Source: Candidatus Binatota bacterium (GTDB taxonomy: Bacteria > Desulfobacterota > Binatia > UBA1149 > CAITLU01). From it: a stretch of 64,000 nt of DNA. Below the pieces are notes generated by a model that was given only the letters and a program-made list of their open reading frames with translations, was not told the DNA's origin and searched no databases. Below, piece by piece: positions 1 through 64,000 of the stretch (positions are counted from its first letter, which is position 1; every line of letters starts with the position of its first letter). Both the position numbers and the translations under genes were made by a program. The stretch is taken from positions 1,161 to 65,160 of the forward strand of contig JAJRWY010000312.1 in the NCBI GenBank assembly GCA_024276575.1. The letters run 5' to 3'.

Positions 1-4
1 GCGC

Positions 5-1909
5 GTGATGACGATGTTCGACCAATCTGCAGACGGCGAGATCTACTCGTTCTTTCTGGAGCCGGGGTTGATCGCCGGTGTGCACGGGGAGGCCCGCGAA
101 GAGCGCCGGGAGATGACGCTCGATGAGATCCCTACCGCCTTGGTTCGCGCTGTAGTGGCGGTAGAAGACCGGCGTTTCTTCGATCATGCAGGTGTTGATT
201 TGCGCGGGCTTGGACGCGCGCTACTGGTCAATATCAGCAGCGGCAGTGTGCAGCAGGGCGGTTCGACCTTGACGCAGCAACTGATGAAGAATTTTTTTCT
301 CAGTTCCGAACGCAGCATCAGCCGTAAGCTTCGAGAGGCGGCGATGGCGATGGTGGCCGAGCGGCGTTACTCGAAGTACGAGATTCTCGAAAACTACTTG
401 AACGAGATCTACCTGGGGCAGGATGGCGCCTCGGCCATTCACGGGGTGTGGGAGGCTGCGAAGTTTTATTTCGGGCGCGAACCCGCCGACCTCAGTGTCG
501 CGCAGATGGCGACGATTGCCGGTTTGATTCGCGCGCCCAACTACTACTCTCCCCACCGCCACCCCGACCGCGCCGAGCAGCGTCGCAACGTGGTTCTGGA
601 TCTGATGCACAGGCAGGGAGATATAGACGACGCTACTTATGCGGCGGCACTGGCCGAGAAGATGGATGCCGTAGATCCACCGAAACCCGCTATCGAAGCG
701 CCTTATTTCGTCGATTTCGTGCGCGATGAACTGCTTGATCGCTACCCGCGTGAGGTTCTGACCAGCGAAGGCTATCGGATCTTCACTTCACTCGACGCCG
801 AGTTGCAGACTATTGCTGAGCGTGTAGTTCGCGATAATTTGGAGGAAATAGAACAGGACATAGGCGAAGCCATCGAGCGGGCGGGCGGGCAAGCGCTGCA
901 GGCTGCGCTCATCGCGATCAATCCACGTACCGGAGCGATCCGGGCCATGGTCGGTGGGCGTGACTACGGCGAAAGCCAGTTCAACCGGGCCACCGAGAGC
1001 CGGCGCCAGCCGGGGTCGACCTTCAAGCCCATTGTCATGCTGGCGGCGCTCGGCAGTGAGCATGTCGGCGCCGTGCACATGCTTCCGACCACCAAAGTCC
1101 TGGATGCTAAATTCGAGTGGAAGTACGAAGGCCAGGTGTGGTCGCCCTCGAACTACGAGAACAAGTTTTATGGAGAGGTAACGGTGCGCGAGGTAATCGA
1201 GCACTCTCTCAATTCCGCGACGGCTCGTATTGCCCATAGTGTCGGAATAGTTCCGATCCGTGACCTTGCCGTAAGACTGGGAATGGATCCGCAGATGCAA
1301 GCCTTTCCGGCGATCGTGCTCGGTGGCTGGGAAGTACCTCCTTTCGAGTTGGCCAAAGTGTTTGGTGTGTTTGCCAATGGTGGCATGGCGGCGACGCCGA
1401 TTTCGGTGAAAAAAGTGATCGACCGCAAAGGGGGCCTAGTGGAAGGCCACCGTCTTGAAATGAAGCGTGTGATTCCTGCTGCGGATGCTTATCTGGTCAC
1501 CCATCTGCTTGAAGGAGTAATGGAGCGTGGCACCGGTGCCGGTGCACGGCGAAAGGGCTTCCGGCATCCAGCGGCGGGAAAGACCGGGACCTCCAACGAT
1601 TACAAGGACGCTTGGTTTGCCGGCTACACGCCGGATCTGTTGGCGGTGGTGTGGGTTGGTTTCGACCGCAAGGCGGGAATGGGGCTGGCAGGCTCGGAGG
1701 CCGCACTTCCGATATGGACTGACTTCATGCGCCAAGCTTTGGCGGATGCGCCGCACCGTACATTCGATGTTCCCGAAGGGGTCGTGTTGGTTGATATCGA
1801 CGAGGAGACCGGCGGCCGGGCGGTGCGTGACTGCCACAAGGTAATACGCGAGTCTTTCCTTGCCGGAGAGGAACCGCGGGAGTTGTGCCCGGAACATGCT
1901 TTGTTCTGA
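5..1909 (+). CDS. mrcA: Class A penicillin-binding protein (PBP1A-type bifunctional transglycosylase/transpeptidase); 5' end probably truncated by window start
   Basis: GT51 motifs EDRRFFDHAGVD and QGGSTLTQQL. Transpeptidase motifs STFK, SLN and KTGT. No N-terminal membrane anchor before the GT domain, so the gene likely begins upstream of the window. Confidence 0.85.
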   Translation: MMTMFDQSADGEIYSFFLEPGLIAGVHGEAREERREMTLDEIPTALVRAVVAVEDRRFFDHAGVDLRGLGRALLVNISSGSVQQGGSTLTQQLMKNFFLSSERSISRKLREAAMAMVAERRYSKYEILENYLNEIYLGQDGASAIHGVWEAAKFYFGREPADLSVAQMATIAGLIRAPNYYSPHRHPDRAEQRRNVVLDLMHRQGDIDDATYAAALAEKMDAVDPPKPAIEAPYFVDFVRDELLDRYPREVLTSEGYRIFTSLDAELQTIAERVVRDNLEEIEQDIGEAIERAGGQALQAALIAINPRTGAIRAMVGGRDYGESQFNRATESRRQPGSTFKPIVMLAALGSEHVGAVHMLPTTKVLDAKFEWKYEGQVWSPSNYENKFYGEVTVREVIEHSLNSATARIAHSVGIVPIRDLAVRLGMDPQMQAFPAIVLGGWEVPPFELAKVFGVFANGGMAATPISVKKVIDRKGGLVEGHRLEMKRVIPAADAYLVTHLLEGVMERGTGAGARRKGFRHPAAGKTGTSNDYKDAWFAGYTPDLLAVVWVGFDRKAGMGLAGSEAALPIWTDFMRQALADAPHRTFDVPEGVVLVDIDEETGGRAVRDCHKVIRESFLAGEEPRELCPEHALF

Positions 1910-1988
1910 GCCGGTGTGTGCGGGGGCGGCGGACGAGCGCGATTTGATGGTGCTGCCCATTGCCTGGATTTGGTTGCCGGAGGTTTAG

Positions 1989-2711
1989 TTGTTTCGAGTT
2001 TGTGACGATCGAGTGGTTCCGGCAGCGTCGCCTTCAGTACTGGCGCTTTCTTGCGCATCCTTCCGCAGGTTTCTCCGGGTTTCGGTGCATGGCCACTCGG
2101 TAGGGCCGGGGCCGGCCGCGTATCTCGCCTGTGGACTCGGTCCCGGCCTGTGCCTGGGCCTGTGCCTGATTTTCGGCATACTCTCGTGTACACCGCGCCG
2201 CTTGCCTGCACCTGCGCCGGTAGCGTTTCCGGAGCCGGTGTCTTCACCGGAGACCGCAGAAGTCGAGGCACCCGTGGAGCCGGTTTCCATCGAAGCCCTG
2301 CGGCCTGAGCCGGAGCATGTGGAAAACTGGGAAGCTTTTAGCAATTCCGTACGGATGTTGCGTGGGGAAATCCAACGCGGGGGCTACGCGCTGAAGATTC
2401 GCGGTGCCGATGAGGCACCGGTGGGGTTGGCAAGTCTGCGTCTTTGTCTCGATGCTTGGGACTTGATTCAAACGGCGGATAACGAGCGCGCCGTCGACTT
2501 GCTGGAGCGAGCCATCAGCCTGGACGGGCGCAACGGTTTCGCCTACCTTTTCCTGGCCTATGCTTATCACCGAAGCGCCCGTTTCGAGCAGGGTAGGCTG
2601 TTTTTAGGGCAGGCTTGGCGCTACCTGCCTTACGATCCACGTGTTCTCGGTGAGTTCGAAGGGCTGAAGCAGTCGATTGAACTCAACACCGCAAGCTCGG
2701 CGGTCGATTGA
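1989..2711 (+). CDS. Hypothetical protein with a TPR-like C-terminus; start uncertain
   Basis: Longest ORF in the 1910-2756 gap. The C-terminus resembles a TPR (AYLFLAYAYHRSARFEQGRL). The N-terminal part is Pro/Gly-rich with a hydrophobic stretch, and overlapping ORFs occur on both strands in this GC-rich region. Confidence 0.3.
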   Translation: MFRVCDDRVVPAASPSVLALSCASFRRFLRVSVHGHSVGPGPAAYLACGLGPGLCLGLCLIFGILSCTPRRLPAPAPVAFPEPVSSPETAEVEAPVEPVSIEALRPEPEHVENWEAFSNSVRMLRGEIQRGGYALKIRGADEAPVGLASLRLCLDAWDLIQTADNERAVDLLERAISLDGRNGFAYLFLAYAYHRSARFEQGRLFLGQAWRYLPYDPRVLGEFEGLKQSIELNTASSAVD

Positions 2712-2756
2712 TGAAAGCGGCACGGTTACGCAGCCAAGGATATCGAGATTTATAAG

Positions 2757-3776
2757 ATGCTGTTGTTGGCGGTGGAAAGCTCCTGCGACGATACTTCTGC
2801 GGCTGTACTCGACGGACGCCGGCTGAAGTCCAATGTGGTTACGTCGCAAGACTCACTGCACGCAGATTATGGCGGTGTGGTTCCCGAGCTTGCGGCCCGC
2901 CGCCATCTCGAGAGCATCGATGCGGTGATAGCTTCGGCGCTGGATAGGGCCGGTGTCGAGTTGTGCGAGATCGAGGCGATTGCGGTCACGCGCGGGCCGG
3001 GTTTGGTCGGATCTTTGCTCGTGGGTATGGCGGCGGCCCAAGGTTTGGGTCTGCGGCTCGGCGTCCCGGTGACCGGGGTTCACCACCTGGAAGGCCATGT
3101 ACTGTCGCCTTTGATGGATTCGGAAATACAGTTGCCGCTACTGGCGATGGTGGTGTCCGGCGGGCATACGGCCGTATATTTGCTTCGTGACATAGGAGAC
3201 TATGCGGAACTTGCCTCGACTCGCGACGATTCGGCGGGGGAAGCGTTTGACAAGGGCGCCAAGATGTTGGGCCTCGGTTACCCGGGCGGCAAGATCGTTG
3301 ATGAAATGGCGGCCCGCGGCGATTCCAGAGCTTTTCGTTTTCCACGCGCCGTGGTCAAAGCCGACCCTTGGGCTTTCAGTTTTTCGGGATTGAAAACGGC
3401 TCTATGGAATCAACTCGGCGAGTTGCACGGGGCTTCCAGGCCGTCGGATTCCCTGCCCTTGGCCGATATATGTGCGTCTTTTCAAGAGGCTATTGTCGAC
3501 GTGCTCGTCGACCGCATCATGAGTTTGGCGCTACGCCTCGAGATTCCGCGCCTAGCCGTTGCCGGCGGGGTTTCCGCCAACAGTAGGTTGCGCGAGCGGA
3601 TGAAGGAGGCCTGCGACGGGGCGGGTTTCGAGTTGGCGTTTCCGAGCATGCCTTTATGTACCGACAACGCGGGGATGATCGGCTATGCGGCGCAACGGCG
3701 TTTGGAATTGGGCTTGCCCGGACAGCCGCTGGCCGCAGTCTCGCGGTTGCCGCTCGGACCCGTCCTGCGGCCGTGA
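2757..3776 (+). CDS. tsaD: tRNA N6-adenosine threonylcarbamoyltransferase TsaD (Kae1/YgjD family)
   Basis: Full-length similarity to the family: AVESSCDDTSAAV near the N-terminus, the GVHHLEGH metal-binding motif, and GGVSAN. Confidence 0.9.
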   Translation: MLLLAVESSCDDTSAAVLDGRRLKSNVVTSQDSLHADYGGVVPELAARRHLESIDAVIASALDRAGVELCEIEAIAVTRGPGLVGSLLVGMAAAQGLGLRLGVPVTGVHHLEGHVLSPLMDSEIQLPLLAMVVSGGHTAVYLLRDIGDYAELASTRDDSAGEAFDKGAKMLGLGYPGGKIVDEMAARGDSRAFRFPRAVVKADPWAFSFSGLKTALWNQLGELHGASRPSDSLPLADICASFQEAIVDVLVDRIMSLALRLEIPRLAVAGGVSANSRLRERMKEACDGAGFELAFPSMPLCTDNAGMIGYAAQRRLELGLPGQPLAAVSRLPLGPVLRP

Positions 3777-3840
3777 AGTCAGCGTTTCAACTTGGTATTC
3801 GCGGCTTCTGGGCGGCATCGTCGACCGGGGACGAGGAGCG

Positions 3841-4647
3841 GTGAGCGCACGGACGGTACGTTGGGGCCAGAACTTTCTGGCCGATCGCAGCATCGCCTGT
3901 GATATTGTCGATTGGGCCGCTATCGAGGGGAAGGCGGTAGTGGAGGTCGGGCCCGGTCGCGGTGCTCTGAGCGGCTTGCTCGCCGAGCGGGCACAACGTT
4001 TGATCATGGTCGAGATCGATCCGCGCTTGGCGCAGCGCGGGTGCGATCTTGCGGCCGGCGATCCGCGCATTTCGGTGGTAGAAGCCGACGTGTTGAAGCT
4101 CGACCCATCGCAGCTTTGTAGCGGTCCGTACACGATGGTTTCCAATCTTCCCTACGAAAGCGGCACTGCCATCGTAGATCTGTTTTTGCGCCGCAGCCGG
4201 GGGCTCGAGCGCATGGTGGTGATGCTCCAGCGCGAAGTCGCTGCGCGTCTACAGGCCCCTCCGGGTTCGCGCAGTTACGGCATCCTGTCGGTAATGACTG
4301 CGTTGCGCGCCGATGTCGAAACCGGGATGGACGTGCCGCCGGCGGCATTCAAGCCGGCGCCCAAAGTGTGGTCTCGGGTTTTGCGTATCAGCCCTATAGC
4401 CGCCCCCCGCTATCAGTTGGGAGACGAAGCCTTGTTCTCCGATTTGCTGAAGAGCGCCTTTAGGCATCGGCGCAAGATGCTTCGCAATACGCTACTACCC
4501 CGGATGGCGGCGCTGGTTGGGGAGGAGGCTGCGGTTGGCGTGCTCGAATCCGCCGGGGTCGAAGCCGAGCAACGGCCGGAGCAAGTTTCGGTATCGGCCT
4601 TTGCGTCGATCTCACGGCAAGTCCACGGCTTGCTCGAAGGGGCGTGA
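3841..4647 (+). CDS. rsmA: 16S rRNA (adenine1518/1519-N6)-dimethyltransferase RsmA/KsgA
   Basis: WGQNFL near the N-terminus, SAM-binding VVEVGPGRGALS, and NLPY. The track ORF extends upstream to 3685 and overlaps tsaD, so a GTG at 3841 (VSARTVRWGQNFL) is preferred. Confidence 0.85.
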   Translation: MSARTVRWGQNFLADRSIACDIVDWAAIEGKAVVEVGPGRGALSGLLAERAQRLIMVEIDPRLAQRGCDLAAGDPRISVVEADVLKLDPSQLCSGPYTMVSNLPYESGTAIVDLFLRRSRGLERMVVMLQREVAARLQAPPGSRSYGILSVMTALRADVETGMDVPPAAFKPAPKVWSRVLRISPIAAPRYQLGDEALFSDLLKSAFRHRRKMLRNTLLPRMAALVGEEAAVGVLESAGVEAEQRPEQVSVSAFASISRQVHGLLEGA

Positions 4648-4669
4648 GGGGAGGGTGTAGGGAGCGATA

Positions 4670-5491
4670 GTGCCCGAGCTTCCGGAAGTAGAGACTATCG
4701 CGCGTTCGTTGGCGCCGTTGCTGACCGGTCGCCGGGTGCGGAGGCTAACCCTGCGGGCGACACGCTTACGCAAGCCGCTCGATTCGTCTTTGGCCGAAGC
4801 GGTTTACGGCCGTCGTATTGAAGAGGTTGGGAGGCGTGGCAAGTACCTTCTGTTGCATCTCGACGATGGTTTTACATGGATCTGGCATATGGGAATGAGC
4901 GGTTGCTTGGTCCACCAGCGTTTGGGTGAAACTCAGGCTGCACGCAAGCACGACCATGTGATTGCCGAACTCGACGATGGAGGCCGTTTGGTGTTCAACG
5001 ACCCGCGCCGTTTCGGTTTGTCGCTGGTTGATCGCATGGCCACTTGCGGCTTGTTTTCCGCCATGGGTCCGGAACTTCTCGATGTGCAGGCCTTTAATGG
5101 GCCCTACCTAGCGTCCTGGCGCCGCCGCACCGGCCGTAACATCAAGGATGTGCTGATGGATCAACGCGTCGTCGCGGGCTTGGGCAACATTTACGCCAGC
5201 GAGATACTGTTCGTGTGTGGTTTGCGTCCCACACGCCGTCTTGCACGGATGTCGCGGGCGGCCTGCGATGCTGTGGTCGTGGCAGCCAGAGAGATCATCA
5301 GCGAGGCCATAGAGCATCGCGGCACCTCAGTATCGGATTTCCTCGACGGCATCGGCAAGCCCGGAGGCTATCAGTGGCGTCTGCGGGTCTACGGGCGGCG
5401 GGGTCAGGCCTGTCCTCGCTGCGGTAGTGCTATAAAGTCGGTGCTTATATCCCAGCGTTCCAGCTTCTACTGCCCTCGCTGCCAGAAGTAG
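4670..5491 (+). CDS. mutM: Formamidopyrimidine-DNA glycosylase (Fpg/MutM)
   Basis: N-terminal MPELPEVE with catalytic Pro2 and Glu3. H2TH domain. C-terminal zinc finger CPRCG...YCPRCQK. Confidence 0.93.
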   Translation: MPELPEVETIARSLAPLLTGRRVRRLTLRATRLRKPLDSSLAEAVYGRRIEEVGRRGKYLLLHLDDGFTWIWHMGMSGCLVHQRLGETQAARKHDHVIAELDDGGRLVFNDPRRFGLSLVDRMATCGLFSAMGPELLDVQAFNGPYLASWRRRTGRNIKDVLMDQRVVAGLGNIYASEILFVCGLRPTRRLARMSRAACDAVVVAAREIISEAIEHRGTSVSDFLDGIGKPGGYQWRLRVYGRRGQACPRCGSAIKSVLISQRSSFYCPRCQK

Positions 5492-5511
5492 CGGCAGCAA
5501 CCGGCTGCAAG

Positions 5512-6345
5512 TTAAGCCCCGCGCACGTCGAGGGCTTCCCGCAATGCGTCTCCCAGTGTGTTGAGAGCCAGCACGGTCAAGCTGATGGCGATTCCGGGAA
5601 AGACGGTCAGGTGCGGGGCAATGAGGAGAAAACTGCGGCCTTCGTTGAGCATGGAGCCCCAGGATGCTTGCGGCGCTTGCACTCCCAGGCCCAGGAAACT
5701 CAACCCAGCCTCTGCGGTTATTGCTCCCGCCAACCCGAAGCTGGCCTGAACCGTCAAAGGTCCGGCTAGCATAGGCATTATGTGGCGGCTGAGTATGCAC
5801 AACGGCGTTACGCCCAGTGATCGGGCCGCTTCGACGTGCTCGCGTTTCTTCAGCGCCAGCACTTCGCCGCGGACCAAGCGAGCGTAGCCCGTCCATCCGA
5901 TCAGACTCAAGGCTAGCACCACGTTGACCAGCGACGGGCCCAGCACTGCGCTCATTGCGATTGCCAGCAGTATCCCGGGGAAGGCCATCAGTATGTCGAT
6001 GAAACGTGAGATCCAGAAATCGACCGCAGCTCCGGCATAGGCTGATATGGCGCCGACGGAAACTCCGATAAGCAATGAAAAACTAATAGTTAGCAGTCCA
6101 ACGTAAAGGGATACACGAGCCCCGTGCAGGAGCCGGCTAAGTTGGTCCCTGCCCAGCTTGTCCTGCCCCAACGGATGCTCGATGGAGGGTGGCGCGAGGT
6201 TCTCCGCGAGTTGTTGGCGGTCGGGCGGGTAGGGCGCGAGCAGGTCCGCACCGATCGCGGCGGTGCATAGTATCGCGATTACTGCCGATCCGAAGGCAAT
6301 GCCACGCCGGCGAGCCCTGCCTTTGTTTTCAGTCGGAGTCGTCAA
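5512..6345 (-). CDS. ABC transporter permease, DppC/OppC-like (peptide/nickel family)
   Basis: Polytopic membrane protein with the EAA-like loop region typical of BPD transporter TMD subunits. Overlaps the upstream permease by 17 nt. Confidence 0.8.
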   Translation of the reverse strand: MTTPTENKGRARRRGIAFGSAVIAILCTAAIGADLLAPYPPDRQQLAENLAPPSIEHPLGQDKLGRDQLSRLLHGARVSLYVGLLTISFSLLIGVSVGAISAYAGAAVDFWISRFIDILMAFPGILLAIAMSAVLGPSLVNVVLALSLIGWTGYARLVRGEVLALKKREHVEAARSLGVTPLCILSRHIMPMLAGPLTVQASFGLAGAITAEAGLSFLGLGVQAPQASWGSMLNEGRSFLLIAPHLTVFPGIAISLTVLALNTLGDALREALDVRGA

Positions 6346-7318
6346 GGCGGATTCGCGGGTCGGCCAGCGCGTAGGCCAGGTCAGTGAGCAGGTTTATCAA
6401 TACGTAAGCCATGGCAATTAGCAACACGCAGCCCTGAACCAGGGGGTAGTCGCGTGTTTGAATGGCTTCGAGAGTGAGGCGGCCGATGCCCGGCCATGCG
6501 AAGATAGTTTCGGTGATCACGGCGCCGGCAAGTAGCGAACCGAACTGAAGGCCGAGCAGTGAGATGAGCGGCGTAAGTGCGTTCGGGAAGGCATGGACCA
6601 GGATGATACGCCGCCGGGTCAAGCCCTTGGCCGCTGCGCTACGAACGTATTCTTCCTGCAACGATTCGAGTACCGCGGCGCGGGTCATGCGGGTCAGTAT
6701 CGCCGCCATCGATGCGCCTAAGGTCAGTGCCGGCAGTATCAGGTGCTGTGGGCTACCGTTGCCGGAAACGGGCAGCCACCCCAGTTCGATCGAGAAAGCC
6801 ATTATGAGCATCGGTCCCAGCCAGAAGTTGGGAATCGCTACGCCCAGGAGGCTTATTCCAAGCGTGATTCTGTCGCTGGGCGAATGTGGCCGGGCGGCCG
6901 AAAGTAAGCCGAGCGGTAGCGCGATCAACACTGCGAATGCGCCCGCGGCCAAGCTCAATCGCAGGGTTGCGGGGAAGCGCTCGGCTAGCAGTTCACGCAC
7001 CGGACGTCCGCTGTGCACCGACTCCCCGAGATCTCCGCGTGCAAGGCCGCTGAGGAAAGTCCCGTATTGCACGAGTAGCGGGCGGTCGAGCCCGAGCTTC
7101 TCGCGCAGTTCCTGGCGATCCGCGTTGGCGGCGCTCTCGCCGAGCATGATGTCGACGGGATCGCCGGGAATGAGATGGAGCAGGAGAAACACCACGCTGG
7201 CCACGCCGATTATGGTGGGCACGAAGAATGCAAGACGTTTAGTTAGGTAACTTGACACTGTCGTTCCCGGCGTTGGCTGAGAGGGTGGCGGTGCCCGGCG
7301 TGTCACTACTCGTTCCAT
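6329..7318 (-). CDS. ABC transporter permease, DppB/OppB-like; start may instead be the GTG at 7258
   Basis: N-terminal TM followed by HLIPGDPVDIMLG, which is typical of DppB/OppB. The rest is a BPD transporter membrane domain. Confidence 0.8.
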   Translation of the reverse strand: MERVVTRRAPPPSQPTPGTTVSSYLTKRLAFFVPTIIGVASVVFLLLHLIPGDPVDIMLGESAANADRQELREKLGLDRPLLVQYGTFLSGLARGDLGESVHSGRPVRELLAERFPATLRLSLAAGAFAVLIALPLGLLSAARPHSPSDRITLGISLLGVAIPNFWLGPMLIMAFSIELGWLPVSGNGSPQHLILPALTLGASMAAILTRMTRAAVLESLQEEYVRSAAAKGLTRRRIILVHAFPNALTPLISLLGLQFGSLLAGAVITETIFAWPGIGRLTLEAIQTRDYPLVQGCVLLIAMAYVLINLLTDLAYALADPRIRLDDSD

Positions 7319-7575
7319 TGCCGGCGCCAGCGCGTGTGACTAGTGATTCCCACGCCGCCGCTTTCGTTTATGATACAGGAATTGCGCCTGGGTGTTCGGG
7401 TGTTGCCGCGCTAGGCCGGGACCGGCCATTGATCGCCGGGCTTGGCGTGCCGGACCTCGCGCCGCGTCCCTGCCGCCGAGCCGGCGGCTGCGTGGCAGAC
7501 CTGGAGACGTCGAGAGGGCGATGCGCGCGGGCCCGCGGTTCTTGAACGCGATTCGCCGGGCGCTCGAAGATAGCT

Positions 7576-8886
7576 GTGGAAGGACTCACTAAGTTTTTGT
7601 TCGAAGATCTGTGGAGCGCCGGCATGACCGGTGCTTCAAGGTTCAGCCGTTGGGCGATACAGGCTCTGCGTGTCGCGGTGTTGACGGTCGAGGGCTTTCT
7701 CGACGATCTTTGTTTGTTGAGAGCCTCCGCGCTTACTTACGCGTCATTGATGGCGCTGGTTCCGGTTTTGGCGATTTCCTTCGCGGTCCTGCGCGGGCTC
7801 GGTTGGCGGGGCGCGCGACTGGAGACGCTGATTCTCGAAAAACTCACCATTCTTTCTCCCGAAGCCATCTCCACAGTGGTCTCCTATATAGACAACACCA
7901 GTCTGACCGGTTTGGGAATATTTGGTGGGATTTTGTTGCTGGCCATCTTCCTTTCGCTGATGAGCAACATCGAGCACTCGTTTAACGCGATCTGGGGAAG
8001 CCCGCCGCCGCGAAGTTGGCTGCGCAAGGCCAGCGACTATCTTGGGCTGAGTGTCGCTGCGCCCCTTCTTCTGGCCTCGGCCACCAGTATCACCGCAGCT
8101 TTGCGGCGGGACGCGTTCGTGCAGAGCCTCGAGGCGACTTGGGGTCTCGGAGGCCTTCTCGAAGCATCGATGGCGATGGCGGCGCATGTATTGGTCTGGT
8201 TACTGTTCGCGTTCCTCTACATGTTCGTGCCTAACACAAAAGTTCGCTTGTTTCCCGCAGTGCTGGGGGCGGTGGTGGCCGGTAGTATTTGGGAACTAAC
8301 GCAGGCGGCCTACATCAATTTCCAGATCGGGGTGGCTAATTACAACGCTATCTACGGTGCGATGGCGCAGTTGCCCGTGCTGATGGCATGGGTCTATGTA
8401 AGCTGGGTTATCGTGTTGTTGGGCGCCGAACTCGTTGCCGCGGTGCAGAACCTGGGTTTCTACAGCCACGAGCGGCGCACGGCGAAGTCCGGCTACGCCT
8501 TGCGCGAGCGTCTGGGCTTGAGCATATGCGCCGAACTGGCCCGTGCCGCCCACGCTTGTTCGCCGACTCCCACGGTCGAAGATCTTGCTCATAAGCTCGA
8601 CGCGCCGGTTAAAAACATTCGCGAAATCGTCAACGATATGATTGCCGGTGGCCTGTTGCACTTCGGGGGTGAGGACGGGGAACTGTGCTTCCTTTCTCTG
8701 GCACCGAGCCGGATCCAGGTATCGAGGGTGCTGGATCTGCTTCGCGGTGCCGATCAGTTGGCGTTGCAAGCGGATGCAGGAGCCGGCACCGCCAAGGTTG
8801 CGGACTTGTGCGAGCAGCTCGACAGCCATCGCATGCAGGCTGTTTCCGGTGCCACCATTGCCGACTTAGCGTCGGAGACGAGCTGA
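7576..8886 (+). CDS. YihY/BrkB family inner-membrane protein with a C-terminal winged-helix-like extension of about 140 aa
   Basis: YihY signature region ALTYASLMALVPVLAISF and about six TM helices. The extra soluble C-terminus (PTVEDLAHKLDAPVKNIREIVNDMIAGGLL) resembles a wHTH. Confidence 0.75.
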   Translation: MEGLTKFLFEDLWSAGMTGASRFSRWAIQALRVAVLTVEGFLDDLCLLRASALTYASLMALVPVLAISFAVLRGLGWRGARLETLILEKLTILSPEAISTVVSYIDNTSLTGLGIFGGILLLAIFLSLMSNIEHSFNAIWGSPPPRSWLRKASDYLGLSVAAPLLLASATSITAALRRDAFVQSLEATWGLGGLLEASMAMAAHVLVWLLFAFLYMFVPNTKVRLFPAVLGAVVAGSIWELTQAAYINFQIGVANYNAIYGAMAQLPVLMAWVYVSWVIVLLGAELVAAVQNLGFYSHERRTAKSGYALRERLGLSICAELARAAHACSPTPTVEDLAHKLDAPVKNIREIVNDMIAGGLLHFGGEDGELCFLSLAPSRIQVSRVLDLLRGADQLALQADAGAGTAKVADLCEQLDSHRMQAVSGATIADLASETS

Positions 8887-10458
8887 AAGAATACCCCATA
8901 GTTGCCCGGAAGGGAGGGGTTCGAAGCCGGTGAGGCGCCGTGAAATGACGGTCACGTTTCGAGGCCACCAAAGCGGAATGTAGGGCAAGCGGCGCGAATT
9001 GCGCCGTTGCAGTCTCGCATAGAGCTTCCGGCGCTTGCCGGGCCGGCTGCGCAGCGCCCGTTCGCTTAGCCGGTCCGTGATAGCGTCGCTGTAGCCCCCC
9101 CTGTTGTTTCCGTCCGGAGGCTGCATTCGCGAGTGGAACACTGTTCTCATCAAGTCGGGATCTTCTATCCCTACCCAAGCTAGTGAGTAGAGATCGAAAT
9201 TCCCGGCTCGGACATCCGCGAAGAAGGTGCCCCATTCGTAGCTCTCGATTTTCAATTCGATACCGACTTCCGACAATTGAGCAGCCAGCACTTCAGCAAT
9301 GCGCCGGCGCAGTTCGATGGTCGTGGTCTTGTAACTTAGCGTCAGCCTCGGGGCCGGTCCTGGTGGGTCTGTGTAGCCGGCGCGCTCGAGCAGGCGGCGT
9401 GCGCGGTCCGGATCGTAGCTGTAGTGTCGCACTTTGTCCGAATAGGCCCAATGGTGCGGAGGCAGCATGGCATCGGCCGTTTGTGCCTGGCCTTTGAGGA
9501 TGTATCTGACGATGGCGTTGCGGTCGATCGCGTAAACCAGGGCGCGGCGCACCGGTAATTTGGCCAGGGCCGGGTGCCGCAGGTTGACTCCGATATACTG
9601 ATAGGCGTTGTAGTCGCCGAGTCGAACTTCGACTCCTTTCTCTTCTCGATCAAGCCAGTCGACGGTGTCCGGATCGATCGCGTTCTGCACGATGTCGACG
9701 CTGCCGTGCCTTAACTCCAACGCACGCATGACCGAGTCGGGAAGGACCTTGAAGATCAGCGTCTCTATCGTAGGATCGCCGGCTGCGGAGCCTTGGACCG
9801 CCTCGAGCCGGAGGCGGTCGCTATCGAAGGAGGCTAGGCGGTAGGGTCCCGAGCCAGTCAGTTCGAGCGCTGCAACCGGCTCAATGCCGAGGCCGTCGGC
9901 CGCTAGGATGCCGATACCGGTGCTGTGCATAAAGGCGGCGTCGGGCTTGCTCAGCCGGAATATGACGGTGGTTGCGCCCTCGGCTTCGACGCTTTGTAAA
10001 GAAGCGAGCGCAGCTCTTTTCGGGGACGATGACCGGTGGTCCAGGATGCTGCGGTAGGTGGCTACGACGTCGCGTGCACGCAACCGCCTACCGTCATGGA
10101 AACGCAGATCGTCGCGCAGTTCGAAGATGTAGGTCTTGCGGTCCGGCTGCCACCATTTCGAGGCGGCGTAGGGCAGTGGTCTTGCGTCGACGCCGCTGCG
10201 TGTCAGGGAAGCGAAAAGCAAGCTCCCTATGCGCGACGAGTAAGCGTCAATGCTGTAGCGTGGGTCAAGCTGGGTGGGAGAGGCCTCTATCGCTATCACC
10301 ACCGCGTCGGGGTCCCGGACTACGCTATCCGCGCACCCCCCCAGCAGCGTGAGCCCCCAGGCTACTACCAGCAACGGGGCGGAAGGAATCAAATAAAATA
10401 AGCAAGCTTTTCTCAAAGGAAATAGAACACAGTGCTTCGCTTTGGTACCATAGTGCAT
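8866..10458 (-). CDS. ABC transporter substrate-binding protein, family 5 (DppA/OppA-like), lipoprotein
   Basis: Signal peptide with a Cys (LLGGC) followed by an SBP_bac_5-type fold. It is encoded away from the permeases and no ATPase genes are nearby. Confidence 0.8.
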   Translation of the reverse strand: MHYGTKAKHCVLFPLRKACLFYLIPSAPLLVVAWGLTLLGGCADSVVRDPDAVVIAIEASPTQLDPRYSIDAYSSRIGSLLFASLTRSGVDARPLPYAASKWWQPDRKTYIFELRDDLRFHDGRRLRARDVVATYRSILDHRSSSPKRAALASLQSVEAEGATTVIFRLSKPDAAFMHSTGIGILAADGLGIEPVAALELTGSGPYRLASFDSDRLRLEAVQGSAAGDPTIETLIFKVLPDSVMRALELRHGSVDIVQNAIDPDTVDWLDREEKGVEVRLGDYNAYQYIGVNLRHPALAKLPVRRALVYAIDRNAIVRYILKGQAQTADAMLPPHHWAYSDKVRHYSYDPDRARRLLERAGYTDPPGPAPRLTLSYKTTTIELRRRIAEVLAAQLSEVGIELKIESYEWGTFFADVRAGNFDLYSLAWVGIEDPDLMRTVFHSRMQPPDGNNRGGYSDAITDRLSERALRSRPGKRRKLYARLQRRNSRRLPYIPLWWPRNVTVISRRLTGFEPLPSGQLWGILSARLRR

Positions 10459-10485
10459 CTACCTGTGCCTGCCGGAGGTTAGCGA

Positions 10486-12465
10486 GTGAAGGGGAGAGGT
10501 TTTGCAGCAAAGGTAACCATGGCTACGCTGATACCGGCGTTGCTCCTGTGTGCGGGTTACGCTTGCGCCACTCAGGAGTTGCCGCGTTTCGAGCAACTTG
10601 CCCCCAACGTTGAGTTCTGGAGCGACGTTTTTACCAAGTACAGTGACGAGAAAATCGTTTTTCACGATCCCTACCGGCTCGAATTAGTCTACTCGATTCT
10701 CGATGTAGGCGACATAATGAACGGCGAAGGAAGCGAGCGGCGGCGTGCTCATGACGTTGCCAAGCGCCGTGTTGCCGAAGAACGTCGTATCAAGGCGATG
10801 CTCCGGCGCTTGGCTGTTTCCCCGCCGCGCAACGCAGAAGAGAAGGAGTTGGTTTCCGCGATCGCAGGAATCTTCCATGAGGCCAAGTTCGCGAAGGTGC
10901 TGGCTGATCGGGTTCGTTCCCAGCGGGGATTGGCGAACAAGTTCTGCCCGGCTATGGAGCGGGCGCACGCGTATATGCCGAAAATGAAGCGCATCCTTGC
11001 CGCCAAGGGAGTTCCCGGCGATCTCGCCGCACTTCCCCTGGTCGAGTCGGCCTATCAGGTCGGGGCGCATTCTAGCGCGGGTGCGGCCGGGATTTGGCAG
11101 TTCACCTATGGGACCGGGCGCCTATTTTTGAAGATCGACGGTTACCGTGACGAGCGGCGCGATCCTCTGAAAGCGACTGAAGCGGCAGCGGCGTTGCTTC
11201 GGCAGAATTTCGATAAGCTCGGGAGTTGGCCGCTAGCCATAACCGCATATAACCACGGGTCTGCAGGTATGGCGCGTGCGGTGCGTACGGTGGGGACCAA
11301 GAACCTCGGCATCATCTCCGAGTCCTACAAGAGCCGCAGCTTCGGGTTCGCGTCCCGTAATTTCTACGCTGAGTTTCTCGCTGCACGTGATGCGGTGGCG
11401 AGGGCGGAAGAGATCTGCGGACCGATTTCCGTGGATGCCTATGCGCCGGACCATTTCGAACTCGACTCGTACGTCTCTCTTGCCGATCTCTCGCGAGCTT
11501 CGGGGATTTCCACCTCGCGGTTGATCGAACTCAACCCAGCGCTGCGGCCGGGCGTGGTTTCCGGAGTTCACCGCGTGCCCAAGGGGTATCGTCTCAACTT
11601 GCCTGCGGGGGCGGGCCGCGAGTTCGGCCGGCGCTATGCGAGTCTGCCGGCCTCGGTGAAGTTCGTTACTCAGCCGGAGACCCGCTATCGTGTGCATCGC
11701 GGCGAGACCTTGAGCCATATAGCGAGGCGCCACGGGACCAGCGTGTCCAGTTTGCTGAGTTTCAACGGTTTGCGCGATCCCCGGCGCTTGAGGGCGGGAC
11801 AGATAATTCGGATCCCGAGCCGGGCTTCGGCTGCTAAGACGGCTGTCGCCAAGGTATCGGTTTCTTCTCGCAGCTCCTCAGCCGCCCCGCCGCCGGCGGT
11901 CAAGGATAGCCACAACTCCTCGGGCGCTGCGTTGGCCTCATTGAGGTTCCCGCCCGGGAAAAACTTTTCCGAGCACCGAGTAGGGCGCGGCCAAACACTT
12001 TCCGAGATCGCCCGCATGTATAAGTCTTCGGTTGCTGAACTCAAGAGGCTCAATGGAATCAGCGATCCCCGCAAGCTTCGGCGCGGAGCGACGCTCAAGG
12101 TGCCGCTACGTGGTGCCGCAGTTCCGGCCGCCACTTCGGCCTTGCTGACCCGCACCCACCGGGTCGGACGGGGGGAGACGCTGTGGAGCATAGCCCGCAA
12201 TTACCGTACCACGGTAGATACGTTACAGCGGCTTAGCGGCATACGGAATCCGTCGAGACTCAAGATCGGGCAAGTCATAACAGTGCCTGATTCTGCCGTG
12301 GCCACGCGCTCAGGCAGCTACCTCACCCATACTGTTCGTAAGGGACAGACGCTATCGCATATCGCCAAGATGTACCGAACTTCGGTGCTGACGCTCAAGC
12401 GGGTGAACCGTATCAGCGACCCTCGAAAGCTGCGTCCGGGACAAACTTTGAAAGTCCCGAACTGA
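10486..12465 (+). CDS. mltD: Membrane-bound lytic murein transglycosylase D-like (SLT domain plus four C-terminal LysM repeats)
   Basis: SLT catalytic region ESAYQVGAHSSAGAAGIWQF. Four about 45-aa LysM repeats (HRVxRGETLSxIARxY...LNGIxDPRxLRxGQxLxVP). An alternative start at ATG 10519 (MATLIPALLLCAG) is possible. Confidence 0.85.
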   Translation: MKGRGFAAKVTMATLIPALLLCAGYACATQELPRFEQLAPNVEFWSDVFTKYSDEKIVFHDPYRLELVYSILDVGDIMNGEGSERRRAHDVAKRRVAEERRIKAMLRRLAVSPPRNAEEKELVSAIAGIFHEAKFAKVLADRVRSQRGLANKFCPAMERAHAYMPKMKRILAAKGVPGDLAALPLVESAYQVGAHSSAGAAGIWQFTYGTGRLFLKIDGYRDERRDPLKATEAAAALLRQNFDKLGSWPLAITAYNHGSAGMARAVRTVGTKNLGIISESYKSRSFGFASRNFYAEFLAARDAVARAEEICGPISVDAYAPDHFELDSYVSLADLSRASGISTSRLIELNPALRPGVVSGVHRVPKGYRLNLPAGAGREFGRRYASLPASVKFVTQPETRYRVHRGETLSHIARRHGTSVSSLLSFNGLRDPRRLRAGQIIRIPSRASAAKTAVAKVSVSSRSSSAAPPPAVKDSHNSSGAALASLRFPPGKNFSEHRVGRGQTLSEIARMYKSSVAELKRLNGISDPRKLRRGATLKVPLRGAAVPAATSALLTRTHRVGRGETLWSIARNYRTTVDTLQRLSGIRNPSRLKIGQVITVPDSAVATRSGSYLTHTVRKGQTLSHIAKMYRTSVLTLKRVNRISDPRKLRPGQTLKVPN

Positions 12466-12577
12466 CTCTGCTATCCGCGGATATTGCCGGCAGCGGACAT
12501 GATTGTCGCTCCGGTGTGAGTTTGCTGAGCATCAGACACAGCTTCGGCGTCGGGTCTTCATGTGCTAGTTTCCTTCC

Positions 12578-13297
12578 GTGGCCTATCTCCCTGTATTTTT
12601 GAATGTTAAGGATCGCCGTTGCTTGGTTGTCGGGGGTGGCCCGGTAGCTGCGGGCAAGACCCGGCTACTGCTGGAGTATGGGGCGAAAACCGTCGTGGTC
12701 GGCAAGCATTTGTGTCCTGCCTTGGTGGAACTCATAGGGCGGTGGGGCCTAGAGTTCAGTGAGCGCGAGTACCGGCCTGATGACCAGCAAGGGGTCATGC
12801 TGGTGTTTGCGTGCACCGATTCTCCGGACGTACAGGCTCAGATATTAAGTGATGCACGACGATTCGGTGTGTTGGCCTGCCGTGTGGACGACGGTTCCGT
12901 TTCCGACTTCTGCAGTGCGGCGCTCATCCAACGAGGAGAGGTCTGCGTGGCGGTATCTACCTCAGGCTCGAGTCCGGCGCTAGCCGCCCGGATAAAGCGA
13001 GAGTTGGAGCCATACATAGGTTCCCACTATGGTGTGGCGGCGACACTCCTCGGGCGTGTTCGCGAGCAGGGCTACCGCGGCGTGGCGGTAAATTCGGACG
13101 CCGGCTTGGGAAGCGGCCCCCCCGTAGACCCGGAAGTTTTTGCGGAATTATTCGGACGCGGTTTTTTGGACTTGTTGGCTCGAGGGCAACTACAACAAGC
13201 AGTCGCTTTGCTCGAGGAGTTGTGCGGGTGGCGGCACGATGCGGGGCCGGTGGAGCCTGTAGGGCCTGAGATACGACGAGGGAAGCGAAAGGATTGA
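12578..13297 (+). CDS. sirC: Precorrin-2 dehydrogenase / sirohydrochlorin ferrochelatase (SirC/Met8/CysG-N-terminal type)
   Basis: NAD-binding N-terminus LPVFLNVKDRRCLVVGGGPVAAGKTRLLLEYGAKTVVV, matching the CysG N-terminal domain family. Confidence 0.8.
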   Translation: MAYLPVFLNVKDRRCLVVGGGPVAAGKTRLLLEYGAKTVVVGKHLCPALVELIGRWGLEFSEREYRPDDQQGVMLVFACTDSPDVQAQILSDARRFGVLACRVDDGSVSDFCSAALIQRGEVCVAVSTSGSSPALAARIKRELEPYIGSHYGVAATLLGRVREQGYRGVAVNSDAGLGSGPPVDPEVFAELFGRGFLDLLARGQLQQAVALLEELCGWRHDAGPVEPVGPEIRRGKRKD

Positions 13298-13300
13298 GAA

Positions 13301-14131
13301 TTGGAACTGCTGGCTCTCGAGTTTGCTTGCTTTGCTTACCTTACGGCTGCGGCTGCCTACATGACAGGCATAGCCTATCCATCGGATTGGACGCGGCGTT
13401 TGGGGCCCTGGGCGCTGGGAACGGCCTTTGTTCTGCAATCTCTTTCCGTCGTCCTACACGTCATCGATACCGGCGTGATCCCGGTCGAAGGGTTTACTGA
13501 GGGACTCGCATTCTTCGCTTGGCTTCTGGTTGCCACCTACGTCTTCGTACAGCGCAAGCAGGAGGTGTCAGTACTGGCTGCGGCAATAGCACCGATGGCT
13601 TTCCTGTTTACTCTGCTGGCGATCGAGTTTTATTCCGAAAGGACGGTGCTGCCGGAGTCATGGCAGACTCCATGGCTGACGGTGCATGTAACCCTGGCTT
13701 TTCTCGGCAACGCGGTGTTTGGCCTCGCCTTTGTCGTCAGCCTCGTCTACCTGGTCCAGGAACGACTGCTCAAATCTCACCGCAGGGCTTGGATGATCCG
13801 CCGCTTGCCCGCTCTGGAAACTATGGACAGGCTCGGATACCTGTTCTTGTTCTGGGGCTTCCCCCTGCTTTCGCTGGGAATGGTAAGTGGCGGGGTCTGG
13901 GCTTTGAGTATGCTCGGCAAGTTCTGGACCTGGGAACCGCGCGAGATTCTTTCGGTTATCACCTGGGTTCTGTACGCCGGCTTGCTCGAGTTCCGCCTAG
14001 TCGGCGGCCTGCGGGGTAAGCGAGCCGCCTACCTCACTATTTTGGGCTTTATGGTGCTGGTGGTTTCCTACATCGCCGTCACCCTGATTTCCGTGCCCGG
14101 CGCCAGGCACGGCGGTGTATACACTTCTTGA
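13301..14131 (+). CDS. Cytochrome c assembly family protein (CcsA-like/HemX-type) that commonly precedes hemA
   Basis: Eight-TM hydrophobic protein with the Trp-rich region WTWEPREILSVITWVLY. Conserved gene order with hemA. Confidence 0.7.
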   Translation: MELLALEFACFAYLTAAAAYMTGIAYPSDWTRRLGPWALGTAFVLQSLSVVLHVIDTGVIPVEGFTEGLAFFAWLLVATYVFVQRKQEVSVLAAAIAPMAFLFTLLAIEFYSERTVLPESWQTPWLTVHVTLAFLGNAVFGLAFVVSLVYLVQERLLKSHRRAWMIRRLPALETMDRLGYLFLFWGFPLLSLGMVSGGVWALSMLGKFWTWEPREILSVITWVLYAGLLEFRLVGGLRGKRAAYLTILGFMVLVVSYIAVTLISVPGARHGGVYTS

Positions 14132-14143
14132 GGAAGCCGGGTA

Positions 14144-15418
14144 GTGTCACGCCAACTATCGATACTGGGGCTGAATCACCGCACTGCGCCGGTCGAGCTG
14201 CGCGAGAAGCTGGCCATGACCGAAGGCCGCGGCGAAGGCGTGCTCGCGTCTCTTCTTACTCACGACCACATAGAGGAAGTGGTGTTGCTCTCCACCTGCA
14301 ATCGGGTCGAGATTGTCTACTGCAGCCGCGAAGGTCCGATTGAGACTGAGGAGATGACCGGCTTCCTAGTCGAGGGCACCGGGCTGAGTGTGGATGAATG
14401 CGTGCCTTACCTTTACAGTTTCGAGAACCGGGAAGCGGTCAGGCATCTGTTCCGTGTGGCCTCTAGCCTGGACTCCATGGTTGTGGGCGAGCCGCAGATC
14501 CTCGGCCAAATGAAGGAGCAGTTTGACGCGTCGGTGGACGCGCATAGTGCCGGTCCTGTACTTCACCGTGTCTTTCACAAGAGTTTCTCGGTGGCCAAGC
14601 GGGTGCGTTCGGAAACCGGAATCGCCTCGAGAACGGTTTCGGTCGCCTCCACGGCGGTGGATCTGGCCAGTCATATCTTCGAGAGCCTGGAGGGCCGGAC
14701 CGTGCTGCTGATCGGCGCCGGCGACATGGGGGAGACTGCCGCGCGCCATTTCCAGGGCGCGGGGGTCAAGGACATCATGGTGGCCAACCGCACTTTTGAA
14801 AACGGCGTAGCCCTGGCCAGGGAGTTGGGAGGGACGCCGATTCCGCTCGAGCGCCTGTCCAACTACTTGCCGCTCGCCGACCTAGTGGTGGGTTCAGCCG
14901 GGGGTGGGGAGATGCTCAGCGCCAAGGAGGTCAAGGGCCTCATGCGTGAGCGCAAGGGCCGTGCGGTATTCTTCATAGATGTCGCGGTTCCCCGCAACTT
15001 CGATCCTGCGATAAACAAGATCGACGGCGCTTATCTTTACGACATGGACGACCTCTCGTCGGTGGTAGAGGAGAACCTCGAGGAAAGGCAGCGTGAGGCG
15101 GTAAAAGGCGAGGCCATAGTGGAGGGGGAGGTCGACCATTTCTGGTTGTGGTTCGAGAAACTCGGGGTAATTCCCACGATCGTTGCTTTGCGTGAGTATG
15201 CCGAGGAGATTCGCAATCAAGAACTGGAGCGTACCGTTGCCAAGCTCAACGGCATCAGCGAGGAAGACAGGATACGTATAGACCATATGACTCGTTCTAT
15301 CGTCAATAAACTACTGCATAGGCCGACCAGCGTATTGAAACGTGAAGTTCGCCCGGATGAAGAAACTCGTATGTTGAGCGCGGTTCGCAAGCTTTTTTCC
15401 TTGGAGGACGAACTGTGA
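14144..15418 (+). CDS. hemA: Glutamyl-tRNA reductase
   Basis: N-terminal SILGLNHRTAPVELRE, catalytic Cys in LSTCNRVE, and NADPH-binding LLIGAGDMGE. Confidence 0.93.
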   Translation: MSRQLSILGLNHRTAPVELREKLAMTEGRGEGVLASLLTHDHIEEVVLLSTCNRVEIVYCSREGPIETEEMTGFLVEGTGLSVDECVPYLYSFENREAVRHLFRVASSLDSMVVGEPQILGQMKEQFDASVDAHSAGPVLHRVFHKSFSVAKRVRSETGIASRTVSVASTAVDLASHIFESLEGRTVLLIGAGDMGETAARHFQGAGVKDIMVANRTFENGVALARELGGTPIPLERLSNYLPLADLVVGSAGGGEMLSAKEVKGLMRERKGRAVFFIDVAVPRNFDPAINKIDGAYLYDMDDLSSVVEENLEERQREAVKGEAIVEGEVDHFWLWFEKLGVIPTIVALREYAEEIRNQELERTVAKLNGISEEDRIRIDHMTRSIVNKLLHRPTSVLKREVRPDEETRMLSAVRKLFSLEDEL

Positions 15419-16359
15419 AGCTTCGTGTGGGTACGCGGAGGAGCCCCCTTGCCTTGGCCCAGGCCGGCCAAGGTATGCGCTCGGTAGTGGACAAGGCCGG
15501 GGGCGGTGAGTGGGAGTTGATTGAGATGGTCACTACCGGTGACCGCGTTCAGGACCGTCCGTTGCGCGACGTCGGAGGTAAGGCCCTGTTCGTGCGTGAG
15601 CTTGACGATGCCCTGCTGCGTGGAGATGTCGATTGCGCCATTCATTCGCTGAAAGATGTCCCCAGCGATTTGCCGGCCGGCATCGTAATTGCCGCAGTGC
15701 TCGAACGTGCCGACGTGCGTGATCTGTTGATCAGCAAACGGGGCCTGGCGCCGGCGGAGCTTGCGCCGGGGGCGCTGGTCGGCACCACTAGTTTGAGGCG
15801 TGCATCGCAACTGCTGGCCGTAAACCCGCAGGTGAAAGTCGAAACCATACGAGGCAATGTAGCCACGCGCTTGGGGCGCTTGATGGATGGGGATTTCGAC
15901 GCGACCTTTTTGGCTGCTGCGGGTATCGCGCGGCTCGGTGCCGACCTCGGAGCGGCAAAAGCCCTAGCATTAGATCCTTGGGAGTTTATTCCTGCTCCCG
16001 GGCAGGGGGCGCTGGCCATTACTGCACGTGAAGACGACCGGAAATGCAGGGATTATCTGGCTATGGCCGAGGATGGGGCGGCGCGTGCGGCGGTTGAGGC
16101 GGAGCGCGCGCTGGCGAGAGTTTTCGGCGGCGGTTGCCATCTGCCCATCGGCGTCTATGCCGAGGCCGGGCCGGGCAGCTTAAGGATGATCGCGGTCGTG
16201 GTTTCATCTGATGGGCGCCGTTTGCTGCGCGACGAGGCTTCAGGCGAGGCTAGTCACGCGGCTGCCGTGGGTGAGGCTTTAGGCCGGCGTATGCTGGAAA
16301 ACGGCGGTGCTGAGATCGTTGCCGAAGCGGAAGCGGCTGCAGCTGGGGGGCTGGTCTGA
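15415..16359 (+). CDS. hemC: Hydroxymethylbilane synthase (porphobilinogen deaminase)
   Basis: RVGTRRSPLALAQA N-terminus and the cofactor-binding Cys region GGCHLPIG. The GTG start overlaps the hemA stop (GTGA). Confidence 0.92.
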   Translation: MKLRVGTRRSPLALAQAGQGMRSVVDKAGGGEWELIEMVTTGDRVQDRPLRDVGGKALFVRELDDALLRGDVDCAIHSLKDVPSDLPAGIVIAAVLERADVRDLLISKRGLAPAELAPGALVGTTSLRRASQLLAVNPQVKVETIRGNVATRLGRLMDGDFDATFLAAAGIARLGADLGAAKALALDPWEFIPAPGQGALAITAREDDRKCRDYLAMAEDGAARAAVEAERALARVFGGGCHLPIGVYAEAGPGSLRMIAVVVSSDGRRLLRDEASGEASHAAAVGEALGRRMLENGGAEIVAEAEAAAAGGLV

Positions 16360-16376
16360 GCGGGCGGGTCTATCTT

Positions 16377-17852
16377 GTGGGTGCGGGGCCCGGAGATCCC
16401 GGCCTGCTGACTCTTCGCGGGAAAGAGGCCCTCGAGCGGGCTGATGTAGTCCTCTATTACGCGCTAGCGAACTCCCGCCTGCTCGATTTTGCCCCCGCCG
16501 GGGCTGAACGCATACTCGTCGGACATCGCCACGGTCAGGAGACGGTCGGGCAGAACAGCATCGAGGAGATGCTGGTGGACTACGCTCGACGCGGTAAGAG
16601 CGTGGTTCGGTTGAAGGGCGGAGACCCCTTTGTATTTGGCCGGGGCGCGGAAGAAGCCCAGGCTTGTGCGATTGCGGGGGTGCCATTTTCGGTGATACCC
16701 GGCGTGAGTTCGGCCTCGGCCGCTCCCGCCTATGCAGGCATAGCCCTGACCCACCGTGACCTGTCTTCTTCGTACACAGTGGTGACCGGCCGTCCGGGAC
16801 GCAACCGGGACGGTGAAGAGGTAGAGGCCGACTGGGAATCTTTGGCGCGAGGTGGCGGTACTTTGGTACTGCTGATGGCGATGACGCGAATCTCAGAGAT
16901 CTCCGCGAAGCTAATCGGTGCCGGTATGTCTGCGGAAACTCCTGCGGCTGCGGGTCGCTGGGGAACTCTGCCCCGGCAAAAGACAGTGACCGGATGTCTC
17001 GGAGATATTGCGAATACGGCCGCCGCGGAGTTGATACGGCCGCCGGTGGTTTTCGTGATAGGAGACGTGGTGCGGCTCGCTGAAAGCATCTACTGGTACG
17101 AGAAACTGCCACTGTTCGGGCGTCGCATCGTGGTCACCCGCGCCCGCCATCAAGCTGCGGAATTTTCGCGTCGTCTGGAGGAATCCGGTGCCTGGGTGCT
17201 CGAGTATCCGACCATAGAGATCCGGCGGCTCGAGATAGCCGATAGCCGTCTGGACGAGGTTGCGGGTGCGGATTGGCTCTTGTTCAGCAGTGTCAACGGG
17301 GTCGAGCATTTCTTCGCGAGTTATCTCGCAGCCGGGCGTGACCTGCGCGAGCTTGCCGGCGTAGGAATTGCCGCTATCGGACCGGCCACCGCCGCGGCGG
17401 TGAAGCGGCGTGGCCTGAAGGTGGACGTGCAGCCTTTAGAGTATCGAGCGGAGGCCTTGCTCGAAGCCTTGGGGGAAGTCCGCGGAATGCGGATGATACT
17501 GGCGCGGGCCAAGGTGGCTCGTGAGGTGCTGCCCGAACAGCTCCGGGCGCGCGGCGCCGAAGTCACGGTGCTTCCGGTCTACCAGACCGTGGTGCCGCCT
17601 GATTCTTCGCAGTTCACGGAGTTCGGCGAAGTCGACATGGTTACTTTTACCAGCGCGAGTACCGTAGGGAACTTCGACCGTATAAACGGAGGACGGGCCG
17701 CCGAACTCCTGGCCGGAGTCAAGGTCGCGGCGATCGGACCGATTACCGCTGCGGCTCTCAGGGACAAGGGTATTGGGGTCGACGCCATGCCGCACGATTA
17801 TACGATTCCCGCGCTAGCCGCCGAGATAGAGCGCTGCTTTGCAAATGGCTAA
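16377..17852 (+). CDS. cobA-hemD: Bifunctional uroporphyrinogen-III C-methyltransferase / uroporphyrinogen-III synthase (CobA-HemD fusion); true start probably upstream and non-canonical
   Basis: The SUMT N-terminus [12 protein letters not shown] and the conserved [12 protein letters not shown] motif continue in-frame upstream of the first GTG with no stop, overlapping the hemC stop. The C-terminal half is HemD-like. Confidence 0.85.
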
Positions 17853-17875
17853 GCGCTAAACTAGCATTTTGCATC

Positions 17876-18844
17876 ATGCCTTTTCCTGAGCAACGGCCTC
17901 GAAGACTACGTCGCAACGAAACCATACGCCGTATGGTTCGCGAAACTTCTGTGGGTAGCGACGATCTCATGCTGCCGCTTTTCGTGGTTCCTGGTAGCAG
18001 CGTGGAAAATGAAGTGGCTTCGATGCCCGGAGTGTTTCAGCAATCGGTCGATAAAGTGGTGGAGACCGCCAGGCGTGCCGCCGGTCTCGGAATTCCCGCG
18101 GTGCTGCTGTTCGGTATTCCTGAGCACAAGGACCCGCGGGGCAGCGAAGCCTGGCGACGGGACGGAGTCGTGCAGAACGCTGTGCGGGCGATCAAGGAGG
18201 CGGTCCCGGAGCTATGTGTAACGACCGATGTCTGTCTTTGCGAGTATACCGACCACGGGCACTGTGGAGTACTATCCGGCGATAGTGTCGACAATGACGA
18301 AACCTGCGAGCTATTGGTTGCCGAAGCGGTTTCTCACGCCGAAGCAGGAGCCGATCTCATCGCGCCTTCGGATATGATGGATGGACGTGTGGACGCGATC
18401 AGGGAAGGACTCGACGACAAAGGTTTCGAGGAGATTCCGATAATGTCTTATGCCGCCAAGTACTGTTCGGGTTTTTATGGACCCTTCCGGGACGCGGCGG
18501 AGTCGGCTCCGCGCTTCGGCGACCGGCGCTCATACCAGATGGACCCGTCCAACTCCGACGAAGCGTTGCTCGAGGTCGAGCTTGATATCGAGGAAGGCGC
18601 CGACATTCTGATGGTGAAACCGGCGATGCCTTACCTCGACATAATCCGCCGGGTCAAGGACGAGTTTCAACGTCCACTGGCCGCCTACCAGGTCAGCGGT
18701 GAGTTCGCGATGATAAAAGCGGCGGCGGCGAGGGGATGGCTTGATGAGCCGCGTGTGGTTGCCGAAAGCCTGACTGCGATAAAGCGTGCGGGGGCGGACA
18801 TCATAATTAGTTATTTCGCGTTGGATTTCGCGAAGGGGGTTTGA
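17876..18844 (+). CDS. hemB: Porphobilinogen synthase (delta-aminolevulinate dehydratase)
   Basis: Active-site region with Cys residues [14 protein letters not shown] (a Zn-type site) and the Schiff-base Lys region. Confidence 0.93.
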
Positions 18845-18877
18845 ATCGAGCTGTCGCGGAAGTTTCTCGCCTGCGTT

Positions 18878-20302
18878 TTGGCGCTAGTCTGCGTGGGGCA
18901 TCCGGCTCTTGTTCATGCTTCGATTAGCCAAGAGAAGAAGATGGGGGAAGAGTTTCTCGCGCAGGCGCGCCTGCAGATCCCCCTGGTTCATGACTACGAG
19001 GTTTTGAGCTTCGTCCGAGAACTCGGAACCCGCTTGGTCGCCACGTTAAAGGATCAGCCTTTCGACTACGAGTTCTTCGTGGTTCGCTCGGACGATATAA
19101 ATGCCTTTGCGGTGCCGGGAGGAAAGATATTTTTTAATGCGGGGCTTATTGCGAGAGTCGAGAGCGAAGACGAGTTGGCTGGTGTCATGGGCCATGAAAT
19201 CGCCCACTCTCATGCTCACCACATAGTTCGGCAAGAGCAAAAGAGTGCCCCAACCAACTATGCAGCTCTGCTCGGCATGCTGCTCACCGTCATTCACCCG
19301 GCACTTGGTGTCGCCGCCCTGTCGGCGGCCAACGCACAAACGCTGAAATATCAGCGTGATTTCGAACGCGAAGCGGATTTCCTGGGAGTCGGCTATGCGC
19401 GCGCAGCCGGTTTCGAAGAGGAGGCTATAATGCACTTGCTTCGCAAGTTGTTTGCGGAGCAGCAACTCAATCCCACGCTTGTTCCTCCCTATTTGAGTTC
19501 GCACCCCTTGACCGGCGAGCGTTTGAGCAACTTGGAGGCGGTGCTGGGGAATAACGAGTGGACGGGTAAGAAACTCGAGCGAAGTTACCGGCTGAAGCGT
19601 GTGCAGGCCATCGTGCGTGGGTTGTCTCAGCGTCGTGAGCAGGTAGTGCCTGAGTTTGAAAGAATGCTCGAGAGCGCCTCTGCGACCGAACGCCCCCTAG
19701 CGCTGGAACTCATGGGAATAATGATGACCCATGGCGAGGACTATGCGCTTGCACGGCCCTACCTCGAACAGGCGCGAGACGCCGGACGTAACGTGGATAG
19801 AGAACTCGGGAGAGTCTATGCACGGCTGGGAATGTCGGAGAAGGCGCTCGAGTATCTGCAGAGGGCTGCCGAGGCGCACCCGGACGATTGGAACGTTTTG
19901 GCGGACCTTGGACGCACGGAGTACCAACTCAAAGACTACGAGGGTGCGAAAGAACACCTGGAGAAGTCGGTACGTTTGTATCCCTACCTGCCGGAGGTGT
20001 TGCGTACTCTGGGAAGAGGGCTTGGAGCCTCGGATCAGGAAGGCGAGGGCTTCTACCGGTTCGGCCAGGCCTCGGAGTTGGAAGGGCATCTGGCGCAGGC
20101 GCACTATTACTACACGAAGGCGCTGGAAACATTGCCCGAAGATCATCCGTTGCGCAAGGAACTCTCCACGCACATGACGGAAGTAGAGGAAGAGGTGGGG
20201 GAAACGGAACCGGTCCCGCATCCGCGCCGCAGGGGAGACCCACCGCGTGACCCCCGCCGCGGGAGGTTCCGGCCTCAGGAAATAGGGCCGGGTATTCAAT
20301 GA
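18878..20302 (+). CDS. M48 family metallopeptidase with C-terminal TPR repeats (BepA/YfgC-like)
   Basis: HEIAHSHAHH zinc motif (HExxH) followed by TPR repeats. Confidence 0.8.
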   Translation: MALVCVGHPALVHASISQEKKMGEEFLAQARLQIPLVHDYEVLSFVRELGTRLVATLKDQPFDYEFFVVRSDDINAFAVPGGKIFFNAGLIARVESEDELAGVMGHEIAHSHAHHIVRQEQKSAPTNYAALLGMLLTVIHPALGVAALSAANAQTLKYQRDFEREADFLGVGYARAAGFEEEAIMHLLRKLFAEQQLNPTLVPPYLSSHPLTGERLSNLEAVLGNNEWTGKKLERSYRLKRVQAIVRGLSQRREQVVPEFERMLESASATERPLALELMGIMMTHGEDYALARPYLEQARDAGRNVDRELGRVYARLGMSEKALEYLQRAAEAHPDDWNVLADLGRTEYQLKDYEGAKEHLEKSVRLYPYLPEVLRTLGRGLGASDQEGEGFYRFGQASELEGHLAQAHYYYTKALETLPEDHPLRKELSTHMTEVEEEVGETEPVPHPRRRGDPPRDPRRGRFRPQEIGPGIQ

Positions 20303-21333
20303 CCTCTTTGTTAAGTGAGCGGGTGGCGCGCATGAAGGGCTACGTTCCGGGAGAGCAGCCCCGCGCAGGCACGCTACTGAAGCTCAACACCAACGAAAAT
20401 CCGTATCCTCCTTCGCCGCGGGTTCTGCGGGCGGTGGGGGAGGCCGCCTCTCGAGACCTACGCTTATACCCCTCGGCGCGCGCCGACGAACTGCGCGAGG
20501 CGGCGGCTCAATGTTACGGATGTAGGCCGGAGCAGGTATTGGCAGCCAATGGATCGGACGAAATTCTGGCGCTGTGCCTGAGAGCCTGTGTCAGTGAAGG
20601 TGACGTGGTGGCCTTCCCGCGGCCCACGTACTCGCTTTACCCGACTTTGGCTGAGGCAGCCGGTGCCAGCATCGTCGAGGTTCCCGCTTTGCCCGGCGAG
20701 ATCCCGGCCGGCCTGCTCGAGGCCGGCGCCGCGGTTACTTTTCTGTGCAGTCCCAACTCTCCGAGCGGTGCGAGCCTGCAACTACAGGAAATATCGCGCT
20801 TCGCCCAGGCGGCGGGTGGCCTCGTGGTGGTCGATGAAGCCTACGTCGATTTTGCTTCGCACAGCGCCTTGGAGATTCTCGACCGGCATTCGAACCTGCT
20901 GGTAAGCAGGTCTTTTTCCAAGTCTTTCTCGATGGCCGGAGTAAGGCTAGGGCTTGGCTTCGCCGCTCCGGATCTGATCGAGGGGCTGAACCGGGTAAAG
21001 GATTCCTACAATGTTTCGCGTTTGGCGGCAGCGGCCGGTGTGGCTGCCCTGGCCGACTATCGCTGGATGCGTGACAGCGCTGCCAAGGTTTGTGCCACCC
21101 GGGATCGTACGATCTCCCGGCTTCGCCAGGCCGGTTGGCAGGCGGCCGACTCCGATGCAAATTTTTTCTGGCTGGACTGCGGCGGGGAAGGGGGGCTGAG
21201 CGTTTACCGGCGCCTGCGTGACGGCGGGGTTTTGGTTCGCTACTTCAACACAGAAGAACTTCGCGGGGGTGTACGTGTTAGCGTCGGTACGGATGAGCAG
21301 ATGGAGCGTTTCTTGGCAGTACTCGGAGTGTGA
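20299..21333 (+). CDS. hisC: Histidinol-phosphate aminotransferase
   Basis: PLP-lysine region SFSKSFSMAGVRLG and NTNENPYPPSP near the N-terminus. Confidence 0.9.
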   Translation: MTSLLSERVARMKGYVPGEQPRAGTLLKLNTNENPYPPSPRVLRAVGEAASRDLRLYPSARADELREAAAQCYGCRPEQVLAANGSDEILALCLRACVSEGDVVAFPRPTYSLYPTLAEAAGASIVEVPALPGEIPAGLLEAGAAVTFLCSPNSPSGASLQLQEISRFAQAAGGLVVVDEAYVDFASHSALEILDRHSNLLVSRSFSKSFSMAGVRLGLGFAAPDLIEGLNRVKDSYNVSRLAAAAGVAALADYRWMRDSAAKVCATRDRTISRLRQAGWQAADSDANFFWLDCGGEGGLSVYRRLRDGGVLVRYFNTEELRGGVRVSVGTDEQMERFLAVLGV

Positions 21334-21479
21334 GCGGCGCGTGCTCTAGCTTGGACCGCTCACAAGACGGCGCGCTGCGGAGTCTGATAAAGGCTGATGC
21401 TATCTCGAACCGTACGCCGCTCGCCGGGTAGAGGCTCACCTTTGGAGTTTCCGTTGCGAGCTTTCACGAACGGTTCAAG

Positions 21480-22952
21480 TCAATCGCTCTGTGTCTTTGC
21501 GGATGCAGCGCCGGAGCTGGGGTCCGTTTTCGCGGCAGTGGCCTGAGGAGCTGCTTCGAGGAAGTCGTCCGGCTTGAAATCCAAGCGAGAGAATAAATGA
21601 CCGCCTCCTGACATGATGGTGGGGCTGCCCGCACGCTTGAAGTAATACACGGGTTGTTCGGCGCCGGGGTCCGGGGAGCCTGCCGATGCGGCGGCGCATA
21701 CATTGCCTTCGCTGTCGGCGACGCTCACCTCGACCAGGGGCCGGTATAGGCCGAAACGTTTCAGGGCCTCCGCTTCGTTGCCCTCGTCGCTCACGATATG
21801 CTCGGCCTGCAAGCGGGCAAGACCGCTACGCACTCGCAGCGGTGCCGCCTGTTTTAGCTTGCGCTGCTGCGGCGGGTCTATGGACCAGTTCCCATCACTG
21901 TCTTCTCGAAGGACGAAGGCGGTAGATGAACTTGGCCGGAAGCGCAACTCTTTTACGGTGTCGAAGTCGCAGCGAAAAACGGATTTGTCTCTCATCTCAT
22001 TGGGGTCTTTGGTGAAGATCCGTACGGAGCTGTTGGCAACCTTTGCGATCTGCCCGTCGCCGAGCCGTCTTAGGTAGTGGCCGCTCGGTTGTTCCTCGGC
22101 GACGTCGCTCATCGCGAAACCACGGCGCTCCCCACCTTTTAACTCCACCGTTACTTCGAGAACGGGTTTATCGAGACCGAGTTCGGCAAGATCAGGTTCG
22201 TAGCCATCGGTGCCGGGATCCACGAAGGCCATAGCGCGCAAGGCGTTGATCGAGGAGACTAGAGATCTAAGTCCCGACGAATCCGCCAGATCTCTGATGG
22301 GCGCCACCATGTTCCAAGTATCCCCATTGCGCTGGAAACGCACCTCGCGATCCTTTCCCCGTAGGTTGAGACTCAGGGCTTTGTCGAAGTCGATATCGAA
22401 AAGACTCTTGTCTCGTAAGTCGAAGAGCGTTTTCTTGACTCCGGAGTGAAACAATAGCGGCGTAACCACCACCTCGTCGCTGTCTTCGAGCCTAGCGAAA
22501 GCCGAGAAGCCTACGGGGGTGGTGCGCCCGACTATAATGGCCGGCAGTTCCTGGCCGTCTTTCAAACCGAACTGTATGCGGGCCTGTGTCCCGTCGCCCT
22601 CGAGCCCGTAGCTCGAAAGCTCCAAAGTCTCGCCAGCGTCCAGGCGTCGCTGAAGTTCGAGGTCAGCGGCAGCTTTGACCAAGTTGTTTACGGTTCGCTG
22701 TTCAGCGGGGTATTCCAGCGGAGCTTCGATCTGCCATTTTCCAGCCTTTCGCCTTATCAAAATCGGCTCAGCGTCCGGATACGAAAGACGTATAGTATCG
22801 ACGTCCTCAGCCGCGAAATTCAGCAATTTGTCCGGCGCCGCTTCTGCCTCCATCTTCGGCCGTTCGACGAAATAAATATATGCGCCGAAGATCAAAGACA
22901 GGGCGGTGGCCAGAATCGCCTTCCACGGTTTCACAACGAGGAGCGCCTCCAC
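21480..22952 (-). CDS. DUF4340-like protein with N-terminal membrane anchor, partner of the GldG-like ABC accessory protein
   Basis: N-terminal TM followed by a large soluble domain. Position immediately downstream of a gldG-like gene is typical of DUF4340. Confidence 0.55.
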   Translation of the reverse strand: MEALLVVKPWKAILATALSLIFGAYIYFVERPKMEAEAAPDKLLNFAAEDVDTIRLSYPDAEPILIRRKAGKWQIEAPLEYPAEQRTVNNLVKAAADLELQRRLDAGETLELSSYGLEGDGTQARIQFGLKDGQELPAIIVGRTTPVGFSAFARLEDSDEVVVTPLLFHSGVKKTLFDLRDKSLFDIDFDKALSLNLRGKDREVRFQRNGDTWNMVAPIRDLADSSGLRSLVSSINALRAMAFVDPGTDGYEPDLAELGLDKPVLEVTVELKGGERRGFAMSDVAEEQPSGHYLRRLGDGQIAKVANSSVRIFTKDPNEMRDKSVFRCDFDTVKELRFRPSSSTAFVLREDSDGNWSIDPPQQRKLKQAAPLRVRSGLARLQAEHIVSDEGNEAEALKRFGLYRPLVEVSVADSEGNVCAAASAGSPDPGAEQPVYYFKRAGSPTIMSGGGHLFSRLDFKPDDFLEAAPQATAAKTDPSSGAASAKTQSD

Positions 22953-24505
22953 CAGACCGCAATGCCGGCCAACAGTATCAGTTCAGGTAAGACCAGCACC
23001 GACAAGTAAAAGACAGTGCGTGCTTGATCAGGTTCGAGATAGGCTCGCGACGCCCGGATTGCGCGCGGACCTATTGATATCAGTTGATCCTCACCCGCAA
23101 GCCAAGCCACTACGCTCAAGGCGAGGTCTCCGTTGAAAAGCTGCCTGATATAACGGTTGCTGACGAAACTCGCATCGCCGAAAACCGCGAAACGCATCTC
23201 ACTGTCTTGCTCTTGGCCGAAAGTTCCCGGGGGGGCGCTACCCGCCGCCGCTAACGGTACGGGGCCTTTCTTGTCGTTCTCGTCAAGTTCCGCTTCACCG
23301 GCCTCGAAGACGCGCGCGACATCGGTCTCGGCCCAACTCGATTCGGCGGTGAAAGCCAGCGGTTTCAACGTGATGCCAGGTCTCGGATCGGAAGCCATCG
23401 ATATCGACCGTGCTACCGAGAATAGTGTGCGGTTCTTGATCGGCGACACCGCCGGATGGTCCGTGTAGTGGCTGACCACCGGATCGGTGCCGAGCGTCAT
23501 ACCTTCGAACAGACGCATTTGGCGGTCGAGAATGAGATCGTCGCCAGGGAAAATCCCAAAGGCTCCAAGAACTCCGTTGAGTTCGGCACTCTTTTGCGGT
23601 TCCAGCAGGAACAACACATGCCCGCCTTCTTCCATGTAGCTGCCGATCATCTTCAACTCAGCGGGAAAGTACTCACGGTCGGCCGCACTGACTATCAGCA
23701 AGTCTGCATCGTCCGGGATCGCGCCCGCCTCGGCGGGAAATACAGAGGCTACCTCATAGTTCTGTCCGCGCAGATCAGTCGCAAACAGTCCAAGGCCCGC
23801 AGGGCTTTCGCTGTCGTCGATAGCGCCTTCTCCGTGGCCTTCAACGAAATAGATCTTCTTTTGTGTGTCCGCGGTTACGCGGTTGATACCGTTGGTTATC
23901 GATTCCTCGTCGATCTTCCTTACTACCGTAGACCGCTCGCCCTTCTTGATCTTTAGCGTTGGAACTTGAGTGACCATCTCTCGTTGGGCTAGTTCGGGGT
24001 TTACCTGAGGGTCGATGATCCGGAATTTTAGACGGTCGCTGTGGTAGTCATAGATGTCGATTACTTCACGCAAGAACTGCTCGTCGCGTGGGTCTACGAA
24101 GGCCAGGATTTCCACGTCGCCATCCAGTCGCGACAGCACCTCCCGGGATTGCTGCGAAAGGCTGTTGACTGCCGAGGCCGTCATGTCGAAGCGCTTGTGG
24201 TAGCGTACTCCCATGAAATTGGCCATTGCTATTATCGCGACAAAAGCCAGTGAGTATATCGCTGCGTTCACTCCGTAGCGCGTTGAGCGTGCTTTGGCGA
24301 AAGCAGTGATCGATCCGCTGCCAGCCCAAAAGTACCAAATCAATGCCGCGACGCCGGCGATCAGATGGGCGCCGGCGTACCAGCCGATACTTAAATATCC
24401 GGCGCGTGGATCGTAGGTCATCCAATGTTCGAGCAGTGCGAAGACGATGAAGACCAGCCCGACGATGCCCAGTATTGGAGTGCGCCTGCCCATGCTTACT
24501 TCCAC
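22931..24505 (-). CDS. GldG-like ABC-type uncharacterised transport system auxiliary protein
   Basis: TM helices at the N and C termini flanking a large extracytoplasmic domain. Adjacent to ABC-2 permease and ATPase genes, matching the gldAFG arrangement. Confidence 0.65.
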   Translation of the reverse strand: MEVSMGRRTPILGIVGLVFIVFALLEHWMTYDPRAGYLSIGWYAGAHLIAGVAALIWYFWAGSGSITAFAKARSTRYGVNAAIYSLAFVAIIAMANFMGVRYHKRFDMTASAVNSLSQQSREVLSRLDGDVEILAFVDPRDEQFLREVIDIYDYHSDRLKFRIIDPQVNPELAQREMVTQVPTLKIKKGERSTVVRKIDEESITNGINRVTADTQKKIYFVEGHGEGAIDDSESPAGLGLFATDLRGQNYEVASVFPAEAGAIPDDADLLIVSAADREYFPAELKMIGSYMEEGGHVLFLLEPQKSAELNGVLGAFGIFPGDDLILDRQMRLFEGMTLGTDPVVSHYTDHPAVSPIKNRTLFSVARSISMASDPRPGITLKPLAFTAESSWAETDVARVFEAGEAELDENDKKGPVPLAAAGSAPPGTFGQEQDSEMRFAVFGDASFVSNRYIRQLFNGDLALSVVAWLAGEDQLISIGPRAIRASRAYLEPDQARTVFYLSVLVLPELILLAGIAVWWRRSSL

Positions 24506-25266
24506 CGTGCGGCTTCAACCGCCCTATGAGTCAGAAAAAGGAACAACGATGTGAGGCTCGCGAAGTACAGCAGGTCTGCTGTGTCGATCACTCCTTTGAC
24601 CATGTTGCGGAAATGTTCGGTTACCGACAGGTAGTTGAGAACGGCCTTCATCGTTTCTCCCGCACCTTCAGCCGGCCAGTTGATGACGAACAGCAGCAGT
24701 AGAATTACCAGCGAGGTGATGGTCGCGATTATCTGGTTAGAAGTCAGCGCCGAGGTAAAGTTGCCAACCGCGACGAAAGACAACGCCATCAAGTAAAGCC
24801 CCAGGTATCCGCTGAAGATGAGCCCCATCTCCGGGTTCCCGTAAACACTGACTACTGCGGGGAAGACCAGGGTGATAGCCAACATCAACGTCACCAGTGC
24901 GGCGCCGGCCAAGAACTTTCCGCCCACGATCTCGGCTACGGAAAGCGGGGAGGTAAACAGCAATTCGTAAGTGCCGGAACTGCGCTCTTCGGCGAAACTG
25001 CGCATGGTTATCATCGGACTTACGATCAGCAACACCGTCGACATGTTCTGCAACAGAGGCCCAATTACGGCATCGTTCAAATTCAACCAGGTGGTGTCCA
25101 TGCCTTGTAGCATAGAGTATTGGGCCACCAGCCGGTTGAATTGCCCGAGTAGGTTGAAGAAGAACCACCCCGACAGCAGCAGGAAGCCGGTAAGCACCAC
25201 GTAAGCGATCGGTGAAACGAAAACCGAACGGAGATCCCGCCAAGCTATGGTCAGCAGGTTACGCAT
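24496..25266 (-). CDS. ABC-2 type transporter permease (GldF-like)
   Basis: Six-TM ABC-2 permease. The ATG at 25264-25266 (MRNLLTIAWRDL) sits 2 nt after the ATPase stop. The track ORF extends to 25320. Confidence 0.7.
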   Translation of the reverse strand: MRNLLTIAWRDLRSVFVSPIAYVVLTGFLLLSGWFFFNLLGQFNRLVAQYSMLQGMDTTWLNLNDAVIGPLLQNMSTVLLIVSPMITMRSFAEERSSGTYELLFTSPLSVAEIVGGKFLAGAALVTLMLAITLVFPAVVSVYGNPEMGLIFSGYLGLYLMALSFVAVGNFTSALTSNQIIATITSLVILLLLFVINWPAEGAGETMKAVLNYLSVTEHFRNMVKGVIDTADLLYFASLTSLFLFLTHRAVEAARWK

Positions 25267-26086
25267 CTGCGCTACCTCGCTCATCTCTAGCCCTGTCCAC
25301 GGCCTTCCCTTCTCCGGCATTCCCCGCCGCGGTAGCGGAAGTCCTCCCGGATCCTCCAGTGACGCCTCTGCTTTGCGCGCTGTCGCGGCCGACGTGGCGC
25401 AGGTATTCCTGCTCGAGGCTGCCGTGGCTGGTCAAATCGGCGATGTCGGTCTCCAGCGCGACGCGGCCTTCGTTGATTATGACCACTCGCTGACAGATCT
25501 GAGCGACCTCGGGAAGTATGTGCGTTGACAGGATGACTGTACGCTCGGCGGTCAAGCCTTTGATCAACTCGCGTATTTCTATGATTTGAGCAGGATCCAG
25601 CCCGATGGTCGGTTCATCGAGAATCAGTACCGCAGGCTCATGGATCAGCGCTTGCGCGAGGCCTACACGTTGCCGGTAGCCCTTGGAGAGATGCCCGCAC
25701 AACCGGCCGGCTACTGCTTCGAGTCCACATTCCGAAACTACCCGCTCCGTGGCTTGGCGAATCTGCTTGCGGGCGACGCCTTTGAGCTTGGCGACATGTT
25801 GCAAGTAACGGTCCACCTTCATTTCCAGGTATAGGGGCGGAGTTTCCGGTAGATAGCCGATGCGGCGGCGTACCTCGAAGGAATCGTCGAAGACGTCGAA
25901 GCCGTCGACGGTTACCGTACCTTCCGTAGCCGGCATGAAGCCGGTGATGATGCGCATGGTGGTGGTGTTTCCGGCCCCGTTGGGCCCGAGAAAGCCGGTT
26001 GCCTGCCCGGTTTTCGCCTGGAAACTGACGCCGGATACAGCGGTGACCGATCCGTAACTCTTACTCAGGTTCTTTACGTCTATCAT
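25259..26086 (-). CDS. ABC transporter ATP-binding protein (GldA-like)
   Basis: N-terminus MIDVKNLSKSYG, Walker A GPNGAGNTTTMR, ABC signature LSKGYRQRVGLA and Walker B ILDEPT. The track ORF's 94-aa N-terminal extension was rejected. Confidence 0.85.
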   Translation of the reverse strand: MIDVKNLSKSYGSVTAVSGVSFQAKTGQATGFLGPNGAGNTTTMRIITGFMPATEGTVTVDGFDVFDDSFEVRRRIGYLPETPPLYLEMKVDRYLQHVAKLKGVARKQIRQATERVVSECGLEAVAGRLCGHLSKGYRQRVGLAQALIHEPAVLILDEPTIGLDPAQIIEIRELIKGLTAERTVILSTHILPEVAQICQRVVIINEGRVALETDIADLTSHGSLEQEYLRHVGRDSAQSRGVTGGSGRTSATAAGNAGEGKAVDRARDERGSADA

Positions 26087-26357
26087 TTCTTGCGCGAAGG
26101 TGGCGTCGCGTCTTGATGCAACCGTCTTAGCACAAGCAAGGTGGCTGTCAAGAAAACGCGGCGACGGCGAATATAGCGACGGCGAACGCAGGGCAGGCGA
26201 ACGAAGGGGAAGTAAACTCAGCGGCGGTAAGTGGAGTCGCAGAAAGCGCAACGCCGGCACCGAACCCGGCCTCGGCACAATCGAATCCGCTTTTGATCCT
26301 CGCGGGTGCCACGCAGCCCCGGTTGCAATTGGCAATATACTGCCCGAGTGTGGCAAG

Positions 26358-29174
26358 GTGAGCGGCAACCCCGGCAGCCCGGTTTACCTGATCGACGTCA
26401 GTTTTTTCGTTTTTCGGGCCTACCACGCGTTGCCTCCGTTGAACACCTCATCGGGGCAGGCTACCAATGCGGTTCACGGGGTCGCGACCATGCTCGAGCG
26501 GCTGCTGCGCTCGGAAAGGCCCATCTATGTCGGAGCCTGCTTCGATTCTTCCGGCGACACCTTCCGCCATGAAATCTACCCCGACTACAAAGCCAACCGC
26601 GACGAACCCGATGAAGATTTGAAGCTTCAGTTCCCGTTGGTACGGCGCCTGATTCGCGCGATGAACATAACGTGTTTCGAGCACGCGGGCGCTGAAGCCG
26701 ACGATATTCTCGCGACTCTGGCGCTGCGTTGCTCGCGGGCCGGGCATAGTGTGGTGATCGTCACCGGGGACAAGGATCTCATGCAGTGTGTCAGTGACCG
26801 GGTCTCTCTGTCGGATCCGGTCAAGGGGCGGCGGGTCGGCAAGCCTCAGGTTCTGGAGAAGTTCGGTGTGGCTCCGGAGAGTGTTCCCGATGTGCTCGGT
26901 TTGATGGGGGATTCTTCCGACAATATTCCGGGTATCAAGGGTATAGGGCCAAAGAGTGCGGCGGTATTGATGGCCCATTTCGGATCTTTGGAGCAAATGT
27001 ACGAAAGGCTCGATGAGATTGAGTCGCTTTCTCTTCGCGGCGCCAAGGCGGTGCGCAAGAAGATCGAAGAAGGCCGGGCCATGGCCTTGCTGTGCCGCCG
27101 TCTGGCGACCGTCGACTACGAAATACCGGTGGATGCGGAACTCGAAGATCTACGCCTCTGTAAGCTCTCGAGCCCTGAACTCGAGGCTTTGGCTGAAGAA
27201 CTGGAGATGAGAAAGCTGCCGGTTCGCATGCGGGAGTTGGCGAGCAACCTAGGGCTCGAGATCGACAGTGGTGGTGTGGACCGTGAAGGCCATGGCGAGG
27301 CGGCGATCGAGAAGGATGGTGAAGTGCCGGGCAGATCCGCGAGTCCGGACGCAAAGATGCCTAAGCGGTCCGGGAACGGAGCTGAGGATCTCGGATTCGC
27401 GAATTCAGGGTCCGGTGAGGCTACGGGGTCAGGGATAGAGACCGGGGCTACCAGGGACCTTTTTACGACAGTTACAGATGCCGCGCAGCTGCGGAGCTGG
27501 GGAGATTGGCGGGCCATGGCCGGCGCCAGGGTCTACGTTGTTTTGATCACCGGCGGAGATTCCGCTCCCGGCCCGGCCGTACTGGCTGTCGGCCGTCCGG
27601 CGGGTGGGGAAGGGGAGTTCTTCGAGTCGGCCCTCCTGGTTGGCGAGGCGGTCCTGACACAGTGCCTGTCCGCCTACGCGGAAGCGGAAACAGATTTGGT
27701 TGGAGTGGATATCAAGGGCCTGTGCCGTGATTTCTCGGCGCGGCCGGGAAGCGACGGCCTCGATCTGGGAGTCGCTTCGTATCTGATCGACGCTTCAGCC
27801 GGGGATCACGGCCGCGAAGACATGGCCCGCCGCTTGCTCGGCGAAGAAGCTGTCGCGCTCGAAGCACGGCCTGATGCGGTCGAAGCCGCGCTTGCACAAT
27901 TACGTAGGCTCGAGTCGCGCGTGCTCGAATTGCTGAAGGAGCGTGAACAGACAAAGCTCTACCGAGAGCTTGAACACCCACTGCTTTCCTTGCTCGCCGC
28001 CATGGAAGCGCGTGGCATAATGCTCGACGTTGAGGCTCTGCACGCGATGTCGCGGGATCTGGAAGCAAGCATGGCCGAGTTGGTGGGCCGGGTCTATGAA
28101 GCCGCGGGTTGTGAATTCAACATTCTTTCGCCGCTGCAGTTGCGAGAGATCCTGTTCACGCGTCTCGGGCTGCCGAGCAAGGGGATCAAGAAGACCAAGA
28201 GCGGCCCCTCGACCGACAGCGATTCGCTGGCGGCACTGGCCGGCAAGCACCCTCTGCCCGATCTTGTCCTCGAGTACCGCGGTATGGCCAAGCTGAAGTC
28301 GACTTATGTGGACGCGTTGCCGCGCTTGGTCGACGAGCACGGGCGGATTCATACGAGACTCAACCAGACCGTGACTGCCACCGGCCGGCTCAGTTCCAAG
28401 GATCCTAACTTGCAGAACATTCCGGTGAGAACCGAGGAGGGTTCGCGTATAAGGGCGGCCTTCATCGCGCCGCCGGGAAGGCGCTTGGTGTCGGCGGATT
28501 ACAACCAGATAGAATTGAGGGTATTGGCCGAGTTGTCGCGCGACGAGAATCTGATCGCCGCTTTCGAGCAGGGGCTGGATATCCATACTGCGACTGCGGC
28601 CGAGTTGCTCGAGTTGCCGGCTGCGGAGGTGACGCCGGCGATGCGTCGTGAAGCCAAGGTGGTAAATTACGGGATCGTCTATGGTATGGGGCCGTCGCGC
28701 CTGTCACGAGAGCTTGGGATCAGCCGTGCGGCCGCTGCCGACTACATAGAGCGCTACTTCGAACGCTACGCCGGGGTTGCCCGCTACTACGAGCAAATGC
28801 TCGAGAGGGCGCGTGAACAGGGCTACGTATCTACGCTGTTTGGGCGCCGCCGCTATTTGCACGACATAAACAGTTCCCACGGAGGCCTTCGGCAAGCTGC
28901 GGAGAGAGTCGCGACCAACACCACCATTCAGGGTAGTGCCGCCGATTTGATCAAGCGCGCCATGGTCGATCTCGAGGCAGCCCTTGAAGCCAGTGGCGCA
29001 CCCGGCGCGGATCTCATTCTACAAATTCATTACGAGCTGTTACTCGAATGCGACGTGGGGGATGTCGATGCGGTTTCGGCCCTGCTGGTCGAGGTCATGG
29101 AGGGAGTTGCGGACCTCGTTGTTCCCGTTGCGGTCGAGGTGGGTAGCGGAAGCAATTGGGCCGAGGCCCACTGA
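26358..29174 (+). CDS. polA: DNA polymerase I; 3'-5' exonuclease domain appears degenerate and there is a low-complexity insert after the 5' nuclease domain
   Basis: 5'-3' exonuclease N-terminus (YLIDVSFFVFRAYHAL). Pol motifs A (DYNQIELRVLA), B (RREAKVVNYGIVYG) and C (QIHYELL). The Klenow Exo I motif reads VYVVLITGG with no DxE. GTG start chosen at 26358. Confidence 0.9.
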   Translation: MSGNPGSPVYLIDVSFFVFRAYHALPPLNTSSGQATNAVHGVATMLERLLRSERPIYVGACFDSSGDTFRHEIYPDYKANRDEPDEDLKLQFPLVRRLIRAMNITCFEHAGAEADDILATLALRCSRAGHSVVIVTGDKDLMQCVSDRVSLSDPVKGRRVGKPQVLEKFGVAPESVPDVLGLMGDSSDNIPGIKGIGPKSAAVLMAHFGSLEQMYERLDEIESLSLRGAKAVRKKIEEGRAMALLCRRLATVDYEIPVDAELEDLRLCKLSSPELEALAEELEMRKLPVRMRELASNLGLEIDSGGVDREGHGEAAIEKDGEVPGRSASPDAKMPKRSGNGAEDLGFANSGSGEATGSGIETGATRDLFTTVTDAAQLRSWGDWRAMAGARVYVVLITGGDSAPGPAVLAVGRPAGGEGEFFESALLVGEAVLTQCLSAYAEAETDLVGVDIKGLCRDFSARPGSDGLDLGVASYLIDASAGDHGREDMARRLLGEEAVALEARPDAVEAALAQLRRLESRVLELLKEREQTKLYRELEHPLLSLLAAMEARGIMLDVEALHAMSRDLEASMAELVGRVYEAAGCEFNILSPLQLREILFTRLGLPSKGIKKTKSGPSTDSDSLAALAGKHPLPDLVLEYRGMAKLKSTYVDALPRLVDEHGRIHTRLNQTVTATGRLSSKDPNLQNIPVRTEEGSRIRAAFIAPPGRRLVSADYNQIELRVLAELSRDENLIAAFEQGLDIHTATAAELLELPAAEVTPAMRREAKVVNYGIVYGMGPSRLSRELGISRAAAADYIERYFERYAGVARYYEQMLERAREQGYVSTLFGRRRYLHDINSSHGGLRQAAERVATNTTIQGSAADLIKRAMVDLEAALEASGAPGADLILQIHYELLLECDVGDVDAVSALLVEVMEGVADLVVPVAVEVGSGSNWAEAH

Positions 29175-29375
29175 GCAACCCGTTAGTCGTAGTCTCGCGG
29201 TGCTTTGCTGCACTTTCTGACCCTTGGGCGCTTCGTTGGCACCGTCTACGGGTCCGGCTTTGGGATCCGCTGCTGTTTTTTACCAAAGTTATTGGATTGC
29301 ATGGAGTTTCTTCGGCTTTGATGTGAATATGGCGTGATTGGTGGCGTCTACCGCTACTGATATGGAGCTGCATAC

Positions 29376-29945
29376 GTGGAATCAGATGATGGGGAACTCG
29401 TCGGCCGCGCCAAGAACGGTGACCGGCAGGCCATGCAGCAGCTCATGGAGCGCTACCAAGGGCGTCTCACAGGTGTTGCCGTTGGTATGCTCAAGAATCC
29501 CGACGATGCCAGTGAGGTCGTTCAAGAGACCTTCATTCGTGTCTTTCGCAACCTCGCCGGTTTCAAAGGCGACTCTTCATTCTACACGTGGGTGTACAGG
29601 ATAGCCGTGAACTTGGCGATTGATTTCAAGCGCCGCCAAGCTAAGCGGCCGTTAGTTGAGTTCGATGAGAGTCTCCCCCCCAGCGAAGAGCCCATTGGTT
29701 CCGGGGCCCACGATCTCGGCGAAGATCCTTTCAAGCGTGTCAGGAATAGAGAGTTGGGCCGCAAGATTTTTCAGGCGATGGACGATTTGACCCCTGATCA
29801 CCGGGCGGTCATACTTTTGCGGGAGATCGACGGACTCTCTTACGAGGAAATCAGCAAGGTTCTCGACTGTTCGATGGGAACCGTGATGAGCCGCCTTCAT
29901 TACGCGCGCAAGAAGCTGCAGACGCGCTTGACGGAGTTATTGTGA
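29376..29945 (+). CDS. ECF-family RNA polymerase sigma factor (sigma-70 regions 2 and 4)
   Basis: Region 2 is ASEVVQETFIRVFRNLAGFKGDSSFYTWVYRIAVNLAIDFKRRQ. Region 4 is LSYEEISKVLDCSMGTVMSRLHYARKKL. Confidence 0.88.
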   Translation: MESDDGELVGRAKNGDRQAMQQLMERYQGRLTGVAVGMLKNPDDASEVVQETFIRVFRNLAGFKGDSSFYTWVYRIAVNLAIDFKRRQAKRPLVEFDESLPPSEEPIGSGAHDLGEDPFKRVRNRELGRKIFQAMDDLTPDHRAVILLREIDGLSYEEISKVLDCSMGTVMSRLHYARKKLQTRLTELL

Positions 29946-30829
29946 AGGCTGTTATGAGTGAGTGCGACAAAGCTTCTGCCAACGTGATGAACTGCGCTGA
30001 GTTCAAGAAGAACTTCGATCTTTATGTAGACGATGAACTTGTCGTGACCGTTCGTGATGCGGCTGCCATGCACATTGCCTCGTGCCCGGCGTGTGAAGAG
30101 GCAGTGACCCGCTTCCAACAAAACCGCTGCATGTTGACGACGGCCGTAGCTGAACTAGCTGCGGCCGTTGACGTTTCCGGAATGTGGGAGAGAGTCGAGG
30201 CGGCTCTGGGAACGCCCGTGGCCGTAGCTGTGGAGCCGGTGCCGTCGCGGCCGCCGGCTTTCGCGAATCCGGCAGCGGGCGATATGGCGGATGCCGCGTC
30301 AAGCTCTTTGGGTAGGCGCTTGGCCGCCGCTTTCGGTTTGCGGCCGCTTGGTTATGTGTGGCGTCTGGGAACTGCTGCGAGTTTGTCGGCGGTGGCTGCG
30401 GCGATGTTGTTTTTGTTGTTTGCTGCGCCTGGTGTGGAAGTGGCCGACAACTCCGCTTCCCGATTGCAGGGTAGTTGGGGGGCACTGAGCCGCCTAGCCG
30501 CCAACTCAGATTTGCCCGTTAGCGGATCATCAAGATTTTCCTCGAGGTTTTCCCATGGCACCGGTTCGCACGTTAAGCGGGTCGCGTCCCGGCGAGTGAA
30601 GGCTGGCGGCTTTAGTGATTTTGGAGTGCCGGTTTCTTTGTCGTTGCCGTCTAAATTCTCGACGGCACTTGGTGCGCAAGCCGTGAGCCAGGCCGTTCGC
30701 GTGGATGCCATTGAGGCGGGTCCGGGCAGTTCGGTTTCCACATGGGAACTTCCGCGCAGCGGCGGCCGCGTGATATGGGTTTCCTCTACTGCCCGCACGG
30801 CGGCGTCCGCCGAAGCATTCGGTCGATGA
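29942..30829 (+). CDS. Anti-sigma factor, zinc-finger (ZAS, HxxxCxxC) type, with a TM segment
   Basis: N-terminal HIASCPACEE motif, central hydrophobic helix (LSAVAAAMLFLLFAAPGV). The start overlaps the sigma gene stop (GTGA). Confidence 0.75.
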   Translation: MKAVMSECDKASANVMNCAEFKKNFDLYVDDELVVTVRDAAAMHIASCPACEEAVTRFQQNRCMLTTAVAELAAAVDVSGMWERVEAALGTPVAVAVEPVPSRPPAFANPAAGDMADAASSSLGRRLAAAFGLRPLGYVWRLGTAASLSAVAAAMLFLLFAAPGVEVADNSASRLQGSWGALSRLAANSDLPVSGSSRFSSRFSHGTGSHVKRVASRRVKAGGFSDFGVPVSLSLPSKFSTALGAQAVSQAVRVDAIEAGPGSSVSTWELPRSGGRVIWVSSTARTAASAEAFGR

Positions 30830-31392
30830 ACAAGCCTTTGCTCCGTGCCGTGGCTTCGGCGTTGCTGGCCTGTCTGGCTTCGTACCCGGCCAGTGTCACG
30901 GCAGAGGAGCGTGCTTCGGTTGCACAAAGTGCACAAAGAGTCGCACTTCGGGTGTCGATGGTAATGGCTTCCAACGAGTCGAGGTATTTCGACCCCCGGC
31001 TCAAAGATCTCCGTGCCCAGTTAAAGCCGCTTCCTTTCAAGAATTACCGCCTTTTGGGTGTTGAAACCCGAGACCTCAGTACCTGGGCCCAGTGCGGTTT
31101 CCGCATCCCCGGCGGCCGTTACTTGCACGTCACGACCCAGGAGCGAACCGCGGACCACATCAAGATGAGGGTACTGTTGAATGAACACAACCGCCCTTTG
31201 CTAAATGCCGATGTCAAGCTCGACCACGACTCTGTCATAGTGCTGGGCGGGCCGCAGGAAGAAGAGGGCACGTTGATCATAACCATACGTGCGGTTTCCG
31301 GCTTGATGGAGCACGCACAGCCGGCGGCGGTGCATGCCGGCGGCGATTTACTGGATAGCGTAGATTCAGCGCCAGACGAGGGGAGTGAGTAG
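30826..31392 (+). CDS. Hypothetical exported protein co-transcribed with the ECF sigma/anti-sigma pair
   Basis: The ATG overlaps the anti-sigma stop (ATGA). Signal peptide MNKPLLRAVASALLACLASYPASVTA. No recognised domain. Confidence 0.6.
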   Translation: MNKPLLRAVASALLACLASYPASVTAEERASVAQSAQRVALRVSMVMASNESRYFDPRLKDLRAQLKPLPFKNYRLLGVETRDLSTWAQCGFRIPGGRYLHVTTQERTADHIKMRVLLNEHNRPLLNADVKLDHDSVIVLGGPQEEEGTLIITIRAVSGLMEHAQPAAVHAGGDLLDSVDSAPDEGSE

Positions 31393-31397
31393 CGGCG

Positions 31398-31703
31398 ATG
31401 TGGCCTTTCGACAATAGCTTCTATGAGGAAATATCGGCTCGGTTCGAAACTCTGCTCAAGGACGGTGAGGACGCCGGAAATACCAATGATCTGTCGGCTT
31501 TGCTTGCTCCGGTGGATCCTTTCAACCGTTCACCCTTGTTTACACCGGTCGTGAAAGCTCTGGGCGTCGCTGCGTTGGTAGCAATGACCGGGCTTGCCGC
31601 AGCCGGTTTAGTCGTGGCCTTCGTTGCTTTCCTCGGTCTTTACTTCTTGCTTACCGAAGTATTCGGTTACGAGCTTTCTCTGGCACCGCTGCAACCGATG
31701 TAG
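31398..31703 (+). CDS. Small hypothetical membrane protein (C-terminal TM helix)
   Basis: 101-aa ORF 5 nt after the preceding gene, with a hydrophobic C-terminus ALGVAALVAMTGLAAAGLVVAFVAFLGLYFLL. Confidence 0.45.
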   Translation: MWPFDNSFYEEISARFETLLKDGEDAGNTNDLSALLAPVDPFNRSPLFTPVVKALGVAALVAMTGLAAAGLVVAFVAFLGLYFLLTEVFGYELSLAPLQPM

Positions 31704-32332
31704 ATTGCGTCTTGCCGTACGGCGAGACCGAGTATTAGAGCACAGGCGACGGCTGCCGCATCGCATGCCGCCACCGCGTGCCGCCACTGGCGCAGGTGCT
31801 TGTCGTAGCCACCGGCCTGCCGGCTGCGGTCTGAATAACGCGCGGGGAAATCGAGACCGGATGGTCCGTGATCTTGCGTTCGACGGTGGCTTGGCAAGGC
31901 GCCGTAGTTACGACAATCGCTAAACAGATCAGGAAGCGGTGCCTGTGGATGCACTCCGCAAACGAAACCGCAACCACCGCCATCCGGCTCAAAAGTGTAC
32001 CATACAATCGGTACCGAAGTTTTGCGGGCATGTTCGATTTGGTTCAGATCCGAATGCTCGACTCCCGCTACTATGTAGCAGGCGATAGAAGTGGATGTTT
32101 GTGTAGCTTTGCGACCTCGTCCCCGGAGGCTTTCAATGCCTGGACCATCGCTGCGCGAGGATACGCTGACCCCCGCTGCTCTCAAGTAAAGGGATGCTTG
32201 TTCCACGCCGCGAGGGTGCCCGAGCAGTACCACTGTCGCCGCCAGTAACTTTCCCTGGCCTTCCGCACCGATGCCGGGGATGATGATCTGTCGCGCATAG
32301 CGTTCAATGCTCTCATCATCGAGAGTAGCCAT
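31667..32332 (-). CDS. Degenerate ThiF/MoeB-like (E1-like) protein that retains the N-terminal RYxRQ...GxEGQxKL motif but lacks the GxGxxG loop; possible pseudogene or accessory subunit
   Basis: The N-terminus ERYARQIIIPGIGAEGQGKLLAATVVLLG matches E1 enzymes. It is followed by HPRGVEQASLYLRAAGV instead of GxGxxG...ALYLAGAGV. The downstream sequence is diverged, AT-richer, and has a poor RBS. Confidence 0.4.
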   Translation of the reverse strand: MATLDDESIERYARQIIIPGIGAEGQGKLLAATVVLLGHPRGVEQASLYLRAAGVSVSSRSDGPGIESLRGRGRKATQTSTSIACYIVAGVEHSDLNQIEHARKTSVPIVWYTFEPDGGGCGFVCGVHPQAPLPDLFSDCRNYGALPSHRRTQDHGPSGLDFPARYSDRSRQAGGYDKHLRQWRHAVAACDAAAVACALILGLAVRQDAIYIGCSGARESS

Positions 32333-32359
32333 ATCGCTAGCGAGGTCGTAGAGCAGATC

Positions 32360-32599
32360 TCATTCTATGACGTTCTTCTCTATCGGCTCGACAGTGACGC
32401 CTTGCTCGGCGATCCATCGTACGGCCCGGTCAATCTCGTCTTGCTCACCTTCGAGTTCGAGAGCCATGATGCCCACATGCTCAGAAATCGAAGCACCGCG
32501 TATATTGGTGACCACGCGGAACTTGTGTCCGACGTGGTAAACGATCGGCTCCTTTATCTTCTCTTGGCTGTAGGTCAGGTAGAAACGTTGAAGTGTCAT
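32360..32599 (-). CDS. Stand-alone NIL-domain protein (MetN C-terminal-like ferredoxin-fold domain)
   Basis: 79 aa with the TNIRGASISEHVGIMALELEG motif characteristic of NIL domains. The ATG overlaps the cysM-like stop (ATGA) with a GAGGAG SD. Confidence 0.6.
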   Translation of the reverse strand: MTLQRFYLTYSQEKIKEPIVYHVGHKFRVVTNIRGASISEHVGIMALELEGEQDEIDRAVRWIAEQGVTVEPIEKNVIE

Positions 32600-33579
32600 T
32601 GGTTCTCCTCCGCGGCGGCGAGTTCATGGCGGTCGCGCCAGCCGGTCCACAGATTCGTAGATAAGTAGCGGTCGCCAAAATCGGGTAGCACTACCACCAC
32701 GCACCCGGATTGCAACTCCGCAGCCACTTCCAGTGCTGCGACTACCGCGGCACCGGAGGACTGTCCGACCAGCAGACCTTCTTTGGCGGCCAACTCGTAA
32801 ACCATCTCGTAAGCGGCATCGGTAGCCACACCCACCTTGCGGTCGAAGCCGGATTCGTCGTAAATACCCGGCACGATCGAGCTGCCCATGTGCTTCAAGC
32901 CTTCTATCCCGTGGAAGGCGTCGTCGGGCTCCACGGCTATTATTTCGACCTCAGGCTTGCGCGATCTCAAGTAGCGGCCGCAGCCCATTACGGTTCCGCT
33001 GGTACCGATCGTGGCGAGAAAGTGAGAGACGCGGCCGGCAGTTTGCTCCCAGATCTCGGGTCCTGTGGTCAGGAAGTGGGCCTCCGGATTGGCCGGGTTG
33101 TAGTACTGGTCGGGTTTGAAGTACGCGTCGGGATCGGCGTCGAACATCTTTTTGGCCAAGACGATGGAGCCGTCGGACCCTTCCATCGGATCGGACTCGA
33201 CTATTTCGGCGCCGTAAGCCGCAATCACCCGCAATCGTTCGCGTGAGGCGTTGGCGGGTATCACTAATTTTACCGGATATCCCAGCGCAGCGCCGATCAT
33301 CGCCAGCGCGATGCCGGTGTTGCCGGAAGTAGAATCGAGAATGGTTTTGCCGGGGCGTAAGTGTCCGTCTTCCAATCCACGACGCACCATGTTCCAGGCC
33401 GGGCGGTCTTTGACCGAACCGCCGGGGTTGAAGCCCTCGACTTTGGCGTACACTTCTACACCGCCGGCCAAGTGCGGGGTTACACCTCGCAGTTGGAGCA
33501 ACGGTGTGTCGCCGATCAAGTCGAGTATGCCTGTGGCCTCCGCCTCATTAAGGGTCGGCTGTTGGCGAGTCCGGTGCAC
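32596..33579 (-). CDS. cysM: Cysteine synthase-family PLP enzyme (CysK/CysM type; candidate thiocarboxylate-dependent O-phosphoserine sulfhydrylase)
   Basis: ILDLIGDTPLLQL and the PLP-Lys motif KVEGFNPGGSVKDR, plus the glycine-rich TSGNTG loop. The GTG start overlaps the tail of the upstream carrier gene. Confidence 0.85.
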   Translation of the reverse strand: MHRTRQQPTLNEAEATGILDLIGDTPLLQLRGVTPHLAGGVEVYAKVEGFNPGGSVKDRPAWNMVRRGLEDGHLRPGKTILDSTSGNTGIALAMIGAALGYPVKLVIPANASRERLRVIAAYGAEIVESDPMEGSDGSIVLAKKMFDADPDAYFKPDQYYNPANPEAHFLTTGPEIWEQTAGRVSHFLATIGTSGTVMGCGRYLRSRKPEVEIIAVEPDDAFHGIEGLKHMGSSIVPGIYDESGFDRKVGVATDAAYEMVYELAAKEGLLVGQSSGAAVVAALEVAAELQSGCVVVVLPDFGDRYLSTNLWTGWRDRHELAAAEENQ

Positions 33580-33854
33580 GCGCCGCCGGCGATAGCGGGA
33601 ACGATGGAGATTTCGTCGCCGTCTTTGACGGCGGACTCCAGGTCATCAAGAAAGCGAATGTCATCGCCGTTCACGTAAACATTTACGAAACGCCGTACTG
33701 AACCGTCGCGTTCGCAGATGCGCTCCTTGAGGCCTGGATGGGCTGCCTCGACGCTGTCGAGAACCGCGGCCACGGTCGAGCCTTCTGCGTCGACGGCTTC
33801 GTTGCCGCCTGTAAACTTTCTCAGGGGTGTGGGGATTCTTACCCGGACTGCCAT
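33516..33854 (-). CDS. MoaD/ThiS-family sulfur-carrier protein (CysO/MetO-like) with a 21-residue extension after the Gly-Gly
   Basis: MAVRVRIPTPLRKFTGG...VNGDDIRFLDDLESAVKDGDEISIVPAIAGG (GG at residues 90-91), followed in-frame by ACTGLANSRPLMRRRPQAYST before the stop. Strong SD TAGGAGGAAC upstream of the ATG at 33852-33854. Confidence 0.7.
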   Translation of the reverse strand: MAVRVRIPTPLRKFTGGNEAVDAEGSTVAAVLDSVEAAHPGLKERICERDGSVRRFVNVYVNGDDIRFLDDLESAVKDGDEISIVPAIAGGACTGLANSRPLMRRRPQAYST

Positions 33855-33891
33855 GTTGTAGTTCCTCCTAAGTCGAATTCCGCCGATCCTA

Positions 33892-35184
33892 TCACGAACC
33901 GGTGGCCGGAGAAGCAATCGTGGAAGCCTGATCGCCGCCGGCTGTCTTGCCGGCTTCAAGACGCTCGTAAAGACGGTCGAATTCGTCGAGACGTGCTGCG
34001 ATATCGTGGGTGACCGGAACCGAATCACGAACCGCCTCGAGGGTCTTGTAGCCGTTGCCGGTAATAGAGATGACGATCGACTCATCTCGGGGTATGCGGC
34101 CTTGCTCTATGAGTTTCTTGGTAACCGCCACCGTGGTGCCCCCGGCCGGCTCGGTAAACACACCTTCCGTACGCGCCAGTAGTTTGATTGCTTCCACTAT
34201 TTCTTCGTCGCTAGCTGATTCACCCCATCCTCCGGAATCCCTGACCGCTCCGAGAACGTAATAGCCGTCGGCCGGGTTGCCGATCGCGATCGACTTGGCG
34301 ATGGTATGAGGCTTTACCGGTTCGATAAGGTCGGTTCCCCGGTGAAGGGCGTTGACGACCGGAGCGCAACCGGCGGCTTGCGCGGAGTATATCTTGAATC
34401 CGCTCTGCTCGACCAAGCCTACCCGCTGCAGCTCTTCAAAGGACTTGGCGACTTTGGGCAAGATGGTGCCGCCGGCGGTAGGAACGACGATGTGTTGGGG
34501 GAGCTTCCAGCCGAGTTGTTCGGCCACTTCGAATCCGTAAGTTTTGGCTCCTTCGGTGTAAAAAGGCCGCAGGTTGATGTTTGCGAAAGCCCAGCCGTAC
34601 TTGTCCGCGATCTCGGTGCACAGGCGGTTAACGTCGTCATAATTGCCGGAGATCGCGACCGGGACCGGGTTGTATATGGCCGATCCCACCACCTTGCCTT
34701 GTTCGAGGTTGTCGGGGATGAAGATGAAGCACCGCAGGCCGGCGCGTGCTGCATGGGCGGAAACGGAATTGGCTAGGTTGCCGGTAGAGGCGCATGCGAC
34801 GGTTTCGAAGCCGAACTCGACCGCTTTGGTCAGCGCGACCGAGACTACGCGGTCCTTGTAGGAGAAGGTCGGGTGGTTGACCGAATCGTCTTTTACGTAG
34901 AGTTCCGAGACGCCGAGCACTTCTGCCAAGCGATCGGCTTTGAGCAAGGGAGTAAAACCTGAATACAGGCCGATACGCGGCTCGGACTCCACCGGAAGCA
35001 ACTCGCGATATCTCCACAGGTTGGGTGGCCTCGCTTCAATGGTCTTGCGATCGACCGCAGCCGATATCTTGTCATAGTCGTATTCTACTTCGAGGGGGCC
35101 AAAGCAGTATTCACAGACGTGGTAGGGCTTGAGTTCGTAAGCCTCGCCACATTCACGGCACTTGAGGCCTTTTACAAAAGACAT
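33892..35184 (-). CDS. Threonine synthase-family PLP enzyme with an N-terminal zinc ribbon (ThrC, or a MetM-like O-phosphohomoserine-dependent homocysteine synthase)
   Basis: N-terminus CRECGE...CEYCFG and the PLP-Lys motif HPTFSYKDR. AAGGAGAT SD before the ATG at 35182-35184. The track ORF's 47-aa N-terminal extension was rejected. Confidence 0.8.
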   Translation of the reverse strand: MSFVKGLKCRECGEAYELKPYHVCEYCFGPLEVEYDYDKISAAVDRKTIEARPPNLWRYRELLPVESEPRIGLYSGFTPLLKADRLAEVLGVSELYVKDDSVNHPTFSYKDRVVSVALTKAVEFGFETVACASTGNLANSVSAHAARAGLRCFIFIPDNLEQGKVVGSAIYNPVPVAISGNYDDVNRLCTEIADKYGWAFANINLRPFYTEGAKTYGFEVAEQLGWKLPQHIVVPTAGGTILPKVAKSFEELQRVGLVEQSGFKIYSAQAAGCAPVVNALHRGTDLIEPVKPHTIAKSIAIGNPADGYYVLGAVRDSGGWGESASDEEIVEAIKLLARTEGVFTEPAGGTTVAVTKKLIEQGRIPRDESIVISITGNGYKTLEAVRDSVPVTHDIAARLDEFDRLYERLEAGKTAGGDQASTIASPATGS

Positions 35185-35198
35185 GGTAGTTATCTCCT

Positions 35199-35957
35199 TC
35201 AGCGGTCGATGCCGGGCGCTGCAGCGGCGGGCTCGTAACCGCGGGGTCGTGAACGGGTTTCCCCCGAGCGGGAGCATCGCGGGCAAGCGGGATCCCTGGG
35301 GAAATATACATGGCGCCAACGGCACCCTGACAATTCATAGATATTCATGCGGCCGGGACACAGGCTTTTGTCTCCACCAAGGTAACGAAGCGCGTCTTGC
35401 GCTTGTGCGGTTCCCACCAAGCCGGCCACTGGTGCGAGAATGCCCATAGCTGAACAGCCGCCGTCGGCTTCCTGCGGGTGGTCGTCGGGGAAAGCGCATG
35501 CGAGGCAGGCCGACACGCCCGGCACCACGGTCATCCATTGGCCGGTGGTTCTGATCACACCGCCGTAACAGAAAGCGGTGCCGGTCGAGACTGCAACGGC
35601 GTTTATCATGAATTTCGTGGCCGGGTCGTCACAAGCGTCGATCACGAAATCATGAGAGGAAACGAGGCTCTCGGCGTTGCCGGTGTTCAACGTATCTTCG
35701 ATGGGACGAATTTCAGTGGTAACAGGGCCGCCGGCGGATGCGGCTAGAGCCTTACGCGCGGCCTCGGCCTTGGGTGCTCCGACGTCGCTGTCGCCGAACA
35801 AGACCTGCCGCTGCAGGTTCGAAAGCTCGATGCGGTCGGGGTCGATAATCGTGAGTTTGGCAACTCCGGCGCCCACGAGCATGCGCGCGGCAGCGCAACC
35901 GAGGGCGCCGACGCCCACCAACAGAACCGAATCTTTTGTTTGCTGCTGCAAGTACAA
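35199..35957 (-). CDS. ThiF/MoeB/MoeZ-type E1-like sulfur-carrier-protein adenylyltransferase
   Basis: VLLVGVGALGCAAARMLVGAGV (GxGxxG), DPDRIELSNLQRQ, and zinc motifs CxxC...CxxC. Only a TTG start at 35955-35957 is available, and it abuts the riboswitch terminator U-tract. Confidence 0.8.
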   Translation of the reverse strand: MYLQQQTKDSVLLVGVGALGCAAARMLVGAGVAKLTIIDPDRIELSNLQRQVLFGDSDVGAPKAEAARKALAASAGGPVTTEIRPIEDTLNTGNAESLVSSHDFVIDACDDPATKFMINAVAVSTGTAFCYGGVIRTTGQWMTVVPGVSACLACAFPDDHPQEADGGCSAMGILAPVAGLVGTAQAQDALRYLGGDKSLCPGRMNIYELSGCRWRHVYFPRDPACPRCSRSGETRSRPRGYEPAAAAPGIDR

Positions 35958-35989
35958 AAAAACCTCTTCCAGGCGGGATAAGGAAGAGG
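35956..35989 (-). terminator. Intrinsic terminator hairpin forming the expression platform of the SAM-I riboswitch
   Basis: On the minus strand, CCUCUUCC-UUAUCCCGCCU-GGAAGAGG followed by UUUUUUU. The 3' stem arm GGAAGAGG doubles as a putative SD for the thiF-like TTG. Confidence 0.7.
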
Positions 35990-36011
35990 TACTGGGTCGC
36001 GGCGACAGGCC

Positions 36012-36168
36012 TCTCCTTATCTTTCACCCTCTTTGCATTTGCGTGAACTCGATTACGCGCTCACCGCAACGCTAAGGTGCGGGACTTAGCACCTGCCGCC
36101 CGCTTGCGCAGGCCGGTTGCTGTGGCTTCACAGGGCCCATTCCCTCCGCCACTCTGAATAAGGAACGG
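36012..36168 (-). promoter_or_regulatory. SAM-I (S-box) riboswitch aptamer
   Basis: The minus-strand RNA reads UUCCUUAUUCAGAGUGGCGGAGGGAAUGGGCCCUGUGAAGCCACAGCAACC...CAGGUGCUAAGUCCCGCA...GAAAGAUAAGGAGAGG. This matches the S-box consensus CUUAUCAAGAGNGGYGGAGGGAYUGGCCCNAUGAARCCCRGCAACC...GGUGCYAAUUCCNGC...GAGAUAAG, including P1 pairing CUUAU/AUAAG. Confidence 0.8.
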
Positions 36169-36169
36169 A

Positions 36170-36201
36170 AAGGGTAGCGGCACTAGGCCTCACTGTCAAA
36201 A
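36170..36201 (-). promoter_or_regulatory. Putative sigma-70-type promoter driving the riboswitch and sulfur-carrier operon
   Basis: On the minus strand, TTGACA, then a 17-nt spacer, then TACCCT about 7 nt upstream of the riboswitch 5' end. Confidence 0.4.
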
Positions 36202-36332
36202 GCTTTCGCTGCGGTGCAGCATGAACGGCGCAAGTCTGGCGGCGGACGCGGGTTCCATCTGACGATGTTTCTACATACTGTTGCCGTGCGTGGGTGTGAA
36301 TCGTCGGCAGTCCCGGTGTAGTAGAGCCGGAT

Positions 36333-37067
36333 ATGTCGCGTCGTGTAGAGTTACAGGGGCTTCGCAATTTTCGAGATCTGGGTGGGTTTAACACCCACGA
36401 CGGGCGCCGTACGGCTACCGGGCGCTTGTTTCGCTCCGACGGCTTGCACCGTGTCAGCGCCGCCGACCTTCGCTTACTCGAAGCGATGTCGATACGCAGG
36501 GTCTACGACCTGCGTAGCCAGATCGAGTTGGATAATGACGGAGTCGGGCCGTTTGCAGGGGCCGCCGGACGGCACCGGCATATGCCTCTTATCAAGGTCA
36601 GTTTGAACCCTTACGATCCCGATCTCGATTGGAAAACGATGGACTTGCGCAACCGCTACTACGAAATGCTGTGCGAAGGCGCTGCAACTATAGCCGCCAT
36701 ACTCGGTGAACTGTCGGTGGCCGGTTGCGAGCCTGCGGTTTTTCACTGCAGTGGGGGCAAGGATCGCACGGGAGTGCTCGCTGCGGTTATTCTGCGGAGT
36801 TTAGGGGTAGCCGATGATGATATCGTAGCCGACTATGCTCTGTCGGAACGCTATCTCTCGCCGGTGGTCGAGCGCTACCGGGAGGCTATGGAGGCCGGAG
36901 GTATAGACGAAGAGACGGTTTCGTATCTTATCTCGAGTCCGCCCGAGCGAATGATTCATACCCTGAACAAGATGGACGAGTGTTGGGGCGGGATCCGCGG
37001 TTACTTGGATGCGATTGGGGTGAGCGAACGACAGGTCCGCGGTCTCGAGCGCAATCTGTTGATATGA
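36333..37067 (+). CDS. Protein-tyrosine-phosphatase-like protein (CX5R active site; Y_phosphatase3/DSP-like)
   Basis: Active-site motif HCSGGKDRTG. Confidence 0.75.
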   Translation: MSRRVELQGLRNFRDLGGFNTHDGRRTATGRLFRSDGLHRVSAADLRLLEAMSIRRVYDLRSQIELDNDGVGPFAGAAGRHRHMPLIKVSLNPYDPDLDWKTMDLRNRYYEMLCEGAATIAAILGELSVAGCEPAVFHCSGGKDRTGVLAAVILRSLGVADDDIVADYALSERYLSPVVERYREAMEAGGIDEETVSYLISSPPERMIHTLNKMDECWGGIRGYLDAIGVSERQVRGLERNLLI

Positions 37068-37245
37068 TGTTGATCTGAACCGGCTCGAACTGCCGGTCGC
37101 GGGGACTCTGGCCCGGCTCCAGAAGGGCGGGGAGTCGTTGCAACCGCCCCCCTTCTGCACTGTCCATGTCGACTCGACTCAGCCAGCGCCTCCCGGCACT
37201 TTCGACGGGGCCTCGGGCCTTCAGTGACTGGCTGCGCCGCAGGGG

Positions 37246-37947
37246 CTATAGCGATCCGCTTGGTCCCGAGTCCTCTTGCACCGCAAGAGGACTCGCACTC
37301 CCGCGCAATTCAGCGAGCTTGCGCTGTGCCTCGAGCGCGCTCTCGCTGTCCGGGTAGGTGTCGAGAACATACGAGTAGCGCGCCATCGCCGCTTCCTTGC
37401 GGTCGTGTTCCAGATAATAGTCGCCGACGTAGAGCTCATGCCTAGCGAGATGCTCGATGCTCTGCCGTAGCCGGAAGCTGGCTAGTGTAGAGTAGATGGA
37501 ATCGGGATACCTTTGCAGCAGGCGCTCGAACTGTCGTTTGGCCTGGGCAGAAGCCGAAGTGTCACGGTCTCCGTCAAGCGCCCGGTCGAGGTGGCACATT
37601 CCCACAGTGTATTCCACGAAAGGAAGGCGGTCGCTGACCGGGTAGAGCCTCTCGAAGTCGTTGAAAGCCGCGATGGCCTTCTCGTATTGGGCGGTTAGGT
37701 AGTAAGCCTGCGCGATCTTGATGCTGGCGCTCTCAGCGTATTCAGAGAAGGGGAACTGCTCGAGCAACTCTTCATAGTTACCGATGGCTTGAATGTAATT
37801 GCGGTGTTCGAAATAACGCGAAGCTTCGTCTTCCAGCTCGTCCTCGGTGAGTGGGGCGGGCGCCCCGCAAGCCGAGATCAGTATAAGGGTGGAGACTATG
37901 AGCAGGGCGCTTCGGTAGCGCCGCAATATGTGCTTAGGGCCGTTCAT
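37246..37947 (-). CDS. bamD: BamD/YfiO-like TPR lipoprotein (outer-membrane protein assembly factor-like)
   Basis: Lipoprotein signal LILISAC followed by TPR-like repeats with typical BamD spacing. The track ORF's 72-aa N-terminal extension was rejected. Confidence 0.6.
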   Translation of the reverse strand: MNGPKHILRRYRSALLIVSTLILISACGAPAPLTEDELEDEASRYFEHRNYIQAIGNYEELLEQFPFSEYAESASIKIAQAYYLTAQYEKAIAAFNDFERLYPVSDRLPFVEYTVGMCHLDRALDGDRDTSASAQAKRQFERLLQRYPDSIYSTLASFRLRQSIEHLARHELYVGDYYLEHDRKEAAMARYSYVLDTYPDSESALEAQRKLAELRGSASPLAVQEDSGPSGSL

Positions 37948-37985
37948 ACTTGTGTAAAGCTTAGCGATGTTACGCTGCCCGGTCC

Positions 37986-38015
37986 ACAGCAACCGTGGGC
38001 ACAGCAACCGTGGGC
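37986..38015. repeat. Perfect 15-bp tandem duplication (ACAGCAACCGTGGGC x2) in a divergent intergenic region
   Basis: Read directly from the sequence, between bamD-like (minus) and arsA-like (plus). Confidence 0.9.
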
Positions 38016-38129
38016 AAGAGTCCGCGGGCTGGTGTCCGGCGCTTCTTCGAGACGGTGTCTCCGGCAGGATCGGTGGCGGCCTGTTCGGCAGTGTATCGTT
38101 GCATGGTCCACAAGACAGCAAGGGGACGC

Positions 38130-38161
38130 CGGCAAGCCTGCAACCGGCAAGGCAAGCCTGC
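38130..38161. repeat. Direct repeat GGCAAGCCTGCA x2 (about 8-nt spacing) in the leader of the arsA-like gene
   Basis: Read directly from the sequence, about 70 nt upstream of the predicted start at 38230. Confidence 0.8.
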
Positions 38162-38229
38162 ACACAGTGCGCTGGCCTGCATCCCGGTTGACCCGCGAAT
38201 GGGCAAGAAGTAAGGCCGGGAGTGTTTTG

Positions 38230-39198
38230 ATGAGCAAACGGCTGCAGTTCGTCGTCGGTAAGGGGGGAGTGGGCAAATCTACAGTGGCGGCCGCACTTGC
38301 CGTCGCTGCCGCCGGCCCTAACGAGCGGGTCTTACTACTGGAGTTGGGCGCGCCTGGAGGAGCCGCGCGATTGTTGTCTCCGGGTAAGCCCGGCCGGGGC
38401 CCGGTCGAAGTCCTCGACGGGCTCTATCTGGACTGCGTGGAAGGCGATGCTGCGCTGGCGGAGTACCTGGAGTTGGTCGTTCCCATACGCCGTCTTCTGC
38501 GTTTGGTTTTCGAGAGTAATCTTTACCGTAGTTTCGTCGCGGCAGCGCCAGGTCTCAAAGAGCTGATGACGATGGGAAAGATCTGGTTCGAAGCCGAGAG
38601 ACGCGATGCCGCCGGCAAGCCGCTATGGGATTGTATAGTGGTCGATGCCGGGGCATCCGGGCACAGTCTGAAGTACTTACAGATGCCGGCTACTGCCGCG
38701 GCGACCTTCAAATCGGGTTTGGTACATCGAGAGTCTCAACGCGTGGAAGCGCTACTCGAGGATCCATCGCTCTCGGTGGTGCACGTGGTCGCGTCTCCCG
38801 AAGACATGCCGCTGTTTGAAGCTGCCGAGATCGTCGAGAAACTCAACGGCCCTTTGTCGATGCCGTTCGGAAAGTTGTTCGTCAACCGTTGCCGGGAGCG
38901 ACCGCCTGAAGGCGCCGGTACGGCTGTCGACAGCTTGCGGCGGTTTACCCCACTTCCCGAGCAGCGGGCCTTGCGTGACGCTGTCGTCGATGCCGCGGCA
39001 TCCTGCCTGGGCTGGTACCGGGTGCAAGAGCGCGGTATCGCGGCGGTCGAGGACCGCCTAGGTCTGCGGGTCTGCAGGCTTCCCTTGCAGCAGAGCGAAG
39101 AATTCGGCTTAGCCGAGTTACGCCTGCTGGCTTCACTGGTCAAGGACGCGGTGCAGGACCCCGGGGGCACTAGCGACTCCCGCGACGAGGTTTCATGA
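38230..39198 (+). CDS. ArsA/GET3-family P-loop ATPase, divergent paralogue (first of a tandem pair)
   Basis: P-loop VVGKGGVGKST and A-loop-like DAGASGHSL. It lacks the canonical DPA motif (LLELGAPGG in its place). The track ORF's upstream extension was rejected. Confidence 0.75.
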   Translation: MSKRLQFVVGKGGVGKSTVAAALAVAAAGPNERVLLLELGAPGGAARLLSPGKPGRGPVEVLDGLYLDCVEGDAALAEYLELVVPIRRLLRLVFESNLYRSFVAAAPGLKELMTMGKIWFEAERRDAAGKPLWDCIVVDAGASGHSLKYLQMPATAAATFKSGLVHRESQRVEALLEDPSLSVVHVVASPEDMPLFEAAEIVEKLNGPLSMPFGKLFVNRCRERPPEGAGTAVDSLRRFTPLPEQRALRDAVVDAAASCLGWYRVQERGIAAVEDRLGLRVCRLPLQQSEEFGLAELRLLASLVKDAVQDPGGTSDSRDEVS

Positions 39199-39299
39199 AT
39201 AATGCGGGATAAGGAACATCCCCGCGATGCTATGACCGAGCATGACATTGTCGGGGCGGTAGAAGAACCGGCTGCAGGTGTATTGGAGGACTCTAGCGA

Positions 39300-40436
39300 G
39301 TGAGCTTGGCGCAACTACTTGATGGCCACCGGGTGGTTGTTTGTGTGGGAACCGGCGGCGTGGGCAAGACCACAGTTTCGGCGTCGCTCGCACTGCACGC
39401 AGCGATGCAAGGCCGCCGCGCGATGGTTCTGACCATCGATCCAGCCCAGCGCCTGGCACAATCGCTGGGTTTGGACACCCTGCGGTCGGGCGGAGAAGTG
39501 ATCCCCGAACGGCTCGTGCACGAAGCTGGACTCGAACTGCCGGGCGAGCTGAGCGCGGGAATGCTGGACCAGAAAAGCGCCTGGGATGATTTCATAGGAC
39601 GTCATGCTCCCAACTCCGAGATTCGCAATGCCATTTTGGACAACGACTTCTATTTGCACTTGTCGCAATCGTTTGCGGGATCGGTGGAATACATGGCTAT
39701 CGAGGAGCTTTGCCGGGTCGAGGAGTCGAACGATTATGATCTCATCGTGCTCGACACCCCCCCTACGGGCCATGCCCTGGACTTCCTAGAAGCTCCGGCG
39801 CGGCTCGAGGCTTTTCTGGACCGCAATGTGGTCAGTTGGTTGGTCAAGCCCTATGTGTCCGTGGGCTGGTCTGCGTGGAAAGGCGGGAGCAGGACAGTGC
39901 AGTTTCTATTGCAAAAGATAGAAGATGCTACGGGGCTACAGACCCTTTCCGACGTATCCAAATTTTTCATTGCCATGGAAGAGTTGTTCGACGGCATCGC
40001 CGATCGAAGCCGCAAGGTGAGGGCCCTGTTGCGAGGAGATTCTACCGCCTTCGTGCTCGTCGCCGCTTGCGAGGAGCAGGTCCTCGGGGAAGCGGAGGAT
40101 CTGACCGCTAAGATGGAGAAGCTCGGAGTCAGCTTGAAAGCGGTAGTTATGAACCGCGTGCATCTGTCGCCGGCCGTAGACGCCGAGGTCTCAGCCGATG
40201 CTGTGTCTGATTTGCTGGAGCGGGCATCTGTGGCCGGAGCGGACCCCGCGTTAGCCGGTTGGTTGCGGCAAACTTTCTCGAACGCATACCGTACGGCGCT
40301 TGCCGAAGCAGTCAGACGCGAGGCTTTCGAAGCTGAATTGCCTAGCGGTGTCGTCAGCGCAGCGATTCCCGAAATGCCGCACGACGTGCATGATCTTCGA
40401 GCTCTTGCTGTGATCGCCTCTTATTTGTCGGCGTGA
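39300..40436 (+). CDS. ArsA/GET3-family P-loop ATPase, canonical (second of the tandem pair)
   Basis: P-loop GTGGVGKTT, TIDPAQRLAQSLG (DPA) and DTPPTGHALDFL (DTAPTGH-type) motifs. Confidence 0.85.
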   Translation: MSLAQLLDGHRVVVCVGTGGVGKTTVSASLALHAAMQGRRAMVLTIDPAQRLAQSLGLDTLRSGGEVIPERLVHEAGLELPGELSAGMLDQKSAWDDFIGRHAPNSEIRNAILDNDFYLHLSQSFAGSVEYMAIEELCRVEESNDYDLIVLDTPPTGHALDFLEAPARLEAFLDRNVVSWLVKPYVSVGWSAWKGGSRTVQFLLQKIEDATGLQTLSDVSKFFIAMEELFDGIADRSRKVRALLRGDSTAFVLVAACEEQVLGEAEDLTAKMEKLGVSLKAVVMNRVHLSPAVDAEVSADAVSDLLERASVAGADPALAGWLRQTFSNAYRTALAEAVRREAFEAELPSGVVSAAIPEMPHDVHDLRALAVIASYLSA

Positions 40437-41641
40437 GTTCCGGATTCTTCCGCCGCTGCGAGATCGACGCCGAGGGATGCCGAAAGAGCCTTGCGGTAGC
40501 ATTGCTCGGCCAGCCGGTCTTGGGAACGCAAACGGTGCAGTTCTCCCTCCAGAGCAAGCTTCAAGGGCGGGTTGAACCCCGGGTCGACTTCGCTTAGGAG
40601 CCGCTCGGCATCTTCCAATCGTCCGTCTTTCAAAGCGTAACCAGCGATGTGGAGTTTGAGGGCTTGGTCTTCGGGGCGGGAGGCTAGAAGCTTGCGATGA
40701 ACTTTCAACAAGCGGCTACGCCGGCCGCTGTCCGCGAGCTGTTGCTCCAACTCTTCGAGTATTCCCAGATGTGCGACCGTTTTTAGGCCTTTCTCCAGGA
40801 CCCGCAATGCGGCACGCCGCGCGCCTCGTTCAGACAGCAGCTTGGCACGAAGGATGATCGCCGGGGCGAAGCCGGGAGCAGATGATATTATGGATTTCAG
40901 CGCGGCTTCCCGCCGCTCGCTTTCCATGTGTTTGGCTACAGAGAACCGGTAGCGTATCAGCCTGTGTTTTTCGTCTTCGTCGTCCGGCTTTAGAGCGGTC
41001 AGACGGTACTGGATCTCCTCGAGTCGTTGCCAGGATCCCGCCGCTTCGAGGACGTCACGCAGTAAAGTTATCAAGGCCGCACTGGCGGGGTAGGTGGCCA
41101 GCGCCCGTTCCAGAGCCACTGCGGCAGCCGCGTAATCGCCTAGGGCATAGCAGACTTCGCCGATAGCGTGCAGCAGAAGGGGATCGTTGCCGAAGTCATC
41201 GATGCCGTTCTCCAACACCTTGCGGGCCTCTTTCAGCGCGCCCTCGCGGCGGTAGCTCTCCGCGTATTCGAGCAGGTCGAGAAGCGTCGACTCGCTTCTC
41301 TTGGTGGCACGGGTGAGCAGAGTGCGTGCACGCAGGTGCTGGCCGGCCAGAGCGAGAGATCGCGATTCGGTCTTCAAGCGGCAGTTTCGCTCGGCGTGGC
41401 GGCGCTCACGATTCATCGACCAGCGCCGTAGCGCCCAGCGGCCTTCTCTGAGCAGGAGCAGCAAGAATACCAGTGCAGCGCCGAGCATGGTGCTGGCTAT
41501 GATGATGGCCCCGAGAGAGAGTTCGTAACGGAAGGCCGGCGGCAGCTTGACTACCGAGGGTTGCGGGTTGAGGTAGACCAAGCTCGCGACGGCGGCGATC
41601 AGGGCGACGATCAGTAGGAAGGTGGCTGTGCGGCGGATCAT
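40421..41641 (-). CDS. Membrane-anchored TPR-repeat protein (N-terminal TM helices plus TPRs; HemY/LapB-like architecture without a rubredoxin domain)
   Basis: Two N-terminal hydrophobic helices followed by multiple TPR-like repeats. Confidence 0.6.
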   Translation of the reverse strand: MIRRTATFLLIVALIAAVASLVYLNPQPSVVKLPPAFRYELSLGAIIIASTMLGAALVFLLLLLREGRWALRRWSMNRERRHAERNCRLKTESRSLALAGQHLRARTLLTRATKRSESTLLDLLEYAESYRREGALKEARKVLENGIDDFGNDPLLLHAIGEVCYALGDYAAAAVALERALATYPASAALITLLRDVLEAAGSWQRLEEIQYRLTALKPDDEDEKHRLIRYRFSVAKHMESERREAALKSIISSAPGFAPAIILRAKLLSERGARRAALRVLEKGLKTVAHLGILEELEQQLADSGRRSRLLKVHRKLLASRPEDQALKLHIAGYALKDGRLEDAERLLSEVDPGFNPPLKLALEGELHRLRSQDRLAEQCYRKALSASLGVDLAAAEESGTHADK

Positions 41642-42030
41642 TGTGAGCCTGAAGCAGTCTTCTTAGCCGACCCGTCCTCGTAGTTCCAACGCGGCGACTG
41701 TCCCCATAGCCTTTCGAGGTCGTAAAGAGCGCGGAACTGTTGTTGAAAGACGTGAACTACGATGTCGCCGTAGTCGAGAAGGGCCCAAAGCCCGTTTTCC
41801 AAGCCTTCTGTGGACAGGGGCCGCTTGGCCGAGCGGTCGCGCATGCCTTCTTCTATGCGGGCACAGATCGCGTCAACTTGAATGTGGGAGCGTCCGGTGC
41901 AGATGATGAAATAATCTGCTACCGAGGATCGCTCTGCTATATCTATTATGGTGATGTCCTGGGCTTTGCGCTCAGCGGCAAGATCGGCAATAGCGAGCGC
42001 TTGCTGCCGGGTCGATAAAGTTTCGCTCAA
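41638..42030 (-). CDS. rsfS: Ribosomal silencing factor RsfS (Iojap)
   Basis: DITIIDIAERSSVADYFIICTGRSHIQVDAI and GDIVVHVFQQQFRALYDLERLW. Conserved position after nadD. Confidence 0.88.
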   Translation of the reverse strand: MSETLSTRQQALAIADLAAERKAQDITIIDIAERSSVADYFIICTGRSHIQVDAICARIEEGMRDRSAKRPLSTEGLENGLWALLDYGDIVVHVFQQQFRALYDLERLWGQSPRWNYEDGSAKKTASGSQ

Positions 42031-42036
42031 GTTTCG

Positions 42037-42741
42037 TCAACTCCGTTTGACTGCTCGGTACAGTCCATGTTCGAGGATGTAGCGGGCTACCGCAGGCCCG
42101 CACAGATCGGCAATTTCCCCGTCTTGACGGGCCCTTCGCCTGATTTCAGTCGAAGATATATCGAGGGCTGTGATTTGCTGGCCGATCACTCTGTGGCCGC
42201 TGCTGTGCAGGTAGCAGCCGGCTTCAGAATCATAACAAGCGTCGGACAGGGCGGCAATTGCAGGGAAAGGGGGCAGCTTAGCCTTTCCCCGGGGTTGGCT
42301 GCTGCCGCGGCCACCGGCGCGATCCAACTCGTGTCCGGGCCTGCCGGTTACTAACAAATGGCATAGCTCGAGGATCTCGCCCGCGCGGTACCAGGTGTCC
42401 AATTCGACGAAAGCATCCACGCCCAGAATCAAATACAACTCGCAGCCGGGGTAGCGCGTTCTCAGTGTCTTCAGCGTGTCGTATGTGTAGGAAAGGCCGG
42501 GCCGTCCGGCCTCCAAAGCGCTCGGCTCGAGGCGGGGGTCTTCGGCGGTCGCAAGACGTAACATTTCCATGCGGCATTGAACCGGGGCGGGTGTTTGGCC
42601 GGGTTTGTGGGGCGGGCGGGCCGAGAGCACCAACAATACTTTAGATAAATCGAAGTTGTGCGCACTGTCGCGGGCGCACGCGATGTGCCCGCGATGTACG
42701 GGATCGAAGGTGCCGCCGAGAATCCCCAGCTGCATCACCAC
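42037..42741 (-). CDS. nadD: Nicotinate-nucleotide adenylyltransferase
   Basis: ILGGTFDPVHRGH (HxGH) motif near the N-terminus. Confidence 0.88.
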   Translation of the reverse strand: MVMQLGILGGTFDPVHRGHIACARDSAHNFDLSKVLLVLSARPPHKPGQTPAPVQCRMEMLRLATAEDPRLEPSALEAGRPGLSYTYDTLKTLRTRYPGCELYLILGVDAFVELDTWYRAGEILELCHLLVTGRPGHELDRAGGRGSSQPRGKAKLPPFPAIAALSDACYDSEAGCYLHSSGHRVIGQQITALDISSTEIRRRARQDGEIADLCGPAVARYILEHGLYRAVKRS

Positions 42742-43998
42742 TTAACGCAACTGCCCCTGGCCGCGAACCACGTACTTGTAAGTGGTCAACTCTCGAAGCC
42801 CCATCGGTCCGCGGGCATGCAGGCGGTTGGTCGAAATACCGACTTCGGCTCCGAAACCGAACGCGAAGCCGTCGGTGAAACGAGTGGAGGCATTCACGTA
42901 TACGACGGCGGAGTCTACCCGGTCGAGGAACTTATCCGCCGCCACTTCGTCTACGGTGACGATGCTGTCGGAATGGCCGGACCCGTAGTGATTGACGAAA
43001 TCGATGGCTTCGTCGAGCGAGGAGACGACCTTGACTGCGACTATGAGGTCCAAATATTCACGCGACCAATCGTCTTCGACGGCTTGACGGGCACCGGGCA
43101 GTAGGGTGCAGGTTTTATCGTCGCCGCGTATCTCTACCCCGGCCTCTTCGAAGCGCGGCCCGATTGTGGCAAAGAATTCCTCGGCTACGCTTTCGTGGAC
43201 CAGCAGATTTTCCATCGCGTTGCACACGCCGGGCCGCTGGACCTTGGCGTTGAAGGCGATATCGGCAGCCATGGCCAAGTCGGCGGCGCTATCAACGTAG
43301 ACGTGGCAGACCCCTTCATAGTGCTTGATGACAGGAATGTTGGAATGTTGCGCCACCGCACGGACCAAACCGGGGCCTCCGCGGGGAATTATCACATCAA
43401 TGAATTCTTCCGCTTCGAGCATCGCCTGGGTGTCACTTCTTTCGGTGCTGCGTATCAGCTGAACGGCATCTTCAGGCACTCCGGCCGAGCAAAGTTCTTC
43501 AGCCAAGAGATCGGCGATGATGCTGTTCGAGGCGATAGCCTCTTTGCCGCCCTTCAGCACCACCGCGTTTCCGGATTTTACGCATAGGGCTGCGACGTCG
43601 GCGGTCACGTTGGGACGCGATTCGTAGATGACGCCGATTACTCCGATCGGGATGCGGCGTTGCTCTATGTCCAGCCCTGAAGGTGCCTGCCAGCTCCGTA
43701 TGGGCTCGAGCAGAGGATCGGGAAGTTCGGCCACCGCTTCCAGGCCTGCCGCCATCGACTCTATTCTTTCGCGACTGAGCAGCAGGCGATCCAGAAGTGC
43801 GGCGGAAAGGCCGCCGGCGCGCCCCGCTCCCAGGTCTTTGCGATTGCGTTCTTCGATCAAGGCCGCATCCCGGCGCAACCGTGTAGCGGCAGCCTGCAAG
43901 GCGGCACTACGCGTATTATCGTCGATCTGTGATAGCCGCTGCGCCGCGTGACGTGCGCGACGGCATAGATCGAGCACCGTCCCGTTGTTGTCGTTCAC
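42742..43998 (-). CDS. proA: Gamma-glutamyl phosphate reductase
   Basis: Aldehyde dehydrogenase-family fold with ProA-typical length and sequence. The ATG overlaps the proB stop (ATGA). Confidence 0.9.
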   Translation of the reverse strand: MNDNNGTVLDLCRRARHAAQRLSQIDDNTRSAALQAAATRLRRDAALIEERNRKDLGAGRAGGLSAALLDRLLLSRERIESMAAGLEAVAELPDPLLEPIRSWQAPSGLDIEQRRIPIGVIGVIYESRPNVTADVAALCVKSGNAVVLKGGKEAIASNSIIADLLAEELCSAGVPEDAVQLIRSTERSDTQAMLEAEEFIDVIIPRGGPGLVRAVAQHSNIPVIKHYEGVCHVYVDSAADLAMAADIAFNAKVQRPGVCNAMENLLVHESVAEEFFATIGPRFEEAGVEIRGDDKTCTLLPGARQAVEDDWSREYLDLIVAVKVVSSLDEAIDFVNHYGSGHSDSIVTVDEVAADKFLDRVDSAVVYVNASTRFTDGFAFGFGAEVGISTNRLHARGPMGLRELTTYKYVVRGQGQLR

Positions 43999-45170
43999 TT
44001 TCGGCCTCCTCGTTCACTGTTTCCTCCGCTTTGCTCCTCGACGTCGCGAAGCAGAACTAGGTCGTCTCGATGTATCAGTTCATCGCAAATGTAGTAACCC
44101 AACTCGCTCTCGATCGCGGAACTGGATTTGCCCAGTAGCGCCCGGCAGTCGCCGGCGTCATAGGAGACCAGTCCGCGGGCCACTTCGACGCCGTCTGCGG
44201 ATTCGCAGGCAACGCAAGCACCGGCACGGAAGTCACCGTGGGCTGCGGTCACACCTGCGGGCAACAAGCTTGCCCCACGTTCGCAGATTGCCTTGACCGC
44301 GCCCTCATCGAGCAGCAGGCGCCCCTGGACGGGTACTCCGTAGGCGATCCAGTACTTACGATTGGAGATCGGAGAATCCGACGGTAGGAACAGGGTGCCT
44401 ACCGAATCGTCCGCGCTCAAGATGCGCCCGAGAGTGCCCGCTTCGAGACCGTTGGCTACTACGACCGGTATGCCGCGATGGCCGGCGCTTCGCGCTGCGA
44501 GTAGCTTGCTTCGCATCCCGCCGCTTCCCAACCGGCCGGACTGTCCGCCCCCTGCGAGGTCGAGGCCTGGTCCTTTGATCACCTCGACGAGCTTGGAGCC
44601 TTGGGTCTGAGGGTCGCCCGAGTAGACCCCGTCGACGTCCGTGAGCATGATCAGTAAATCGGCCTCGGCGAGTCCGGCAACCAGCGCCGACAGGCGGTCG
44701 TTATCGCCGAACTTCAACTCGTCGATGGCTACCGAATCGTTTTCATTGACGATCGGGACGATGCGGTTCTCGAGTAGGTGGTTGAGCGTTCGTTTGGCGT
44801 TGATGTACTGGCTGCGATCGCGCAGGCCGGTCGCGGTCAGTAGCACCTGCCCAACGTGCTTGCCATGGTCGGCGAAAAATTCCTCGTACAGCGACATCAG
44901 GCCTATTTGGCCGATCGCCGCCGCCGCTTGCTGTTCGGGGATTCTAGTGGGCATGCGTTTCAAGCCCAGGCGCGCCAGCCCGGCTGCCCGCGCCCCGGAA
45001 GTGACGACGACGATCTCGTATCCGTCCTCGTGCAGCCTCGAGATCTCCGCGACGATGCGGCCTACGCGTTCGCGGTGCACTCCCGACTCGGTAGCAACGA
45101 TGCTGCTGCCCAGCTTGACGACCAAGCGTCGTGCCTGCCGGAACAGGCTGTGCTTATATTGCCTGTGCAT
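43995..45170 (-). CDS. proB: Glutamate 5-kinase (with PUA domain)
   Basis: N-terminal RLVVKLGSSIV amino-acid-kinase motif and a C-terminal PUA-like region. Confidence 0.9.
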   Translation of the reverse strand: MHRQYKHSLFRQARRLVVKLGSSIVATESGVHRERVGRIVAEISRLHEDGYEIVVVTSGARAAGLARLGLKRMPTRIPEQQAAAAIGQIGLMSLYEEFFADHGKHVGQVLLTATGLRDRSQYINAKRTLNHLLENRIVPIVNENDSVAIDELKFGDNDRLSALVAGLAEADLLIMLTDVDGVYSGDPQTQGSKLVEVIKGPGLDLAGGGQSGRLGSGGMRSKLLAARSAGHRGIPVVVANGLEAGTLGRILSADDSVGTLFLPSDSPISNRKYWIAYGVPVQGRLLLDEGAVKAICERGASLLPAGVTAAHGDFRAGACVACESADGVEVARGLVSYDAGDCRALLGKSSSAIESELGYYICDELIHRDDLVLLRDVEEQSGGNSERGGRK

Positions 45171-45284
45171 CTCTCGTCTCTCGTCGATTCCTGCCGTCCC
45201 TACGGTTCCTGCAAATTCTATTGCCGCTGCGATCCGAGCCCCCCGGCTCCGTTACCGCTGCTATGGCGCCGGCGTGTTTTTACA

Positions 45285-46334
45285 TCAGTCGGTAGCGGCA
45301 GAACCCGGGTCAACCTCAGCCTGCCTCGCTCGCAGTTCCACAACTTTACGGCCGAGCATGGAGATAATTTCCCGGCAGCCTTCGCCGGTGGCCGATGACA
45401 GCGCGAGGAGTTCGAGTCCACGCTGTTCGAAGTATCGTTTCAGTTCGGGAAACATCGCCGCCGATTCCGGCAGGTCTAGCTTCGACATCGCGACCACCTG
45501 CGGACGTCGCACTATCTGTGGCGAGTAAGACTCCAATTCCGCGTTCACCGCGTCGAAATCCCTCATTACCTGCTCGGGGCCCTTCATGCTGGCATCGAGC
45601 AGGTGCAGTAGCATGGCACTGCGGCTTACATGCTTGAGAAACTGCAACCCCAATCCGTGGCCTTCGTGGGCGCCCTCTATCAAGCCGGGGAGGTCGGCGA
45701 TTACGAAACTTCCTCCATCCTCGTTCCACTTTACCACGCCGAGCGTGGGGGCGAGCGATGTGAATGGATACGCGCCGATCTTGGGCTTGGCTGCACTTAC
45801 GCGTGCCACCAAGCTCGATTTCCCGGCGTTCGGCAAGCCTATCACTCCGACATCCGCCAGTAGCCTGAGTTCCAGACGCAAGTTACGTTTCTCGCCAGGC
45901 GTGCCAGGGTCGGCCCGGCGCGGAGCCTGATTGACCGAGGTGGCGAATCGAGCGTTGCCACGGCCGCCGCGGCCACCGTACACCAGTACCGCCTCCTGCC
46001 CAGGACGCGTCAAGTCGGCTATGGTTTCGCCACTGCTCTCGTCGATGATCAAAGTTCCGACCGGAACCGTCAGGACCGTGTCCCGTGCGGCCGCGCCGTG
46101 CCGGCTCTTGCCGCTACCGTTTTCTCCGCGGTCGGCCTTGATCAAGTCTTTGTAGCGGTAGTCGAGCAGGGTGCTCATGCCGGCATCGGCGATGGCGATG
46201 ATGGAGCCCCCGTCGCCCCCGTCGCCCCCGGCAGGGCCACCCTTGGGCCGGTACTTCTCCCGCAGAAAAGCGCTACAGCCGTCGCCCCCGTCGCCTGCCC
46301 AAACCCGAAGCCGGGCTTCGTCGACGAATGTCAT
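45285..46334 (-). CDS. obg: GTPase Obg/CgtA
   Basis: Obg fold N-terminus FVDEARLRVWAGDGGDGCSAF. G1 GLPNAGKSSL, G3 DLPG, and G4 NKLD-type MSKLD. Confidence 0.92.
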   Translation of the reverse strand: MTFVDEARLRVWAGDGGDGCSAFLREKYRPKGGPAGGDGGDGGSIIAIADAGMSTLLDYRYKDLIKADRGENGSGKSRHGAAARDTVLTVPVGTLIIDESSGETIADLTRPGQEAVLVYGGRGGRGNARFATSVNQAPRRADPGTPGEKRNLRLELRLLADVGVIGLPNAGKSSLVARVSAAKPKIGAYPFTSLAPTLGVVKWNEDGGSFVIADLPGLIEGAHEGHGLGLQFLKHVSRSAMLLHLLDASMKGPEQVMRDFDAVNAELESYSPQIVRRPQVVAMSKLDLPESAAMFPELKRYFEQRGLELLALSSATGEGCREIISMLGRKVVELRARQAEVDPGSAATD

Positions 46335-46358
46335 GGATTCCGCCTGTCGCGAGCGCGA

Positions 46359-46613
46359 TCAGGCCGGGTAGACGCTGACTTTCTTCCGGCTACGCCCGTA
46401 GCGCTCATAGCTGATGACGCCGTCAGTGGTGGCAAACAAAGTGTAGTCACGGCCCATGCCCACGCCGTTGCCTGGATGGATGCGCGTGCCGAGCTGGCGT
46501 ACGATGATATTGCCGGCTACCACCGACTCTCCCCCGAACTTCTTCACGCCGCGTCGCTGGCCGCGGGTATCGCGACCGTTGCGGCTGCTGCCTTGACCTT
46601 TTTTATGTGCCAT
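46359..46613 (-). CDS. rpmA: 50S ribosomal protein L27
   Basis: [28 protein letters not shown]. Confidence 0.95.
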
Positions 46614-46668
46614 TTCGCTATTCCGCGGTATCGGGACAAGCCCGTAGTTGACGTCTGCAGCGACGCTG

Positions 46669-46980
46669 TTAGTTGACGGCGGTTATCTCCACCGTGGTTT
46701 CCCACTGCCGGTGCCCTTGGCGCCGGCGGTAGTTCTTGCGGCGTTTTTTCTTGTAAACCAGGATCCTATGGCCACGGCCTTGGTGCAGGATCACCGCTTT
46801 GACCGAGGCGCCGGGAACCAATGGTGTCCCTACTTCCACGCCGTCACCGCCACCGCGAAGGAGTACTTCCTCGAACTCCACCGCGTCGCCGGGGGCGCCG
46901 TCGCACTTCTCGATCGTAAGCCGGGTGCCTGGAGCCACCCGGTACTGTTTTCCACCGGTCTTTATTACTGCATAGCTCAT
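46669..46980 (-). CDS. rplU: 50S ribosomal protein L21
   Basis: [15 protein letters not shown]. Confidence 0.95.
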
Positions 46981-47078
46981 CGCCGTTTCCTCGAAAGCTA
47001 GCCAAATTGGCGTGGTTACCGTGTGATGTCAATCCCCGTGCCTAGAGTCTGGAGGCCCTCGATAACGAAGGCCTGGGT

Positions 47079-47849
47079 TTGCCAAGGCCGGCTGTTGCGG
47101 GTTTGGAAGGAACTATGAGCATGGGAGCCGCTAGATTGCGAGAAACGGTTGTGAAAGAGGTTCCATCCTATATTTTCGCGAAGGAGCCGGTCGAGGGACG
47201 GGTCAAAACCCGCTTGTGTCCACCGCTAAGCCCACAGCAAGCCGCACGCTGCCACCTTGCCTTCGTCTCGGATATCGTTACGCGTACGGCGAAGCTCGAT
47301 GGTGCGGCCGTCCACCTTGCCTGTTCTCCCGATGGGGCAAGCCCGGTGTTGGCTCGGCTGGCCGGAGAGGCGGGCGTTGAACTGGTGGCCCAAGGCGAGG
47401 GTGATCTTGGTGAGCGCATGGGCCGGGCGCTGCAGCGGTCGGTGGGAGATTCCGGCGCTGGGTTGATCCTGGGCGCCGATGTGCCCGATCTTCCATTGGG
47501 TGTTCTGGAGCGCGCTCTGTGGCAGGTCAGCACAGGCGGTAGCGACGTAGTGTTGGGGCCGGCTGAAGACGGAGGATACTACTTGATCGGCGCCCGTTGC
47601 GAGGTGCCGGGGCTTTTCGATATCGAAGCTGAATGGGGTGGCAGCGGCGTTCTCGAGGCGACCGTGCGTAGGATCGAAAATGCGGGGGCTTCTTTTGCAT
47701 TGCTCCCGCGCTGGTGCGACGTAGACTCATACGGGGATCTAGTGCGCTTGGCCGGGCGTTTGCGTGGCACTGCGCCGGGTGCGCAAACGGACAGCCGGGC
47801 TACGCGCAAGCTGCTTGGGGAATTGGTTGCCGAAGGAGTCTCGCTCTGA
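47079..47849 (+). CDS. DUF2064-family protein (MobA/CofC-like GT-A nucleotidyltransferase fold)
   Basis: YIFAKEPVEGRVKTRLCPPL N-terminal motif and LGADVPDL...GPAEDGGYYLIG, typical of DUF2064/TIGR04282-type proteins. Confidence 0.6.
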   Translation: MPRPAVAGLEGTMSMGAARLRETVVKEVPSYIFAKEPVEGRVKTRLCPPLSPQQAARCHLAFVSDIVTRTAKLDGAAVHLACSPDGASPVLARLAGEAGVELVAQGEGDLGERMGRALQRSVGDSGAGLILGADVPDLPLGVLERALWQVSTGGSDVVLGPAEDGGYYLIGARCEVPGLFDIEAEWGGSGVLEATVRRIENAGASFALLPRWCDVDSYGDLVRLAGRLRGTAPGAQTDSRATRKLLGELVAEGVSL

Positions 47850-48904
47850 GGCGTATCGCAGTCTTTCGCTGGGACATCGACAAGACCTACCTCGATTCGG
47901 ACTTCGAGTCGTTGCGCGCACTGATGCGTGTGCCATTTGAAAAAGGCCGCGATAAAGTGGCGCTGCCGGGTGTGGTGGAACTGATAAAGGGATTGCGCAC
48001 GACTGCCTCGAAGCAGGGGCGCGACAGCCGTCTCTTCTTCATCACCGCGTCACCTCCGCAGATCGGGACAGCCATTCGCGACAAGCTCGAGCTTGATGGT
48101 ATCGACTACGATGGTATCGGCTTCAAAAACCAGTTCCGCCATTTGATGCGCGGAGACTTCGGAGCCTTACGCGAGCAACTTGGCTATAAGCTCAGTGAAC
48201 TGCTCGGCGGCCTCGCGCAGATCCCTCCGGGATCCCGGGAATACCTGTTCGGTGATGACTGGGAGTCGGATCCTTTCGTGTATTCGCTCTATGCCGACAT
48301 CGTGGACGGCCGCGTCGGCGCGGGCCGGGTCCTGAGTTTGCTCGAGAAAGCGGGTGTGGAGGATCTTTACGTATCCAAGGTCGAGAGGTTCCTGGCGCTT
48401 CGTGAGGATCGCGGACATCGCGTTGGCGGGATCTATATTTTGCGCCAGCGCATGCGCCGGGCCGAGGAACTCGAGTGTTTCGGCCGCCGCTTGTCTTGGT
48501 TCGATGACTATTTCGAAGCGGCGCTCTTGCTCCATTGTGAACGGCTGCTGTCGTCCGAGGCGGTTTGTGAGATTGCCGCCGCCACGCGGTTCGGGCCTGC
48601 GCACTTGAGCGCTTGCTTAGAGGGGGTGGCTTCGGGCGGAAATCGCCGCAGTTTCAAGGTACCGGCGTCGTTGCGACGACAGCTATTTGGCGCCGGCTTG
48701 CTGGAACCCAGCTCCGGGGCCGGGCCGGTCGCTGCCTTCTTCGCCCCGGCGCTGCAGTCATGTAGACGGGCGCTGAACGCCTTGCGAGCAGCCGGTGCAG
48801 TGCCCGCCTACGAGCGTTTGCTCCCGACTTGGTCGAAGCGTGCCAAACGTGGTGCCGAGTCGGAGCTGGGAGAGAAGCATGAAAGTCGAGAAGCCGCAGA
48901 ATGA
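47714..48904 (+). CDS. HAD-superfamily hydrolase-like protein with a C-terminal extension; start uncertain (conserved part begins about 47846)
   Basis: HAD motif I WDIDKTYLD (DxDxT) and motif IV LFGDDWESD. The first canonical start at 47714 overlaps the upstream gene by 136 nt. Confidence 0.5.
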   Translation: MRRRLIRGSSALGRAFAWHCAGCANGQPGYAQAAWGIGCRRSLALRRIAVFRWDIDKTYLDSDFESLRALMRVPFEKGRDKVALPGVVELIKGLRTTASKQGRDSRLFFITASPPQIGTAIRDKLELDGIDYDGIGFKNQFRHLMRGDFGALREQLGYKLSELLGGLAQIPPGSREYLFGDDWESDPFVYSLYADIVDGRVGAGRVLSLLEKAGVEDLYVSKVERFLALREDRGHRVGGIYILRQRMRRAEELECFGRRLSWFDDYFEAALLLHCERLLSSEAVCEIAAATRFGPAHLSACLEGVASGGNRRSFKVPASLRRQLFGAGLLEPSSGAGPVAAFFAPALQSCRRALNALRAAGAVPAYERLLPTWSKRAKRGAESELGEKHESREAAE

Positions 48905-49223
48905 TCCCGCGTTGTTGGTGCTGAGTACCACAGCCGACGAGGAGTCGGCACGGAAACTGTCGTCTGCGTTGGTCGAGGAAGGGCTGGCCGCATGCGTTAC
49001 CCGAGTTGCCGCAGCGTCCGTGTATCGTTGGGAAGGCAAGGTCGAGAGCGGGCCCGAATGTCTACTGCTCATAAAGACACTTGCGAGCAATTGGGAGCGG
49101 CTTGTCGAACGCCTAAAACAGTTGCACGCTTACGAAACCCCGGAGTTGATATCTTTCGAAGCGGCGAAAGTCGAGAGCGCTTATTTTTCTTGGCTGCTCA
49201 GTAGTTGCAGATCTTCTTCGTGA
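48879..49223 (+). CDS. cutA: Divalent-cation tolerance protein CutA
   Basis: LVLSTTADEESARKLSSALVEEGLAACV...YRWEGKVE...HAYETPELISF, covering the CutA1 fold. Overlaps the previous gene's 3' end by 26 nt. Confidence 0.85.
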   Translation: MKVEKPQNDPALLVLSTTADEESARKLSSALVEEGLAACVTRVAAASVYRWEGKVESGPECLLLIKTLASNWERLVERLKQLHAYETPELISFEAAKVESAYFSWLLSSCRSSS

Positions 49224-50008
49224 TCTGCGGTGCCGGCGAGCGCCGATCCCGCGGGTTCTTGTCCCGGGATGAAGCTTTCGCGGACGATCAAAGTGTCGAA
49301 ACCGCGTGATTGTAATTGAGCAGACGCGGCGCGGGCTGCAGCCTTGTTTGCAAAAAGTCCCAAGCGCACCCGGTAGAAACGTGAGAGCAAGTCCGGGTCT
49401 TTTATGTAGAAAGCCGCATCGCCCGCGGTGTCCAGGCCGATTCCATCGATGAATGTTCGCGCGCGTCCGGGAAACTTGAAGGCGCCGATCTGCACCGAGA
49501 AAGCCTGCTCCGGCCAACTCGTAAGGCGTTCGTCGAGTACCTCGAGTTCGACTTCAGCGACTCCCTTTTCGAGTATCCCGAGCCGGATGGCGGCGGCACG
49601 CGAGATGTCAAGTATGCGTTCCCGTACGTAGGGCCCGCGGTCGTTCACGCGAACATCCACGCTGCGCCCGCTTGCTAGGTCCCGCACTCTTATCTTGGTG
49701 TCGAAGGGCAGTGTCCTGTGAGCTGCGGTCATAGCCTCGCGGTCGAAATATTCACCGTTGGCGGTCCGCCGCCCATGAAAGGCATCGCCGTACCAAGAGC
49801 ACAGCCCTTTCTGGGTGAGCGCGGGACGCGGCGGTGGGGGAGTTTGCTCGGCGGCGGCTTTCACGGGGAGGGTGGCTTGGGGAGCCGGCGTGGCCCGCAG
49901 CGGCTCTGCTGCCGGCGGTTTGCCCGCCGAGCAGGCGCTCAGGGTCAAAGCTGCCAGCGCTGCCGCGGTAGCGTTAGGAATGCGCTGCCATGATTCTACC
50001 GACAACAT
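49181..50008 (-). CDS. rlpA: Septal ring lytic transglycosylase RlpA-like lipoprotein (DPBB domain plus C-terminal SPOR domain)
   Basis: Lipoprotein signal LTLSACSAG. DPBB region GLCSWYGDAFHGRRTANGEYFD...DRGPYV. C-terminal SPOR region FSVQIGAFKF...YRVRLGLF. Confidence 0.85.
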   Translation of the reverse strand: MLSVESWQRIPNATAAALAALTLSACSAGKPPAAEPLRATPAPQATLPVKAAAEQTPPPPRPALTQKGLCSWYGDAFHGRRTANGEYFDREAMTAAHRTLPFDTKIRVRDLASGRSVDVRVNDRGPYVRERILDISRAAAIRLGILEKGVAEVELEVLDERLTSWPEQAFSVQIGAFKFPGRARTFIDGIGLDTAGDAAFYIKDPDLLSRFYRVRLGLFANKAAARAASAQLQSRGFDTLIVRESFIPGQEPAGSALAGTADHEEDLQLLSSQEK

Positions 50009-50182
50009 CGCGGTGCGAGTGTGGCTGAAATCTGCGAGATCACGCAAACGCACCCTGTGTAGCTTTCTTTCGCATAGGCACGCGATTGCCCGACCGCAGT
50101 GGCGGGCTAGCCCACGTTTACTAGCGGCGGCTGCTATGCTATCGATGCGAACAAGAGGCAAAAGGAGCAGGCGAGTAAGTAA

Positions 50183-50932
50183 ATGTCAGGTCACTCTAAG
50201 TGGAGTTCCATCAAGCACAAGAAGGCGGCCAACGATGCCAAGCGTGGCAAGCTGTTCACCAAGCTGATCAAGGAACTTACCATCGCGGCGCGATTGGGCG
50301 GTAGTGATGCCGACGCGAACCCCAGGCTGAGAACGGCGATCAATAACGCCCGTGCTCAGAGCATGCCCAACGACAACATCGAGCATGCGATCAAGAAGGG
50401 CGCCGGGGAACTCGAAGGCGCCGACTATGTGGAGGTTACCTACGAAGGTTACGGCGCCGGGGGGATGGCGGTGATGCTCGAGGCCTTGACCGACAACAAG
50501 AATCGCACAGTGGCCGACATCAGGCACCTTTTCAGCAAGCACGGCGGTAATCTAGGGGAGAATAATTGCGTGAGTTGGATGTTCGACCGGGTCGGCCAGA
50601 TTCGCGTTGCTGCCGAGGGAGTGGAGGAAGAGGATGTCTTTGAGATGGCGGTGGAAGCCGGGGCCGACGATGTAGCCGGCGAAGACGATTCCTTCGTGGT
50701 GACTACCGCCGTGGACCAACTTGAAAACGTGCGCTCGGCTCTAGAAGCGGGCGGACTTCGAATCGAGGCCGCCGAGATCGCGTTGGTTCCGCAAAACTTC
50801 GTCAAGCTGTCGGGGGGGGATGCAGCGAGAGCGCTGAAGCTCATCGACGCCCTGGAAGACAACGACGACGTCCAAAGAGTCTCGGCCAATTTCGAAATCG
50901 ACGACGAGGAACTCAAACGGCTTTCCGCTTGA
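50183..50932 (+). CDS. yebC: YebC/PmpR-family probable transcriptional regulatory protein
   Basis: MSGHSKWSSIKHKKAANDAKRGKLFTKLIKE. Confidence 0.92.
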   Translation: MSGHSKWSSIKHKKAANDAKRGKLFTKLIKELTIAARLGGSDADANPRLRTAINNARAQSMPNDNIEHAIKKGAGELEGADYVEVTYEGYGAGGMAVMLEALTDNKNRTVADIRHLFSKHGGNLGENNCVSWMFDRVGQIRVAAEGVEEEDVFEMAVEAGADDVAGEDDSFVVTTAVDQLENVRSALEAGGLRIEAAEIALVPQNFVKLSGGDAARALKLIDALEDNDDVQRVSANFEIDDEELKRLSA

Positions 50933-51080
50933 GCCAGGAATCCTTTGACCAGATTGTCTCAGGCGCCTGCTTGGGGCCGGAGCCGGGCGCGAATCGTTTC
51001 GGTGGGCCGGCCGCTTGTTGGGCGGCCTTCTCGTTTGCGCGGAGTCGGCACGCTGCCGGCCCTCGTTGCCGGATTTCGCC

Positions 51081-51626
51081 ATGCGCATAATGGGCATTGA
51101 TCCGGGTACCATTATTACCGGCTGGGGAGTAGTCGAGGCCCAAGGCTCGCGTCTGACCTGCGTGTCTTCGGGCGTGCTGCGCGCCGGCCATGGTGAGATC
51201 GGTGACCGCCTAGCGCAAATCTATGCAGGGCTGGCTACTTTGATCGCCGAGTACCGGCCCGATGGTGTCGCTTTGGAACGGAACTTTCTGGCCAGGAACG
51301 TGCAGTCTGCTTTTCGTTTGGGTGAGGCCAGGGGGGTGGCGATGGCGGCGGTAGCCGCTGCGGGTTTGCCGCTGAACGAGTATGCCCCGATGAGTGTCAA
51401 GAAAACCGTAGTCGGCTATGGGCGTGCCGACAAATCTCAAGTGCAGGCCGGCGTGGCGAGATTGCTGGCACTCGACAGCTTGCCGCTCGAAGATGAGGCC
51501 GATGCGCTCGGCGTAGCACTTTGTTACGTTCTTAGCGGTGGTTTCGAGAGCAAGGTGCAGCAGGCGCTGGCTGCCGCGCCGGCGCCGCGGCGAAGACCCG
51601 TACGACGTAGACGGGGCGGGGGTTGA
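51081..51626 (+). CDS. ruvC: Crossover junction endodeoxyribonuclease RuvC
   Basis: RIMGIDPGTIITGWGVV (catalytic Asp near the N-terminus), plus the yebC-ruvC-ruvA-ruvB gene order. Confidence 0.9.
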   Translation: MRIMGIDPGTIITGWGVVEAQGSRLTCVSSGVLRAGHGEIGDRLAQIYAGLATLIAEYRPDGVALERNFLARNVQSAFRLGEARGVAMAAVAAAGLPLNEYAPMSVKKTVVGYGRADKSQVQAGVARLLALDSLPLEDEADALGVALCYVLSGGFESKVQQALAAAPAPRRRPVRRRRGGG

Positions 51627-51632
51627 TTCAAG

Positions 51633-52208
51633 ATGATCGCGCGTCTCCGTGGAGAACTGGAGGAGAAGTGCCCTAACGAGGTGCTCATCGACGTTGCCGG
51701 CGTTGGTTATGGTGCTGCGATCTCCCTGAATACTTTCAACAAGCTTCCCGAGTGCGGAGAGGAAGTCTCTTTGTACGTGGTGACGAACTTGCGCGAAAAC
51801 GCGCTGGAATTGTTTGCTTTTGCCGATGGTGCAGAGCGGAGCCTATTTAATGTGTTACGTACAGTATCCGGGATAGGACCTCGATTGGCAATGGCTATTC
51901 TGTCCGGCATCGACAGTGATGAGTTTCCGCGGGTGGTCGCCGAGCGCGACCTTGCGCGCCTGGTGTCAATCTCTGGAGTCGGCCGCAAGACCGCCGAACG
52001 CATCCTCGTAGAGCTTACCGACAAGATGCCGGAGCCGGGTCCGGTCAAAAGCGAGAGCGGCCCGTCGGCCGATGCCGTCGCGGCGCTGTGCTCCTTGGGC
52101 TACAAGAGAGGGGAAGCGCTCAGAGCGGTAAGCGCGGTTCGCGCCGACGGTGGCGACGGCGGCGGGGTCGAGGAGTTGATACGCGGCGCCTTGGCTAGAC
52201 TGTCGTGA
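51633..52208 (+). CDS. ruvA: Holliday junction DNA helicase RuvA
   Basis: MIARLRGELEEK N-terminus, and HhH motifs LRTVSGIGPRLAMAIL and ISGVGRKTAERIL. Confidence 0.92.
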   Translation: MIARLRGELEEKCPNEVLIDVAGVGYGAAISLNTFNKLPECGEEVSLYVVTNLRENALELFAFADGAERSLFNVLRTVSGIGPRLAMAILSGIDSDEFPRVVAERDLARLVSISGVGRKTAERILVELTDKMPEPGPVKSESGPSADAVAALCSLGYKRGEALRAVSAVRADGGDGGGVEELIRGALARLS

Positions 52209-52231
52209 GCACACTGCGTGGTTGTTGAAAG

Positions 52232-53266
52232 ATGCGAAGCAACGAGAATAGAGATGCTCTGAGCGAAGCTTCCGAAACGGATCCGGATTTTTCGCAAGAA
52301 CCGAGCCTTCGGCCGCAAACACTCGACAGTTACATCGGGCAGCGCCGCATCTGCGAGAATCTCGATATCGCGATACGGGCAGCTTCGCGGCGCAACGAGC
52401 CTCTCGACCACCTACTGCTCATCGGGCCGCCTGGTCTCGGCAAGACTTCGCTTGCCCACATCGTCGCGCGTGAGATGGGCGGCCGTGTGCATCAGAGTAG
52501 TGGCCCGGTAATCGAGAAAGCCGGTGATCTGGCGGCCATACTGACCTCGCTGGAGCGCGGCGATGTATTGTTCATCGACGAAATCCACCGCCTTGGTAAA
52601 GCCATAGAAGAGATACTTTACCCGGCGATGGAGGATTTTCGCATCGATTTGGTGATCGGAGAGGGGCCTTCGGCACGCTCGGTGTCCTTGAACTTGGCTA
52701 GGTTCACGCTGGCCGGTGCCACCACGCGCTCCGGTTTGCTCAGTGCTCCCTTGCGCTCGCGCTTCGGCAATACCTTCCGGCTCGATTTCTATGATGAGAA
52801 GGAACTCGCGGCTATCATCACACGCTCGGCGGCTTTGATGGAGGTAGAGATCGAGCAGGACGCCGCCCGCGAAGTGGCCTCGCGTTCGCGCGGCACGCCA
52901 CGCATCGCCAATCGCCTGTTGCGGCGCTTGCGCGACTTTGCGGAAGTTCGCGCCGCCGGGCGTATCGACCTCGAGGTAGCCCGGCAAGCGTTGGAAACCT
53001 TGGGGGTCGACGAAGCGGGCTTCGATACCATGGACCGTCGTTTGCTGTCGGTCATTGCAGAGAATTTCGAGGGTGGCCCGGTCGGGCTCGACACGCTTGC
53101 CGCTGCCGTAGGTGAAGATGCCAGCACCATCGAGGAAGTATACGAGCCCTATCTCATTCGCTGCGGGTATTTGCAGAAGACGCCGCGTGGCAGGGTCGCC
53201 ACGGCGCGCGCTTATGACCATCTGAAGCTCAACTCTCCCGTGCCACAGGAGAGTCTGTTCGAATAG
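52232..53266 (+). CDS. ruvB: Holliday junction DNA helicase RuvB
   Basis: [12 protein letters not shown], Walker [12 protein letters not shown], Walker [10 protein letters not shown], and sensor motifs. Confidence 0.95.
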
Positions 53267-53278
53267 CATGCGCGGCGG

Positions 53279-55516
53279 TTGTTTATGAGCGGCGCACCTA
53301 GGCCGGACATCTCCATTTCGCGCGAGGAAAGGGCGCGCCGACGCCGTGAGGTTGCGGTGATTCTCGCGGCCGGTCTTGCGGTGGTGTTCTTTGCCGTGTG
53401 GGAAATCGGCCGGCCGGCTGGGCGTGGAGCCACCGGTAACGTTGTCTCCTTCCTACTGGTAAACCTCAACATAGTTCTGCTTCTAGTCGTGGCGTTCCTG
53501 GTTTTGCGAAACATCGTGAAGCTGGTGATTGACCGGCGCCGGCGTGTCCCGGGTAGCCATCTTCGCGGGCGGCTGGTCTTTGCTTTCGTTACCATTGCGC
53601 TATTCCCGGCGGGTTTGATGCTCGTCATTTCGTATCAATTCGTGACCAGCAACATCGATGATTGGCTCGACAGCGAGGTCGAGCAGTCGCTCGAAGGTGC
53701 CTGGGAACTGGCCCATACCTACTATCGGGATTCTGCGGATGCGGCGCTTGCGCATGCGCGGGCCCTGGCTGCGGAGGCTGTGGAGAAGCGGCTGCTGCAG
53801 CCGTCTTCACGGACGAAATTGCGAGAGTTGGTTCTCGAACACCAGCGCGCTTACAAGCTGGGAACCATCCAGATAGTCAACTCCTCAGGCGAACAGGTAC
53901 TGGCTTTGTTCAACGAATCCACTCCTACCGGGATGCCGCTATATCCGGACGCTGAATTGATGTCAGAGAACCTCGAAGGGCGTGAGGCTACCAAAGTAGA
54001 GGCTTACGGCGAAAGTGACGTGATCAGCGGTGCGGTGCCGATACTCGACAGTAAAGGAAAAGTGCTGGGTGCGGTGGTGGTTGATTATTTCGTTGAGCGC
54101 AGTATCCGGCGCTGGAGTGAAGACATACTGAAATCCTTCAGCGAGTTCCGCCAGCTAAAGCTCAGCAAACAGCCTTTCAAGAATCTCTACGCGATTACTC
54201 TTGCTCTGGCCGCGGTCGCGGTAGTGTTCTCGGCTACATGGCTGGGTATTTATATGGCCCGGGGGGTTACCGACCCCATTGGGCGGTTGGCGGAAGCTAC
54301 TGAACGGGTTGCCGGCGGTGACTGGGAGGTTCGGCTCGAAGAAGCAGGCGGTGACGAAGTCGGCATGCTGGTCAGTGCTTTCAACACCATGACTTCACAG
54401 CTCAAGGCAACCCACGATGATCTCGATGAGAGGCGCCGTTACATCGAGAATGTGCTCGGACATATCGAAGCGGGTGTCGTGTCCATCGATGAAGAGGGGC
54501 GCATCGGTACCGTGAACTCAGCCGCAGTGTCGTTGTTGGGCCTCGACGCTGAAGGGCTTGCGGGGCTAGCTGCGGTAGAGACGTTTCAGGAGGCCGGTTA
54601 CTCGGAAATGGCGTCGCTGTTGAAAGATTTGAGTGCCGGAGTCGTAGCTTCCGGCACCCGTATCAACGTCAAGCGGGAACAGGAAGGGCGGACGCTACTG
54701 GTTACTGCGACTGAGTTGAAGCGCGTGAGTGGTGAGCGGGCGGGCTTCGTTCTTTTTGTCGAAAACGTATCACAGATAGTCGAAGTTCAGAGGATGGAGG
54801 CCTGGCGCGAGGTTGCTAGGCGTATCGCCCATGAGATCAAGAATCCACTGACTCCCATCCAACTGTCGGCGCAAAGGCTGGGCAGGCGCTTGCGTTCACG
54901 GCTCGGCGGGGAAGACGCCGAGCTACTGGAGCGCAGCGTGGAAACGATCGTCTCTCAAGTAGACACATTGAAGCAGTTGGTCAACGAGTTCTCGCGCTTT
55001 GCGCAAAAGTCGGAAGGAGACAAGCGCCTACACGATTTGAACCAGTTGGTCGAGGAGACGATCCCTTTGTACAGCGAGTCGCGCCCTGACATCAAAGTGG
55101 AATTCTCCCGTGCCGAAGAGCTTCCGGCACTGATGTTGGACCGGCAGTCGGTAAAGCGCGTTCTGATCAATCTGCTCGATAATGCGGTGGCGGCTCTTTC
55201 GGCGGACGAGGCCGTGCGTGAAAGCGGCGTCGAGCCGCAAATAGAACTTCGGACCTCTTTTGATGAAAGAACCTCGCGCGTGGTTCTCGAAGTCGCGGAC
55301 AACGGCCCAGGAATCGCTGCCAAGGACAAACCGCGGGTATTCGAGCCGTACTTCTCGACCAAGGACGATGGGACCGGCCTCGGCCTGGCTATTGTTGCTT
55401 CGGTGGCTGCCGACCACCAAGCCTTCGTTCGAGTCAGGGACAACCATCCGCGAGGCAGCCGTTTCGTGATAGAATTTCCCATCGTGCCCAAGGAGAGAGA
55501 GGTCCGAGATGCCTGA
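53279..55516 (+). CDS. Sensor histidine kinase, NtrY-like architecture (TM region, HAMP, PAS, HisKA, HATPase_c)
   Basis: Four N-terminal TM helices, a HAMP domain (VAGGDWEVRLEEAGGDEVGMLVSAFNTM), the H-box IAHEIKNPLTPI, N-box LLDNAV, and G-boxes DNGPGI and GTGLGLAIV. Confidence 0.88.
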   Translation: MFMSGAPRPDISISREERARRRREVAVILAAGLAVVFFAVWEIGRPAGRGATGNVVSFLLVNLNIVLLLVVAFLVLRNIVKLVIDRRRRVPGSHLRGRLVFAFVTIALFPAGLMLVISYQFVTSNIDDWLDSEVEQSLEGAWELAHTYYRDSADAALAHARALAAEAVEKRLLQPSSRTKLRELVLEHQRAYKLGTIQIVNSSGEQVLALFNESTPTGMPLYPDAELMSENLEGREATKVEAYGESDVISGAVPILDSKGKVLGAVVVDYFVERSIRRWSEDILKSFSEFRQLKLSKQPFKNLYAITLALAAVAVVFSATWLGIYMARGVTDPIGRLAEATERVAGGDWEVRLEEAGGDEVGMLVSAFNTMTSQLKATHDDLDERRRYIENVLGHIEAGVVSIDEEGRIGTVNSAAVSLLGLDAEGLAGLAAVETFQEAGYSEMASLLKDLSAGVVASGTRINVKREQEGRTLLVTATELKRVSGERAGFVLFVENVSQIVEVQRMEAWREVARRIAHEIKNPLTPIQLSAQRLGRRLRSRLGGEDAELLERSVETIVSQVDTLKQLVNEFSRFAQKSEGDKRLHDLNQLVEETIPLYSESRPDIKVEFSRAEELPALMLDRQSVKRVLINLLDNAVAALSADEAVRESGVEPQIELRTSFDERTSRVVLEVADNGPGIAAKDKPRVFEPYFSTKDDGTGLGLAIVASVAADHQAFVRVRDNHPRGSRFVIEFPIVPKEREVRDA

Positions 55517-56780
55517 GACGATTTTGCTTGTAGATGACGATGCCAAGGTTCGCGAATCGATACGTGGCGTTCTCGGAGATGAAGGCTATGAGGTCGTAAC
55601 TGCATCCAACGGCGTTCAGGCCATGGATGCGGTTGCGGTGCATAACCCCGATCTCATCTTGCTTGATTTGTGGATGCCGGAGATGGATGGCATCGAGTTC
55701 TTACAGCAGGCTGGGTCCGGGGACTCGGCGATTCCGGTGATCGTGATCTCGGGCCACGGCAACGTGGAAACGGCGGTCCGCGCGACCAAGCTTGGAGCCG
55801 TGGATTTCGTCGAGAAGCCGTTTTCCATCGACGGGCTTCTAGCGGCGGTAAACGGAGCCTTGAATCGTTTCTCCCCCGACGAAGGTGCCGCTAGCGTCGT
55901 GGCCGGGCAATTGCCTTCGGCCGGTGGCGCGACGGCTGGTGTCAGCCAGCGCACGTTGGCGCAAAGCGTGGTCGGTGGCGGACTCGGCTTACATAGCGGG
56001 GTGAGGACCGGATTGATCTTGCAGCCGATGCCGCCGGGGAGCGGGATAAGTTTTGCGAGTATAGCGGGCGAGGGCAAAGTGCTCGCACATGTGGACAACG
56101 TGGATTCCACCGGCTACGCGACCACACTGTTCGACAAGGGGACGGTTGCGCGAACGGTAGAACATCTCATGGCGACCCTGCACGCTTATGGGATCACCAA
56201 TCTGCTGGTGAAGATAGAAGGCGAAGTGCCGATTCTAGACGGCTCAGCGGCCGAACTCTGCCAGTTGATAGACTCGGTTGGTGTAGAAGACCAGCCCTCG
56301 GCCATCGCTCCCATAGTGATCGAGGAGGAAGTGCGCATAGACGCCGGTCCGGACGAATTCATCGTGATTCGTCCTCATGACGGTTTCGAAGTAACCTACG
56401 AACTTTCTTATCCGCCGCCGGTGGGGGAACAGAGTTACACATTTTGCTTCGAAGGAGCCGGGTCGTTTCGTTCGCAGATCGCTCCGGCGCGTACCTTCGG
56501 CTTTGTCGAGGAGATCCGCGCGTTGGAAGGAGCGGGGCTAGGCCAGGGAGGACAGCTGAGCAACTTTATACTGATCGGCGAGGGCAGGATCGTCAACACC
56601 GAATTACGCTTCCCCGAGGAACTCGCGCGCCACAAGATCCTTGATATCATGGGAGATTTCTATCTCCTCGGGGCACCGATACGAGGCTCGCTGCACGCGC
56701 GAAAAACCGGGCATTCGCAGAACATCGCGTTGATGCGATTGCTAAGCGAGGGCAGAGGGAGAAGCGCGTCGAGTCGTTGA
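55509..56780 (+). CDS. Response-regulator receiver domain fused to a UDP-3-O-acyl-N-acetylglucosamine deacetylase (LpxC) domain
   Basis: REC region has LLVDDD, the phospho-acceptor Asp in LILLDLWMPEMDG, and VISGHG...EKPF. The LpxC domain starts GGGLGLHSGVRTGLILQP. It carries TVEHLMATL (Glu/His), ARHKILDIMGDF (His/Asp zinc ligands), KTGHSQN (His) and ARTFGF. An 8-nt overlap with the kinase gene indicates translational coupling. Confidence 0.85.
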   Translation: MPETILLVDDDAKVRESIRGVLGDEGYEVVTASNGVQAMDAVAVHNPDLILLDLWMPEMDGIEFLQQAGSGDSAIPVIVISGHGNVETAVRATKLGAVDFVEKPFSIDGLLAAVNGALNRFSPDEGAASVVAGQLPSAGGATAGVSQRTLAQSVVGGGLGLHSGVRTGLILQPMPPGSGISFASIAGEGKVLAHVDNVDSTGYATTLFDKGTVARTVEHLMATLHAYGITNLLVKIEGEVPILDGSAAELCQLIDSVGVEDQPSAIAPIVIEEEVRIDAGPDEFIVIRPHDGFEVTYELSYPPPVGEQSYTFCFEGAGSFRSQIAPARTFGFVEEIRALEGAGLGQGGQLSNFILIGEGRIVNTELRFPEELARHKILDIMGDFYLLGAPIRGSLHARKTGHSQNIALMRLLSEGRGRSASSR

Positions 56781-56802
56781 GTCTCGCCGGCGAGACTCAA
56801 CG
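56775..56802. terminator. Perfect 28-nt palindrome (14-bp stem) between convergent genes; putative bidirectional terminator
   Basis: CGTTGAGTCTCGCCGGCGAGACTCAACG overlaps the REC-LpxC stop codon. There is no flanking T-tract. Confidence 0.45.
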
Positions 56803-56838
56803 TAGCCGCCCGTCGTGCGGCAAGCCTTAGCTGCATGT

Positions 56839-57639
56839 TTACTTGAGCCCTAGCAGGCGGGGTCTACCGAGGGGGCCGCTTAGACGGTAGCTGCGCCAGC
56901 CCTCTGTGTTCTCGGTGGCTTTGGGAAGCAGGCCGAGCAGGACCCGCGCTTTGGCCGAAGAGTCAGCGGCTCGCACCTTGAAATACAGATCTGTTTGGTA
57001 GCTACCGTCGTCCCTGCGCGAGATGTGGCCGCGGGTCAGATGCCATTGCAGGCCGGCGGCCCTAGCCTCTGCGGATTCGATCTCGAGCTTGCCGTTGCTC
57101 AACCGACCCTTGGCTGAAACCGCATCGAACTCCCATTCGCCGATGGCCATGCCCGCCTTGCTGATGCCGCGCCCGTCCGCGTTGGCGAGCGGCAGGTGCC
57201 CGCTCACGCTGCCATCATTTGCTTCGAGCTCCATACTGCCGTTTCCGTCCGTTACGTCGATTCGTGCGTTGAAGTCGCCGCTTAGAGAAAGAAACCCCAA
57301 GCGAACGCACTTGGCGGGGTCGCCGTCAAGCAAGCGCAGTTGGAAATCGTCGGGGCCCGTAAAGTTACCCTCGATCGACCCTCCGCAGTAATCGGTGTGG
57401 AAACCTCCGAACAGTCCCAGGTATGCCGACTGAAGGTTCAATTCATAACCGTCTTTGGCAAGCCGTAGCCCACCTACTCTATAACCGAAGGGAAACGCCG
57501 GCCGTGCCGAAAGCAGCGATACTTGAACACCGCGTGGTGAAAGGCCCGCACGCAGTACGCTGGCGAGAAGACGCTCGTGCGGAAAGGTGACGGCTGCGAA
57601 AAGCGCCAGCAGGGCCGCGAACACCAGCAAGCGTTTCAT
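56839..57639 (-). CDS. gspN: Type II secretion system protein N-like (GspN)
   Basis: N-terminal signal-anchor MKRLLVFAALLALFAAV. About 260 aa. Sits at the distal end of the gspG-M cluster. Confidence 0.5.
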   Translation of the reverse strand: MKRLLVFAALLALFAAVTFPHERLLASVLRAGLSPRGVQVSLLSARPAFPFGYRVGGLRLAKDGYELNLQSAYLGLFGGFHTDYCGGSIEGNFTGPDDFQLRLLDGDPAKCVRLGFLSLSGDFNARIDVTDGNGSMELEANDGSVSGHLPLANADGRGISKAGMAIGEWEFDAVSAKGRLSNGKLEIESAEARAAGLQWHLTRGHISRRDDGSYQTDLYFKVRAADSSAKARVLLGLLPKATENTEGWRSYRLSGPLGRPRLLGLK

Positions 57640-58193
57640 GTCTTGGACAGCGTTGCGGCCAGCAGTACCAGGTCGAAGCGATCGCGGTCGTCGTAGCGCT
57701 TCTTCATGTCGAGCCTTCGAACGTCGATCGGCCTTTCCGCGTTCTCGATGCGCTTGAGCAGTGCCACGATCTCGGCCAATGACACTTGAGACAGCTTGAT
57801 CTCGACGGTGCTCTCCAAAGTTCCATCCTCGAGTTCCCGGCGGCTAGGATTCATCGACGCTACGCTTTCGGCGCTGACGGCCGCCGCAGTGGCTTTGTCC
57901 ATGAAAGAGAATAGTGAGAAATTCTTCGCGTCTTTCTCCGCTCCGGGCTTGCGCGCGGTGGCACCGGATTGTGCGACTCTGATCTGGCCGGCGAGTATCT
58001 TCATCTCGGCTAGGTCTCTGCGTAAAGAGGCAATCTCGGCCTCTATGCGGCGGCGTCCGGCAGTCAGGGGTTGTATGACCAGCGAGTAGGCTACGACCGC
58101 GGCGACGATAGTGCCGAGTATTGCCAACAAGCGCTGTTCCCGGGGACTGAGACGGGCAAGAATCGCGCCCAGCTTGCGCAGAAGTTCGTTCAT
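57636..58193 (-). CDS. gspM: Type II secretion system protein M
   Basis: Short cytoplasmic N-terminus, a single TM helix (LLAILGTIVAAVVAYSLVIQPL) and a periplasmic domain. Located between gspL and gspN. Confidence 0.7.
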   Translation of the reverse strand: MNELLRKLGAILARLSPREQRLLAILGTIVAAVVAYSLVIQPLTAGRRRIEAEIASLRRDLAEMKILAGQIRVAQSGATARKPGAEKDAKNFSLFSFMDKATAAAVSAESVASMNPSRRELEDGTLESTVEIKLSQVSLAEIVALLKRIENAERPIDVRRLDMKKRYDDRDRFDLVLLAATLSKT

Positions 58194-59587
58194 CCCTTAG
58201 CGCCTCCACGGAGCGAAGCGGAGCCCAAGGGCTCGAGCAGAAGTTGGAATGCGACGCCGTTGCCGCCGGCTGCCGCGTGTACGTCTTTGACCTCCACTTC
58301 TCCGAAGTGGCCGCTGTCGATCAGCGCTTGTTGCAACAGAGTGACGGCTTCGAAGGAGGCCCCGTTTCCGTTGAGCCTTACATTGTTGCCGCTCACGTAG
58401 AATCCGTCGAACTCGACATCCACATCCTTTGGAACGGCTTGAGACATGAGTGCCAGCACCGTTAGGGGTGTTACTGAAGCGCCGCCCGGGGTTGCCCTTG
58501 CGCCGTTGAGTTCGCGCAGCCGCATCTCCATTTTCAGCCGTGCGCCCTTGCCCTGGCGCATTCCGGGCATTGCCTTGGCGAACACGGCCTCGCTTTGTTT
58601 GCGCAGTTCGGCTCTTTCGGAAGCAAGCCGTACATAGCTGACAGTCGAGGCGAGCAGGGCCAGGCCTAGCGCAGTACCCGCCCAGGGCAATAAAGGCCTG
58701 AGTTCGCTCGATAACTCCGACCAGCGGCCGAAGGTTCCCGAACGCCGTGGCGAAAAATCAAGTAGCGGGGAAGCGATGCCGCCGGTGGCGGCGAACAGTA
58801 GCCCGACCGCCGGCGCACAAGTTCTCCAACGAGCGTCGTCCACACCTTCTAGCGGGCAGCGCTCCGGCAGTTGTTCGATGCTGAAGTGATCGCCGTCACG
58901 ATTCAGATTCTGCGCGATGGCTGCCGCACGCGGCCCTCCCAGCACTATACGCCGGGGGCAGGTCTTCATGCTACGCAGCGCGTACAGCACGTTCCTCGAA
59001 AGTAGAGCGTCGTCACAGGCGCCTATAACGCGCAGGTCCAGCAGTGCTTCCCCACCGAGAACTCCGATGGTAGCGCCGTCGACGGATGCGTCGACAATGG
59101 CTACAGTGCCTTTGTCTTCGTAACTGATTGAGCGGCGATAAATCTCCAAGGTTGCACAAGGAGCCCAGACTATGCGGTCCGCGGACAGCCCCCACTCGGA
59201 AAGACGATTCCCGAGCTTCTCGATGGCCGAGTTCGCGGCCATGGCCGCCAGTACCGGACCTCTGCGGCGGGAGTCGGTAAAGTCGTAGGCGGTAGTGGCT
59301 TCATCGAGCGAAAGCGGGACATGCTCCTCGAGCGCCGGTCCGACGGCTTGTCCCAGCCTCCTGCGGTCGCGGAAGGGGAGGTCGAGGAAGCGGTACAGCG
59401 CTGTTTCAGCCGGCAAGGTGGCGATGACACGGTCCCACGAGTCTTTGCAGAACTCTGGTATCGCCGCGTTGCCGTCGAACTCGGCGTCGCTCAGGGAAAG
59501 CAGCTTGAACGAGCCGATGGTGGCTTCGGCTCTGGCTGCGCACAGCCTCCGGCTGCTCAGGTGTAGGGCAAGTATCTTGGTGCTCAC
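58190..59587 (-). CDS. gspL: Type II secretion system protein L
   Basis: GspL-like cytoplasmic actin-like domain, a central TM helix (LLPWAGTALGLALLASTV) and a periplasmic domain. GTG start chosen at 59585-59587. Confidence 0.6.
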   Translation of the reverse strand: MSTKILALHLSSRRLCAARAEATIGSFKLLSLSDAEFDGNAAIPEFCKDSWDRVIATLPAETALYRFLDLPFRDRRRLGQAVGPALEEHVPLSLDEATTAYDFTDSRRRGPVLAAMAANSAIEKLGNRLSEWGLSADRIVWAPCATLEIYRRSISYEDKGTVAIVDASVDGATIGVLGGEALLDLRVIGACDDALLSRNVLYALRSMKTCPRRIVLGGPRAAAIAQNLNRDGDHFSIEQLPERCPLEGVDDARWRTCAPAVGLLFAATGGIASPLLDFSPRRSGTFGRWSELSSELRPLLPWAGTALGLALLASTVSYVRLASERAELRKQSEAVFAKAMPGMRQGKGARLKMEMRLRELNGARATPGGASVTPLTVLALMSQAVPKDVDVEFDGFYVSGNNVRLNGNGASFEAVTLLQQALIDSGHFGEVEVKDVHAAAGGNGVAFQLLLEPLGSASLRGGAKG

Positions 59588-59600
59588 TCCGCTTGCGTTC

Positions 59601-60650
59601 CTATGGAGCCGGCTTTCCGCCGGAGCCGAAAAGGCGCGGCCCGAGATCGGCAAACCGTGCCGGTGCCGAATCGTCGATGTCGGCTATGTTGGGCCCCCGC
59701 CTCGGCAGAAAATAGACTACATGTATTTCGTCCAAATCGCGATAAAGCACGGCCTCCACCGATTGGAATACGCCGTCAACTTCGCCGCTAGACAGCACTC
59801 GGAAGTAACTACTGCTGTATCGAAACATCTTGTCCAGCTTGCTCTTGCTGCGGAATGCGGTCTTCCAACCCTCGAGTTCGAGCAGCATCTGCGAGTTTCG
59901 TATCGGTGTTTGCTCGCGGTAGGCCAGGAGAGTGCCGACCAGCACACCGTCACGCAAGGCCGGGTCCAAGGCTTCGAGCACTGCGGCCGGCGCCGTATTG
60001 GGATTGATCTTGTCCTGGGTTTCCGGAAGCACCGTACACAGTGGGCGCAGGGCACTCAGGCGGTGAGTGTCGAATCCGCGGATGAGGGCGAGTTCGGCGA
60101 AGCTGCGCAAGGCGGAGTTTCTCGGTGGGTAAGGCACGCCGATACTTTGATAGTAGTCGCGCTCGGCGCCCACAGGATCGCTGCTTACCGCGTTGTTGCG
60201 GTCGAGCCAATCCGCCAACGCAGCGGCAAGCTCAGGTTCGAATTCGAGCTGGGCCAGAATCTCCATGAAACGCCGGCCGTTCGTCGAATGGACACCCGAA
60301 CCCAGTAGATTCAGGTTGAAGCGTGCGTTTTCGTCACTGATACGCAGGAAGATGGTGCCGTCCTCGCTCTGTATGGGAGGTAGCGGAGCGGCCCACAGTT
60401 CACTCAGTGCATCCACCGTCGACATGCGAGCGTCGAGCCTCAGTATCTCCGAGGCCAGTTCGATTCCCGATTCGGCCAGTAGCGCGGCACGCCTTGCCTT
60501 GAGCCAGTGGGCGGTGCGACGGTAGTCGACCTGGGCATCGTAGGTGAACTCGATCACCAGCAAGGTCAGTAGCGACATTGCCACCAATGTCATCAGCAGT
60601 GCGATCCCACGCTGGCTCCTGTTCGCGGCCGCCCCGCAGCAGCGTGTCAT
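59601..60650 (-). CDS. gspK: Type II secretion system minor pseudopilin K
   Basis: Prepilin-like N-terminus RGIALLMTLVAMSLLTLLVIEF followed by the large GspK domain. Confidence 0.75.
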   Translation of the reverse strand: MTRCCGAAANRSQRGIALLMTLVAMSLLTLLVIEFTYDAQVDYRRTAHWLKARRAALLAESGIELASEILRLDARMSTVDALSELWAAPLPPIQSEDGTIFLRISDENARFNLNLLGSGVHSTNGRRFMEILAQLEFEPELAAALADWLDRNNAVSSDPVGAERDYYQSIGVPYPPRNSALRSFAELALIRGFDTHRLSALRPLCTVLPETQDKINPNTAPAAVLEALDPALRDGVLVGTLLAYREQTPIRNSQMLLELEGWKTAFRSKSKLDKMFRYSSSYFRVLSSGEVDGVFQSVEAVLYRDLDEIHVVYFLPRRGPNIADIDDSAPARFADLGPRLFGSGGKPAP

Positions 60651-61357
60651 CGCGTTCCCGTTTCCGCAGCCAGCGGCAGCAGTACCGCAGAGGTCAACTC
60701 TACTGCGGGACCTTCTTCCGCCGTTACCGCAACGGTAGTTTCGACCAGGGCCGGTGCAATATCTTTGTCGGCTCCGGGGCCTACCGAATCCCACTGCTCG
60801 AGCCACCGCTTGCGGTTGTAGAAACGAAGACTGAGTTCCGTTACCGAATCATCGAGCAACACACCCGGTGTCTCCTCAAAATCCACTTCTTCCCGCAACG
60901 GAGGCCGGATTTCGTAGCGCCATAGTTGGGTCCGGTCTTGAATTCTATAGACGACGCGGACCTGGTCGCCCCTGGCCGGACCGGCCCAGGACGCCTCGAT
61001 AGGAGCTTCGGGCGAAGGCACACCGCGTGCCGAGAGGCAGGTAAAATCCAGTACAGTGGCGCTATCGGAAGATAGTTCGAAGCGGTCCGGACCTGGGTAG
61101 AAGAATCGTTTGAGATCCCTGTTGTAATCCTGGGTCATGAAAGAAGCCCGCAGGTCTCTTTCGATGATGTCGATCAACGTACGTGCCCTCGAGTAGGCTT
61201 CGCTACGTTGGCCGACGTATCTGCGCGTGGAAACCGTGCGTGTGAAGGTGCCGTAGAGTCCGGCCGCGAGTAGTGCGAAGATCGCCATGGCTACGGTGAG
61301 TTCGAGCAAGGTCATGCCCCGTTGCCGCTGCTCGGCGCTGTAGGCTACGGCAGCCAT
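60647..61357 (-). CDS. gspJ: Type II secretion system minor pseudopilin J
   Basis: Prepilin N-terminus QRQRG|MTLLELTVAMAIFALLAAGLY. The ATG overlaps the gspI stop (ATGA). Confidence 0.75.
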   Translation of the reverse strand: MAAVAYSAEQRQRGMTLLELTVAMAIFALLAAGLYGTFTRTVSTRRYVGQRSEAYSRARTLIDIIERDLRASFMTQDYNRDLKRFFYPGPDRFELSSDSATVLDFTCLSARGVPSPEAPIEASWAGPARGDQVRVVYRIQDRTQLWRYEIRPPLREEVDFEETPGVLLDDSVTELSLRFYNRKRWLEQWDSVGPGADKDIAPALVETTVAVTAEEGPAVELTSAVLLPLAAETGTR

Positions 61358-61767
61358 CAATAGGACTGTTGCCTCATCACAACGGCCATGGTCGCCAGCA
61401 CTTGCGGGTCGCCGCTTCTCGATACACTTACCCGCACGCGCCGTAGCGTTTCGATGGCAGTGGGCATGACTTCGCGTGTCCATACGAAATCTTCACTGCC
61501 GGCTCCTCCGTAGCGAAGGTCCGAGGTCCCGAAGAGATCCTTGTCGCTGCTGAAGCGCCCGTGTTCAATACCGAGTTCCGGATACTCGTCTACTCGCGTC
61601 ATTGTGATCAAATGAGAGGCCAGCAAGCCGGCGCGGGTCAAGTCCAGTGTTTCGGCACTGAGCCTTATGTTGCGAGCGTGCAAGCCCAGCAGGCTTACGA
61701 TTGCGATTCCCAACAGCGCGGTTGCGATCAGAACCTCGAGCAGCGTAAACCCACGGCGATCAGCCAT
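61357..61767 (-). CDS. gspI: Type II secretion system minor pseudopilin I
   Basis: Prepilin N-terminus RRGFTLLEVLIATALLGIAIVSLLGL. Confidence 0.8.
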   Translation of the reverse strand: MADRRGFTLLEVLIATALLGIAIVSLLGLHARNIRLSAETLDLTRAGLLASHLITMTRVDEYPELGIEHGRFSSDKDLFGTSDLRYGGAGSEDFVWTREVMPTAIETLRRVRVSVSRSGDPQVLATMAVVMRQQSY

Positions 61768-62344
61768 TGCCGTTCTCCAGGCCGGAGACTGTCACTTTCC
61801 CGTTCATCATGTTTATCGCGATGTGTTTGCGTTCACCGTTATCGGCCACCACGTCGAAGCTCCACTCGCCGAAGCCGCCTTCGGGTAGGAAGTAGAGATC
61901 GGCCAAGCCGCTATAGCTCGTCCCTTCCGCACCGGCGAAAGAGTCGAATTCGACCCCCGCCGGGAACTGCAGCGGTTCTGAGTATGGGTCCCATACTTGA
62001 CGAAATCCAGGATCCTCGCCGACGCTGGAGTCGCTATCTGCCGGCTCGGCGGAAGCCGTCCGGTCCTGTTGCCCGGTTTGCTCGAAAGGAAGGAATACAC
62101 TTACCGTATAGAAGTCGCGATCGAGATCCGCCCGCAGCCTATAGACCCGGCCGCGAAGCGCCGCCTCGTCGTAGAGATAAGAGATCTGTGCAGCTAGGCG
62201 CCGGGTGGTGGACTTGAGCCGCGAAGAACCGAGTTCCGGAAAACGCGGCGCGACCACCGACAAAAGAATGCCGATTATCACGATGACTAGGGTCACCTCT
62301 ATCAGGGTAAACCCCGCTCGTGGGTTACGGTTACATGCGGCCAT
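61760..62344 (-). CDS. gspH: Type II secretion system pseudopilin H
   Basis: Prepilin N-terminus RAGFTLIEVTLVIVIIGILLSVVAP. Confidence 0.75.
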   Translation of the reverse strand: MAACNRNPRAGFTLIEVTLVIVIIGILLSVVAPRFPELGSSRLKSTTRRLAAQISYLYDEAALRGRVYRLRADLDRDFYTVSVFLPFEQTGQQDRTASAEPADSDSSVGEDPGFRQVWDPYSEPLQFPAGVEFDSFAGAEGTSYSGLADLYFLPEGGFGEWSFDVVADNGERKHIAINMMNGKVTVSGLENGNG

Positions 62345-62403
62345 ACCGGCTTTTTTCGATTCGTGATTGAGCGGCCGCGGGCCTGGCACTGAACTATCCT
62401 TGG

Positions 62404-62859
62404 CTAGAAATCTCGCGAGTCGATATCCGCGTCGAAATCTTCGCCCCCTTCTTCGCCGTCGGCACCGAGACTTCTGAGGACGTAAGTCTTTCCGTCACTT
62501 GCGAACAAGAATTCACCACCCCAGGGGTCGATGGGCACCCGCTCCATATAGCCGCCTTTGCGCCAGTTACGCGGCAGTGGCGCGATTTCCGGTTCGGTCA
62601 CCAAGGCTTCGAGCCCCTGGGCCGTGGTCGGGTATATGCCCGAGTCCAGCTTGTACATTTGCAGGCCTTCTTCCAGCGCGCGTATGTCGGCTTGCGCCTT
62701 TACCACCCTGGCTTCATCGGTCCGGCTTATGAAGCGAGGCGCAGCCAGAGATATAAGGAGTCCGAGAATCAGTACGACCACCAGGATCTCAATGAGCGTG
62801 AAGCCCGCTTCGCCTGTACGGCGGCCAGACCCGAACGGTAGCAACGTCTTTTTGTCCAT
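62404..62859 (-). CDS. gspG: Type II secretion system major pseudopilin G
   Basis: Prepilin N-terminus GEAGFTLIEILVVVLILGLLISLAAPRF, and the T2SS pseudopilin core KAQADIRALEEGLQMYKLDSGIYPTT. Confidence 0.88.
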   Translation of the reverse strand: MDKKTLLPFGSGRRTGEAGFTLIEILVVVLILGLLISLAAPRFISRTDEARVVKAQADIRALEEGLQMYKLDSGIYPTTAQGLEALVTEPEIAPLPRNWRKGGYMERVPIDPWGGEFLFASDGKTYVLRSLGADGEEGGEDFDADIDSRDF

Positions 62860-62918
62860 GCGGCAAAAACCCCGGCGACAGGAAAATCTTGTGTAGCAAA
62901 AAAACACGATGGTAAATC

Positions 62919-64000
62919 CTAACGAACCAATTGGTTCATCTCAAAAACCGGAAGCATGATGGCGAGCAACACAAACAGAACCACTCCAGCCATCAGCACT
63001 ATCATCGCCGGTTCGGCCAGCCTTGCAAGTGTGTCGATCTGCTCCCCGACTTCTTCGTCGAGAGCTTCGGCCGCTTTGGCGAGCATTCCTTCGAGGTCGC
63101 CGCTACGCTCTCCGACCGCCAGCATGTCCACTATCATAGGGTGAAAAAGTGGGTTGCCTTCGAGGTGCTCAGCCAGTGACTCTCCTTCGGATACTGCCGT
63201 TTCTGCGCGTGCGAGCGCGTCATTGACCAGTAGGCTGCCCGAAGCGCTGCGGCTTATGCGTAAGGCGTCTACCAGGGTGAGGCCGCCCGAGACCATAGTG
63301 GATAAGGTTTGCGCGAATCGCGCTACCGCAAGGTCGCGGAACAGGCCACCCGCAACCGGTGTGGCCAGCAACAGGCTTTCGAAGCGGCGGCGCCCTTCGT
63401 CTCTGGACACCGCGACTCGAATTCCCGCCAGCAACGCCAGCAAGCCCAGGAACATGACCGCTCCGTAGTTGCCCACCGCCGAGCCTGCGGCCATCAACAT
63501 GCGCGTGGGTAGCGGCAACTGCTGGTTGGCTTCGGCAAAAACGCGGGTTACCTGTGGAACCACATAGGCGAGCAAAAACAGAACGATGCCACCGCCGACC
63601 AGGGACATGATGGCGGGGTATGTCATTGCCGCCCGTGCGCGCGACTGGAGCCGGGCGCTGGCTTCTGCGTGGTCGGCGATGCGTTCACACACGGAATCGA
63701 GAGCGCCGCTGGCCTCGCCGGCCTCGACCATTGCCACGTAGATTGCCGGGAACACTGACGGATGTCGCGCGAGCCCCGCGGCGAAGCTTTCACCTTCCAG
63801 TAGCCGTACGCGGATGTTGTCGAGTGCGGCTCCCAGGCGCGCTTCCACTCCGCGTTTGCGGATCGAAGCCACAGCCTCGACCAATGGTACACCGGCACGT
63901 AGCAGCGTCGCCAACTGCCGCATTGCCCGCGAGAGAACGCGTGGGGAGATGCGCCTCGAGAACAACGTCAATGGGTGGTTGAAGAGCGATCGATCGCTCT
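62919..64000 (-). CDS. gspF: Type II secretion system inner-membrane platform protein F; the gene's 5' end lies beyond the window edge
   Basis: GspF/PilC-family domain (LATLLRAGVPLVEAV... repeated unit). The reading frame stays open to position 64000 upstream of the first Met. Confidence 0.8.
   Translation of the reverse strand, partial: SDRSLFNHPLTLFSRRISPRVLSRAMRQLATLLRAGVPLVEAVASIRKRGVEARLGAALDNIRVRLLEGESFAAGLARHPSVFPAIYVAMVEAGEASGALDSVCERIADHAEASARLQSRARAAMTYPAIMSLVGGGIVLFLLAYVVPQVTRVFAEANQQLPLPTRMLMAAGSAVGNYGAVMFLGLLALLAGIRVAVSRDEGRRRFESLLLATPVAGGLFRDLAVARFAQTLSTMVSGGLTLVDALRISRSASGSLLVNDALARAETAVSEGESLAEHLEGNPLFHPMIVDMLAVGERSGDLEGMLAKAAEALDEEVGEQIDTLARLAEPAMIVLMAGVVLFVLLAIMLPVFEMNQLVR

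What the first reader, a model, noticed from the sequence alone, without database searches (positions are those of the whole stretch)
33516..33854. Sulfur-carrier protein has a 21-aa tail after Gly-Gly, encoded in a 64-nt overlap with the cysM-like gene; no JAMM protease nearby
The MoaD/ThiS-like ORF reaches its diglycine (..VPAIAGG) and then continues ACTGLANSRPLMRRRPQAYST before stopping inside the next gene. The cysM-like GTG begins 2 nt after the GG codons, in the -1 frame. A free GG C-terminus is required for adenylation and thiocarboxylation, so the tail must be removed. In CysO, HcyS and QbsE this is done by a JAMM/MPN+ protease (Mec+, HcyD, QbsD), but none is encoded in this window. 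Alternatives are a lost stop codon, a sequencing frameshift, or a relic or programmed frameshift producing a carrier-CysM fusion.
Basis: partly seen in the sequence, partly recalled or inferred. Interest (0 to 1): 0.7.

Follow-up and report, generated by a model that had tools for sequence, protein, structure and literature searches.

The report
Sulfur-carrier tail from lost stop codon
The 21-residue tail on this sulfur-carrier protein is real in the sequence, but it is best explained by one base change that removed the usual stop codon, in a protein family where a short disposable tail after Gly-Gly is normal, so it is an ordinary variant of a known pathway.

Summary
A 112-aa ThiS/MoaD-type carrier (33854..33516, minus strand) reaches Gly-Gly at residues 90-91 and continues for 21 residues. 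Its last 64 nt overlap the cysM-like ORF, whose GTG is at 33579. No JAMM gene lies in the 64-kb window.

The tail is not a special design. Among 155 distinct orthologous loci, 83% encode at least one residue after GG: 96 have one residue, 27 have none, and 32 have more (2-26 residues, plus one in-frame fusion of 80). The extra sequence is not conserved.

Two close relatives end GG-Ala-TGA or GG-Arg-TGA, with the cysM GTG overlapping that stop as GTGA; a third ends GG-Ala-Ser-Ala-TGA with the same overlap. The window reads GCG TGC at the homologous position. One base (33576) removes the stop, and translation runs 20 more codons out of frame over the cysM 5' end. The same kind of stop loss is seen independently in other members, for example L092 versus L093.

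No carrier-CysM fusion or frameshift is supported. The operon is E1, ThrC-like (MetM-like), carrier, CysM, NIL and a degenerate E1 paralogue. A SAM riboswitch precedes it. JAMM is in the operon in only 7 of 163 loci, and unlinked Mec-like JAMM genes exist in Binatia MAGs. Interest is low.

The parts
36014..36164 (-). SAM-I (S-box) riboswitch aptamer upstream of the operon. A terminator-like hairpin (cctcttcc...ggaagagg followed by T7, about 35989-35955) follows and abuts the E1 start.
   Evidence: Rfam RF00162 scores 75.8 bits against a gathering score of 44.4, E 5.5e-16. The same riboswitch lies upstream of the E1 gene in 7 of 8 related loci scanned. The hairpin was read directly.
35199..35957 (-). 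ThiF/MoeB-type E1 adenylyltransferase of 252 aa. It lacks the N-terminal RYxRQ arginine-finger segment.
   Evidence: Pfam ThiF E 1.9e-60, matching the profile only from position 20. NCBIfam ThiF/MoeB models match from positions 20-28. The riboswitch terminator leaves no room for a longer N-terminus.
33892..35184 (-). Threonine-synthase-like PLP enzyme with an N-terminal Zn-ribbon. By context it is a MetM-like, thiocarboxylate-dependent homocysteine synthase.
   Evidence: Pfam PALP E 7.5e-64. NCBIfam PRK08197 threonine synthase scores 312.6 bits against a cut-off of 303. ATG 35184 with a GGAG Shine-Dalgarno sequence. It is adjacent to the carrier across related loci. The MetM analogy comes from 10.1101/2024.10.14.618325.
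33582..33854 (-). Core of the ThiS/MoaD-type sulfur carrier, residues 1-91, ending in Gly-Gly.
   Evidence: It is 71-92% identical to the 120 best homologues. Against L001 there are 46 synonymous and 7 non-synonymous codon differences.
33516..33581 (-). Tail after GG: Ala (33581-33579), then 20 read-through codons (33578-33519) and TGA (33518-33516). The codon TGC at 33578-33576 occupies the place of the ancestral TGA stop. The changed base is 33576.
   Evidence: Window GCG TGC compared with L001 GCG TGA, L164-166 AGG TGA and L005 GCG TCG GCG TGA. No homologue shares the tail sequence.
32596..33579 (-). CysM-like PLP-dependent sulfhydrylase of 327 aa from GTG 33579. Its first 64 nt overlap the carrier ORF.
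   Evidence: Pfam PALP E 1.3e-69. NCBIfam cysM TIGR01138 scores 361.5 bits, below its cut-off of 394.2. N-terminal extensions before the LDLIG core are present in orthologues.
32360..32599 (-). NIL-domain protein of 79 aa. Its ATG overlaps the cysM stop as ATGA.
   Evidence: Pfam NIL E 6e-15. The overlap was read. It is conserved after cysM in many related loci.
31667..32332 (-). Degenerate E1-like paralogue of 221 aa. It keeps the RYARQ...GxxGQ N-terminal segment but has a ruined Gly-rich loop (LLGHPRG).
   Evidence: NCBIfam MoeB positions 3-57, E 3.8e-9. AF2 model pLDDT 77.7; the best PDB fold matches are ThiF 1zud/1zfn (E 2.5e-4) and MoeB. Its presence goes with an E1 that lacks RYxRQ in 20 loci versus 0.

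Best explanation
**What the locus is.** The carrier gene belongs to a widespread operon controlled by a SAM riboswitch: E1, ThrC-like/MetM-like enzyme, ThiS-type carrier, CysM-like enzyme, NIL protein. The operon is found in Candidatus Binatia, 'Deltaproteobacteria', Myxococcota, Verrucomicrobiota and others. It most likely makes homocysteine and cysteine from a protein thiocarboxylate.

**What is normal in this family.** The primary translation product normally carries a short, unconserved extension after Gly-Gly, most often one residue.

**What happened here.** In the window's closest relatives the carrier ends GG-X-TGA, and the cysM GTG overlaps that stop as GTGA. This is a translational-coupling junction like the ATGA between cysM and the NIL gene. 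In the window the A of that TGA is a C (base 33576, TGA to TGC). The ribosome therefore reads 20 more codons in a frame that is not the cysM frame, until the next chance TGA. The 21-aa tail is thus the usual one-residue tail plus read-through. It is not a designed pro-peptide and not a fusion.

**How the carrier still works (inferred, not shown).** The carrier remains usable because the pathway already needs a hydrolase that cuts after GG. In the known CysO and HcyS systems, a Mec/HcyD-type JAMM removes cysteine or homocysteine from the carrier-GG-amino-acid adduct in every cycle. That enzyme does not care what follows GG. In this clade it would be encoded elsewhere in the genome.

**Shown:** the anatomy, the family-wide tails, the homologous TGA in relatives, recurrent stop losses, absence of JAMM in the window, and unlinked JAMM genes in Binatia MAGs. 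**Inferred:** that the tail is removed, and by which enzyme.
For: - Domain end and tail.
- Tail-length distribution in 155 distinct loci: 0 residues in 27, 1 in 96, 2 in 12, 3 in 5, 4 in 5, 6-12 in 8, 26 in 1, 80 in 1. The first residue after GG is highly variable. Most of the 120 best protein hits are 92 aa, that is GG plus one variable residue.
- Homologous junctions: L001 GCG TGA (92% aa identity), L164-166 AGG TGA with a called 4-nt overlap to cysM (84%), and L005 GCG TCG GCG TGA (77%), compared with window GCG TGC.
- Independent stop losses between near-identical relatives. L092 has TCA TAG and L093 has TCA CAG at 98.9% nt identity, turning tail S into SQKPKGHGRRFT, which runs into the cysM ATG. 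L053 has CGT TAG where L026 has CGT GAG and L124 has CGT AAT.
- The carrier core is under purifying selection: 46 synonymous against 7 non-synonymous codon differences versus L001.
- JAMM is in the operon in only 7 of 163 loci. Mec-like Prok-JAB proteins annotated from Binatia MAGs are encoded away from any carrier operon.
- SAM riboswitch upstream.
- Known precedents for tails removed by JAMM: QbsE-CF/QbsD and CxnE-decapeptide/CxnF (PMC5925218). The title and abstract listing of PMC8832034 reports that DRJAMM cleaves a MoaD-MoaE fusion (the paper was not read). Mec is needed for MetO maturation in the MetM/MetO pathway (10.1101/2024.10.14.618325).
Against: - The window and its nearest relative L001 share only 77% nt identity in the carrier core, and the sequences diverge right after GCGTG. 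The 'single substitution' is a parsimony inference, not an observed mutation.
- No raw reads could be inspected, so a base-call or consensus error at 33576 is not excluded.
- No JAMM or other GG-specific hydrolase could be looked for in the rest of this genome.
- Nothing shows that a 21-aa tail is actually cleaved.
- Losing the GTGA junction might lower CysM translation. That would make the allele mildly deleterious rather than neutral.
Confidence: 0.8

Rival explanations
1. Sequencing or assembly error. The true sequence has TGA at 33578-33576, and the real protein is 92 aa (GG-Ala), as in the relatives.
For: Only one base separates the two states, and three related junctions end in TGA overlapped by the cysM GTG: L001 and L164-166 at the homologous position, L005 two codons further downstream. 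The 112-aa protein occurs on a single NCBI contig of 69,691 bp and in no other assembly.
Against: Substitution errors in consensus assemblies are far rarer than natural stop losses in this family. Tails of at least 3 residues occur in 20 of 155 loci, and stop loss is seen between 98.9%-identical strains. No indel is involved.
Confidence: 0.1
2. The extended carrier is a dead or impaired allele. The tail is not removed, the carrier cannot be adenylated, and the operon is decaying in this lineage.
For: The window also lacks the radical-SAM and Na/sulfate-symporter genes that follow the operon in the syntenic locus L002. Its degenerate E1 paralogue carries lineage-specific insertions of low model confidence. 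The coupling junction to cysM is lost.
Against: All six operon genes are intact ORFs with strong family matches. The riboswitch is intact at 75.8 bits. The carrier core shows 46 synonymous against 7 non-synonymous codon differences. Longer tails exist in other intact operons.
Confidence: 0.07
3. The tail and the overlap are functional. One version is a pro-peptide that gates activation. Another is a coupling device in which ribosomes terminating at TGA 33518-33516 re-initiate on the overlapping in-frame TTG (cTTGAtc, 33519) or back on the GTG. A third is a programmed frameshift that yields a carrier-CysM fusion.
For: The carrier stop overlaps an in-frame cysM TTG by 2 nt. Overlapping junctions are typical of this operon.
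Against: The tail sequence is unique to this contig. The TTG lies inside the conserved LDLIG motif, so using it would truncate CysM. No fusion occurs in 155 loci, and cysM lies in all three relative frames. The tail length is what chance predicts.
Confidence: 0.03

Closest known systems
CysO-CysM-Mec+ cysteine pathway of Mycobacterium tuberculosis (Burns et al. 2005; from my own knowledge)
   Same: A ThiS/MoaD-type carrier sits directly upstream of a CysM-type PLP enzyme. An E1-type adenylyltransferase activates it. The GG C-terminus carries the thiocarboxylate. The CysO-Cys adduct (GG plus one residue) is hydrolysed by a JAMM.
   Different: No JAMM is in the operon here. The E1 is in the operon and has no rhodanese domain. 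A ThrC-like enzyme, a NIL protein and a degenerate E1 paralogue are added. The operon is under a SAM riboswitch. The carrier is encoded with a tail. CysM scores below the NCBIfam cysM cut-off.
MetM/MetO thiocarboxylate-dependent homocysteine synthesis of Streptomyces albulus (Hasebe et al. 2024, as summarised in 10.1101/2024.10.14.618325)
   Same: A threonine-synthase homologue is paired with a sulfur-carrier protein. The carrier needs maturation by Mec and activation by an E1 (MoeZ). The role is in methionine supply, which fits the SAM riboswitch here.
   Different: No direct sequence comparison with MetM or MetO was possible. Here one carrier apparently serves both a MetM-like and a CysM-like enzyme. 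No Mec is nearby.
HcyS-Ala/HcyD/HcyF/MetY of Wolinella succinogenes (Krishnamoorthy and Begley 2011; from my own knowledge)
   Same: The carrier is encoded as GG plus one residue, which is the commonest form in this family. It is used for homocysteine synthesis. The extra residue and the homocysteine adduct are removed by the same JAMM.
   Different: HcyD is encoded with the carrier. The sulfhydrylase is a MetY type rather than a ThrC-like or CysM-like type.
QbsE (GG-CF)/QbsD and CxnE (GG plus decapeptide)/CxnF in secondary metabolism (PMC5925218)
   Same: These are sulfur carriers encoded with C-terminal extensions of 2 to 10 residues. The extensions are unconserved in sequence and are proposed or shown to be cut after GG by a JAMM.
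   Different: Those JAMM genes are in the cluster, and the pathways make a siderophore and an antibiotic. The 21-aa tail here is longer and is explained by read-through into the next gene.

Membership tests
ThiS/MoaD sulfur-carrier proteins (PF02597; NCBIfam SAMP1/MoaD_arch) | Beta-grasp ThiS-family domain scoring above the curated thresholds | tested here: met
   Pfam 68.5 bits against 22.5, full profile 1-76. NF041918 scores 69.4 against 60, and TIGR01687 scores 55.5 against 49.5.
ThiS/MoaD sulfur-carrier proteins (PF02597; NCBIfam SAMP1/MoaD_arch) | Gly-Gly at the end of the domain | tested here: met
   AIAGG at residues 87-91. It is invariant in the alignment of 24 homologues and in all related loci.
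ThiS/MoaD sulfur-carrier proteins (PF02597; NCBIfam SAMP1/MoaD_arch) | Gly-Gly is the free C-terminus of the encoded protein | tested here: not met
   21 residues follow GG. The same feature is unmet in 128 of 155 orthologues. It therefore marks a precursor form and does not exclude membership.
ThiS/MoaD sulfur-carrier proteins (PF02597; NCBIfam SAMP1/MoaD_arch) | Adenylation and thiocarboxylation by a cognate E1 | not testable with these tools
   An E1 gene is present in the operon. Its activity cannot be computed.
CysO-CysM-Mec+ pathway | Carrier gene adjacent to a CysM-type PLP sulfhydrylase | tested here: met
   cysM-like ORF immediately downstream. A cysM-like hit follows the carrier in most related loci whose flanks reach that far.
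CysO-CysM-Mec+ pathway | CysM equivalog score | tested here: inconclusive
   TIGR01138 scores 361.5 bits against a cut-off of 394.2. cysKM scores 343.0 against 344.15. The protein is CysM-like but below the trusted cut-offs.
CysO-CysM-Mec+ pathway | Mec+/JAMM hydrolase encoded with the carrier | tested here: not met
   No JAMM in the 64-kb window (best HMM E-value 4.1). Present in only 7 of 163 related loci.
MetM/MetO homocysteine pathway | Threonine-synthase homologue paired with a sulfur-carrier gene | tested here: met
   A ThrC-like gene lies directly upstream of the carrier. This pairing recurs in the related loci.
MetM/MetO homocysteine pathway | Orthology to the characterised S. albulus MetM and MetO | not tested
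MetM/MetO homocysteine pathway | Link to methionine metabolism | tested here: met
   A SAM-I riboswitch lies upstream of the operon in the window and in 7 of 8 relatives. A NIL domain, as found in MetN, is in the operon.
Pro-carriers matured by a cluster-encoded JAMM (HcyS/HcyD, QbsE/QbsD, CxnE/CxnF) | C-terminal extension after GG | tested here: met
   A 21-aa tail. The family norm is at least 1 aa.
Pro-carriers matured by a cluster-encoded JAMM (HcyS/HcyD, QbsE/QbsD, CxnE/CxnF) | JAMM protease in the same cluster | tested here: not met
   Mec-like JAMM genes in Binatia MAGs are unlinked to the operon.
Pro-carriers matured by a cluster-encoded JAMM (HcyS/HcyD, QbsE/QbsD, CxnE/CxnF) | Cleavage after GG exposing the carboxylate | not testable with these tools
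   Needs mass spectrometry or an in vitro assay.

The most novel reading that the evidence does not exclude
In this Binatia-type operon family the enzyme that cuts after Gly-Gly is not an operon-encoded JAMM. It removes tails of any length (0 to 38 residues seen, and possibly whole fused domains), and it must also release the amino-acid product in every catalytic cycle. It might not be a JAMM at all, but an unlinked or still unrecognised hydrolase. On that reading the window's 21-aa tail would be a natural substrate revealing a length-independent, ubiquitin-like precursor-processing step in bacterial primary sulfur metabolism. My evidence does not exclude this. It does make the simpler reading, an unlinked Mec-like JAMM as found in Binatia MAGs, more likely.
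Probability: 0.08. Interest if true: 0.55.

Novelty: new member of a known kind. Interest (0 to 1): 0.2.

Why it matters
For annotation, the carrier should be read as a precursor. Its tail is disposable, and the overlap with cysM is a by-product of losing a GTGA start/stop junction. It is not a fusion or a recoding signal.

More generally, the comparison shows that in this large, mostly uncultured family a residue or more after Gly-Gly is the rule, and that stop losses recur. This implies a hydrolase specific for GG and indifferent to what follows. That fits the known Mec/HcyD logic, in which the pathway intermediate is itself GG plus one amino acid.

The finding does not open a long-standing question. 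The more interesting leads lie beside it: the operon under SAM-riboswitch control, and the apparently two-subunit E1.

Tried and rejected
- **Exact-protein look-up.** The look-up of encoding contigs found no gene record for the 112-aa protein. The listing of cluster members showed that it exists once, on a 69,691-bp NCBI contig. No independent assembly could be compared.
- **GC3 by frame in the 64-nt overlap.** The values were 0.71 and 0.70, which is not informative.
- **Source genome.** The genome contigs and metagenome-contig scans did not recover the source genome or any relative closer than 77% at the protein level. The closest relative, L001, is an 893-bp contig that ends 45 nt after the stop.
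- **Carrier-CysM fusion or frameshift.** Rejected: no in-frame continuation occurs in 155 loci.
- **TTG 33519 as the cysM start.** Rejected because it lies inside the conserved LDLIG motif.
- **JAMM search in the window.** A regex and an HMM gave only chance matches. My recalled Mec+ sequence was used only as a lead to find JAMM genes in related loci.
- **Matching a Binatia orphan JAMM to an operon in the same assembly.** No shared accession prefixes were found among the loci retrieved.
- **Primary literature.** The Hasebe 2024 paper is not in the held library. I relied on the summary in the GapMind preprint.

Full report
**1. What is in the sequence**

All the genes concerned lie on the minus strand.

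- The carrier ORF starts at ATG 33854, 8 nt after AGGAGG, and ends at TGA 33518-33516. It encodes 112 aa.
- The Pfam ThiS profile is matched end to end by residues 5-91 (68.5 bits). NCBIfam SAMP1 and MoaD_arch pass their cut-offs over the same residues.
- The domain therefore ends at Gly90-Gly91 (codons 33587-33582). The remaining 21 residues, ACTGLANSRPLMRRRPQAYST, lie outside the domain.
- The next gene is a CysM-like PLP enzyme (PALP, E 1.3e-69). Its ORF opens at GTG 33579-33577, 2 nt after the GG codons and in another frame, so the two ORFs share 64 nt.
- GTG 33579 is the only start codon upstream of the conserved LDLIGxTPL core. The only alternative, TTG 33519, lies inside that motif.
- An HMM built from seven JAMM genes of related loci, run unfiltered on all six-frame ORFs of the window, found nothing (best E 4.1). 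It recovered all seven seed loci, the sequences it was built from, and no other JAMM among the related loci.

**2. A tail after GG is the norm in this family**

- Most of the 120 best protein homologues (71-92% identical) are 92 aa, that is GG plus one residue, and that residue is highly variable. Only two of the single-domain proteins end at GG, and about a dozen carry tails of 2 to 38 residues.
- I then fetched DNA for 80 genome loci and 80 metagenome loci and read each ORF to its stop.
- Among 155 distinct complete loci the tail lengths are: 0 in 27, 1 in 96, 2 in 12, 3 in 5, 4 in 5, 6-12 in 8, 26 in 1, and 80 in 1. The 80-residue case is an in-frame run into the NIL gene.
- None of these tails resembles the window's tail.
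- A residue or more after GG is therefore the rule (83% of loci). The window sits at the long end of a continuous, unconserved distribution.

**3. Where the 21 residues come from**

The junctions in the closest relatives are:

| Locus | Carrier identity to window | Sequence after GG |
|---|---|---|
| L001 | 92% aa | GCG TGA |
| L164-166 | 84% aa | AGG TGA |
| L005 | 77% aa | GCG TCG GCG TGA |
| Window | - | GCG TGC ACC ... |

- In all three relatives the cysM GTG overlaps the stop as GTGA. Gene callers also call a 4-nt overlap in L164-166.
- In the window the homologous stop has become a Cys codon through one base, 33576. Translation then continues out of frame over the cysM 5' end to the next TGA.
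- At 60% G+C about 0.03 stops per codon are expected, so 20 read-through codons is an unremarkable length.
- The same kind of event is visible elsewhere in the family between near-identical sequences. L092 (TCA TAG) and L093 (TCA CAG) share 98.9% nt identity; the tail goes from S to SQKPKGHGRRFT and overlaps the cysM ATG. L053 (CGT TAG) contrasts with L026 (CGT GAG) and L124 (CGT AAT).
- The carrier core is under purifying selection: 46 synonymous against 7 non-synonymous codon differences versus L001.
- I could not inspect reads, so an error at this one base remains possible. Natural stop losses are common enough in the family that a real change is much more likely.
- No frameshift is needed. 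No carrier-CysM fusion occurs in any locus, and cysM lies in all three relative frames with a stop always between the two genes.

**4. What the locus does**

- The gene order is E1 (ThiF family), ThrC-like PLP enzyme with an N-terminal Zn-ribbon, carrier, CysM-like enzyme, NIL-domain protein, and a 221-aa ORF. The order up to CysM is the commonest arrangement among the related loci, and the NIL gene and the sixth gene follow in subsets of them.
- A SAM-I riboswitch (RF00162, 75.8 bits) lies at 36014-36164. It is followed by a terminator-like hairpin and T-run that abut the E1 start.
- The same riboswitch precedes the operon in 7 of 8 relatives scanned.
- The GapMind 2026 preprint summarises the Streptomyces pathway as follows. 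The ThrC homologue MetM makes homocysteine from O-phosphohomoserine and the thiocarboxylated carrier MetO. Mec is needed for MetO maturation and MoeZ acts as the E1.
- By context, this operon is a MetM/MetO-like homocysteine route combined with a CysO/CysM-like cysteine route that shares one carrier. This is an inference from gene content and the riboswitch, not a demonstrated activity.

**5. Who removes the tail**

- In the characterised systems a JAMM cuts after GG. Mec+ hydrolyses CysO-Cys, HcyD trims HcyS-Ala and releases homocysteine (both from my own knowledge), QbsD removes CF, and CxnF is proposed to remove a decapeptide (PMC5925218). The abstract of PMC8832034 says DRJAMM was reported to cleave DRMoaD-MoaE (seen only in the search listing).
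- The pathway intermediate is itself carrier-GG plus one amino acid. A GG-specific hydrolase is therefore part of the catalytic cycle, and an encoded tail costs little. This explains why tails drift freely in length and sequence.
- In this operon family a JAMM follows cysM in only 7 of 163 loci, all from a branch whose CysM is about 53% identical. Its absence from the window is a family trait, not a local anomaly.
- A profile of those JAMMs finds Mec-like Prok-JAB proteins annotated from Candidatus Binatia/Binataceae MAGs.
- In the three I looked up, the JAMM gene sits away from any carrier operon. In two of them it follows an ApbA-like reductase gene.
- The best genome hits to the window's carrier are Binatia MAGs. 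An unlinked JAMM is therefore the most economical candidate. I could not search the rest of this genome.

**6. Verdict**

- It is a new member of a known kind, a pro-form sulfur carrier, with an unusually long but accidental extension. Interest is low.

**7. Things seen beside the finding**

- The operon's E1 lacks the N-terminal RYxRQ segment that carries the arginine finger. ThiF Arg11 and MoeB Arg14 act on the neighbouring subunit (PMC13139853).
- The 221-aa ORF downstream has exactly that segment, followed by a degenerate nucleotide loop. Its model (pLDDT 77.7) matches ThiF and MoeB best.
- Across loci, 20 have an E1 lacking RYxRQ together with the paralogue, 49 have a complete E1 and no paralogue, 5 lack both, and none has both.
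- This looks like a two-subunit bacterial E1, analogous to the heterodimeric eukaryotic E1s or to Tcd1-Tcd2. It deserves its own follow-up.

Noticed in passing
window 36014-36164 (-), hairpin about 35989-35955: A SAM-I riboswitch (RF00162, 75.8 bits) with a terminator-like hairpin and T7 run lies directly before the E1 start. The whole carrier operon is therefore under SAM control. The same riboswitch precedes the operon in 7 of 8 related loci scanned.
   Followed up: yes
window 35957-35199 (-) and 32332-31667 (-); loci: The operon's E1 lacks the N-terminal RYxRQ arginine-finger segment. A downstream 221-aa degenerate E1-like paralogue retains it (RYARQ...GxxGQ) but has a ruined Gly loop. Across loci: 20 have a truncated E1 plus the paralogue, 49 have a complete E1 without the paralogue, 5 have neither, and none has both. 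The paralogue model (pLDDT 77.7) matches ThiF and MoeB best. This suggests a heterodimeric bacterial E1 (arginine finger in PMC13139853).
   Followed up: partly
proteins P0002, P0004, P0017, P0018: Tandem di-carrier proteins of 182-188 aa: unit 1 ends ...AIAGG and runs straight into unit 2 (VDLAVRIP...AIAGG). This is a head-to-tail arrangement like polyubiquitin, found on short metagenome contigs.
   Followed up: no
L078 (Desulfuromonadales MAG), carrier ORF end: The carrier ORF runs in frame from GG through 'APIKKKIY' into the NIL-domain gene, giving an 80-aa extension. No cysM hit lies within 1.5 kb downstream of the carrier. This is probably another stop loss, this time in frame with the next gene.
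   Followed up: partly
L066 3509-4873, L070 10691-11803, L072 10708-11805: Stop-to-stop ORFs of 366-455 aa downstream of the carrier carry the JAMM motif (HSHPDH...S..D) near their C-terminal end and span the region of the CysM hit. This suggests possible CysM-Mec fusion proteins, but the shared reading frame was not checked.
   Followed up: no
L167-L171 (Binatia MAG contigs): Orphan Mec-like Prok-JAB genes lie away from any carrier operon. In L169-L171 the JAMM gene overlaps by 4 nt the end of an ApbA/ketopantoate-reductase-like gene. This recalls the cxnC (reductase), cxnE (carrier), cxnF (JAMM) set of the chuangxinmycin cluster.
   Followed up: no
L092 vs L093; L053 vs L026/L124/L127: Near-identical relatives differ by loss of the carrier stop codon (TAG to CAG; TAG to GAG or AAT). 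This gives 12-aa and 7-aa tails. In L093 the tail overlaps the cysM start.
   Followed up: yes
window about 31400-31700 compared with L002 11994-14684: The syntenic locus L002 has a radical-SAM gene and a Na/sulfate-symporter-family gene after the degenerate E1 paralogue. The window lacks both. Its paralogue is longer (221 aa against about 160) through two lineage-specific insertions that are modelled with low confidence (residues about 60-80 and 147-170).
   Followed up: no
window 32599-32596: The cysM stop and the NIL-gene start overlap as ATGA. This is the same kind of coupling junction as the ancestral GTGA between the carrier gene and cysM.
   Followed up: yes

What the first reader, a model, noticed from the sequence alone, without database searches (positions are those of the whole stretch)
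35956..36168. SAM-I (S-box) riboswitch with terminator platform read directly from the sequence
The minus-strand transcript matches the S-box consensus. It has P1 (CUUAU...AUAAG), the GAGUGGCGGAGGGA junction, a P3 hairpin (GGGCCCUGUGAAGCCACAGCAACC), and GGUGCUAAGUCCCGC in P4. Immediately downstream is a GC-rich hairpin (CCUCUUCC/GGAAGAGG) followed by U7. The 3' stem arm GGAAGAGG is also the only SD-like sequence before the E1 gene's TTG, which suggests combined transcriptional and translational control. Minor: GC-rich deltaproteobacterial-type genomes are not where S-box elements are most common.
Basis: seen in the sequence. Interest (0 to 1): 0.7.

Follow-up and report, generated by a model that had tools for sequence, protein, structure and literature searches.

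The report
SAM-I riboswitch before sulfur-carrier methionine operon
A textbook S-adenosylmethionine-sensing RNA switch (SAM-I / S-box) with a terminator sits in front of a six-gene sulfur-amino-acid operon of an uncultured Binatia-type bacterium. It is real and conserved in relatives, but it is an ordinary new member of a very well known class.

Summary
Rfam model RF00162 (SAM-I) matches window 36164..36014 on the minus strand over the full model, at 75.8 bits against a gathering score of 44.4; it is the only Rfam hit in the window. The aptamer folds as the P1-P4 four-way junction. Helices and pseudoknot show covariation across 66 related leaders.

Downstream lies the hairpin CCUCUUCC/GGAAGAGG followed by U7. 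Its 5' arm can instead pair with the P1 3' strand, which gives the classical SAM-off termination switch. A conserved TTGACA-N17-TAnnnT promoter sits just upstream.

In the nine closest leaders, the last two U of the U-tract plus G form a TTG in frame with the E1 gene. In one relative this is the only possible start codon. GGAAGAGG lies 5 nt upstream of it.

The regulated operon is ThiF-like E1, ThrC-like (MetM-type candidate), CysO-like carrier, CysM-like, a NIL-domain protein and an E1-like partner. This is a plausible thiocarboxylate-dependent homocysteine/cysteine pathway, and SAM-riboswitch control of metM has already been reported in Streptomyces.

Verdict: confirmed, and a new member of a known kind. 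Interest is low to moderate. Ligand binding, termination and translation control remain untested.

The parts
36194..36199 (-). Predicted promoter -35 box, TTGACA
   Evidence: Read from the sequence. A TTGACA or TTGACT box at the equivalent place, 16-18 nt before a TAnnnT hexamer, recurs upstream of the aptamer in most related loci. It was not reported by the consensus scan because the -10 has only 3 of 6 matches.
36171..36176 (-). Predicted promoter -10 box, TACCCT (17-nt spacer). It ends 6 nt before the aptamer, so the transcript would start about at P1.
   Evidence: The same 6-7 nt distance is seen in L004, L005, L006, L008 and L036. This is inference; no transcript data are available.
36014..36164 (-). 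SAM-I (S-box) aptamer, full length
   Evidence: RF00162 at 75.8 bits against a gathering score of 44.4, E 5.5e-16, model 1-108. 96.7 bits with the clade model R1. The MFE of the aptamer alone is the four-way junction, -61.7 kcal/mol.
36157..36164 (-). P1 5' strand, UCCUUAUU
   Evidence: It pairs with 36014-36021 (one search lists each pair). P1 is paired in 97.9% of cells, and 4 of its 8 pairs show changes on both sides across 65 distinct sequences.
36014..36021 (-). P1 3' strand, GAUAAGGA. This is the switching strand, shared between P1 and the antiterminator.
36122..36152 (-). P2: GUGGC/GCCAC and GGG/CCC, with the conserved GGAGGGA...UGAAG internal loop and the pseudoknot loop
   Evidence: Helix 13-17/39-43 is 100% paired, with 3 pairs changed on both sides.
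36088..36121 (-). P3 (GCAACC...GGUGC), containing the conserved ligand-pocket bulge
   Evidence: The distal P3 helix has 6 of 6 pairs changed on both sides.
36136..36139 (-). Pseudoknot 5' partner, UGGG, in the P2 loop
   Evidence: It pairs with CCCG at 36083-36080 (G-C, G-C, G-C, U.G). The two G-C pairs are invariant in 65 sequences. The third position shows A-U, U-A, G-C and C-G in different leaders.
36080..36083 (-). Pseudoknot 3' partner, CCCG, in J3/4
36025..36079 (-). P4, extended. It has a 42-nt insertion relative to the Rfam model and folds as one long imperfect hairpin.
   Evidence: insertion of 42. (fold of 36085-36025, -23.1 kcal/mol). The base of P4 covaries (helix 7). L003 has a similar expansion and the other leaders do not.
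36010..36021 (-). Antiterminator 5' strand, GAUAAGGAGAGG (the P1 3' strand plus 4 nt)
   Evidence: The MFE of the isolated platform pairs it with 35989-35977, at -24.9 kcal/mol against -14.2 for the terminator alone. In the full leader the antiterminator state is -85.5 and the P1 + terminator state is -81.2.
35977..35989 (-). Antiterminator 3' strand, CCUCUUCCUUAUC. Its first 8 nt are the terminator 5' arm.
   Evidence: The strand covaries in relatives (GGCAAGG with CCUUGCC in L005, L006 and L008).
35963..35989 (-). Terminator hairpin: CCUCUUCC, 11-nt loop, GGAAGAGG
   Evidence: -14.2 kcal/mol. A hairpin ending at a T-run is found in 50 of 66 leaders. The Binataceae clade has CCCUCGUCC/GGACGAGGG, a compensatory U-A to G-C change.
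35956..35962 (-). U7 tract of the terminator. Its last two U are the first two bases of the E1 start codon.
   Evidence: only 3 T7 runs in the window.
35963..35970 (-). Shine-Dalgarno-like GGAAGAGG, identical to the terminator 3' arm, 5 nt before the TTG
   Evidence: Read from the sequence. The other operon genes use GAAGGAGA, AGGAGG and GGAGGAGA. It is fully paired when P1 is enforced. The SD function is inferred.
35199..35957 (-). ThiF/MoeB-family E1 gene (252 aa), start TTG at 35957-35955. The protein lacks the N-terminal RYxRQ helix.
   Evidence: Pfam ThiF 1.9e-60, matching from profile position 20. The in-frame TTG is conserved. The exact 252-aa product is in the public collection and the 250-aa alternative is not.
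33892..35184 (-). ThrC-like PLP enzyme (430 aa) with an N-terminal four-Cys ribbon; candidate MetM-type homocysteine synthase
   Evidence: PALP 5.5e-64. NCBIfam threonine synthase PRK08197, 312.6 bits against a cut-off of 303. PDB ThrC chains align only from residue ~55. The MetM role is inferred from context and from literature (10.1101/2024.10.14.618325; PMC12172450).
33516..33854 (-). ThiS/MoaD/CysO-like sulfur-carrier protein. Its GG (residues 90-91) is followed by a 21-aa tail.
   Evidence: Pfam ThiS 7.2e-19. The closest solved chains are 4n6e_B and M. tuberculosis CysO 3dwg_C.
32596..33579 (-). CysM/CysK-like PLP enzyme
   Evidence: TIGR01138 cysM 3.6e-108, below its cut-off. PALP 1.3e-69.
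32360..32599 (-). NIL-domain small protein. Its start overlaps the cysM-like stop.
   Evidence: Pfam NIL 6e-15.
31667..32332 (-). Last operon ORF (221 aa). Only its N-terminal ~55 residues resemble the MoeB/ThiF N-terminus (ERYARQ...).
   Evidence: E 4e-9, profile N-terminus only. Conserved after NIL in 50 loci.

Best explanation
This is a genuine SAM-I (S-box) riboswitch that turns off a sulfur-amino-acid operon when S-adenosylmethionine is plentiful.

Transcription probably starts at a conserved TTGACA-N17-TACCCT promoter, right at P1. When SAM binds the four-way-junction aptamer (36164-36014), P1 is held closed. The downstream segment CCUCUUCC...GGAAGAGG-U7 is then free to fold as an intrinsic terminator, and RNA polymerase stops at 35962-35956, which is at the first codon of the E1 gene. 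When SAM is scarce, the P1 3' strand (GAUAAGGAGAGG) pairs instead with CCUCUUCCUUAUC. The terminator cannot form, and the six-gene operon is transcribed: E1, ThrC-like/MetM candidate, CysO-like carrier, CysM-like, NIL and the E1-like partner.

The same hairpin most likely acts a second time. Its 3' arm, GGAAGAGG, is the ribosome-binding site, and the E1 start codon TTG is built from the end of the U-tract. Any SAM-bound read-through transcript is therefore also blocked for translation initiation.

Shown here: family membership by score, structure covariation, alternative pairings, conservation of the promoter, terminator and in-frame TTG, and gene content. Inferred: SAM binding, actual termination, the translational layer, and the MetM-type function of the ThrC-like enzyme.

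My confidence is about 0.85-0.9 for the core SAM-off termination switch and about 0.55 for the added translational layer.
For: RF00162 scores 75.8 bits against a gathering score of 44.4 over the full model, and all highly conserved consensus positions match. The aptamer alone folds as P1-P4.

Across 66 leaders (65 distinct), 93.6% of cells are paired against 85.7% in shuffles and 39-47% in slid controls. 17 pairs have changes on both sides, and 0 of 500 shuffles reach any of the measures. The pseudoknot is 4 bp in the window, and its third pair takes four Watson-Crick types across relatives.

For the switch, the platform MFE is the antiterminator (-24.9 kcal/mol), against -14.2 for the terminator alone. 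In the full leader, the P1-enforced state gives junction + terminator at -81.2, and the antiterminator-enforced state gives -85.5 with no terminator.

For conservation, the aptamer lies on the same strand upstream of the operon in 65 of 80 related loci. 11 of 13 were confirmed with Rfam itself at 70.9-91.3 bits. A hairpin plus T-run follows in 50 of 66 leaders, and the antiterminator is the MFE in 36. The TTGACA promoter box is conserved. T7 runs are rare, with 3 in the window.

For the dual layer, the U-tract TTG is in frame with E1 in WIN, L002-L008 and L036, even though the N-terminal segments are divergent and of different lengths. In L004 an in-frame TAA lies four codons upstream, and no other ATG/GTG/TTG occurs before the GxGxxG motif. 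The public gene call uses this TTG. GGAAGAGG is fully paired when P1 is enforced.

For context, the genes are ThiF, ThrC-like, ThiS/CysO-like, CysM-like and NIL. ThrC-like MetM with the sulfur carrier MetO makes homocysteine from O-phosphohomoserine (10.1101/2024.10.14.618325, citing Hasebe 2024). S. albulus metM has an upstream SAM riboswitch (PMC12172450).
Against: There are no experimental data for this uncultured lineage: no ligand binding, no transcript ends, and no knowledge of how its RNA polymerase treats such terminators.

The unconstrained MFE of the whole leader is not the aptamer fold, and its z-score is only -2.2. This is usual for SAM-I, but it means thermodynamics alone does not prove the switch. 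The energy gap between the two states is small, at 4 kcal/mol.

In 14 of the 50 leaders with a terminator, the antiterminator is not the MFE. About 12-16 leaders lack a clear terminator, so other platforms exist in the family.

Against the translational layer: in the antiterminator-enforced ensemble, GGAAGAGG is predicted to pair with the released P1 5' strand (36163-36156), and seven of its eight bases (all but A35967) are less than 10% unpaired. A free SD in the ON state is therefore not predicted by the model. GGAAGAGG is only a moderate match to the AGGAGG consensus. The same arm sequence is conserved in loci where E1 starts further downstream with its own SD (for example L016), so its conservation is not explained by SD function alone.
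Confidence: 0.85

Rival explanations
1. The riboswitch acts by transcription termination only. The overlap of the terminator 3' arm with the ribosome-binding site, and of the U-tract with the start codon, is just compaction of the leader with no separate regulatory effect.
For: The arm CCUCUUCC/GGAAGAGG is equally conserved in relatives whose E1 gene starts 25-60 nt further downstream with its own SD (L016, L015, L028). Its conservation therefore does not need an SD role. The thermodynamic model shows the SD-like bases paired in both states. If termination is efficient, few SAM-bound full-length transcripts exist to be regulated.
Against: In the nine closest leaders nothing but U residues lies between GGAAGAGG and the in-frame TTG, and L004 has no other start codon. 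The ribosome must therefore load on the terminator arm, and a formed hairpin necessarily competes with it. Intrinsic terminators are rarely fully efficient (general knowledge).
Confidence: 0.3
2. The riboswitch acts by translation control only. In this organism the hairpin plus U-run does not terminate transcription; it merely sequesters the SD and start region when SAM is bound.
For: The hairpin contains the only SD-like sequence, and the start codon abuts it. The stem is short (8-9 bp, -14 kcal/mol) with a large 11-nt loop. That is weaker than typical strong terminators, which is why the consensus scan missed it. About a dozen related leaders have no clear T-run.
Against: A run of 5-9 T directly after the stem is kept in about 50 of 66 leaders in genomes of ~60% G+C, including those where the start codon lies well downstream and the T-run has no coding or spacer role. 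T7 occurs only 3 times in the 64-kb window. The antiterminator geometry (P1 3' strand against terminator 5' arm) is the classical S-box attenuation layout.
Confidence: 0.08
3. The aptamer is a decayed or re-purposed SAM-I look-alike: non-functional, or specific for another ligand such as SAH or a SAM analogue.
For: Ligand binding was not and cannot be tested here. The aptamer has an unusual 42-nt P4 expansion.
Against: All highly conserved core positions match the consensus. Strong purifying and compensatory patterns hold across 65 distinct sequences. P4 length is variable in the family, and the expansion is distal to the junction. The regulated genes belong to methionine/cysteine synthesis.
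Confidence: 0.03

Closest known systems
SAM-I (S-box) riboswitch, Rfam RF00162, clan CL00012 (for example the Bacillus subtilis yitJ/metI leaders and the Thermoanaerobacter tengcongensis metF aptamer; examples recalled from memory)
   Same: It shares the full model match, the P1-P4 four-way junction, the P2-loop/J3-4 pseudoknot and the conserved core nucleotides. It also shares the OFF-switch layout, in which the P1 3' strand alternates between P1 and an antiterminator that competes with an intrinsic terminator. It lies upstream of sulfur/methionine genes.
   Different: The host is an uncultured Binatia-type lineage with ~60% G+C. P4 carries a 42-nt expansion. The regulated operon is a sulfur-carrier-protein pathway rather than the classical metE/metK/metI genes. 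In this clade the start codon of the first gene is fused to the terminator U-tract.
SAM riboswitch upstream of metM (with the carrier gene metO) in Streptomyces albulus. Source: Hasebe et al. 2024, AEM e01247-24, known here only through PMC12172450 and bioRxiv 10.1101/2024.10.14.618325.
   Same: SAM-responsive RNA control of a ThrC-like enzyme encoded next to a ThiS/MoaD-type sulfur carrier. That is the thiocarboxylate route from O-phosphohomoserine to homocysteine.
   Different: I could not read the primary paper, so the riboswitch class and platform in Streptomyces were not compared. Here the E1 activator, a CysM-like enzyme, a NIL protein and an E1-like partner lie in the same riboswitch-controlled operon. 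Orthology of the ThrC-like protein to MetM was not tested.
Riboswitches that act on both transcription and translation through one expression platform (terminator stems that include the Shine-Dalgarno sequence; dual-acting lysC and thiM/btuB-type switches). Recalled from the literature, not tested here.
   Same: One ligand-dependent helix hides the ribosome-binding site and also stops or destabilises the transcript.
   Different: Here the second layer is only inferred from sequence geometry and conservation. The overlap is extreme, with the start codon made from the last two U of the terminator tract.
M. tuberculosis CysO-CysM (with Mec and MoeZ) protein-thiocarboxylate cysteine pathway
   Same: The carrier is closest to CysO chains 3dwg_C and 4n6e_B. 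It is followed by a CysM-like PLP enzyme, and a ThiF/MoeB-type E1 is present.
   Different: That pathway is not known to me to be riboswitch-controlled in mycobacteria. Here it is combined with a ThrC-like enzyme and a NIL protein. No JAMM/Mec protease gene was identified in the operon.

Membership tests
SAM-I riboswitch (RF00162) | Covariance-model score at or above the curated gathering threshold over the whole model | tested here: met
   75.8 bits against 44.4, E 5.5e-16, model positions 1-108 of 108. It is the best hit within clan CL00012, since overlapping clan hits are resolved by the tool.
SAM-I riboswitch (RF00162) | Four-way junction P1-P4 supported by compensatory changes | tested here: met
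   The MFE of the aptamer alone is the junction. Across 65 distinct sequences 93.6% of cells are paired, 17 pairs change on both sides, 0 of 500 shuffles reach this, and slid controls give 39-47% paired. The alignment was fitted to a model built from these sequences, which favours the structure somewhat.
SAM-I riboswitch (RF00162) | Pseudoknot between the P2 terminal loop and J3/4 | tested here: met
   In the window, UGGG (36139-36136) pairs with CCCG (36083-36080). The two G-C pairs are invariant. The third pair appears as A-U, U-A, G-C and C-G in different leaders, and as U.U in 19.
SAM-I riboswitch (RF00162) | Conserved core nucleotides: P1 UUAU/AUAA, J1/2 AGAG, the GGAGGGA...UGAAG internal loop of P2, the GCAACC bulge and GGUGC of P3 | tested here: met
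   All upper-case consensus positions are identical in the alignment. These columns are invariant in the 12-sequence alignment.
SAM-I riboswitch (RF00162) | Selective binding of S-adenosylmethionine | not testable with these tools
   Needs in-line probing, ITC or equilibrium dialysis with SAM and SAH.
SAM-I riboswitch (RF00162) | Expression platform with mutually exclusive terminator and antiterminator that share the P1 3' strand | tested here: met
   for the window. A hairpin plus T-run is found in 50 of 66 leaders, and the antiterminator is the MFE in 36.
SAM-I riboswitch (RF00162) | Location in the 5' leader of methionine/cysteine/SAM metabolism or transport genes | tested here: met
   The operon is ThiF E1, ThrC-like, CysO-like carrier, CysM-like and NIL. 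The same arrangement is seen in 65 related loci.
Intrinsic (Rho-independent) terminator | G+C-rich stem-loop directly followed by a U-tract | tested here: met
   An 8-9 bp stem with 5 G-C pairs, an 11-nt loop and U7. The loop is longer than typical, so the consensus scan missed it.
Intrinsic (Rho-independent) terminator | Actual transcript release at the U-tract | not testable with these tools
   Needs in vitro transcription or 3'-end mapping.
MetM/MetO thiocarboxylate-dependent homocysteine pathway (Hasebe 2024) | ThrC-family PLP enzyme encoded next to a ThiS/MoaD-type sulfur carrier | tested here: met
   ThrC-like at 35184-33892, followed 35 nt later by a ThiS-family gene. The order is conserved in 77 of 80 loci.
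MetM/MetO thiocarboxylate-dependent homocysteine pathway (Hasebe 2024) | Orthology to S. albulus MetM and MetO | not tested
   The reference sequences and the primary paper were not available. NCBIfam still names the enzyme threonine synthase, and the GapMind preprint notes this as a frequent misannotation of MetM.
MetM/MetO thiocarboxylate-dependent homocysteine pathway (Hasebe 2024) | Homocysteine formation from O-phosphohomoserine and carrier thiocarboxylate | not testable with these tools
   Needs an enzyme assay or complementation of a methionine auxotroph.

The most novel reading that the evidence does not exclude
In this Binatia clade one short hairpin would be at once terminator, SD sequestrator and start-codon carrier, because the E1 start TTG is made from the last two U of the U-tract. 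SAM would then shut the operon at two levels through a single helix. The operon it controls would encode a complete riboswitch-regulated protein-thiocarboxylate route to both homocysteine and cysteine. That route would be run by an E1 whose N-terminal (arginine-finger-type) segment is supplied by a separate subunit.
Probability: 0.4. Interest if true: 0.4.

Novelty: new member of a known kind. Interest (0 to 1): 0.25.

Why it matters
For riboswitch biology this adds little. SAM-I is among the best understood classes, and this copy would be picked up by any Rfam annotation run. Its value lies in annotation. The riboswitch marks the downstream genes as SAM/methionine-repressed. That argues that the enzyme annotated as 'threonine synthase' in Binatia and related uncultured lineages is a MetM-type homocysteine synthase working with a CysO-like sulfur carrier, its E1 and a CysM-like enzyme. 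This fills a methionine and cysteine biosynthesis step in metabolic reconstructions of an abundant soil and sediment lineage. The conserved fusion of terminator, ribosome-binding site and start codon is also a compact natural template for studying, or engineering, two-level control by one hairpin.

Tried and rejected
1. Unconstrained folding of the whole 236-nt leader did not give the aptamer fold (z = -2.2). I treated this as uninformative, because SAM-I needs ligand and tertiary contacts. I used domain-wise and constrained folds instead.

2. The consensus promoter/terminator scan found neither the promoter (the -10 has 3 of 6 matches) nor the terminator (11-nt loop). Both were recovered by reading the sequence and by conservation.

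3. A 'longest ORF' rule for finding the E1 frame gave wrong frames in this G+C-rich DNA. I replaced it with tblastn-anchored frames.

4. A naive contiguous count of pseudoknot pairs undercounted, because many leaders have a U.U at the third position. I replaced it with per-position pair tables.

5. The Hasebe 2024 primary paper is not held, so its content is cited only second-hand.

6. An exact look-up of the ThrC-like product on contigs found nothing. The cluster look-up did confirm the gene calls.

7. I considered whether the ThrC-like gene is a true threonine synthase. I rejected this as less likely, because it is SAM-repressed and embedded among sulfur-carrier genes, but it is not disproved.

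8. I considered that the CysM-like gene might start at the TTG overlapping the carrier's stop codon. I rejected this because homologues align from residues 13-18, upstream of that TTG.
Full report
**1. Observation**

A scan of the whole 64-kb window against all 4227 Rfam families gave one hit at gathering level. That hit is RF00162 (SAM riboswitch, S-box leader) at 36164..36014 on the minus strand. It scores 75.8 bits against a gathering score of 44.4, with E 5.5e-16, and covers model positions 1-108 of 108. Every highly conserved consensus position is matched. The only large departures are a 42-nt insertion in the P4 loop and a slightly longer P3.

GGGCCC...GCCAC belongs to P2. P3 begins at GCAACC. 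GGUGC closes P3. UAAGUCCCG is J3/4. The element and its coordinates are nevertheless right.

**2. Aptamer structure**

Folded alone, the 151-nt aptamer gives the P1/P2/P3/P4 four-way junction as its minimum-free-energy structure, at -61.7 kcal/mol. The P4 expansion folds as one long imperfect hairpin. The P2 loop UGGG (36139-36136) can pair with CCCG in J3/4 (36083-36080), which is the pseudoknot expected for the class.

**3. Relatives**

The ThrC-like protein encoded downstream has hundreds of close homologues in metagenome-assembled genomes. Where named, these are mostly called Candidatus Binatia, Deltaproteobacteria or Myxococcales bacterium. A scan of one genome per species returned 80 loci with 68-87% identical proteins, again mostly Binatia/Binataceae.

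- Rfam itself found RF00162 on the same strand, 800-1000 nt upstream of the thrC-like gene, in 11 of the 13 loci tested, at 70.9-91.3 bits.
- A clade-specific covariance model built from these hits found the aptamer in 65 of the 80 loci.
- Four of the other 15 loci are cut off too close to the gene to tell.
- In four distant loci (Latescibacterota and Tepidisphaeraceae bins) the aptamer sits directly before the thrC-like gene, with no E1 gene in between.

On the 66-sequence alignment (65 distinct rows), 93.6% of cells form standard pairs. The comparison figures are 85.7% in column shuffles and 39-47% when partners are slid. Seventeen pairs show changes on both sides, and no shuffle out of 500 reaches any of the five measures. 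The third pseudoknot pair appears as A-U, U-A, G-C and C-G in different leaders. The alignment was fitted to a model derived from the same sequences. That inflates the figures somewhat, but the slid controls leave no doubt.

**4. Expression platform**

Fifty-one nucleotides after the aptamer lies CCUCUUCC (35989-35982), an 11-nt loop, GGAAGAGG (35970-35963), and then U7 (35962-35956). T7 occurs only three times on both strands of the window.

The isolated platform folds not as the terminator (-14.2 kcal/mol) but as an antiterminator. In that fold GAUAAGGAGAGG (36021-36010, the P1 3' strand plus four bases) pairs with CCUCUUCCUUAUC (35989-35977), at -24.9 kcal/mol.

For the full leader there are two states:

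- Enforcing P1 gives junction plus terminator, at -81.2 kcal/mol.
- Enforcing the antiterminator core gives -85.5 kcal/mol, with no terminator.

These are two mutually exclusive, nearly isoenergetic states, selected by whether P1 is held shut. That is the classical S-box attenuation logic.

Among the 66 leaders, 50 have a hairpin ending at a T-run. In 36 the antiterminator is the MFE of the free platform. The switching strands covary: GAUAAGG/CCUUAUC in the window against GGCAAGG/CCUUGCC in L005, L006 and L008. The terminator stem shows a compensatory U-A to G-C change between clades, from CCUCUUCC/GGAAGAGG to CCCUCGUCC/GGACGAGGG.

**5. Promoter**

TTGACA (36199-36194), a 17-nt spacer and TACCCT (36176-36171) end 6 nt before the aptamer. 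A TTGACA/TTGACT box with a TAnnnT hexamer 16-18 nt downstream recurs at the equivalent place in most related loci. In the closest ones the -10-to-aptamer distance is the same 6-7 nt. This is a prediction from conservation only.

**6. Translational layer**

The ORF of the ThiF-family E1 opens with the TTG at 35957-35955, which is the last two U of the U-tract plus G. Only U residues separate it from GGAAGAGG, with a spacing of 5 nt. The other operon genes use GAAGGAGA, AGGAGG and GGAGGAGA as ribosome-binding sites.

I anchored the E1 frame by tblastn. The equivalent U-tract TTG is in frame, with no intervening stop, in all nine leaders of the closest group (window, L002-L008, L036; E1 47-52% identical). 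This holds even though the 12-20 codons between the TTG and the GxGxxG motif differ in sequence and length.

In L004 an in-frame TAA lies four codons upstream of the TTG, and no other ATG/GTG/TTG occurs before the nucleotide-binding motif. That TTG must therefore be the start. The public protein collection holds exactly the 252-aa product of this start, and not the 250-aa alternative from the second TTG.

When P1 is enforced, all eight bases of GGAAGAGG are paired in the ensemble.

Two caveats apply:

- In the antiterminator-enforced ensemble the model pairs GGAAGAGG with the released P1 5' strand (36163-36156). A free SD in the ON state is therefore not predicted. That long-range helix is weak and may not form in vivo.
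- The same arm sequence is conserved in relatives whose E1 starts further downstream with its own SD (for example L016). SD function is therefore not the only constraint on it.

**7. What is regulated**

The operon runs from 35957 to 31667 on the minus strand:

| Gene | Coordinates | Key evidence |
|---|---|---|
| ThiF/MoeB-type E1, 252 aa | 35957-35199 | Pfam ThiF 1.9e-60 |
| ThrC-like PLP enzyme with an N-terminal four-Cys ribbon, 430 aa | 35184-33892 | NCBIfam 'threonine synthase' PRK08197 |
| ThiS/MoaD-type carrier | 33854-33516 | Closest to CysO chains 3dwg_C and 4n6e_B |
| CysM-like PLP enzyme | 33579-32596 | NCBIfam TIGR01138 cysM (below cut-off) and Pfam PALP hits |
| NIL-domain protein | 32599-32360 | Pfam NIL hit |
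| 221-aa ORF | 32332-31667 | Only its first ~55 residues resemble the MoeB/ThiF N-terminus |

The gene order is conserved across the related loci.

According to the GapMind 2026 preprint (10.1101/2024.10.14.618325), Hasebe et al. 2024 showed that a ThrC homologue, MetM, makes homocysteine from O-phosphohomoserine and the thiocarboxylate of the carrier MetO. The same preprint notes that MetM is often misannotated as threonine synthase. PMC12172450 states that S. albulus metM has an upstream SAM riboswitch.

A SAM-repressed ThrC-like gene next to a sulfur carrier and its E1 is therefore best read as a MetM/MetO-type pathway, here joined to a CysO/CysM-type cysteine step. This assignment is inference. 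I could not read the primary paper or compare with the MetM sequence.

**8. Comparison and novelty**

All testable defining features of SAM-I are met. Only ligand binding cannot be tested here. The element is an ordinary new member of the class, in a lineage where it turns out to be widespread. RF00162 has been reported, for example, in Oleidesulfovibrio alaskensis (PMC11124144).

Three features are mildly unusual: the P4 expansion, the fusion of terminator, SD and start codon in one clade, and the regulated pathway. None would surprise a specialist. I score interest at 0.25, and the novelty class is 'new member of a known kind'.

**9. Side observation**

The E1 of the window matches the ThiF profile only from position 20, so it lacks the N-terminal RYxRQ helix. 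The last ORF of the operon carries just such an N-terminus.

Across the related loci the pattern is mutually exclusive:

- 50 loci have a short E1 plus a separate ORF6-like gene.
- 11 loci have the ORF6-like segment fused to the E1 N-terminus and no separate gene.
- No locus has both.

This suggests a split or heteromeric E1 and deserves its own follow-up.

Noticed in passing
window 35957..35199 (E1) and 32332..31667 (last ORF); loci L002-L080: The E1 lacks the N-terminal RYxRQ helix of MoeB/ThiF, and the last operon ORF carries only that kind of N-terminus (ERYARQIIIPGIGAEGQGKLL...). Across relatives the pattern is mutually exclusive: 50 loci have a short E1 plus a separate ORF, 11 have the segment fused to E1 and no separate ORF, and none have both. 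This suggests a split or heterodimeric E1 in which the partner supplies the N-terminal (arginine-finger-type) segment.
   Followed up: partly
window 33581..33516 (tail of the ThiS/CysO-like ORF 33854..33516): The sulfur-carrier ORF does not stop after its Gly-Gly (residues 90-91). It continues for 21 codons (ACTGLANSRPLMRRRPQAYST), overlapping the start of the cysM-like gene (33579) in another frame. Some relatives align into the tail. The carrier would need C-terminal processing by a JAMM/Mec-type protease, but no such gene was seen in the operon.
   Followed up: partly
window 35184..~35030: The ThrC-like enzyme has an extra N-terminal ~50-residue segment with four cysteines (KCRECGE...HVCEYCF, zinc-ribbon-like). 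Solved threonine synthases align only from residue ~55.
   Followed up: no
window 32599..32360: A stand-alone NIL-domain protein, translationally coupled to the cysM-like gene (ATGA overlap), is part of the SAM-controlled operon. It is conserved after cysM in 64 of 80 loci. Its role in the pathway is unknown.
   Followed up: partly
L061, L062, L064, L065, L072, L076 and other Binataceae loci, within ~70 nt upstream of the aptamer: A conserved palindrome of the form CTGACCG-N3-5-GGTCGG lies just upstream of the -35 box in many Binataceae leaders. It is a possible protein-binding site adding a second input to the promoter, and it is absent from the window.
   Followed up: no
L014, L017, L021, L022, L026, L027, L031, L039, L040, L059: These loci have the E1 and thrC-like genes and enough upstream sequence, but no SAM-I aptamer at E <= 0.01 with the clade model (L014 and L017 are also negative with Rfam). 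Regulation there must differ.
   Followed up: no
L045, L050 (Latescibacterota), L074, L077 (Tepidisphaeraceae): In these distant relatives the SAM-I aptamer lies directly upstream of the thrC-like gene with no E1 gene in between. The riboswitch-thrC-like association therefore extends beyond Binatia and is independent of the E1 position.
   Followed up: partly
window 36079..36025; L003 4049..4195: P4 of the aptamer carries a 42-nt expansion that folds as a long hairpin. L003 has a comparable expansion, and the other 64 leaders have a short P4.
   Followed up: partly
window 36163..36156 with 35970..35963: In the antiterminated state, the thermodynamic model pairs the released P1 5' strand with the SD-like terminator 3' arm. 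This follows from the similarity between the P1 5' strand and the terminator 5' arm. Whether it matters in vivo is unknown.
   Followed up: partly

What the first reader, a model, noticed from the sequence alone, without database searches (positions are those of the whole stretch)
53279..56780. Two-component pair in which the response regulator's output domain is a complete LpxC deacetylase
The second gene encodes a canonical receiver domain (DD pair, phospho-Asp, S/T, K) joined by a Gly/Ala-rich linker to a full LpxC domain. It retains the catalytic Glu/His (TVEHL), the zinc-binding His and Asp (RHKILDIMGD) and the second His (KTGHSQN). It overlaps an NtrY-like sensor kinase by 8 nt. LpxC catalyses the committed step of lipid A synthesis and is normally controlled by FtsH/LapB proteolysis. 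A phosphorylation-gated LpxC would be an uncharacterised way to control outer-membrane lipid synthesis. A membrane TPR protein with LapB/HemY-like architecture (40421-41641) is present elsewhere in the window.
Basis: partly seen in the sequence, partly recalled or inferred. Interest (0 to 1): 0.8.

Follow-up and report, generated by a model that had tools for sequence, protein, structure and literature searches.

The report
Phospho-receiver domain fused to LpxC
A membrane sensor kinase is paired with a protein whose phosphorylation-receiver domain is fused to an intact LpxC, the enzyme that commits a cell to making outer-membrane lipid A; the fusion is real and widespread but I found no published study of it, it derives from the NtrY/NtrX signalling system, and it may act as a direct phospho-switch on lipid A synthesis.

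Summary
ORF 53279-55516 is an NtrY-type sensor kinase. ORF 55509-56780 overlaps it by 8 nt and encodes REC (residues 5-115), a disordered ~27-30-aa linker and a full-length LpxC (147-412) that scores above the lpxC equivalog cutoff. It is not an artefact: more than 120 protein clusters and about 30 species-level genomes carry the same architecture. These include Binatia-like, Nitrospirales, Aminicenantes and Entotheonella MAGs. Across 138 homologs the phospho-acceptor residues and all LpxC zinc and catalytic residues are essentially invariant.

New here: this is the reduced end of a larger family. Close relatives are REC-AAA+(no GAFTGA)-HTH_8-LpxC, that is, full-length NtrX with LpxC appended, and REC-HTH-LpxC. 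Collinear loci show loss of the AAA+ module within the gene. NtrYX is already known to control lpxC expression in alphaproteobacteria, so the regulator appears to have been fused to its target.

Phospho-control of LpxC activity or stability is the best explanation, but it is inferred and not shown. Whether these genomes hold a second lpxC could not be tested. The "LapB-like" TPR protein lacks the features that define LapB. No publication describing the fusion was found.

The parts
53279..55516 (+). NtrY-type sensor histidine kinase (745 aa). It has four TM-like segments with an extracytoplasmic loop of about 175 aa (residues ~125-300), then HAMP 326-376, PAS 389-495, HisKA 509-579 (H-box HEIKNPL, His518 = nt 54830-54832) and HATPase_c 621-735.
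   Evidence: ORF. Pfam NtrY_N 25.7 bits (cutoff 23.2), HAMP, PAS, HisKA and HATPase_c. TM segments and H/N/G1/F/G2 boxes. A homologous HK lies directly upstream of the fusion in 20 of 32 related loci.
55509..56780 (+). Response regulator REC-linker-LpxC (423 aa plus stop). Its start overlaps the HK stop by 8 nt (55509-55516).
   Evidence: AF2 model: mean pLDDT 81.9, pTM 0.80.
55521..55853 (+). Receiver (REC) domain, residues 5-115. Key residues are D9/D10, phospho-acceptor D53 (nt 55665-55667), S81, F100 and K103. It is most similar to NtrX receivers.
   Evidence: Pfam E 2e-31. Best NCBIfam hit is NtrX at 128 bits over the REC part. Best PDB hits are the Brucella NtrX receiver entries 4d6x and 5m7n. 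Conservation: D9/D10 138/138, D53 136/138, S/T81 138/138, K103 138/138.
55854..55946 (+). Inter-domain region, residues 116-146. The tail of the last REC helix (to ~118) is followed by a low-complexity Ala/Gly/Ser/Pro-rich linker predicted to be disordered.
   Evidence: Column identity is about 0.25 for residues 121-140. pLDDT is below 50 for 121-139. Linker length across 160 short forms is 24-114 aa, median 30.
55947..56744 (+). Complete LpxC (UDP-3-O-acyl-GlcNAc deacetylase) domain, residues 147-412. Key residues are E218/H219 (TVEHL), T329/F330 (ARTFGF), H375/K376/D379/D383 (RHKILDIMGD) and H402 (KTGH).
   Evidence: Pfam profile 1-266 of 268. TIGR00325 228 bits against 187. Residue-by-residue alignment to PaLpxC. 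All eight residues invariant in 138/138. Foldseek TM 0.88 to A. aeolicus LpxC and 0.80-0.85 to P. aeruginosa LpxC.
50183..53266 (+). Conserved upstream genes yebC-like (50183-50932), ruvC (51015-51626), ruvA (51633-52208) and ruvB (52232-53266). ruvB ends 13 nt before the HK start, so co-transcription is possible.
   Evidence: Pfam. The same block precedes the HK/REC-LpxC pair in 13 related loci. No convincing promoter or terminator lies between the genes.
56814..56837 (+). Hairpin in the 58-nt gap between the RR stop and the convergent gspN stop. It is a possible bidirectional terminator, but the evidence is weak.
   Evidence: The terminator-like count in the region is no higher than in shuffles, so this is only a positional suggestion.

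Best explanation
The pair is a derived NtrY/NtrX two-component system. The AAA+ and DNA-binding output of the response regulator has been lost, and a catalytically intact LpxC sits in its place. The membrane kinase senses an extracytoplasmic or membrane signal through its ~175-aa periplasmic loop and phosphorylates Asp53 of the receiver. The phosphorylation state of the receiver then changes how much LpxC activity the cell has. The most likely routes are docking or occlusion, or a monomer/dimer switch through the alpha4-beta5-alpha5 face. Altered stability is a less likely route. [quoted passage not shown]

Shown: the architecture, the integrity of both catalytic centres, the kinase pairing, and descent from NtrX::LpxC. 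Inferred: that phosphorylation changes LpxC output, and in which direction.
For: (1) Both domains are complete and under strong constraint. The REC acidic pocket, phospho-Asp, S/T and Lys, and the LpxC zinc ligands and general acid/base residues, are invariant or nearly so in 138 homologs.

(2) The LpxC domain passes the lpxC equivalog cutoff, and its model superposes on solved LpxC structures at TM 0.80-0.88.

(3) A competent NtrY-type HK (H, N, G1, F and G2 boxes) lies directly upstream in 20 of 32 loci. One also lies next to a long-form relative, together with DUF4390.

(4) Relatives form a series: REC-AAA+-lid-HTH_8-LpxC, REC-HTH_8-LpxC and REC-LpxC. The long form matches the whole NtrX model, positions 4-452 of 452, and JGI names it NtrX.

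(5) Loss of the AAA+ module within the gene is seen directly. L022 (short) and L081 (long) are collinear over ~21 kb except for ~900 bp inside the gene. P0349 equals P0139 minus residues 125-419 at 75-77% identity. Once the HTH is gone, LpxC is the only output left.

(6) NtrYX is already tied to lpxC. In R. sphaeroides a delta-ntrYX strain has 8.8-fold more lpxC mRNA and more LPS, and the 2025 review says the same for C. crescentus. In D. vulgaris an NtrC-type RR has lpxC as its only mapped target.

(7) Full-length pTM is 0.80, against 0.85 for LpxC alone. That is higher than I would expect for two freely tethered domains. This is weak evidence for a defined packing.
Against: There is no direct evidence that the two domains communicate. 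The linker is disordered, poorly conserved and variable in length at 24-114 aa, which argues against rigid allosteric transmission through it. Kinase pairing is not universal. The Entotheonella loci are orphans next to mutS and lolA, and the Aminicenantes loci have a ClpB-like AAA+ gene upstream instead of an HK. No inter-domain contact map could be obtained from the model. The few residues specific to the fusion clade lie on core helices and do not define a docking surface. It is unknown whether this is the only lpxC in the genome. In R. sphaeroides the NtrX effect on lpxC is indirect, with no binding site found.
Confidence: 0.55

Rival explanations
1. Co-expression fusion with no coupling. 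The REC domain still takes part in NtrY signalling, for example as a phosphate sink or a partner for other targets. LpxC is simply a constitutive housekeeping enzyme that became attached to it. The fusion records a former regulator-target relationship and does not regulate the enzyme post-translationally.
For: The linker is long, disordered, poorly conserved and variable in length. No surface patch specific to the fusion was found on LpxC. Fusions between a regulator and a neighbouring target gene can arise by simple loss of a stop codon. The long forms retain a complete NtrX-like body, which could act independently of LpxC.
Against: The AAA+ and HTH modules were lost repeatedly while REC was always kept with an intact phospho-site. 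If REC had no role for LpxC, one would expect frequent REC loss too. Yet stand-alone LpxCs inside this clade are rare. The pTM of 0.80 hints at defined packing.
Confidence: 0.17
2. Signal flows the other way, as in a trigger enzyme. The LpxC domain acts as the sensor. Occupancy by substrate, product or acyl chain changes REC phosphorylation or dephosphorylation kinetics or, in the long forms, DNA binding. The system would then report lipid A precursor status.
For: The long forms combine LpxC with an HTH_8 DNA-binding domain and a degenerate AAA+ module lacking GAFTGA and the Walker B Glu. That layout recalls enzyme-plus-regulator proteins such as PutA or BirA (my own knowledge).
Against: The window's protein has no DNA-binding or other output domain, so there is nothing for a sensor to control except the kinase. 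All catalytic residues, not only the ligand-binding ones, are invariant, which indicates selection for turnover. The HK has its own large periplasmic sensor domain.
Confidence: 0.1
3. Accessory paralog. The genome has an ordinary stand-alone lpxC for bulk lipid A synthesis. The REC-LpxC is a conditionally used second deacetylase, possibly acting on a related UDP-acyl-sugar, that is switched on under particular envelope conditions.
For: The question could not be tested, because only 64 kb of this genome was visible. The fusion-clade LpxCs are at most ~45% identical to typical stand-alone LpxCs and carry a few clade-specific residues.
Against: The domain scores above the lpxC equivalog cutoff. 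The gene occupies conserved housekeeping neighbourhoods across phyla: ruvCAB in one group, and mutS, lolA, rseP and nusA in another. In one Aminicenantes locus it lies two genes from lpxD. No second lpxC lies within +/-10 kb in 32 loci or anywhere in the 64-kb window.
Confidence: 0.15
4. The junction is an assembly or frameshift artefact joining two separate genes.
For: None found.
Against: The same continuous ORF is seen in more than 120 protein clusters from NCBI, JGI, ENA and Logan assemblies and in about 30 species-representative genomes. The reading frame and linker are conserved.
Confidence: 0.01

Closest known systems
LpxC (UDP-3-O-acyl-N-acetylglucosamine deacetylase) of E. coli, P. 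aeruginosa and A. aeolicus
   Same: Full-length homologous domain and the same zinc ligands and catalytic Glu/His/Thr/Lys/Asp. The predicted fold matches solved structures at TM 0.80-0.88.
   Different: [quoted passage not shown] E. coli LpxC uses its C-terminus as the FtsH degron (PMC3333781 ref. 22; PMC12444477). Known LpxCs are controlled by FtsH/LapB/YejM, by Lon, or by transcription, and not by a fused signalling domain.
NtrY/NtrX two-component system (Brucella, Rhodobacter sphaeroides, Caulobacter)
   Same: The HK has the NtrY architecture: NtrY_N, HAMP, PAS, HisKA and HATPase. The REC is closest to NtrX receivers. Long-form relatives match the entire NtrX model and lack GAFTGA. There is a functional link to lpxC and the envelope.
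   Different: In the window the AAA+ and HTH_8 modules are gone and LpxC is the only output. Canonical NtrX is a transcription factor and has never been reported fused to an enzyme. The organisms are uncultured Binatia-like, Tectomicrobia, Nitrospirota and Aminicenantes lineages, not alphaproteobacteria.
CheB and other response regulators with enzymatic outputs (PleD/WspR, RpfG)
   Same: REC fused through a flexible linker to a catalytic domain. This gives mechanistic precedents: relief of active-site occlusion in CheB, or phospho-induced oligomerisation in PleD/WspR (my own knowledge, not tested here).
   Different: The output is a biosynthetic enzyme of lipid A, not a signalling enzyme. No structure or assay exists to say which mode applies.
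D. vulgaris DVU2931/DVU2934 system (NtrC-type RR whose only mapped target is lpxC)
   Same: A two-component system with an NtrC-family RR dedicated to lpxC. In S. fumaroxidans, lpxC is adjacent to the orthologous RR operon.
   Different: There the control is transcriptional and the genes are separate. Here the regulator and the enzyme are one polypeptide. Orthology between DVU2934 and the fusion REC was not tested.
Bifunctional LpxC-FabZ (PRK13188)
   Same: Another natural LpxC fusion protein.
   Different: FabZ is fused at the C-terminus and is a metabolic partner, not a signalling domain. The window protein scores 181 bits against a cutoff of 465 and has no FabZ part.

Membership tests
LpxC (PF03331 / TIGR00325) | Full-length match to the family model above the curated cutoff | tested here: met
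   Pfam profile positions 1-266 of 268, 260.6 bits (cutoff 27). TIGR00325 equivalog 228.1 bits (cutoff 187.25).
LpxC (PF03331 / TIGR00325) | Zinc ligands His79/His238/Asp242 and catalytic Glu78/His265, plus Thr191/Lys239/Asp246 (E. coli numbering) | tested here: met
   H219, H375, D379, E218, H402, T329, K376 and D383 align with PaLpxC H78, H237, D241, E77, H264, T190, K238 and D245. All are invariant in 138/138.
LpxC (PF03331 / TIGR00325) | Two-domain beta-alpha-alpha-beta sandwich fold | tested here: met
   AF2 model against the PDB: TM 0.88 to A. aeolicus LpxC, rmsd ~3 A over ~272 columns. This is a prediction, not an experiment.
LpxC (PF03331 / TIGR00325) | Deacetylase activity on UDP-3-O-acyl-GlcNAc, and being the cell's lipid A committed-step enzyme | not testable with these tools
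   Needs an enzyme assay or complementation, and a whole-genome scan for other lpxC copies.
Response regulator receiver (PF00072) | Acidic pocket DD, phospho-acceptor Asp, conserved Ser/Thr, aromatic switch residue and Lys | tested here: met
   D9, D10, D53, S81, F100 and K103.
Response regulator receiver (PF00072) | Cognate histidine kinase encoded adjacently, and phosphotransfer | tested here: inconclusive
   Adjacency is met: 8-nt overlap in the window, and an HK directly upstream in 20 of 32 loci. Phosphotransfer itself is not testable here.
NtrY/NtrX system | HK with NtrY N-terminal membrane region, HAMP, PAS, HisKA and HATPase | tested here: met
   Pfam NtrY_N 25.7 bits (cutoff 23.2), HAMP, PAS, HisKA and HATPase_c. 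Four TM-like segments.
NtrY/NtrX system | RR with REC, AAA+ lacking GAFTGA, and a Fis-type HTH (full NtrX architecture) | tested here: not met
   The window RR has only the REC part: NtrX model 128 bits against a cutoff of 600, model positions 3-120 of 452. Long-form relatives do cover the whole model (P0139, positions 4-452 of 452, 339 bits, still below cutoff). The window protein is therefore NtrX-derived but is not an NtrX.
LapB (claimed for the TPR protein at 40421-41641) | N-terminal TM, TPR array and a C-terminal rubredoxin-like zinc domain (Cys motifs) | tested here: not met
   TM segments and TPRs are present, but there is no C-terminal Cys-rich motif. Pfam gives only generic TPR hits. 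NCBIfam gives no LapB hit; the best is a HemY-type TPR at 40.7 bits (cutoff 142).
Bifunctional LpxC/FabZ | C-terminal FabZ dehydratase domain | tested here: not met
   NF009667 scores 181 bits (cutoff 465) and matches only the LpxC half.

The most novel reading that the evidence does not exclude
In several poorly studied phyla (Binatia-like Desulfobacterota, Tectomicrobia, Nitrospinota/Nitrospirota, Aminicenantes, some Spirochaetota) the only LpxC is fused to an NtrX-derived receiver. [quoted passage not shown] The fusion would also show that the NtrYX-lpxC connection seen in alphaproteobacteria is ancient and specific, and was hard-wired by fusing the regulator to its target enzyme.
Probability: 0.35. 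Interest if true: 0.85.

Novelty: new variant of a known kind. Interest (0 to 1): 0.7.

Why it matters
LpxC is the flux-controlling and usually essential step of lipid A synthesis, and a major antibiotic target. How bacteria outside the Enterobacteria set LpxC levels is largely open. The 2025 review lists proteolysis by FtsH/LapB or Lon and indirect transcriptional effects. A receiver domain fused to LpxC would be a third mode that is direct, fast and reversible.

It also offers a tractable system. A single purified protein, with or without BeF3- or acetyl phosphate, could show how envelope signals reach lipid A synthesis. The NtrX::LpxC series further gives an independent genomic argument that NtrYX is at root an envelope and LPS regulator. 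That would help explain the confusingly pleiotropic phenotypes of ntrYX mutants.

Tried and rejected
(1) Second lpxC. tblastn of the LpxC domain and of two stand-alone LpxCs found no other copy in the 64-kb window or within +/-10 kb in 32 related loci. Looking up the owners of the nearest stand-alone LpxCs gave almost no names.

(2) REC docking on the acyl-passage region. Residues 343-367 have low pLDDT despite high conservation. The LpxC domain folded alone shows the same dip, so this says nothing about REC. Lead rejected.

(3) Clade-specific surface patch. Only seven signature positions were found, mostly on the core helices. This is not informative for a docking site.

(4) Promoter and terminator scans around the operon were at background level.

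(5) An AFDB structure search for named organisms with the fusion failed because the library was unavailable.

(6) LapB identity of the TPR protein was rejected.

(7) Literature searches for REC-LpxC, for LpxC with output domain, and for LpxC with fused and receiver found nothing on the fusion. The classic response-regulator census papers could not be read.

(8) The NJ tree of LpxC domains is rough. I use it only together with the synteny and pairwise evidence, not for rooting.
Full report
OBSERVATION. The kinase runs 53279-55516 on the + strand (745 aa). The regulator runs 55509-56780 (423 aa). They share the 8-nt overlap ATGCCTGA. Pfam finds Response_reg at residues 5-115 (E 2e-31) and LpxC at 147-412, covering profile positions 1-266 of 268 (E 2.2e-77). 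The NCBIfam lpxC equivalog model TIGR00325 scores 228 bits against a cutoff of 187. A phmmer alignment to P. aeruginosa LpxC structures (E ~8e-49) runs through the whole domain. It lines up TVEHL, ARTFGF, HKILDxxGD and K(S/T)GH column for column.

NOT AN ARTEFACT, AND NOT RARE. The 120 best homolog clusters in a 5.8-billion-protein collection all carry both PF03331 and PF00072. They are 417-447 aa long and 57-70% identical, and they come from NCBI, JGI, ENA and Logan assemblies. A scan of one genome per GTDB species found the full-length fusion in about 30 species. All are MAGs. Their labels include Candidatus Binatia, 'Deltaproteobacteria', Nitrospirales, Thermodesulfobacteriota, Aminicenantes, Candidatus Entotheonella and Bacterium HR30. 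Another short form, BBM88387.1, is from a Spirochaetota genome. No cultured isolate was seen.

I aligned 138 fusion proteins. The REC acidic pair D9/D10 is present in 138 of 138. The phospho-acceptor D53 is present in 136 of 138, and the other two have Glu. S/T81 and K103 are present in all 138. So are LpxC residues E218, H219, T329, H375, K376, D379, D383 and H402. Residues 121-140 of the linker have only about 25% column identity.

ANATOMY. An AlphaFold2 model built on 71 family members has mean pLDDT 81.9 and pTM 0.80. Both domains are confidently folded, and residues 121-139 fall below pLDDT 50. The LpxC part superposes on A. aeolicus LpxC at TM 0.88 and on P. aeruginosa LpxC at 0.80-0.85. 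Across 160 short-form proteins the linker is 24-114 aa long (median 30) and rich in Ala, Gly, Arg, Ser and Pro. The C-terminal tail after residue 410 is not conserved. There is therefore no conserved equivalent of the E. coli C-terminal FtsH degron.

The kinase has four TM-like segments and an extracytoplasmic loop of about 175 aa with Cache-like hits. HAMP, PAS, HisKA and HATPase domains follow, and all H, N, G1, F and G2 boxes are present. Pfam's NtrY_N model passes its cutoff.

CONTEXT. Upstream lie a yebC-like gene, ruvC, ruvA and ruvB. ruvB ends 13 nt before the kinase start. Downstream is a convergent type II secretion operon, gspF to gspN. In related loci a homologous kinase lies directly upstream of the fusion in 20 of 32 cases, and the ruv block precedes it in 13. 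Nitrospirales loci also have an NtrY_N-HAMP-HisKA-HATPase kinase upstream.

The pairing is not universal. The Entotheonella loci have mutS upstream and lolA and rseP downstream, with no kinase. The Aminicenantes loci have a ClpB-like AAA+ gene overlapping the fusion's start. One of them has lpxD and a GT1 glycosyltransferase two to three genes downstream.

WHAT IT DERIVES FROM. I ran an exhaustive search of 1.84 billion 50%-identity representatives with the LpxC domain alone. Its nearest relatives are almost all N-terminally extended, either ~400-460 aa or ~590-736 aa. Ordinary stand-alone LpxCs of 270-320 aa appear only at about 45% identity or less. Pfam resolves the long proteins into three layouts:
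- REC-Sigma54_activat-AAA_lid_14-HTH_8-LpxC (P0137, P0139).
- REC-AAA+-lid-LpxC (P0123, P0124, P0128, P0133, P0141, P0153, L026).
- REC-HTH_8-LpxC (P0143, P0131).

The long form P0139 matches the whole NCBIfam NtrX model, positions 4-452 of 452. NtrX is its best hit, ahead of AtoC and NtrC. It also scores above the lpxC cutoff. JGI independently names these proteins 'two-component system nitrogen regulation response regulator NtrX'. None of about 25 long forms has a GAFTGA motif. None keeps the Walker B Asp-Glu pair, although Walker A is mostly intact. The AAA+ module is therefore NtrX-like or degenerate, not a working sigma-54 activator. At least 120 long-form clusters exist, from Tectomicrobia/Entotheonellaceae, Nitrospinae and Thermodesulfobacteriota. 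One long form sits in the order mutS, DUF4390, NtrY-type kinase, REC-AAA-LpxC.

Three observations show that short forms arise from long ones:
(i) P0349 and P0400 (REC-LpxC, 453 and 465 aa) are 73-77% identical to P0139 in both shared domains. P0349 lacks exactly residues 125-419 of P0139.
(ii) Entotheonella DD2 (L022, short form) and Entotheonellaceae PAL068K (L081, long form) are collinear over ~21 kb, from lptE through mutS, the fusion gene, lolA, rseP and nusA to pnp. The only offset is ~900 bp inside the fusion gene.
(iii) In a rough NJ tree, short forms sit beside long forms at several places.

The window's receiver is itself closest to NtrX receivers: NCBIfam 128 bits, and PDB entries 4d6x and 5m7n. 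The window's pair is therefore NtrY plus a reduced NtrX::LpxC.

LINK TO KNOWN BIOLOGY. In R. sphaeroides, deleting ntrYX raises lpxC mRNA 8.8-fold and raises LPS, although no NtrX site was found at lpxC (PMC7240162). The 2025 JBC review 'The regulation of lipid A biosynthesis' states that NtrYX inhibits lpxC transcription in R. sphaeroides and C. crescentus. It contains no occurrence of 'fusion' or 'receiver' (PMC12444477). In D. vulgaris the NtrC-family regulator DVU2934 has lpxC as its single mapped target, and in S. fumaroxidans lpxC adjoins the orthologous operon (PMC3333781). A regulator fused to its target gene is thus a natural origin for this family. This step is inference. Searches for the fusion itself found nothing.

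MECHANISM. What is shown:
- an intact receiver;
- an intact LpxC catalytic centre;
- a competent adjacent NtrY-type kinase;
- descent from NtrX::LpxC with loss of every other output.

What is inferred is that phosphorylation of D53 changes LpxC output. With a flexible linker of about 30 aa, I consider rigid allostery through the linker unlikely. More likely options are CheB-like docking or occlusion of the active-site face, or a phospho-dependent monomer/dimer switch through the alpha4-beta5-alpha5 face. That region (residues 81-110) is 83-88% conserved. A third option is phospho-dependent turnover. The ClpB-like partner gene in Aminicenantes fits this option, but it may be coincidence. The full-length pTM of 0.80, against 0.85 for LpxC alone, hints that the domains pack in a defined way. 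No contact map was available. The direction of control, activation or inhibition, is unknown. By analogy with alphaproteobacteria, where NtrYX lowers lpxC expression, inhibition is a reasonable guess. I put 0.55 on phospho-control of LpxC activity or stability.

RIVALS. The rivals are:
- a fusion with no coupling between the domains (0.17);
- an accessory paralog beside a normal lpxC (0.15);
- reverse signalling, with LpxC acting as the sensor (0.10);
- an artefact (about 0.01, refuted).

The paralog question matters most, and it could not be settled. No second lpxC lies in the 64-kb window or within +/-10 kb in 32 loci. Whole genomes were out of reach. Conserved housekeeping neighbourhoods across phyla, and lpxD nearby in one locus, favour a primary role.

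SIDE CLAIM. The TPR protein at 40421-41641 has two N-terminal TM segments and TPR repeats. It has no C-terminal Cys-rich rubredoxin motif. Pfam gives only generic TPR hits. NCBIfam gives no LapB hit; its best match is a HemY-type TPR at 40.7 bits against a cutoff of 142. It closes an obg-proB-proA-nadD-rsfS cluster. It gives no support for a LapB connection.

A LEAD THAT FAILED. The conserved LpxC segment 343-367, after ARTFGF, has low pLDDT in the full-length model. The same dip appears when the LpxC domain is folded alone. It therefore says nothing about the receiver.

VERDICT. The finding is real and robust, and as far as I could search it is undescribed. It is a new variant of a known kind, namely a response regulator with an enzymatic output. 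The output is the committed enzyme of lipid A synthesis, and the protein belongs to a large NtrX::LpxC family with a traceable history of domain loss. Interest is 0.7. It is high because the fusion offers a directly testable new mode of LpxC control and ties NtrYX to LPS. It is tempered because coupling is unproven, the hosts are uncultured, and the architecture is already visible, though unremarked, in public annotations.

Noticed in passing
L026:8681-10867; L081:10001-12220; L082:10001-12169; L084:10001-12193: Relatives of 680-750 aa are full NtrX-like regulators (REC, sigma-54-type AAA+, lid, sometimes HTH_8) with LpxC at the C-terminus. The AAA+ module lacks GAFTGA and the Walker B Glu. 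At least 120 clusters exist, and JGI annotates them as NtrX.
   Followed up: yes
L016:6972-10001, L017:7041-10001, also L018, L027, L031: In Aminicenantes-type loci the gene overlapping the start of REC-LpxC is a ~1000-aa ClpB-like AAA+ protein (AAA_2, ClpB_D2-small), not a histidine kinase. A TPR Ser/Thr kinase is encoded divergently upstream. This could hint at unfoldase or proteolytic control of LpxC, or it could be coincidence.
   Followed up: partly
L016:12629-13675 (-) and 13744-14808 (-): lpxD and a GT1 glycosyltransferase lie two to three genes downstream of REC-LpxC in one Aminicenantes-like locus. This was the only lipid A gene seen near any fusion.
   Followed up: partly
L082:7131-7715 and 4075-4389: A DUF4390 gene immediately precedes the NtrY-type kinase next to a long-form fusion. 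A LapA_dom protein lies just upstream of mutS in the same locus.
   Followed up: no
L025 (whole 3163-bp contig) vs L026:8037-10867: A contig binned as 'Promethearchaeota archaeon' has the same two-gene arrangement as a Thermodesulfobacteriota MAG: a 215-aa and a 728-aa ORF with identical first 40 residues each. It is most likely a mis-binned bacterial contig in an archaeal MAG. Likewise L016 and L031, labelled 'uncultured Clostridia', group with Aminicenantes sequences.
   Followed up: no
window 40421-41641 (-): Membrane TPR protein with two N-terminal TM segments, at the end of an obg-proB-proA-nadD-rsfS cluster. It has a weak HemY-type TPR similarity, and no rubredoxin motif or LapB hit.
   Followed up: yes
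window 56839-63971 (-): Type II secretion operon (gspF, G, J, K, L, M) whose last gene matches the Leptospira-type GspN model (TIGR04411, 62.5 bits against a cutoff of 50). It converges on the REC-LpxC gene with a 58-nt gap.
   Followed up: partly
window 5-1909, 10486-12465, 18878-20302, 49181-50161: Several envelope genes lie elsewhere in the window: a class A PBP, an SLT lytic transglycosylase with four LysM repeats, a BepA-like M48-TPR protease (195 bits, below the 570 cutoff) and an RlpA-like DPBB-SPOR protein. No other lipid A gene was found among the ~42 ORFs scanned.
   Followed up: partly
window 37789-39198 and 39300-40436 (+): Two adjacent ArsA/Get3-like P-loop ATPase genes, whose role is not obvious from the context.
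   Followed up: no
window 56535-56609 (RR residues 343-367): A highly conserved LpxC segment after ARTFGF, which I read as the Insert II / acyl-passage region, is predicted with low confidence both in the full-length model and in the isolated LpxC domain model. The cause is unknown; it may be a shallow alignment or real flexibility.
   Followed up: yes
P0164, P0170, P0140, P0151 (representative proteins): A few ~290-aa stand-alone LpxCs nest inside the fusion clade. P0164 fills a 925-bp contig and P0151 looks frameshifted. P0170 is on a 35.8-kb contig and may be a genuine secondary loss of REC.
   Followed up: partly
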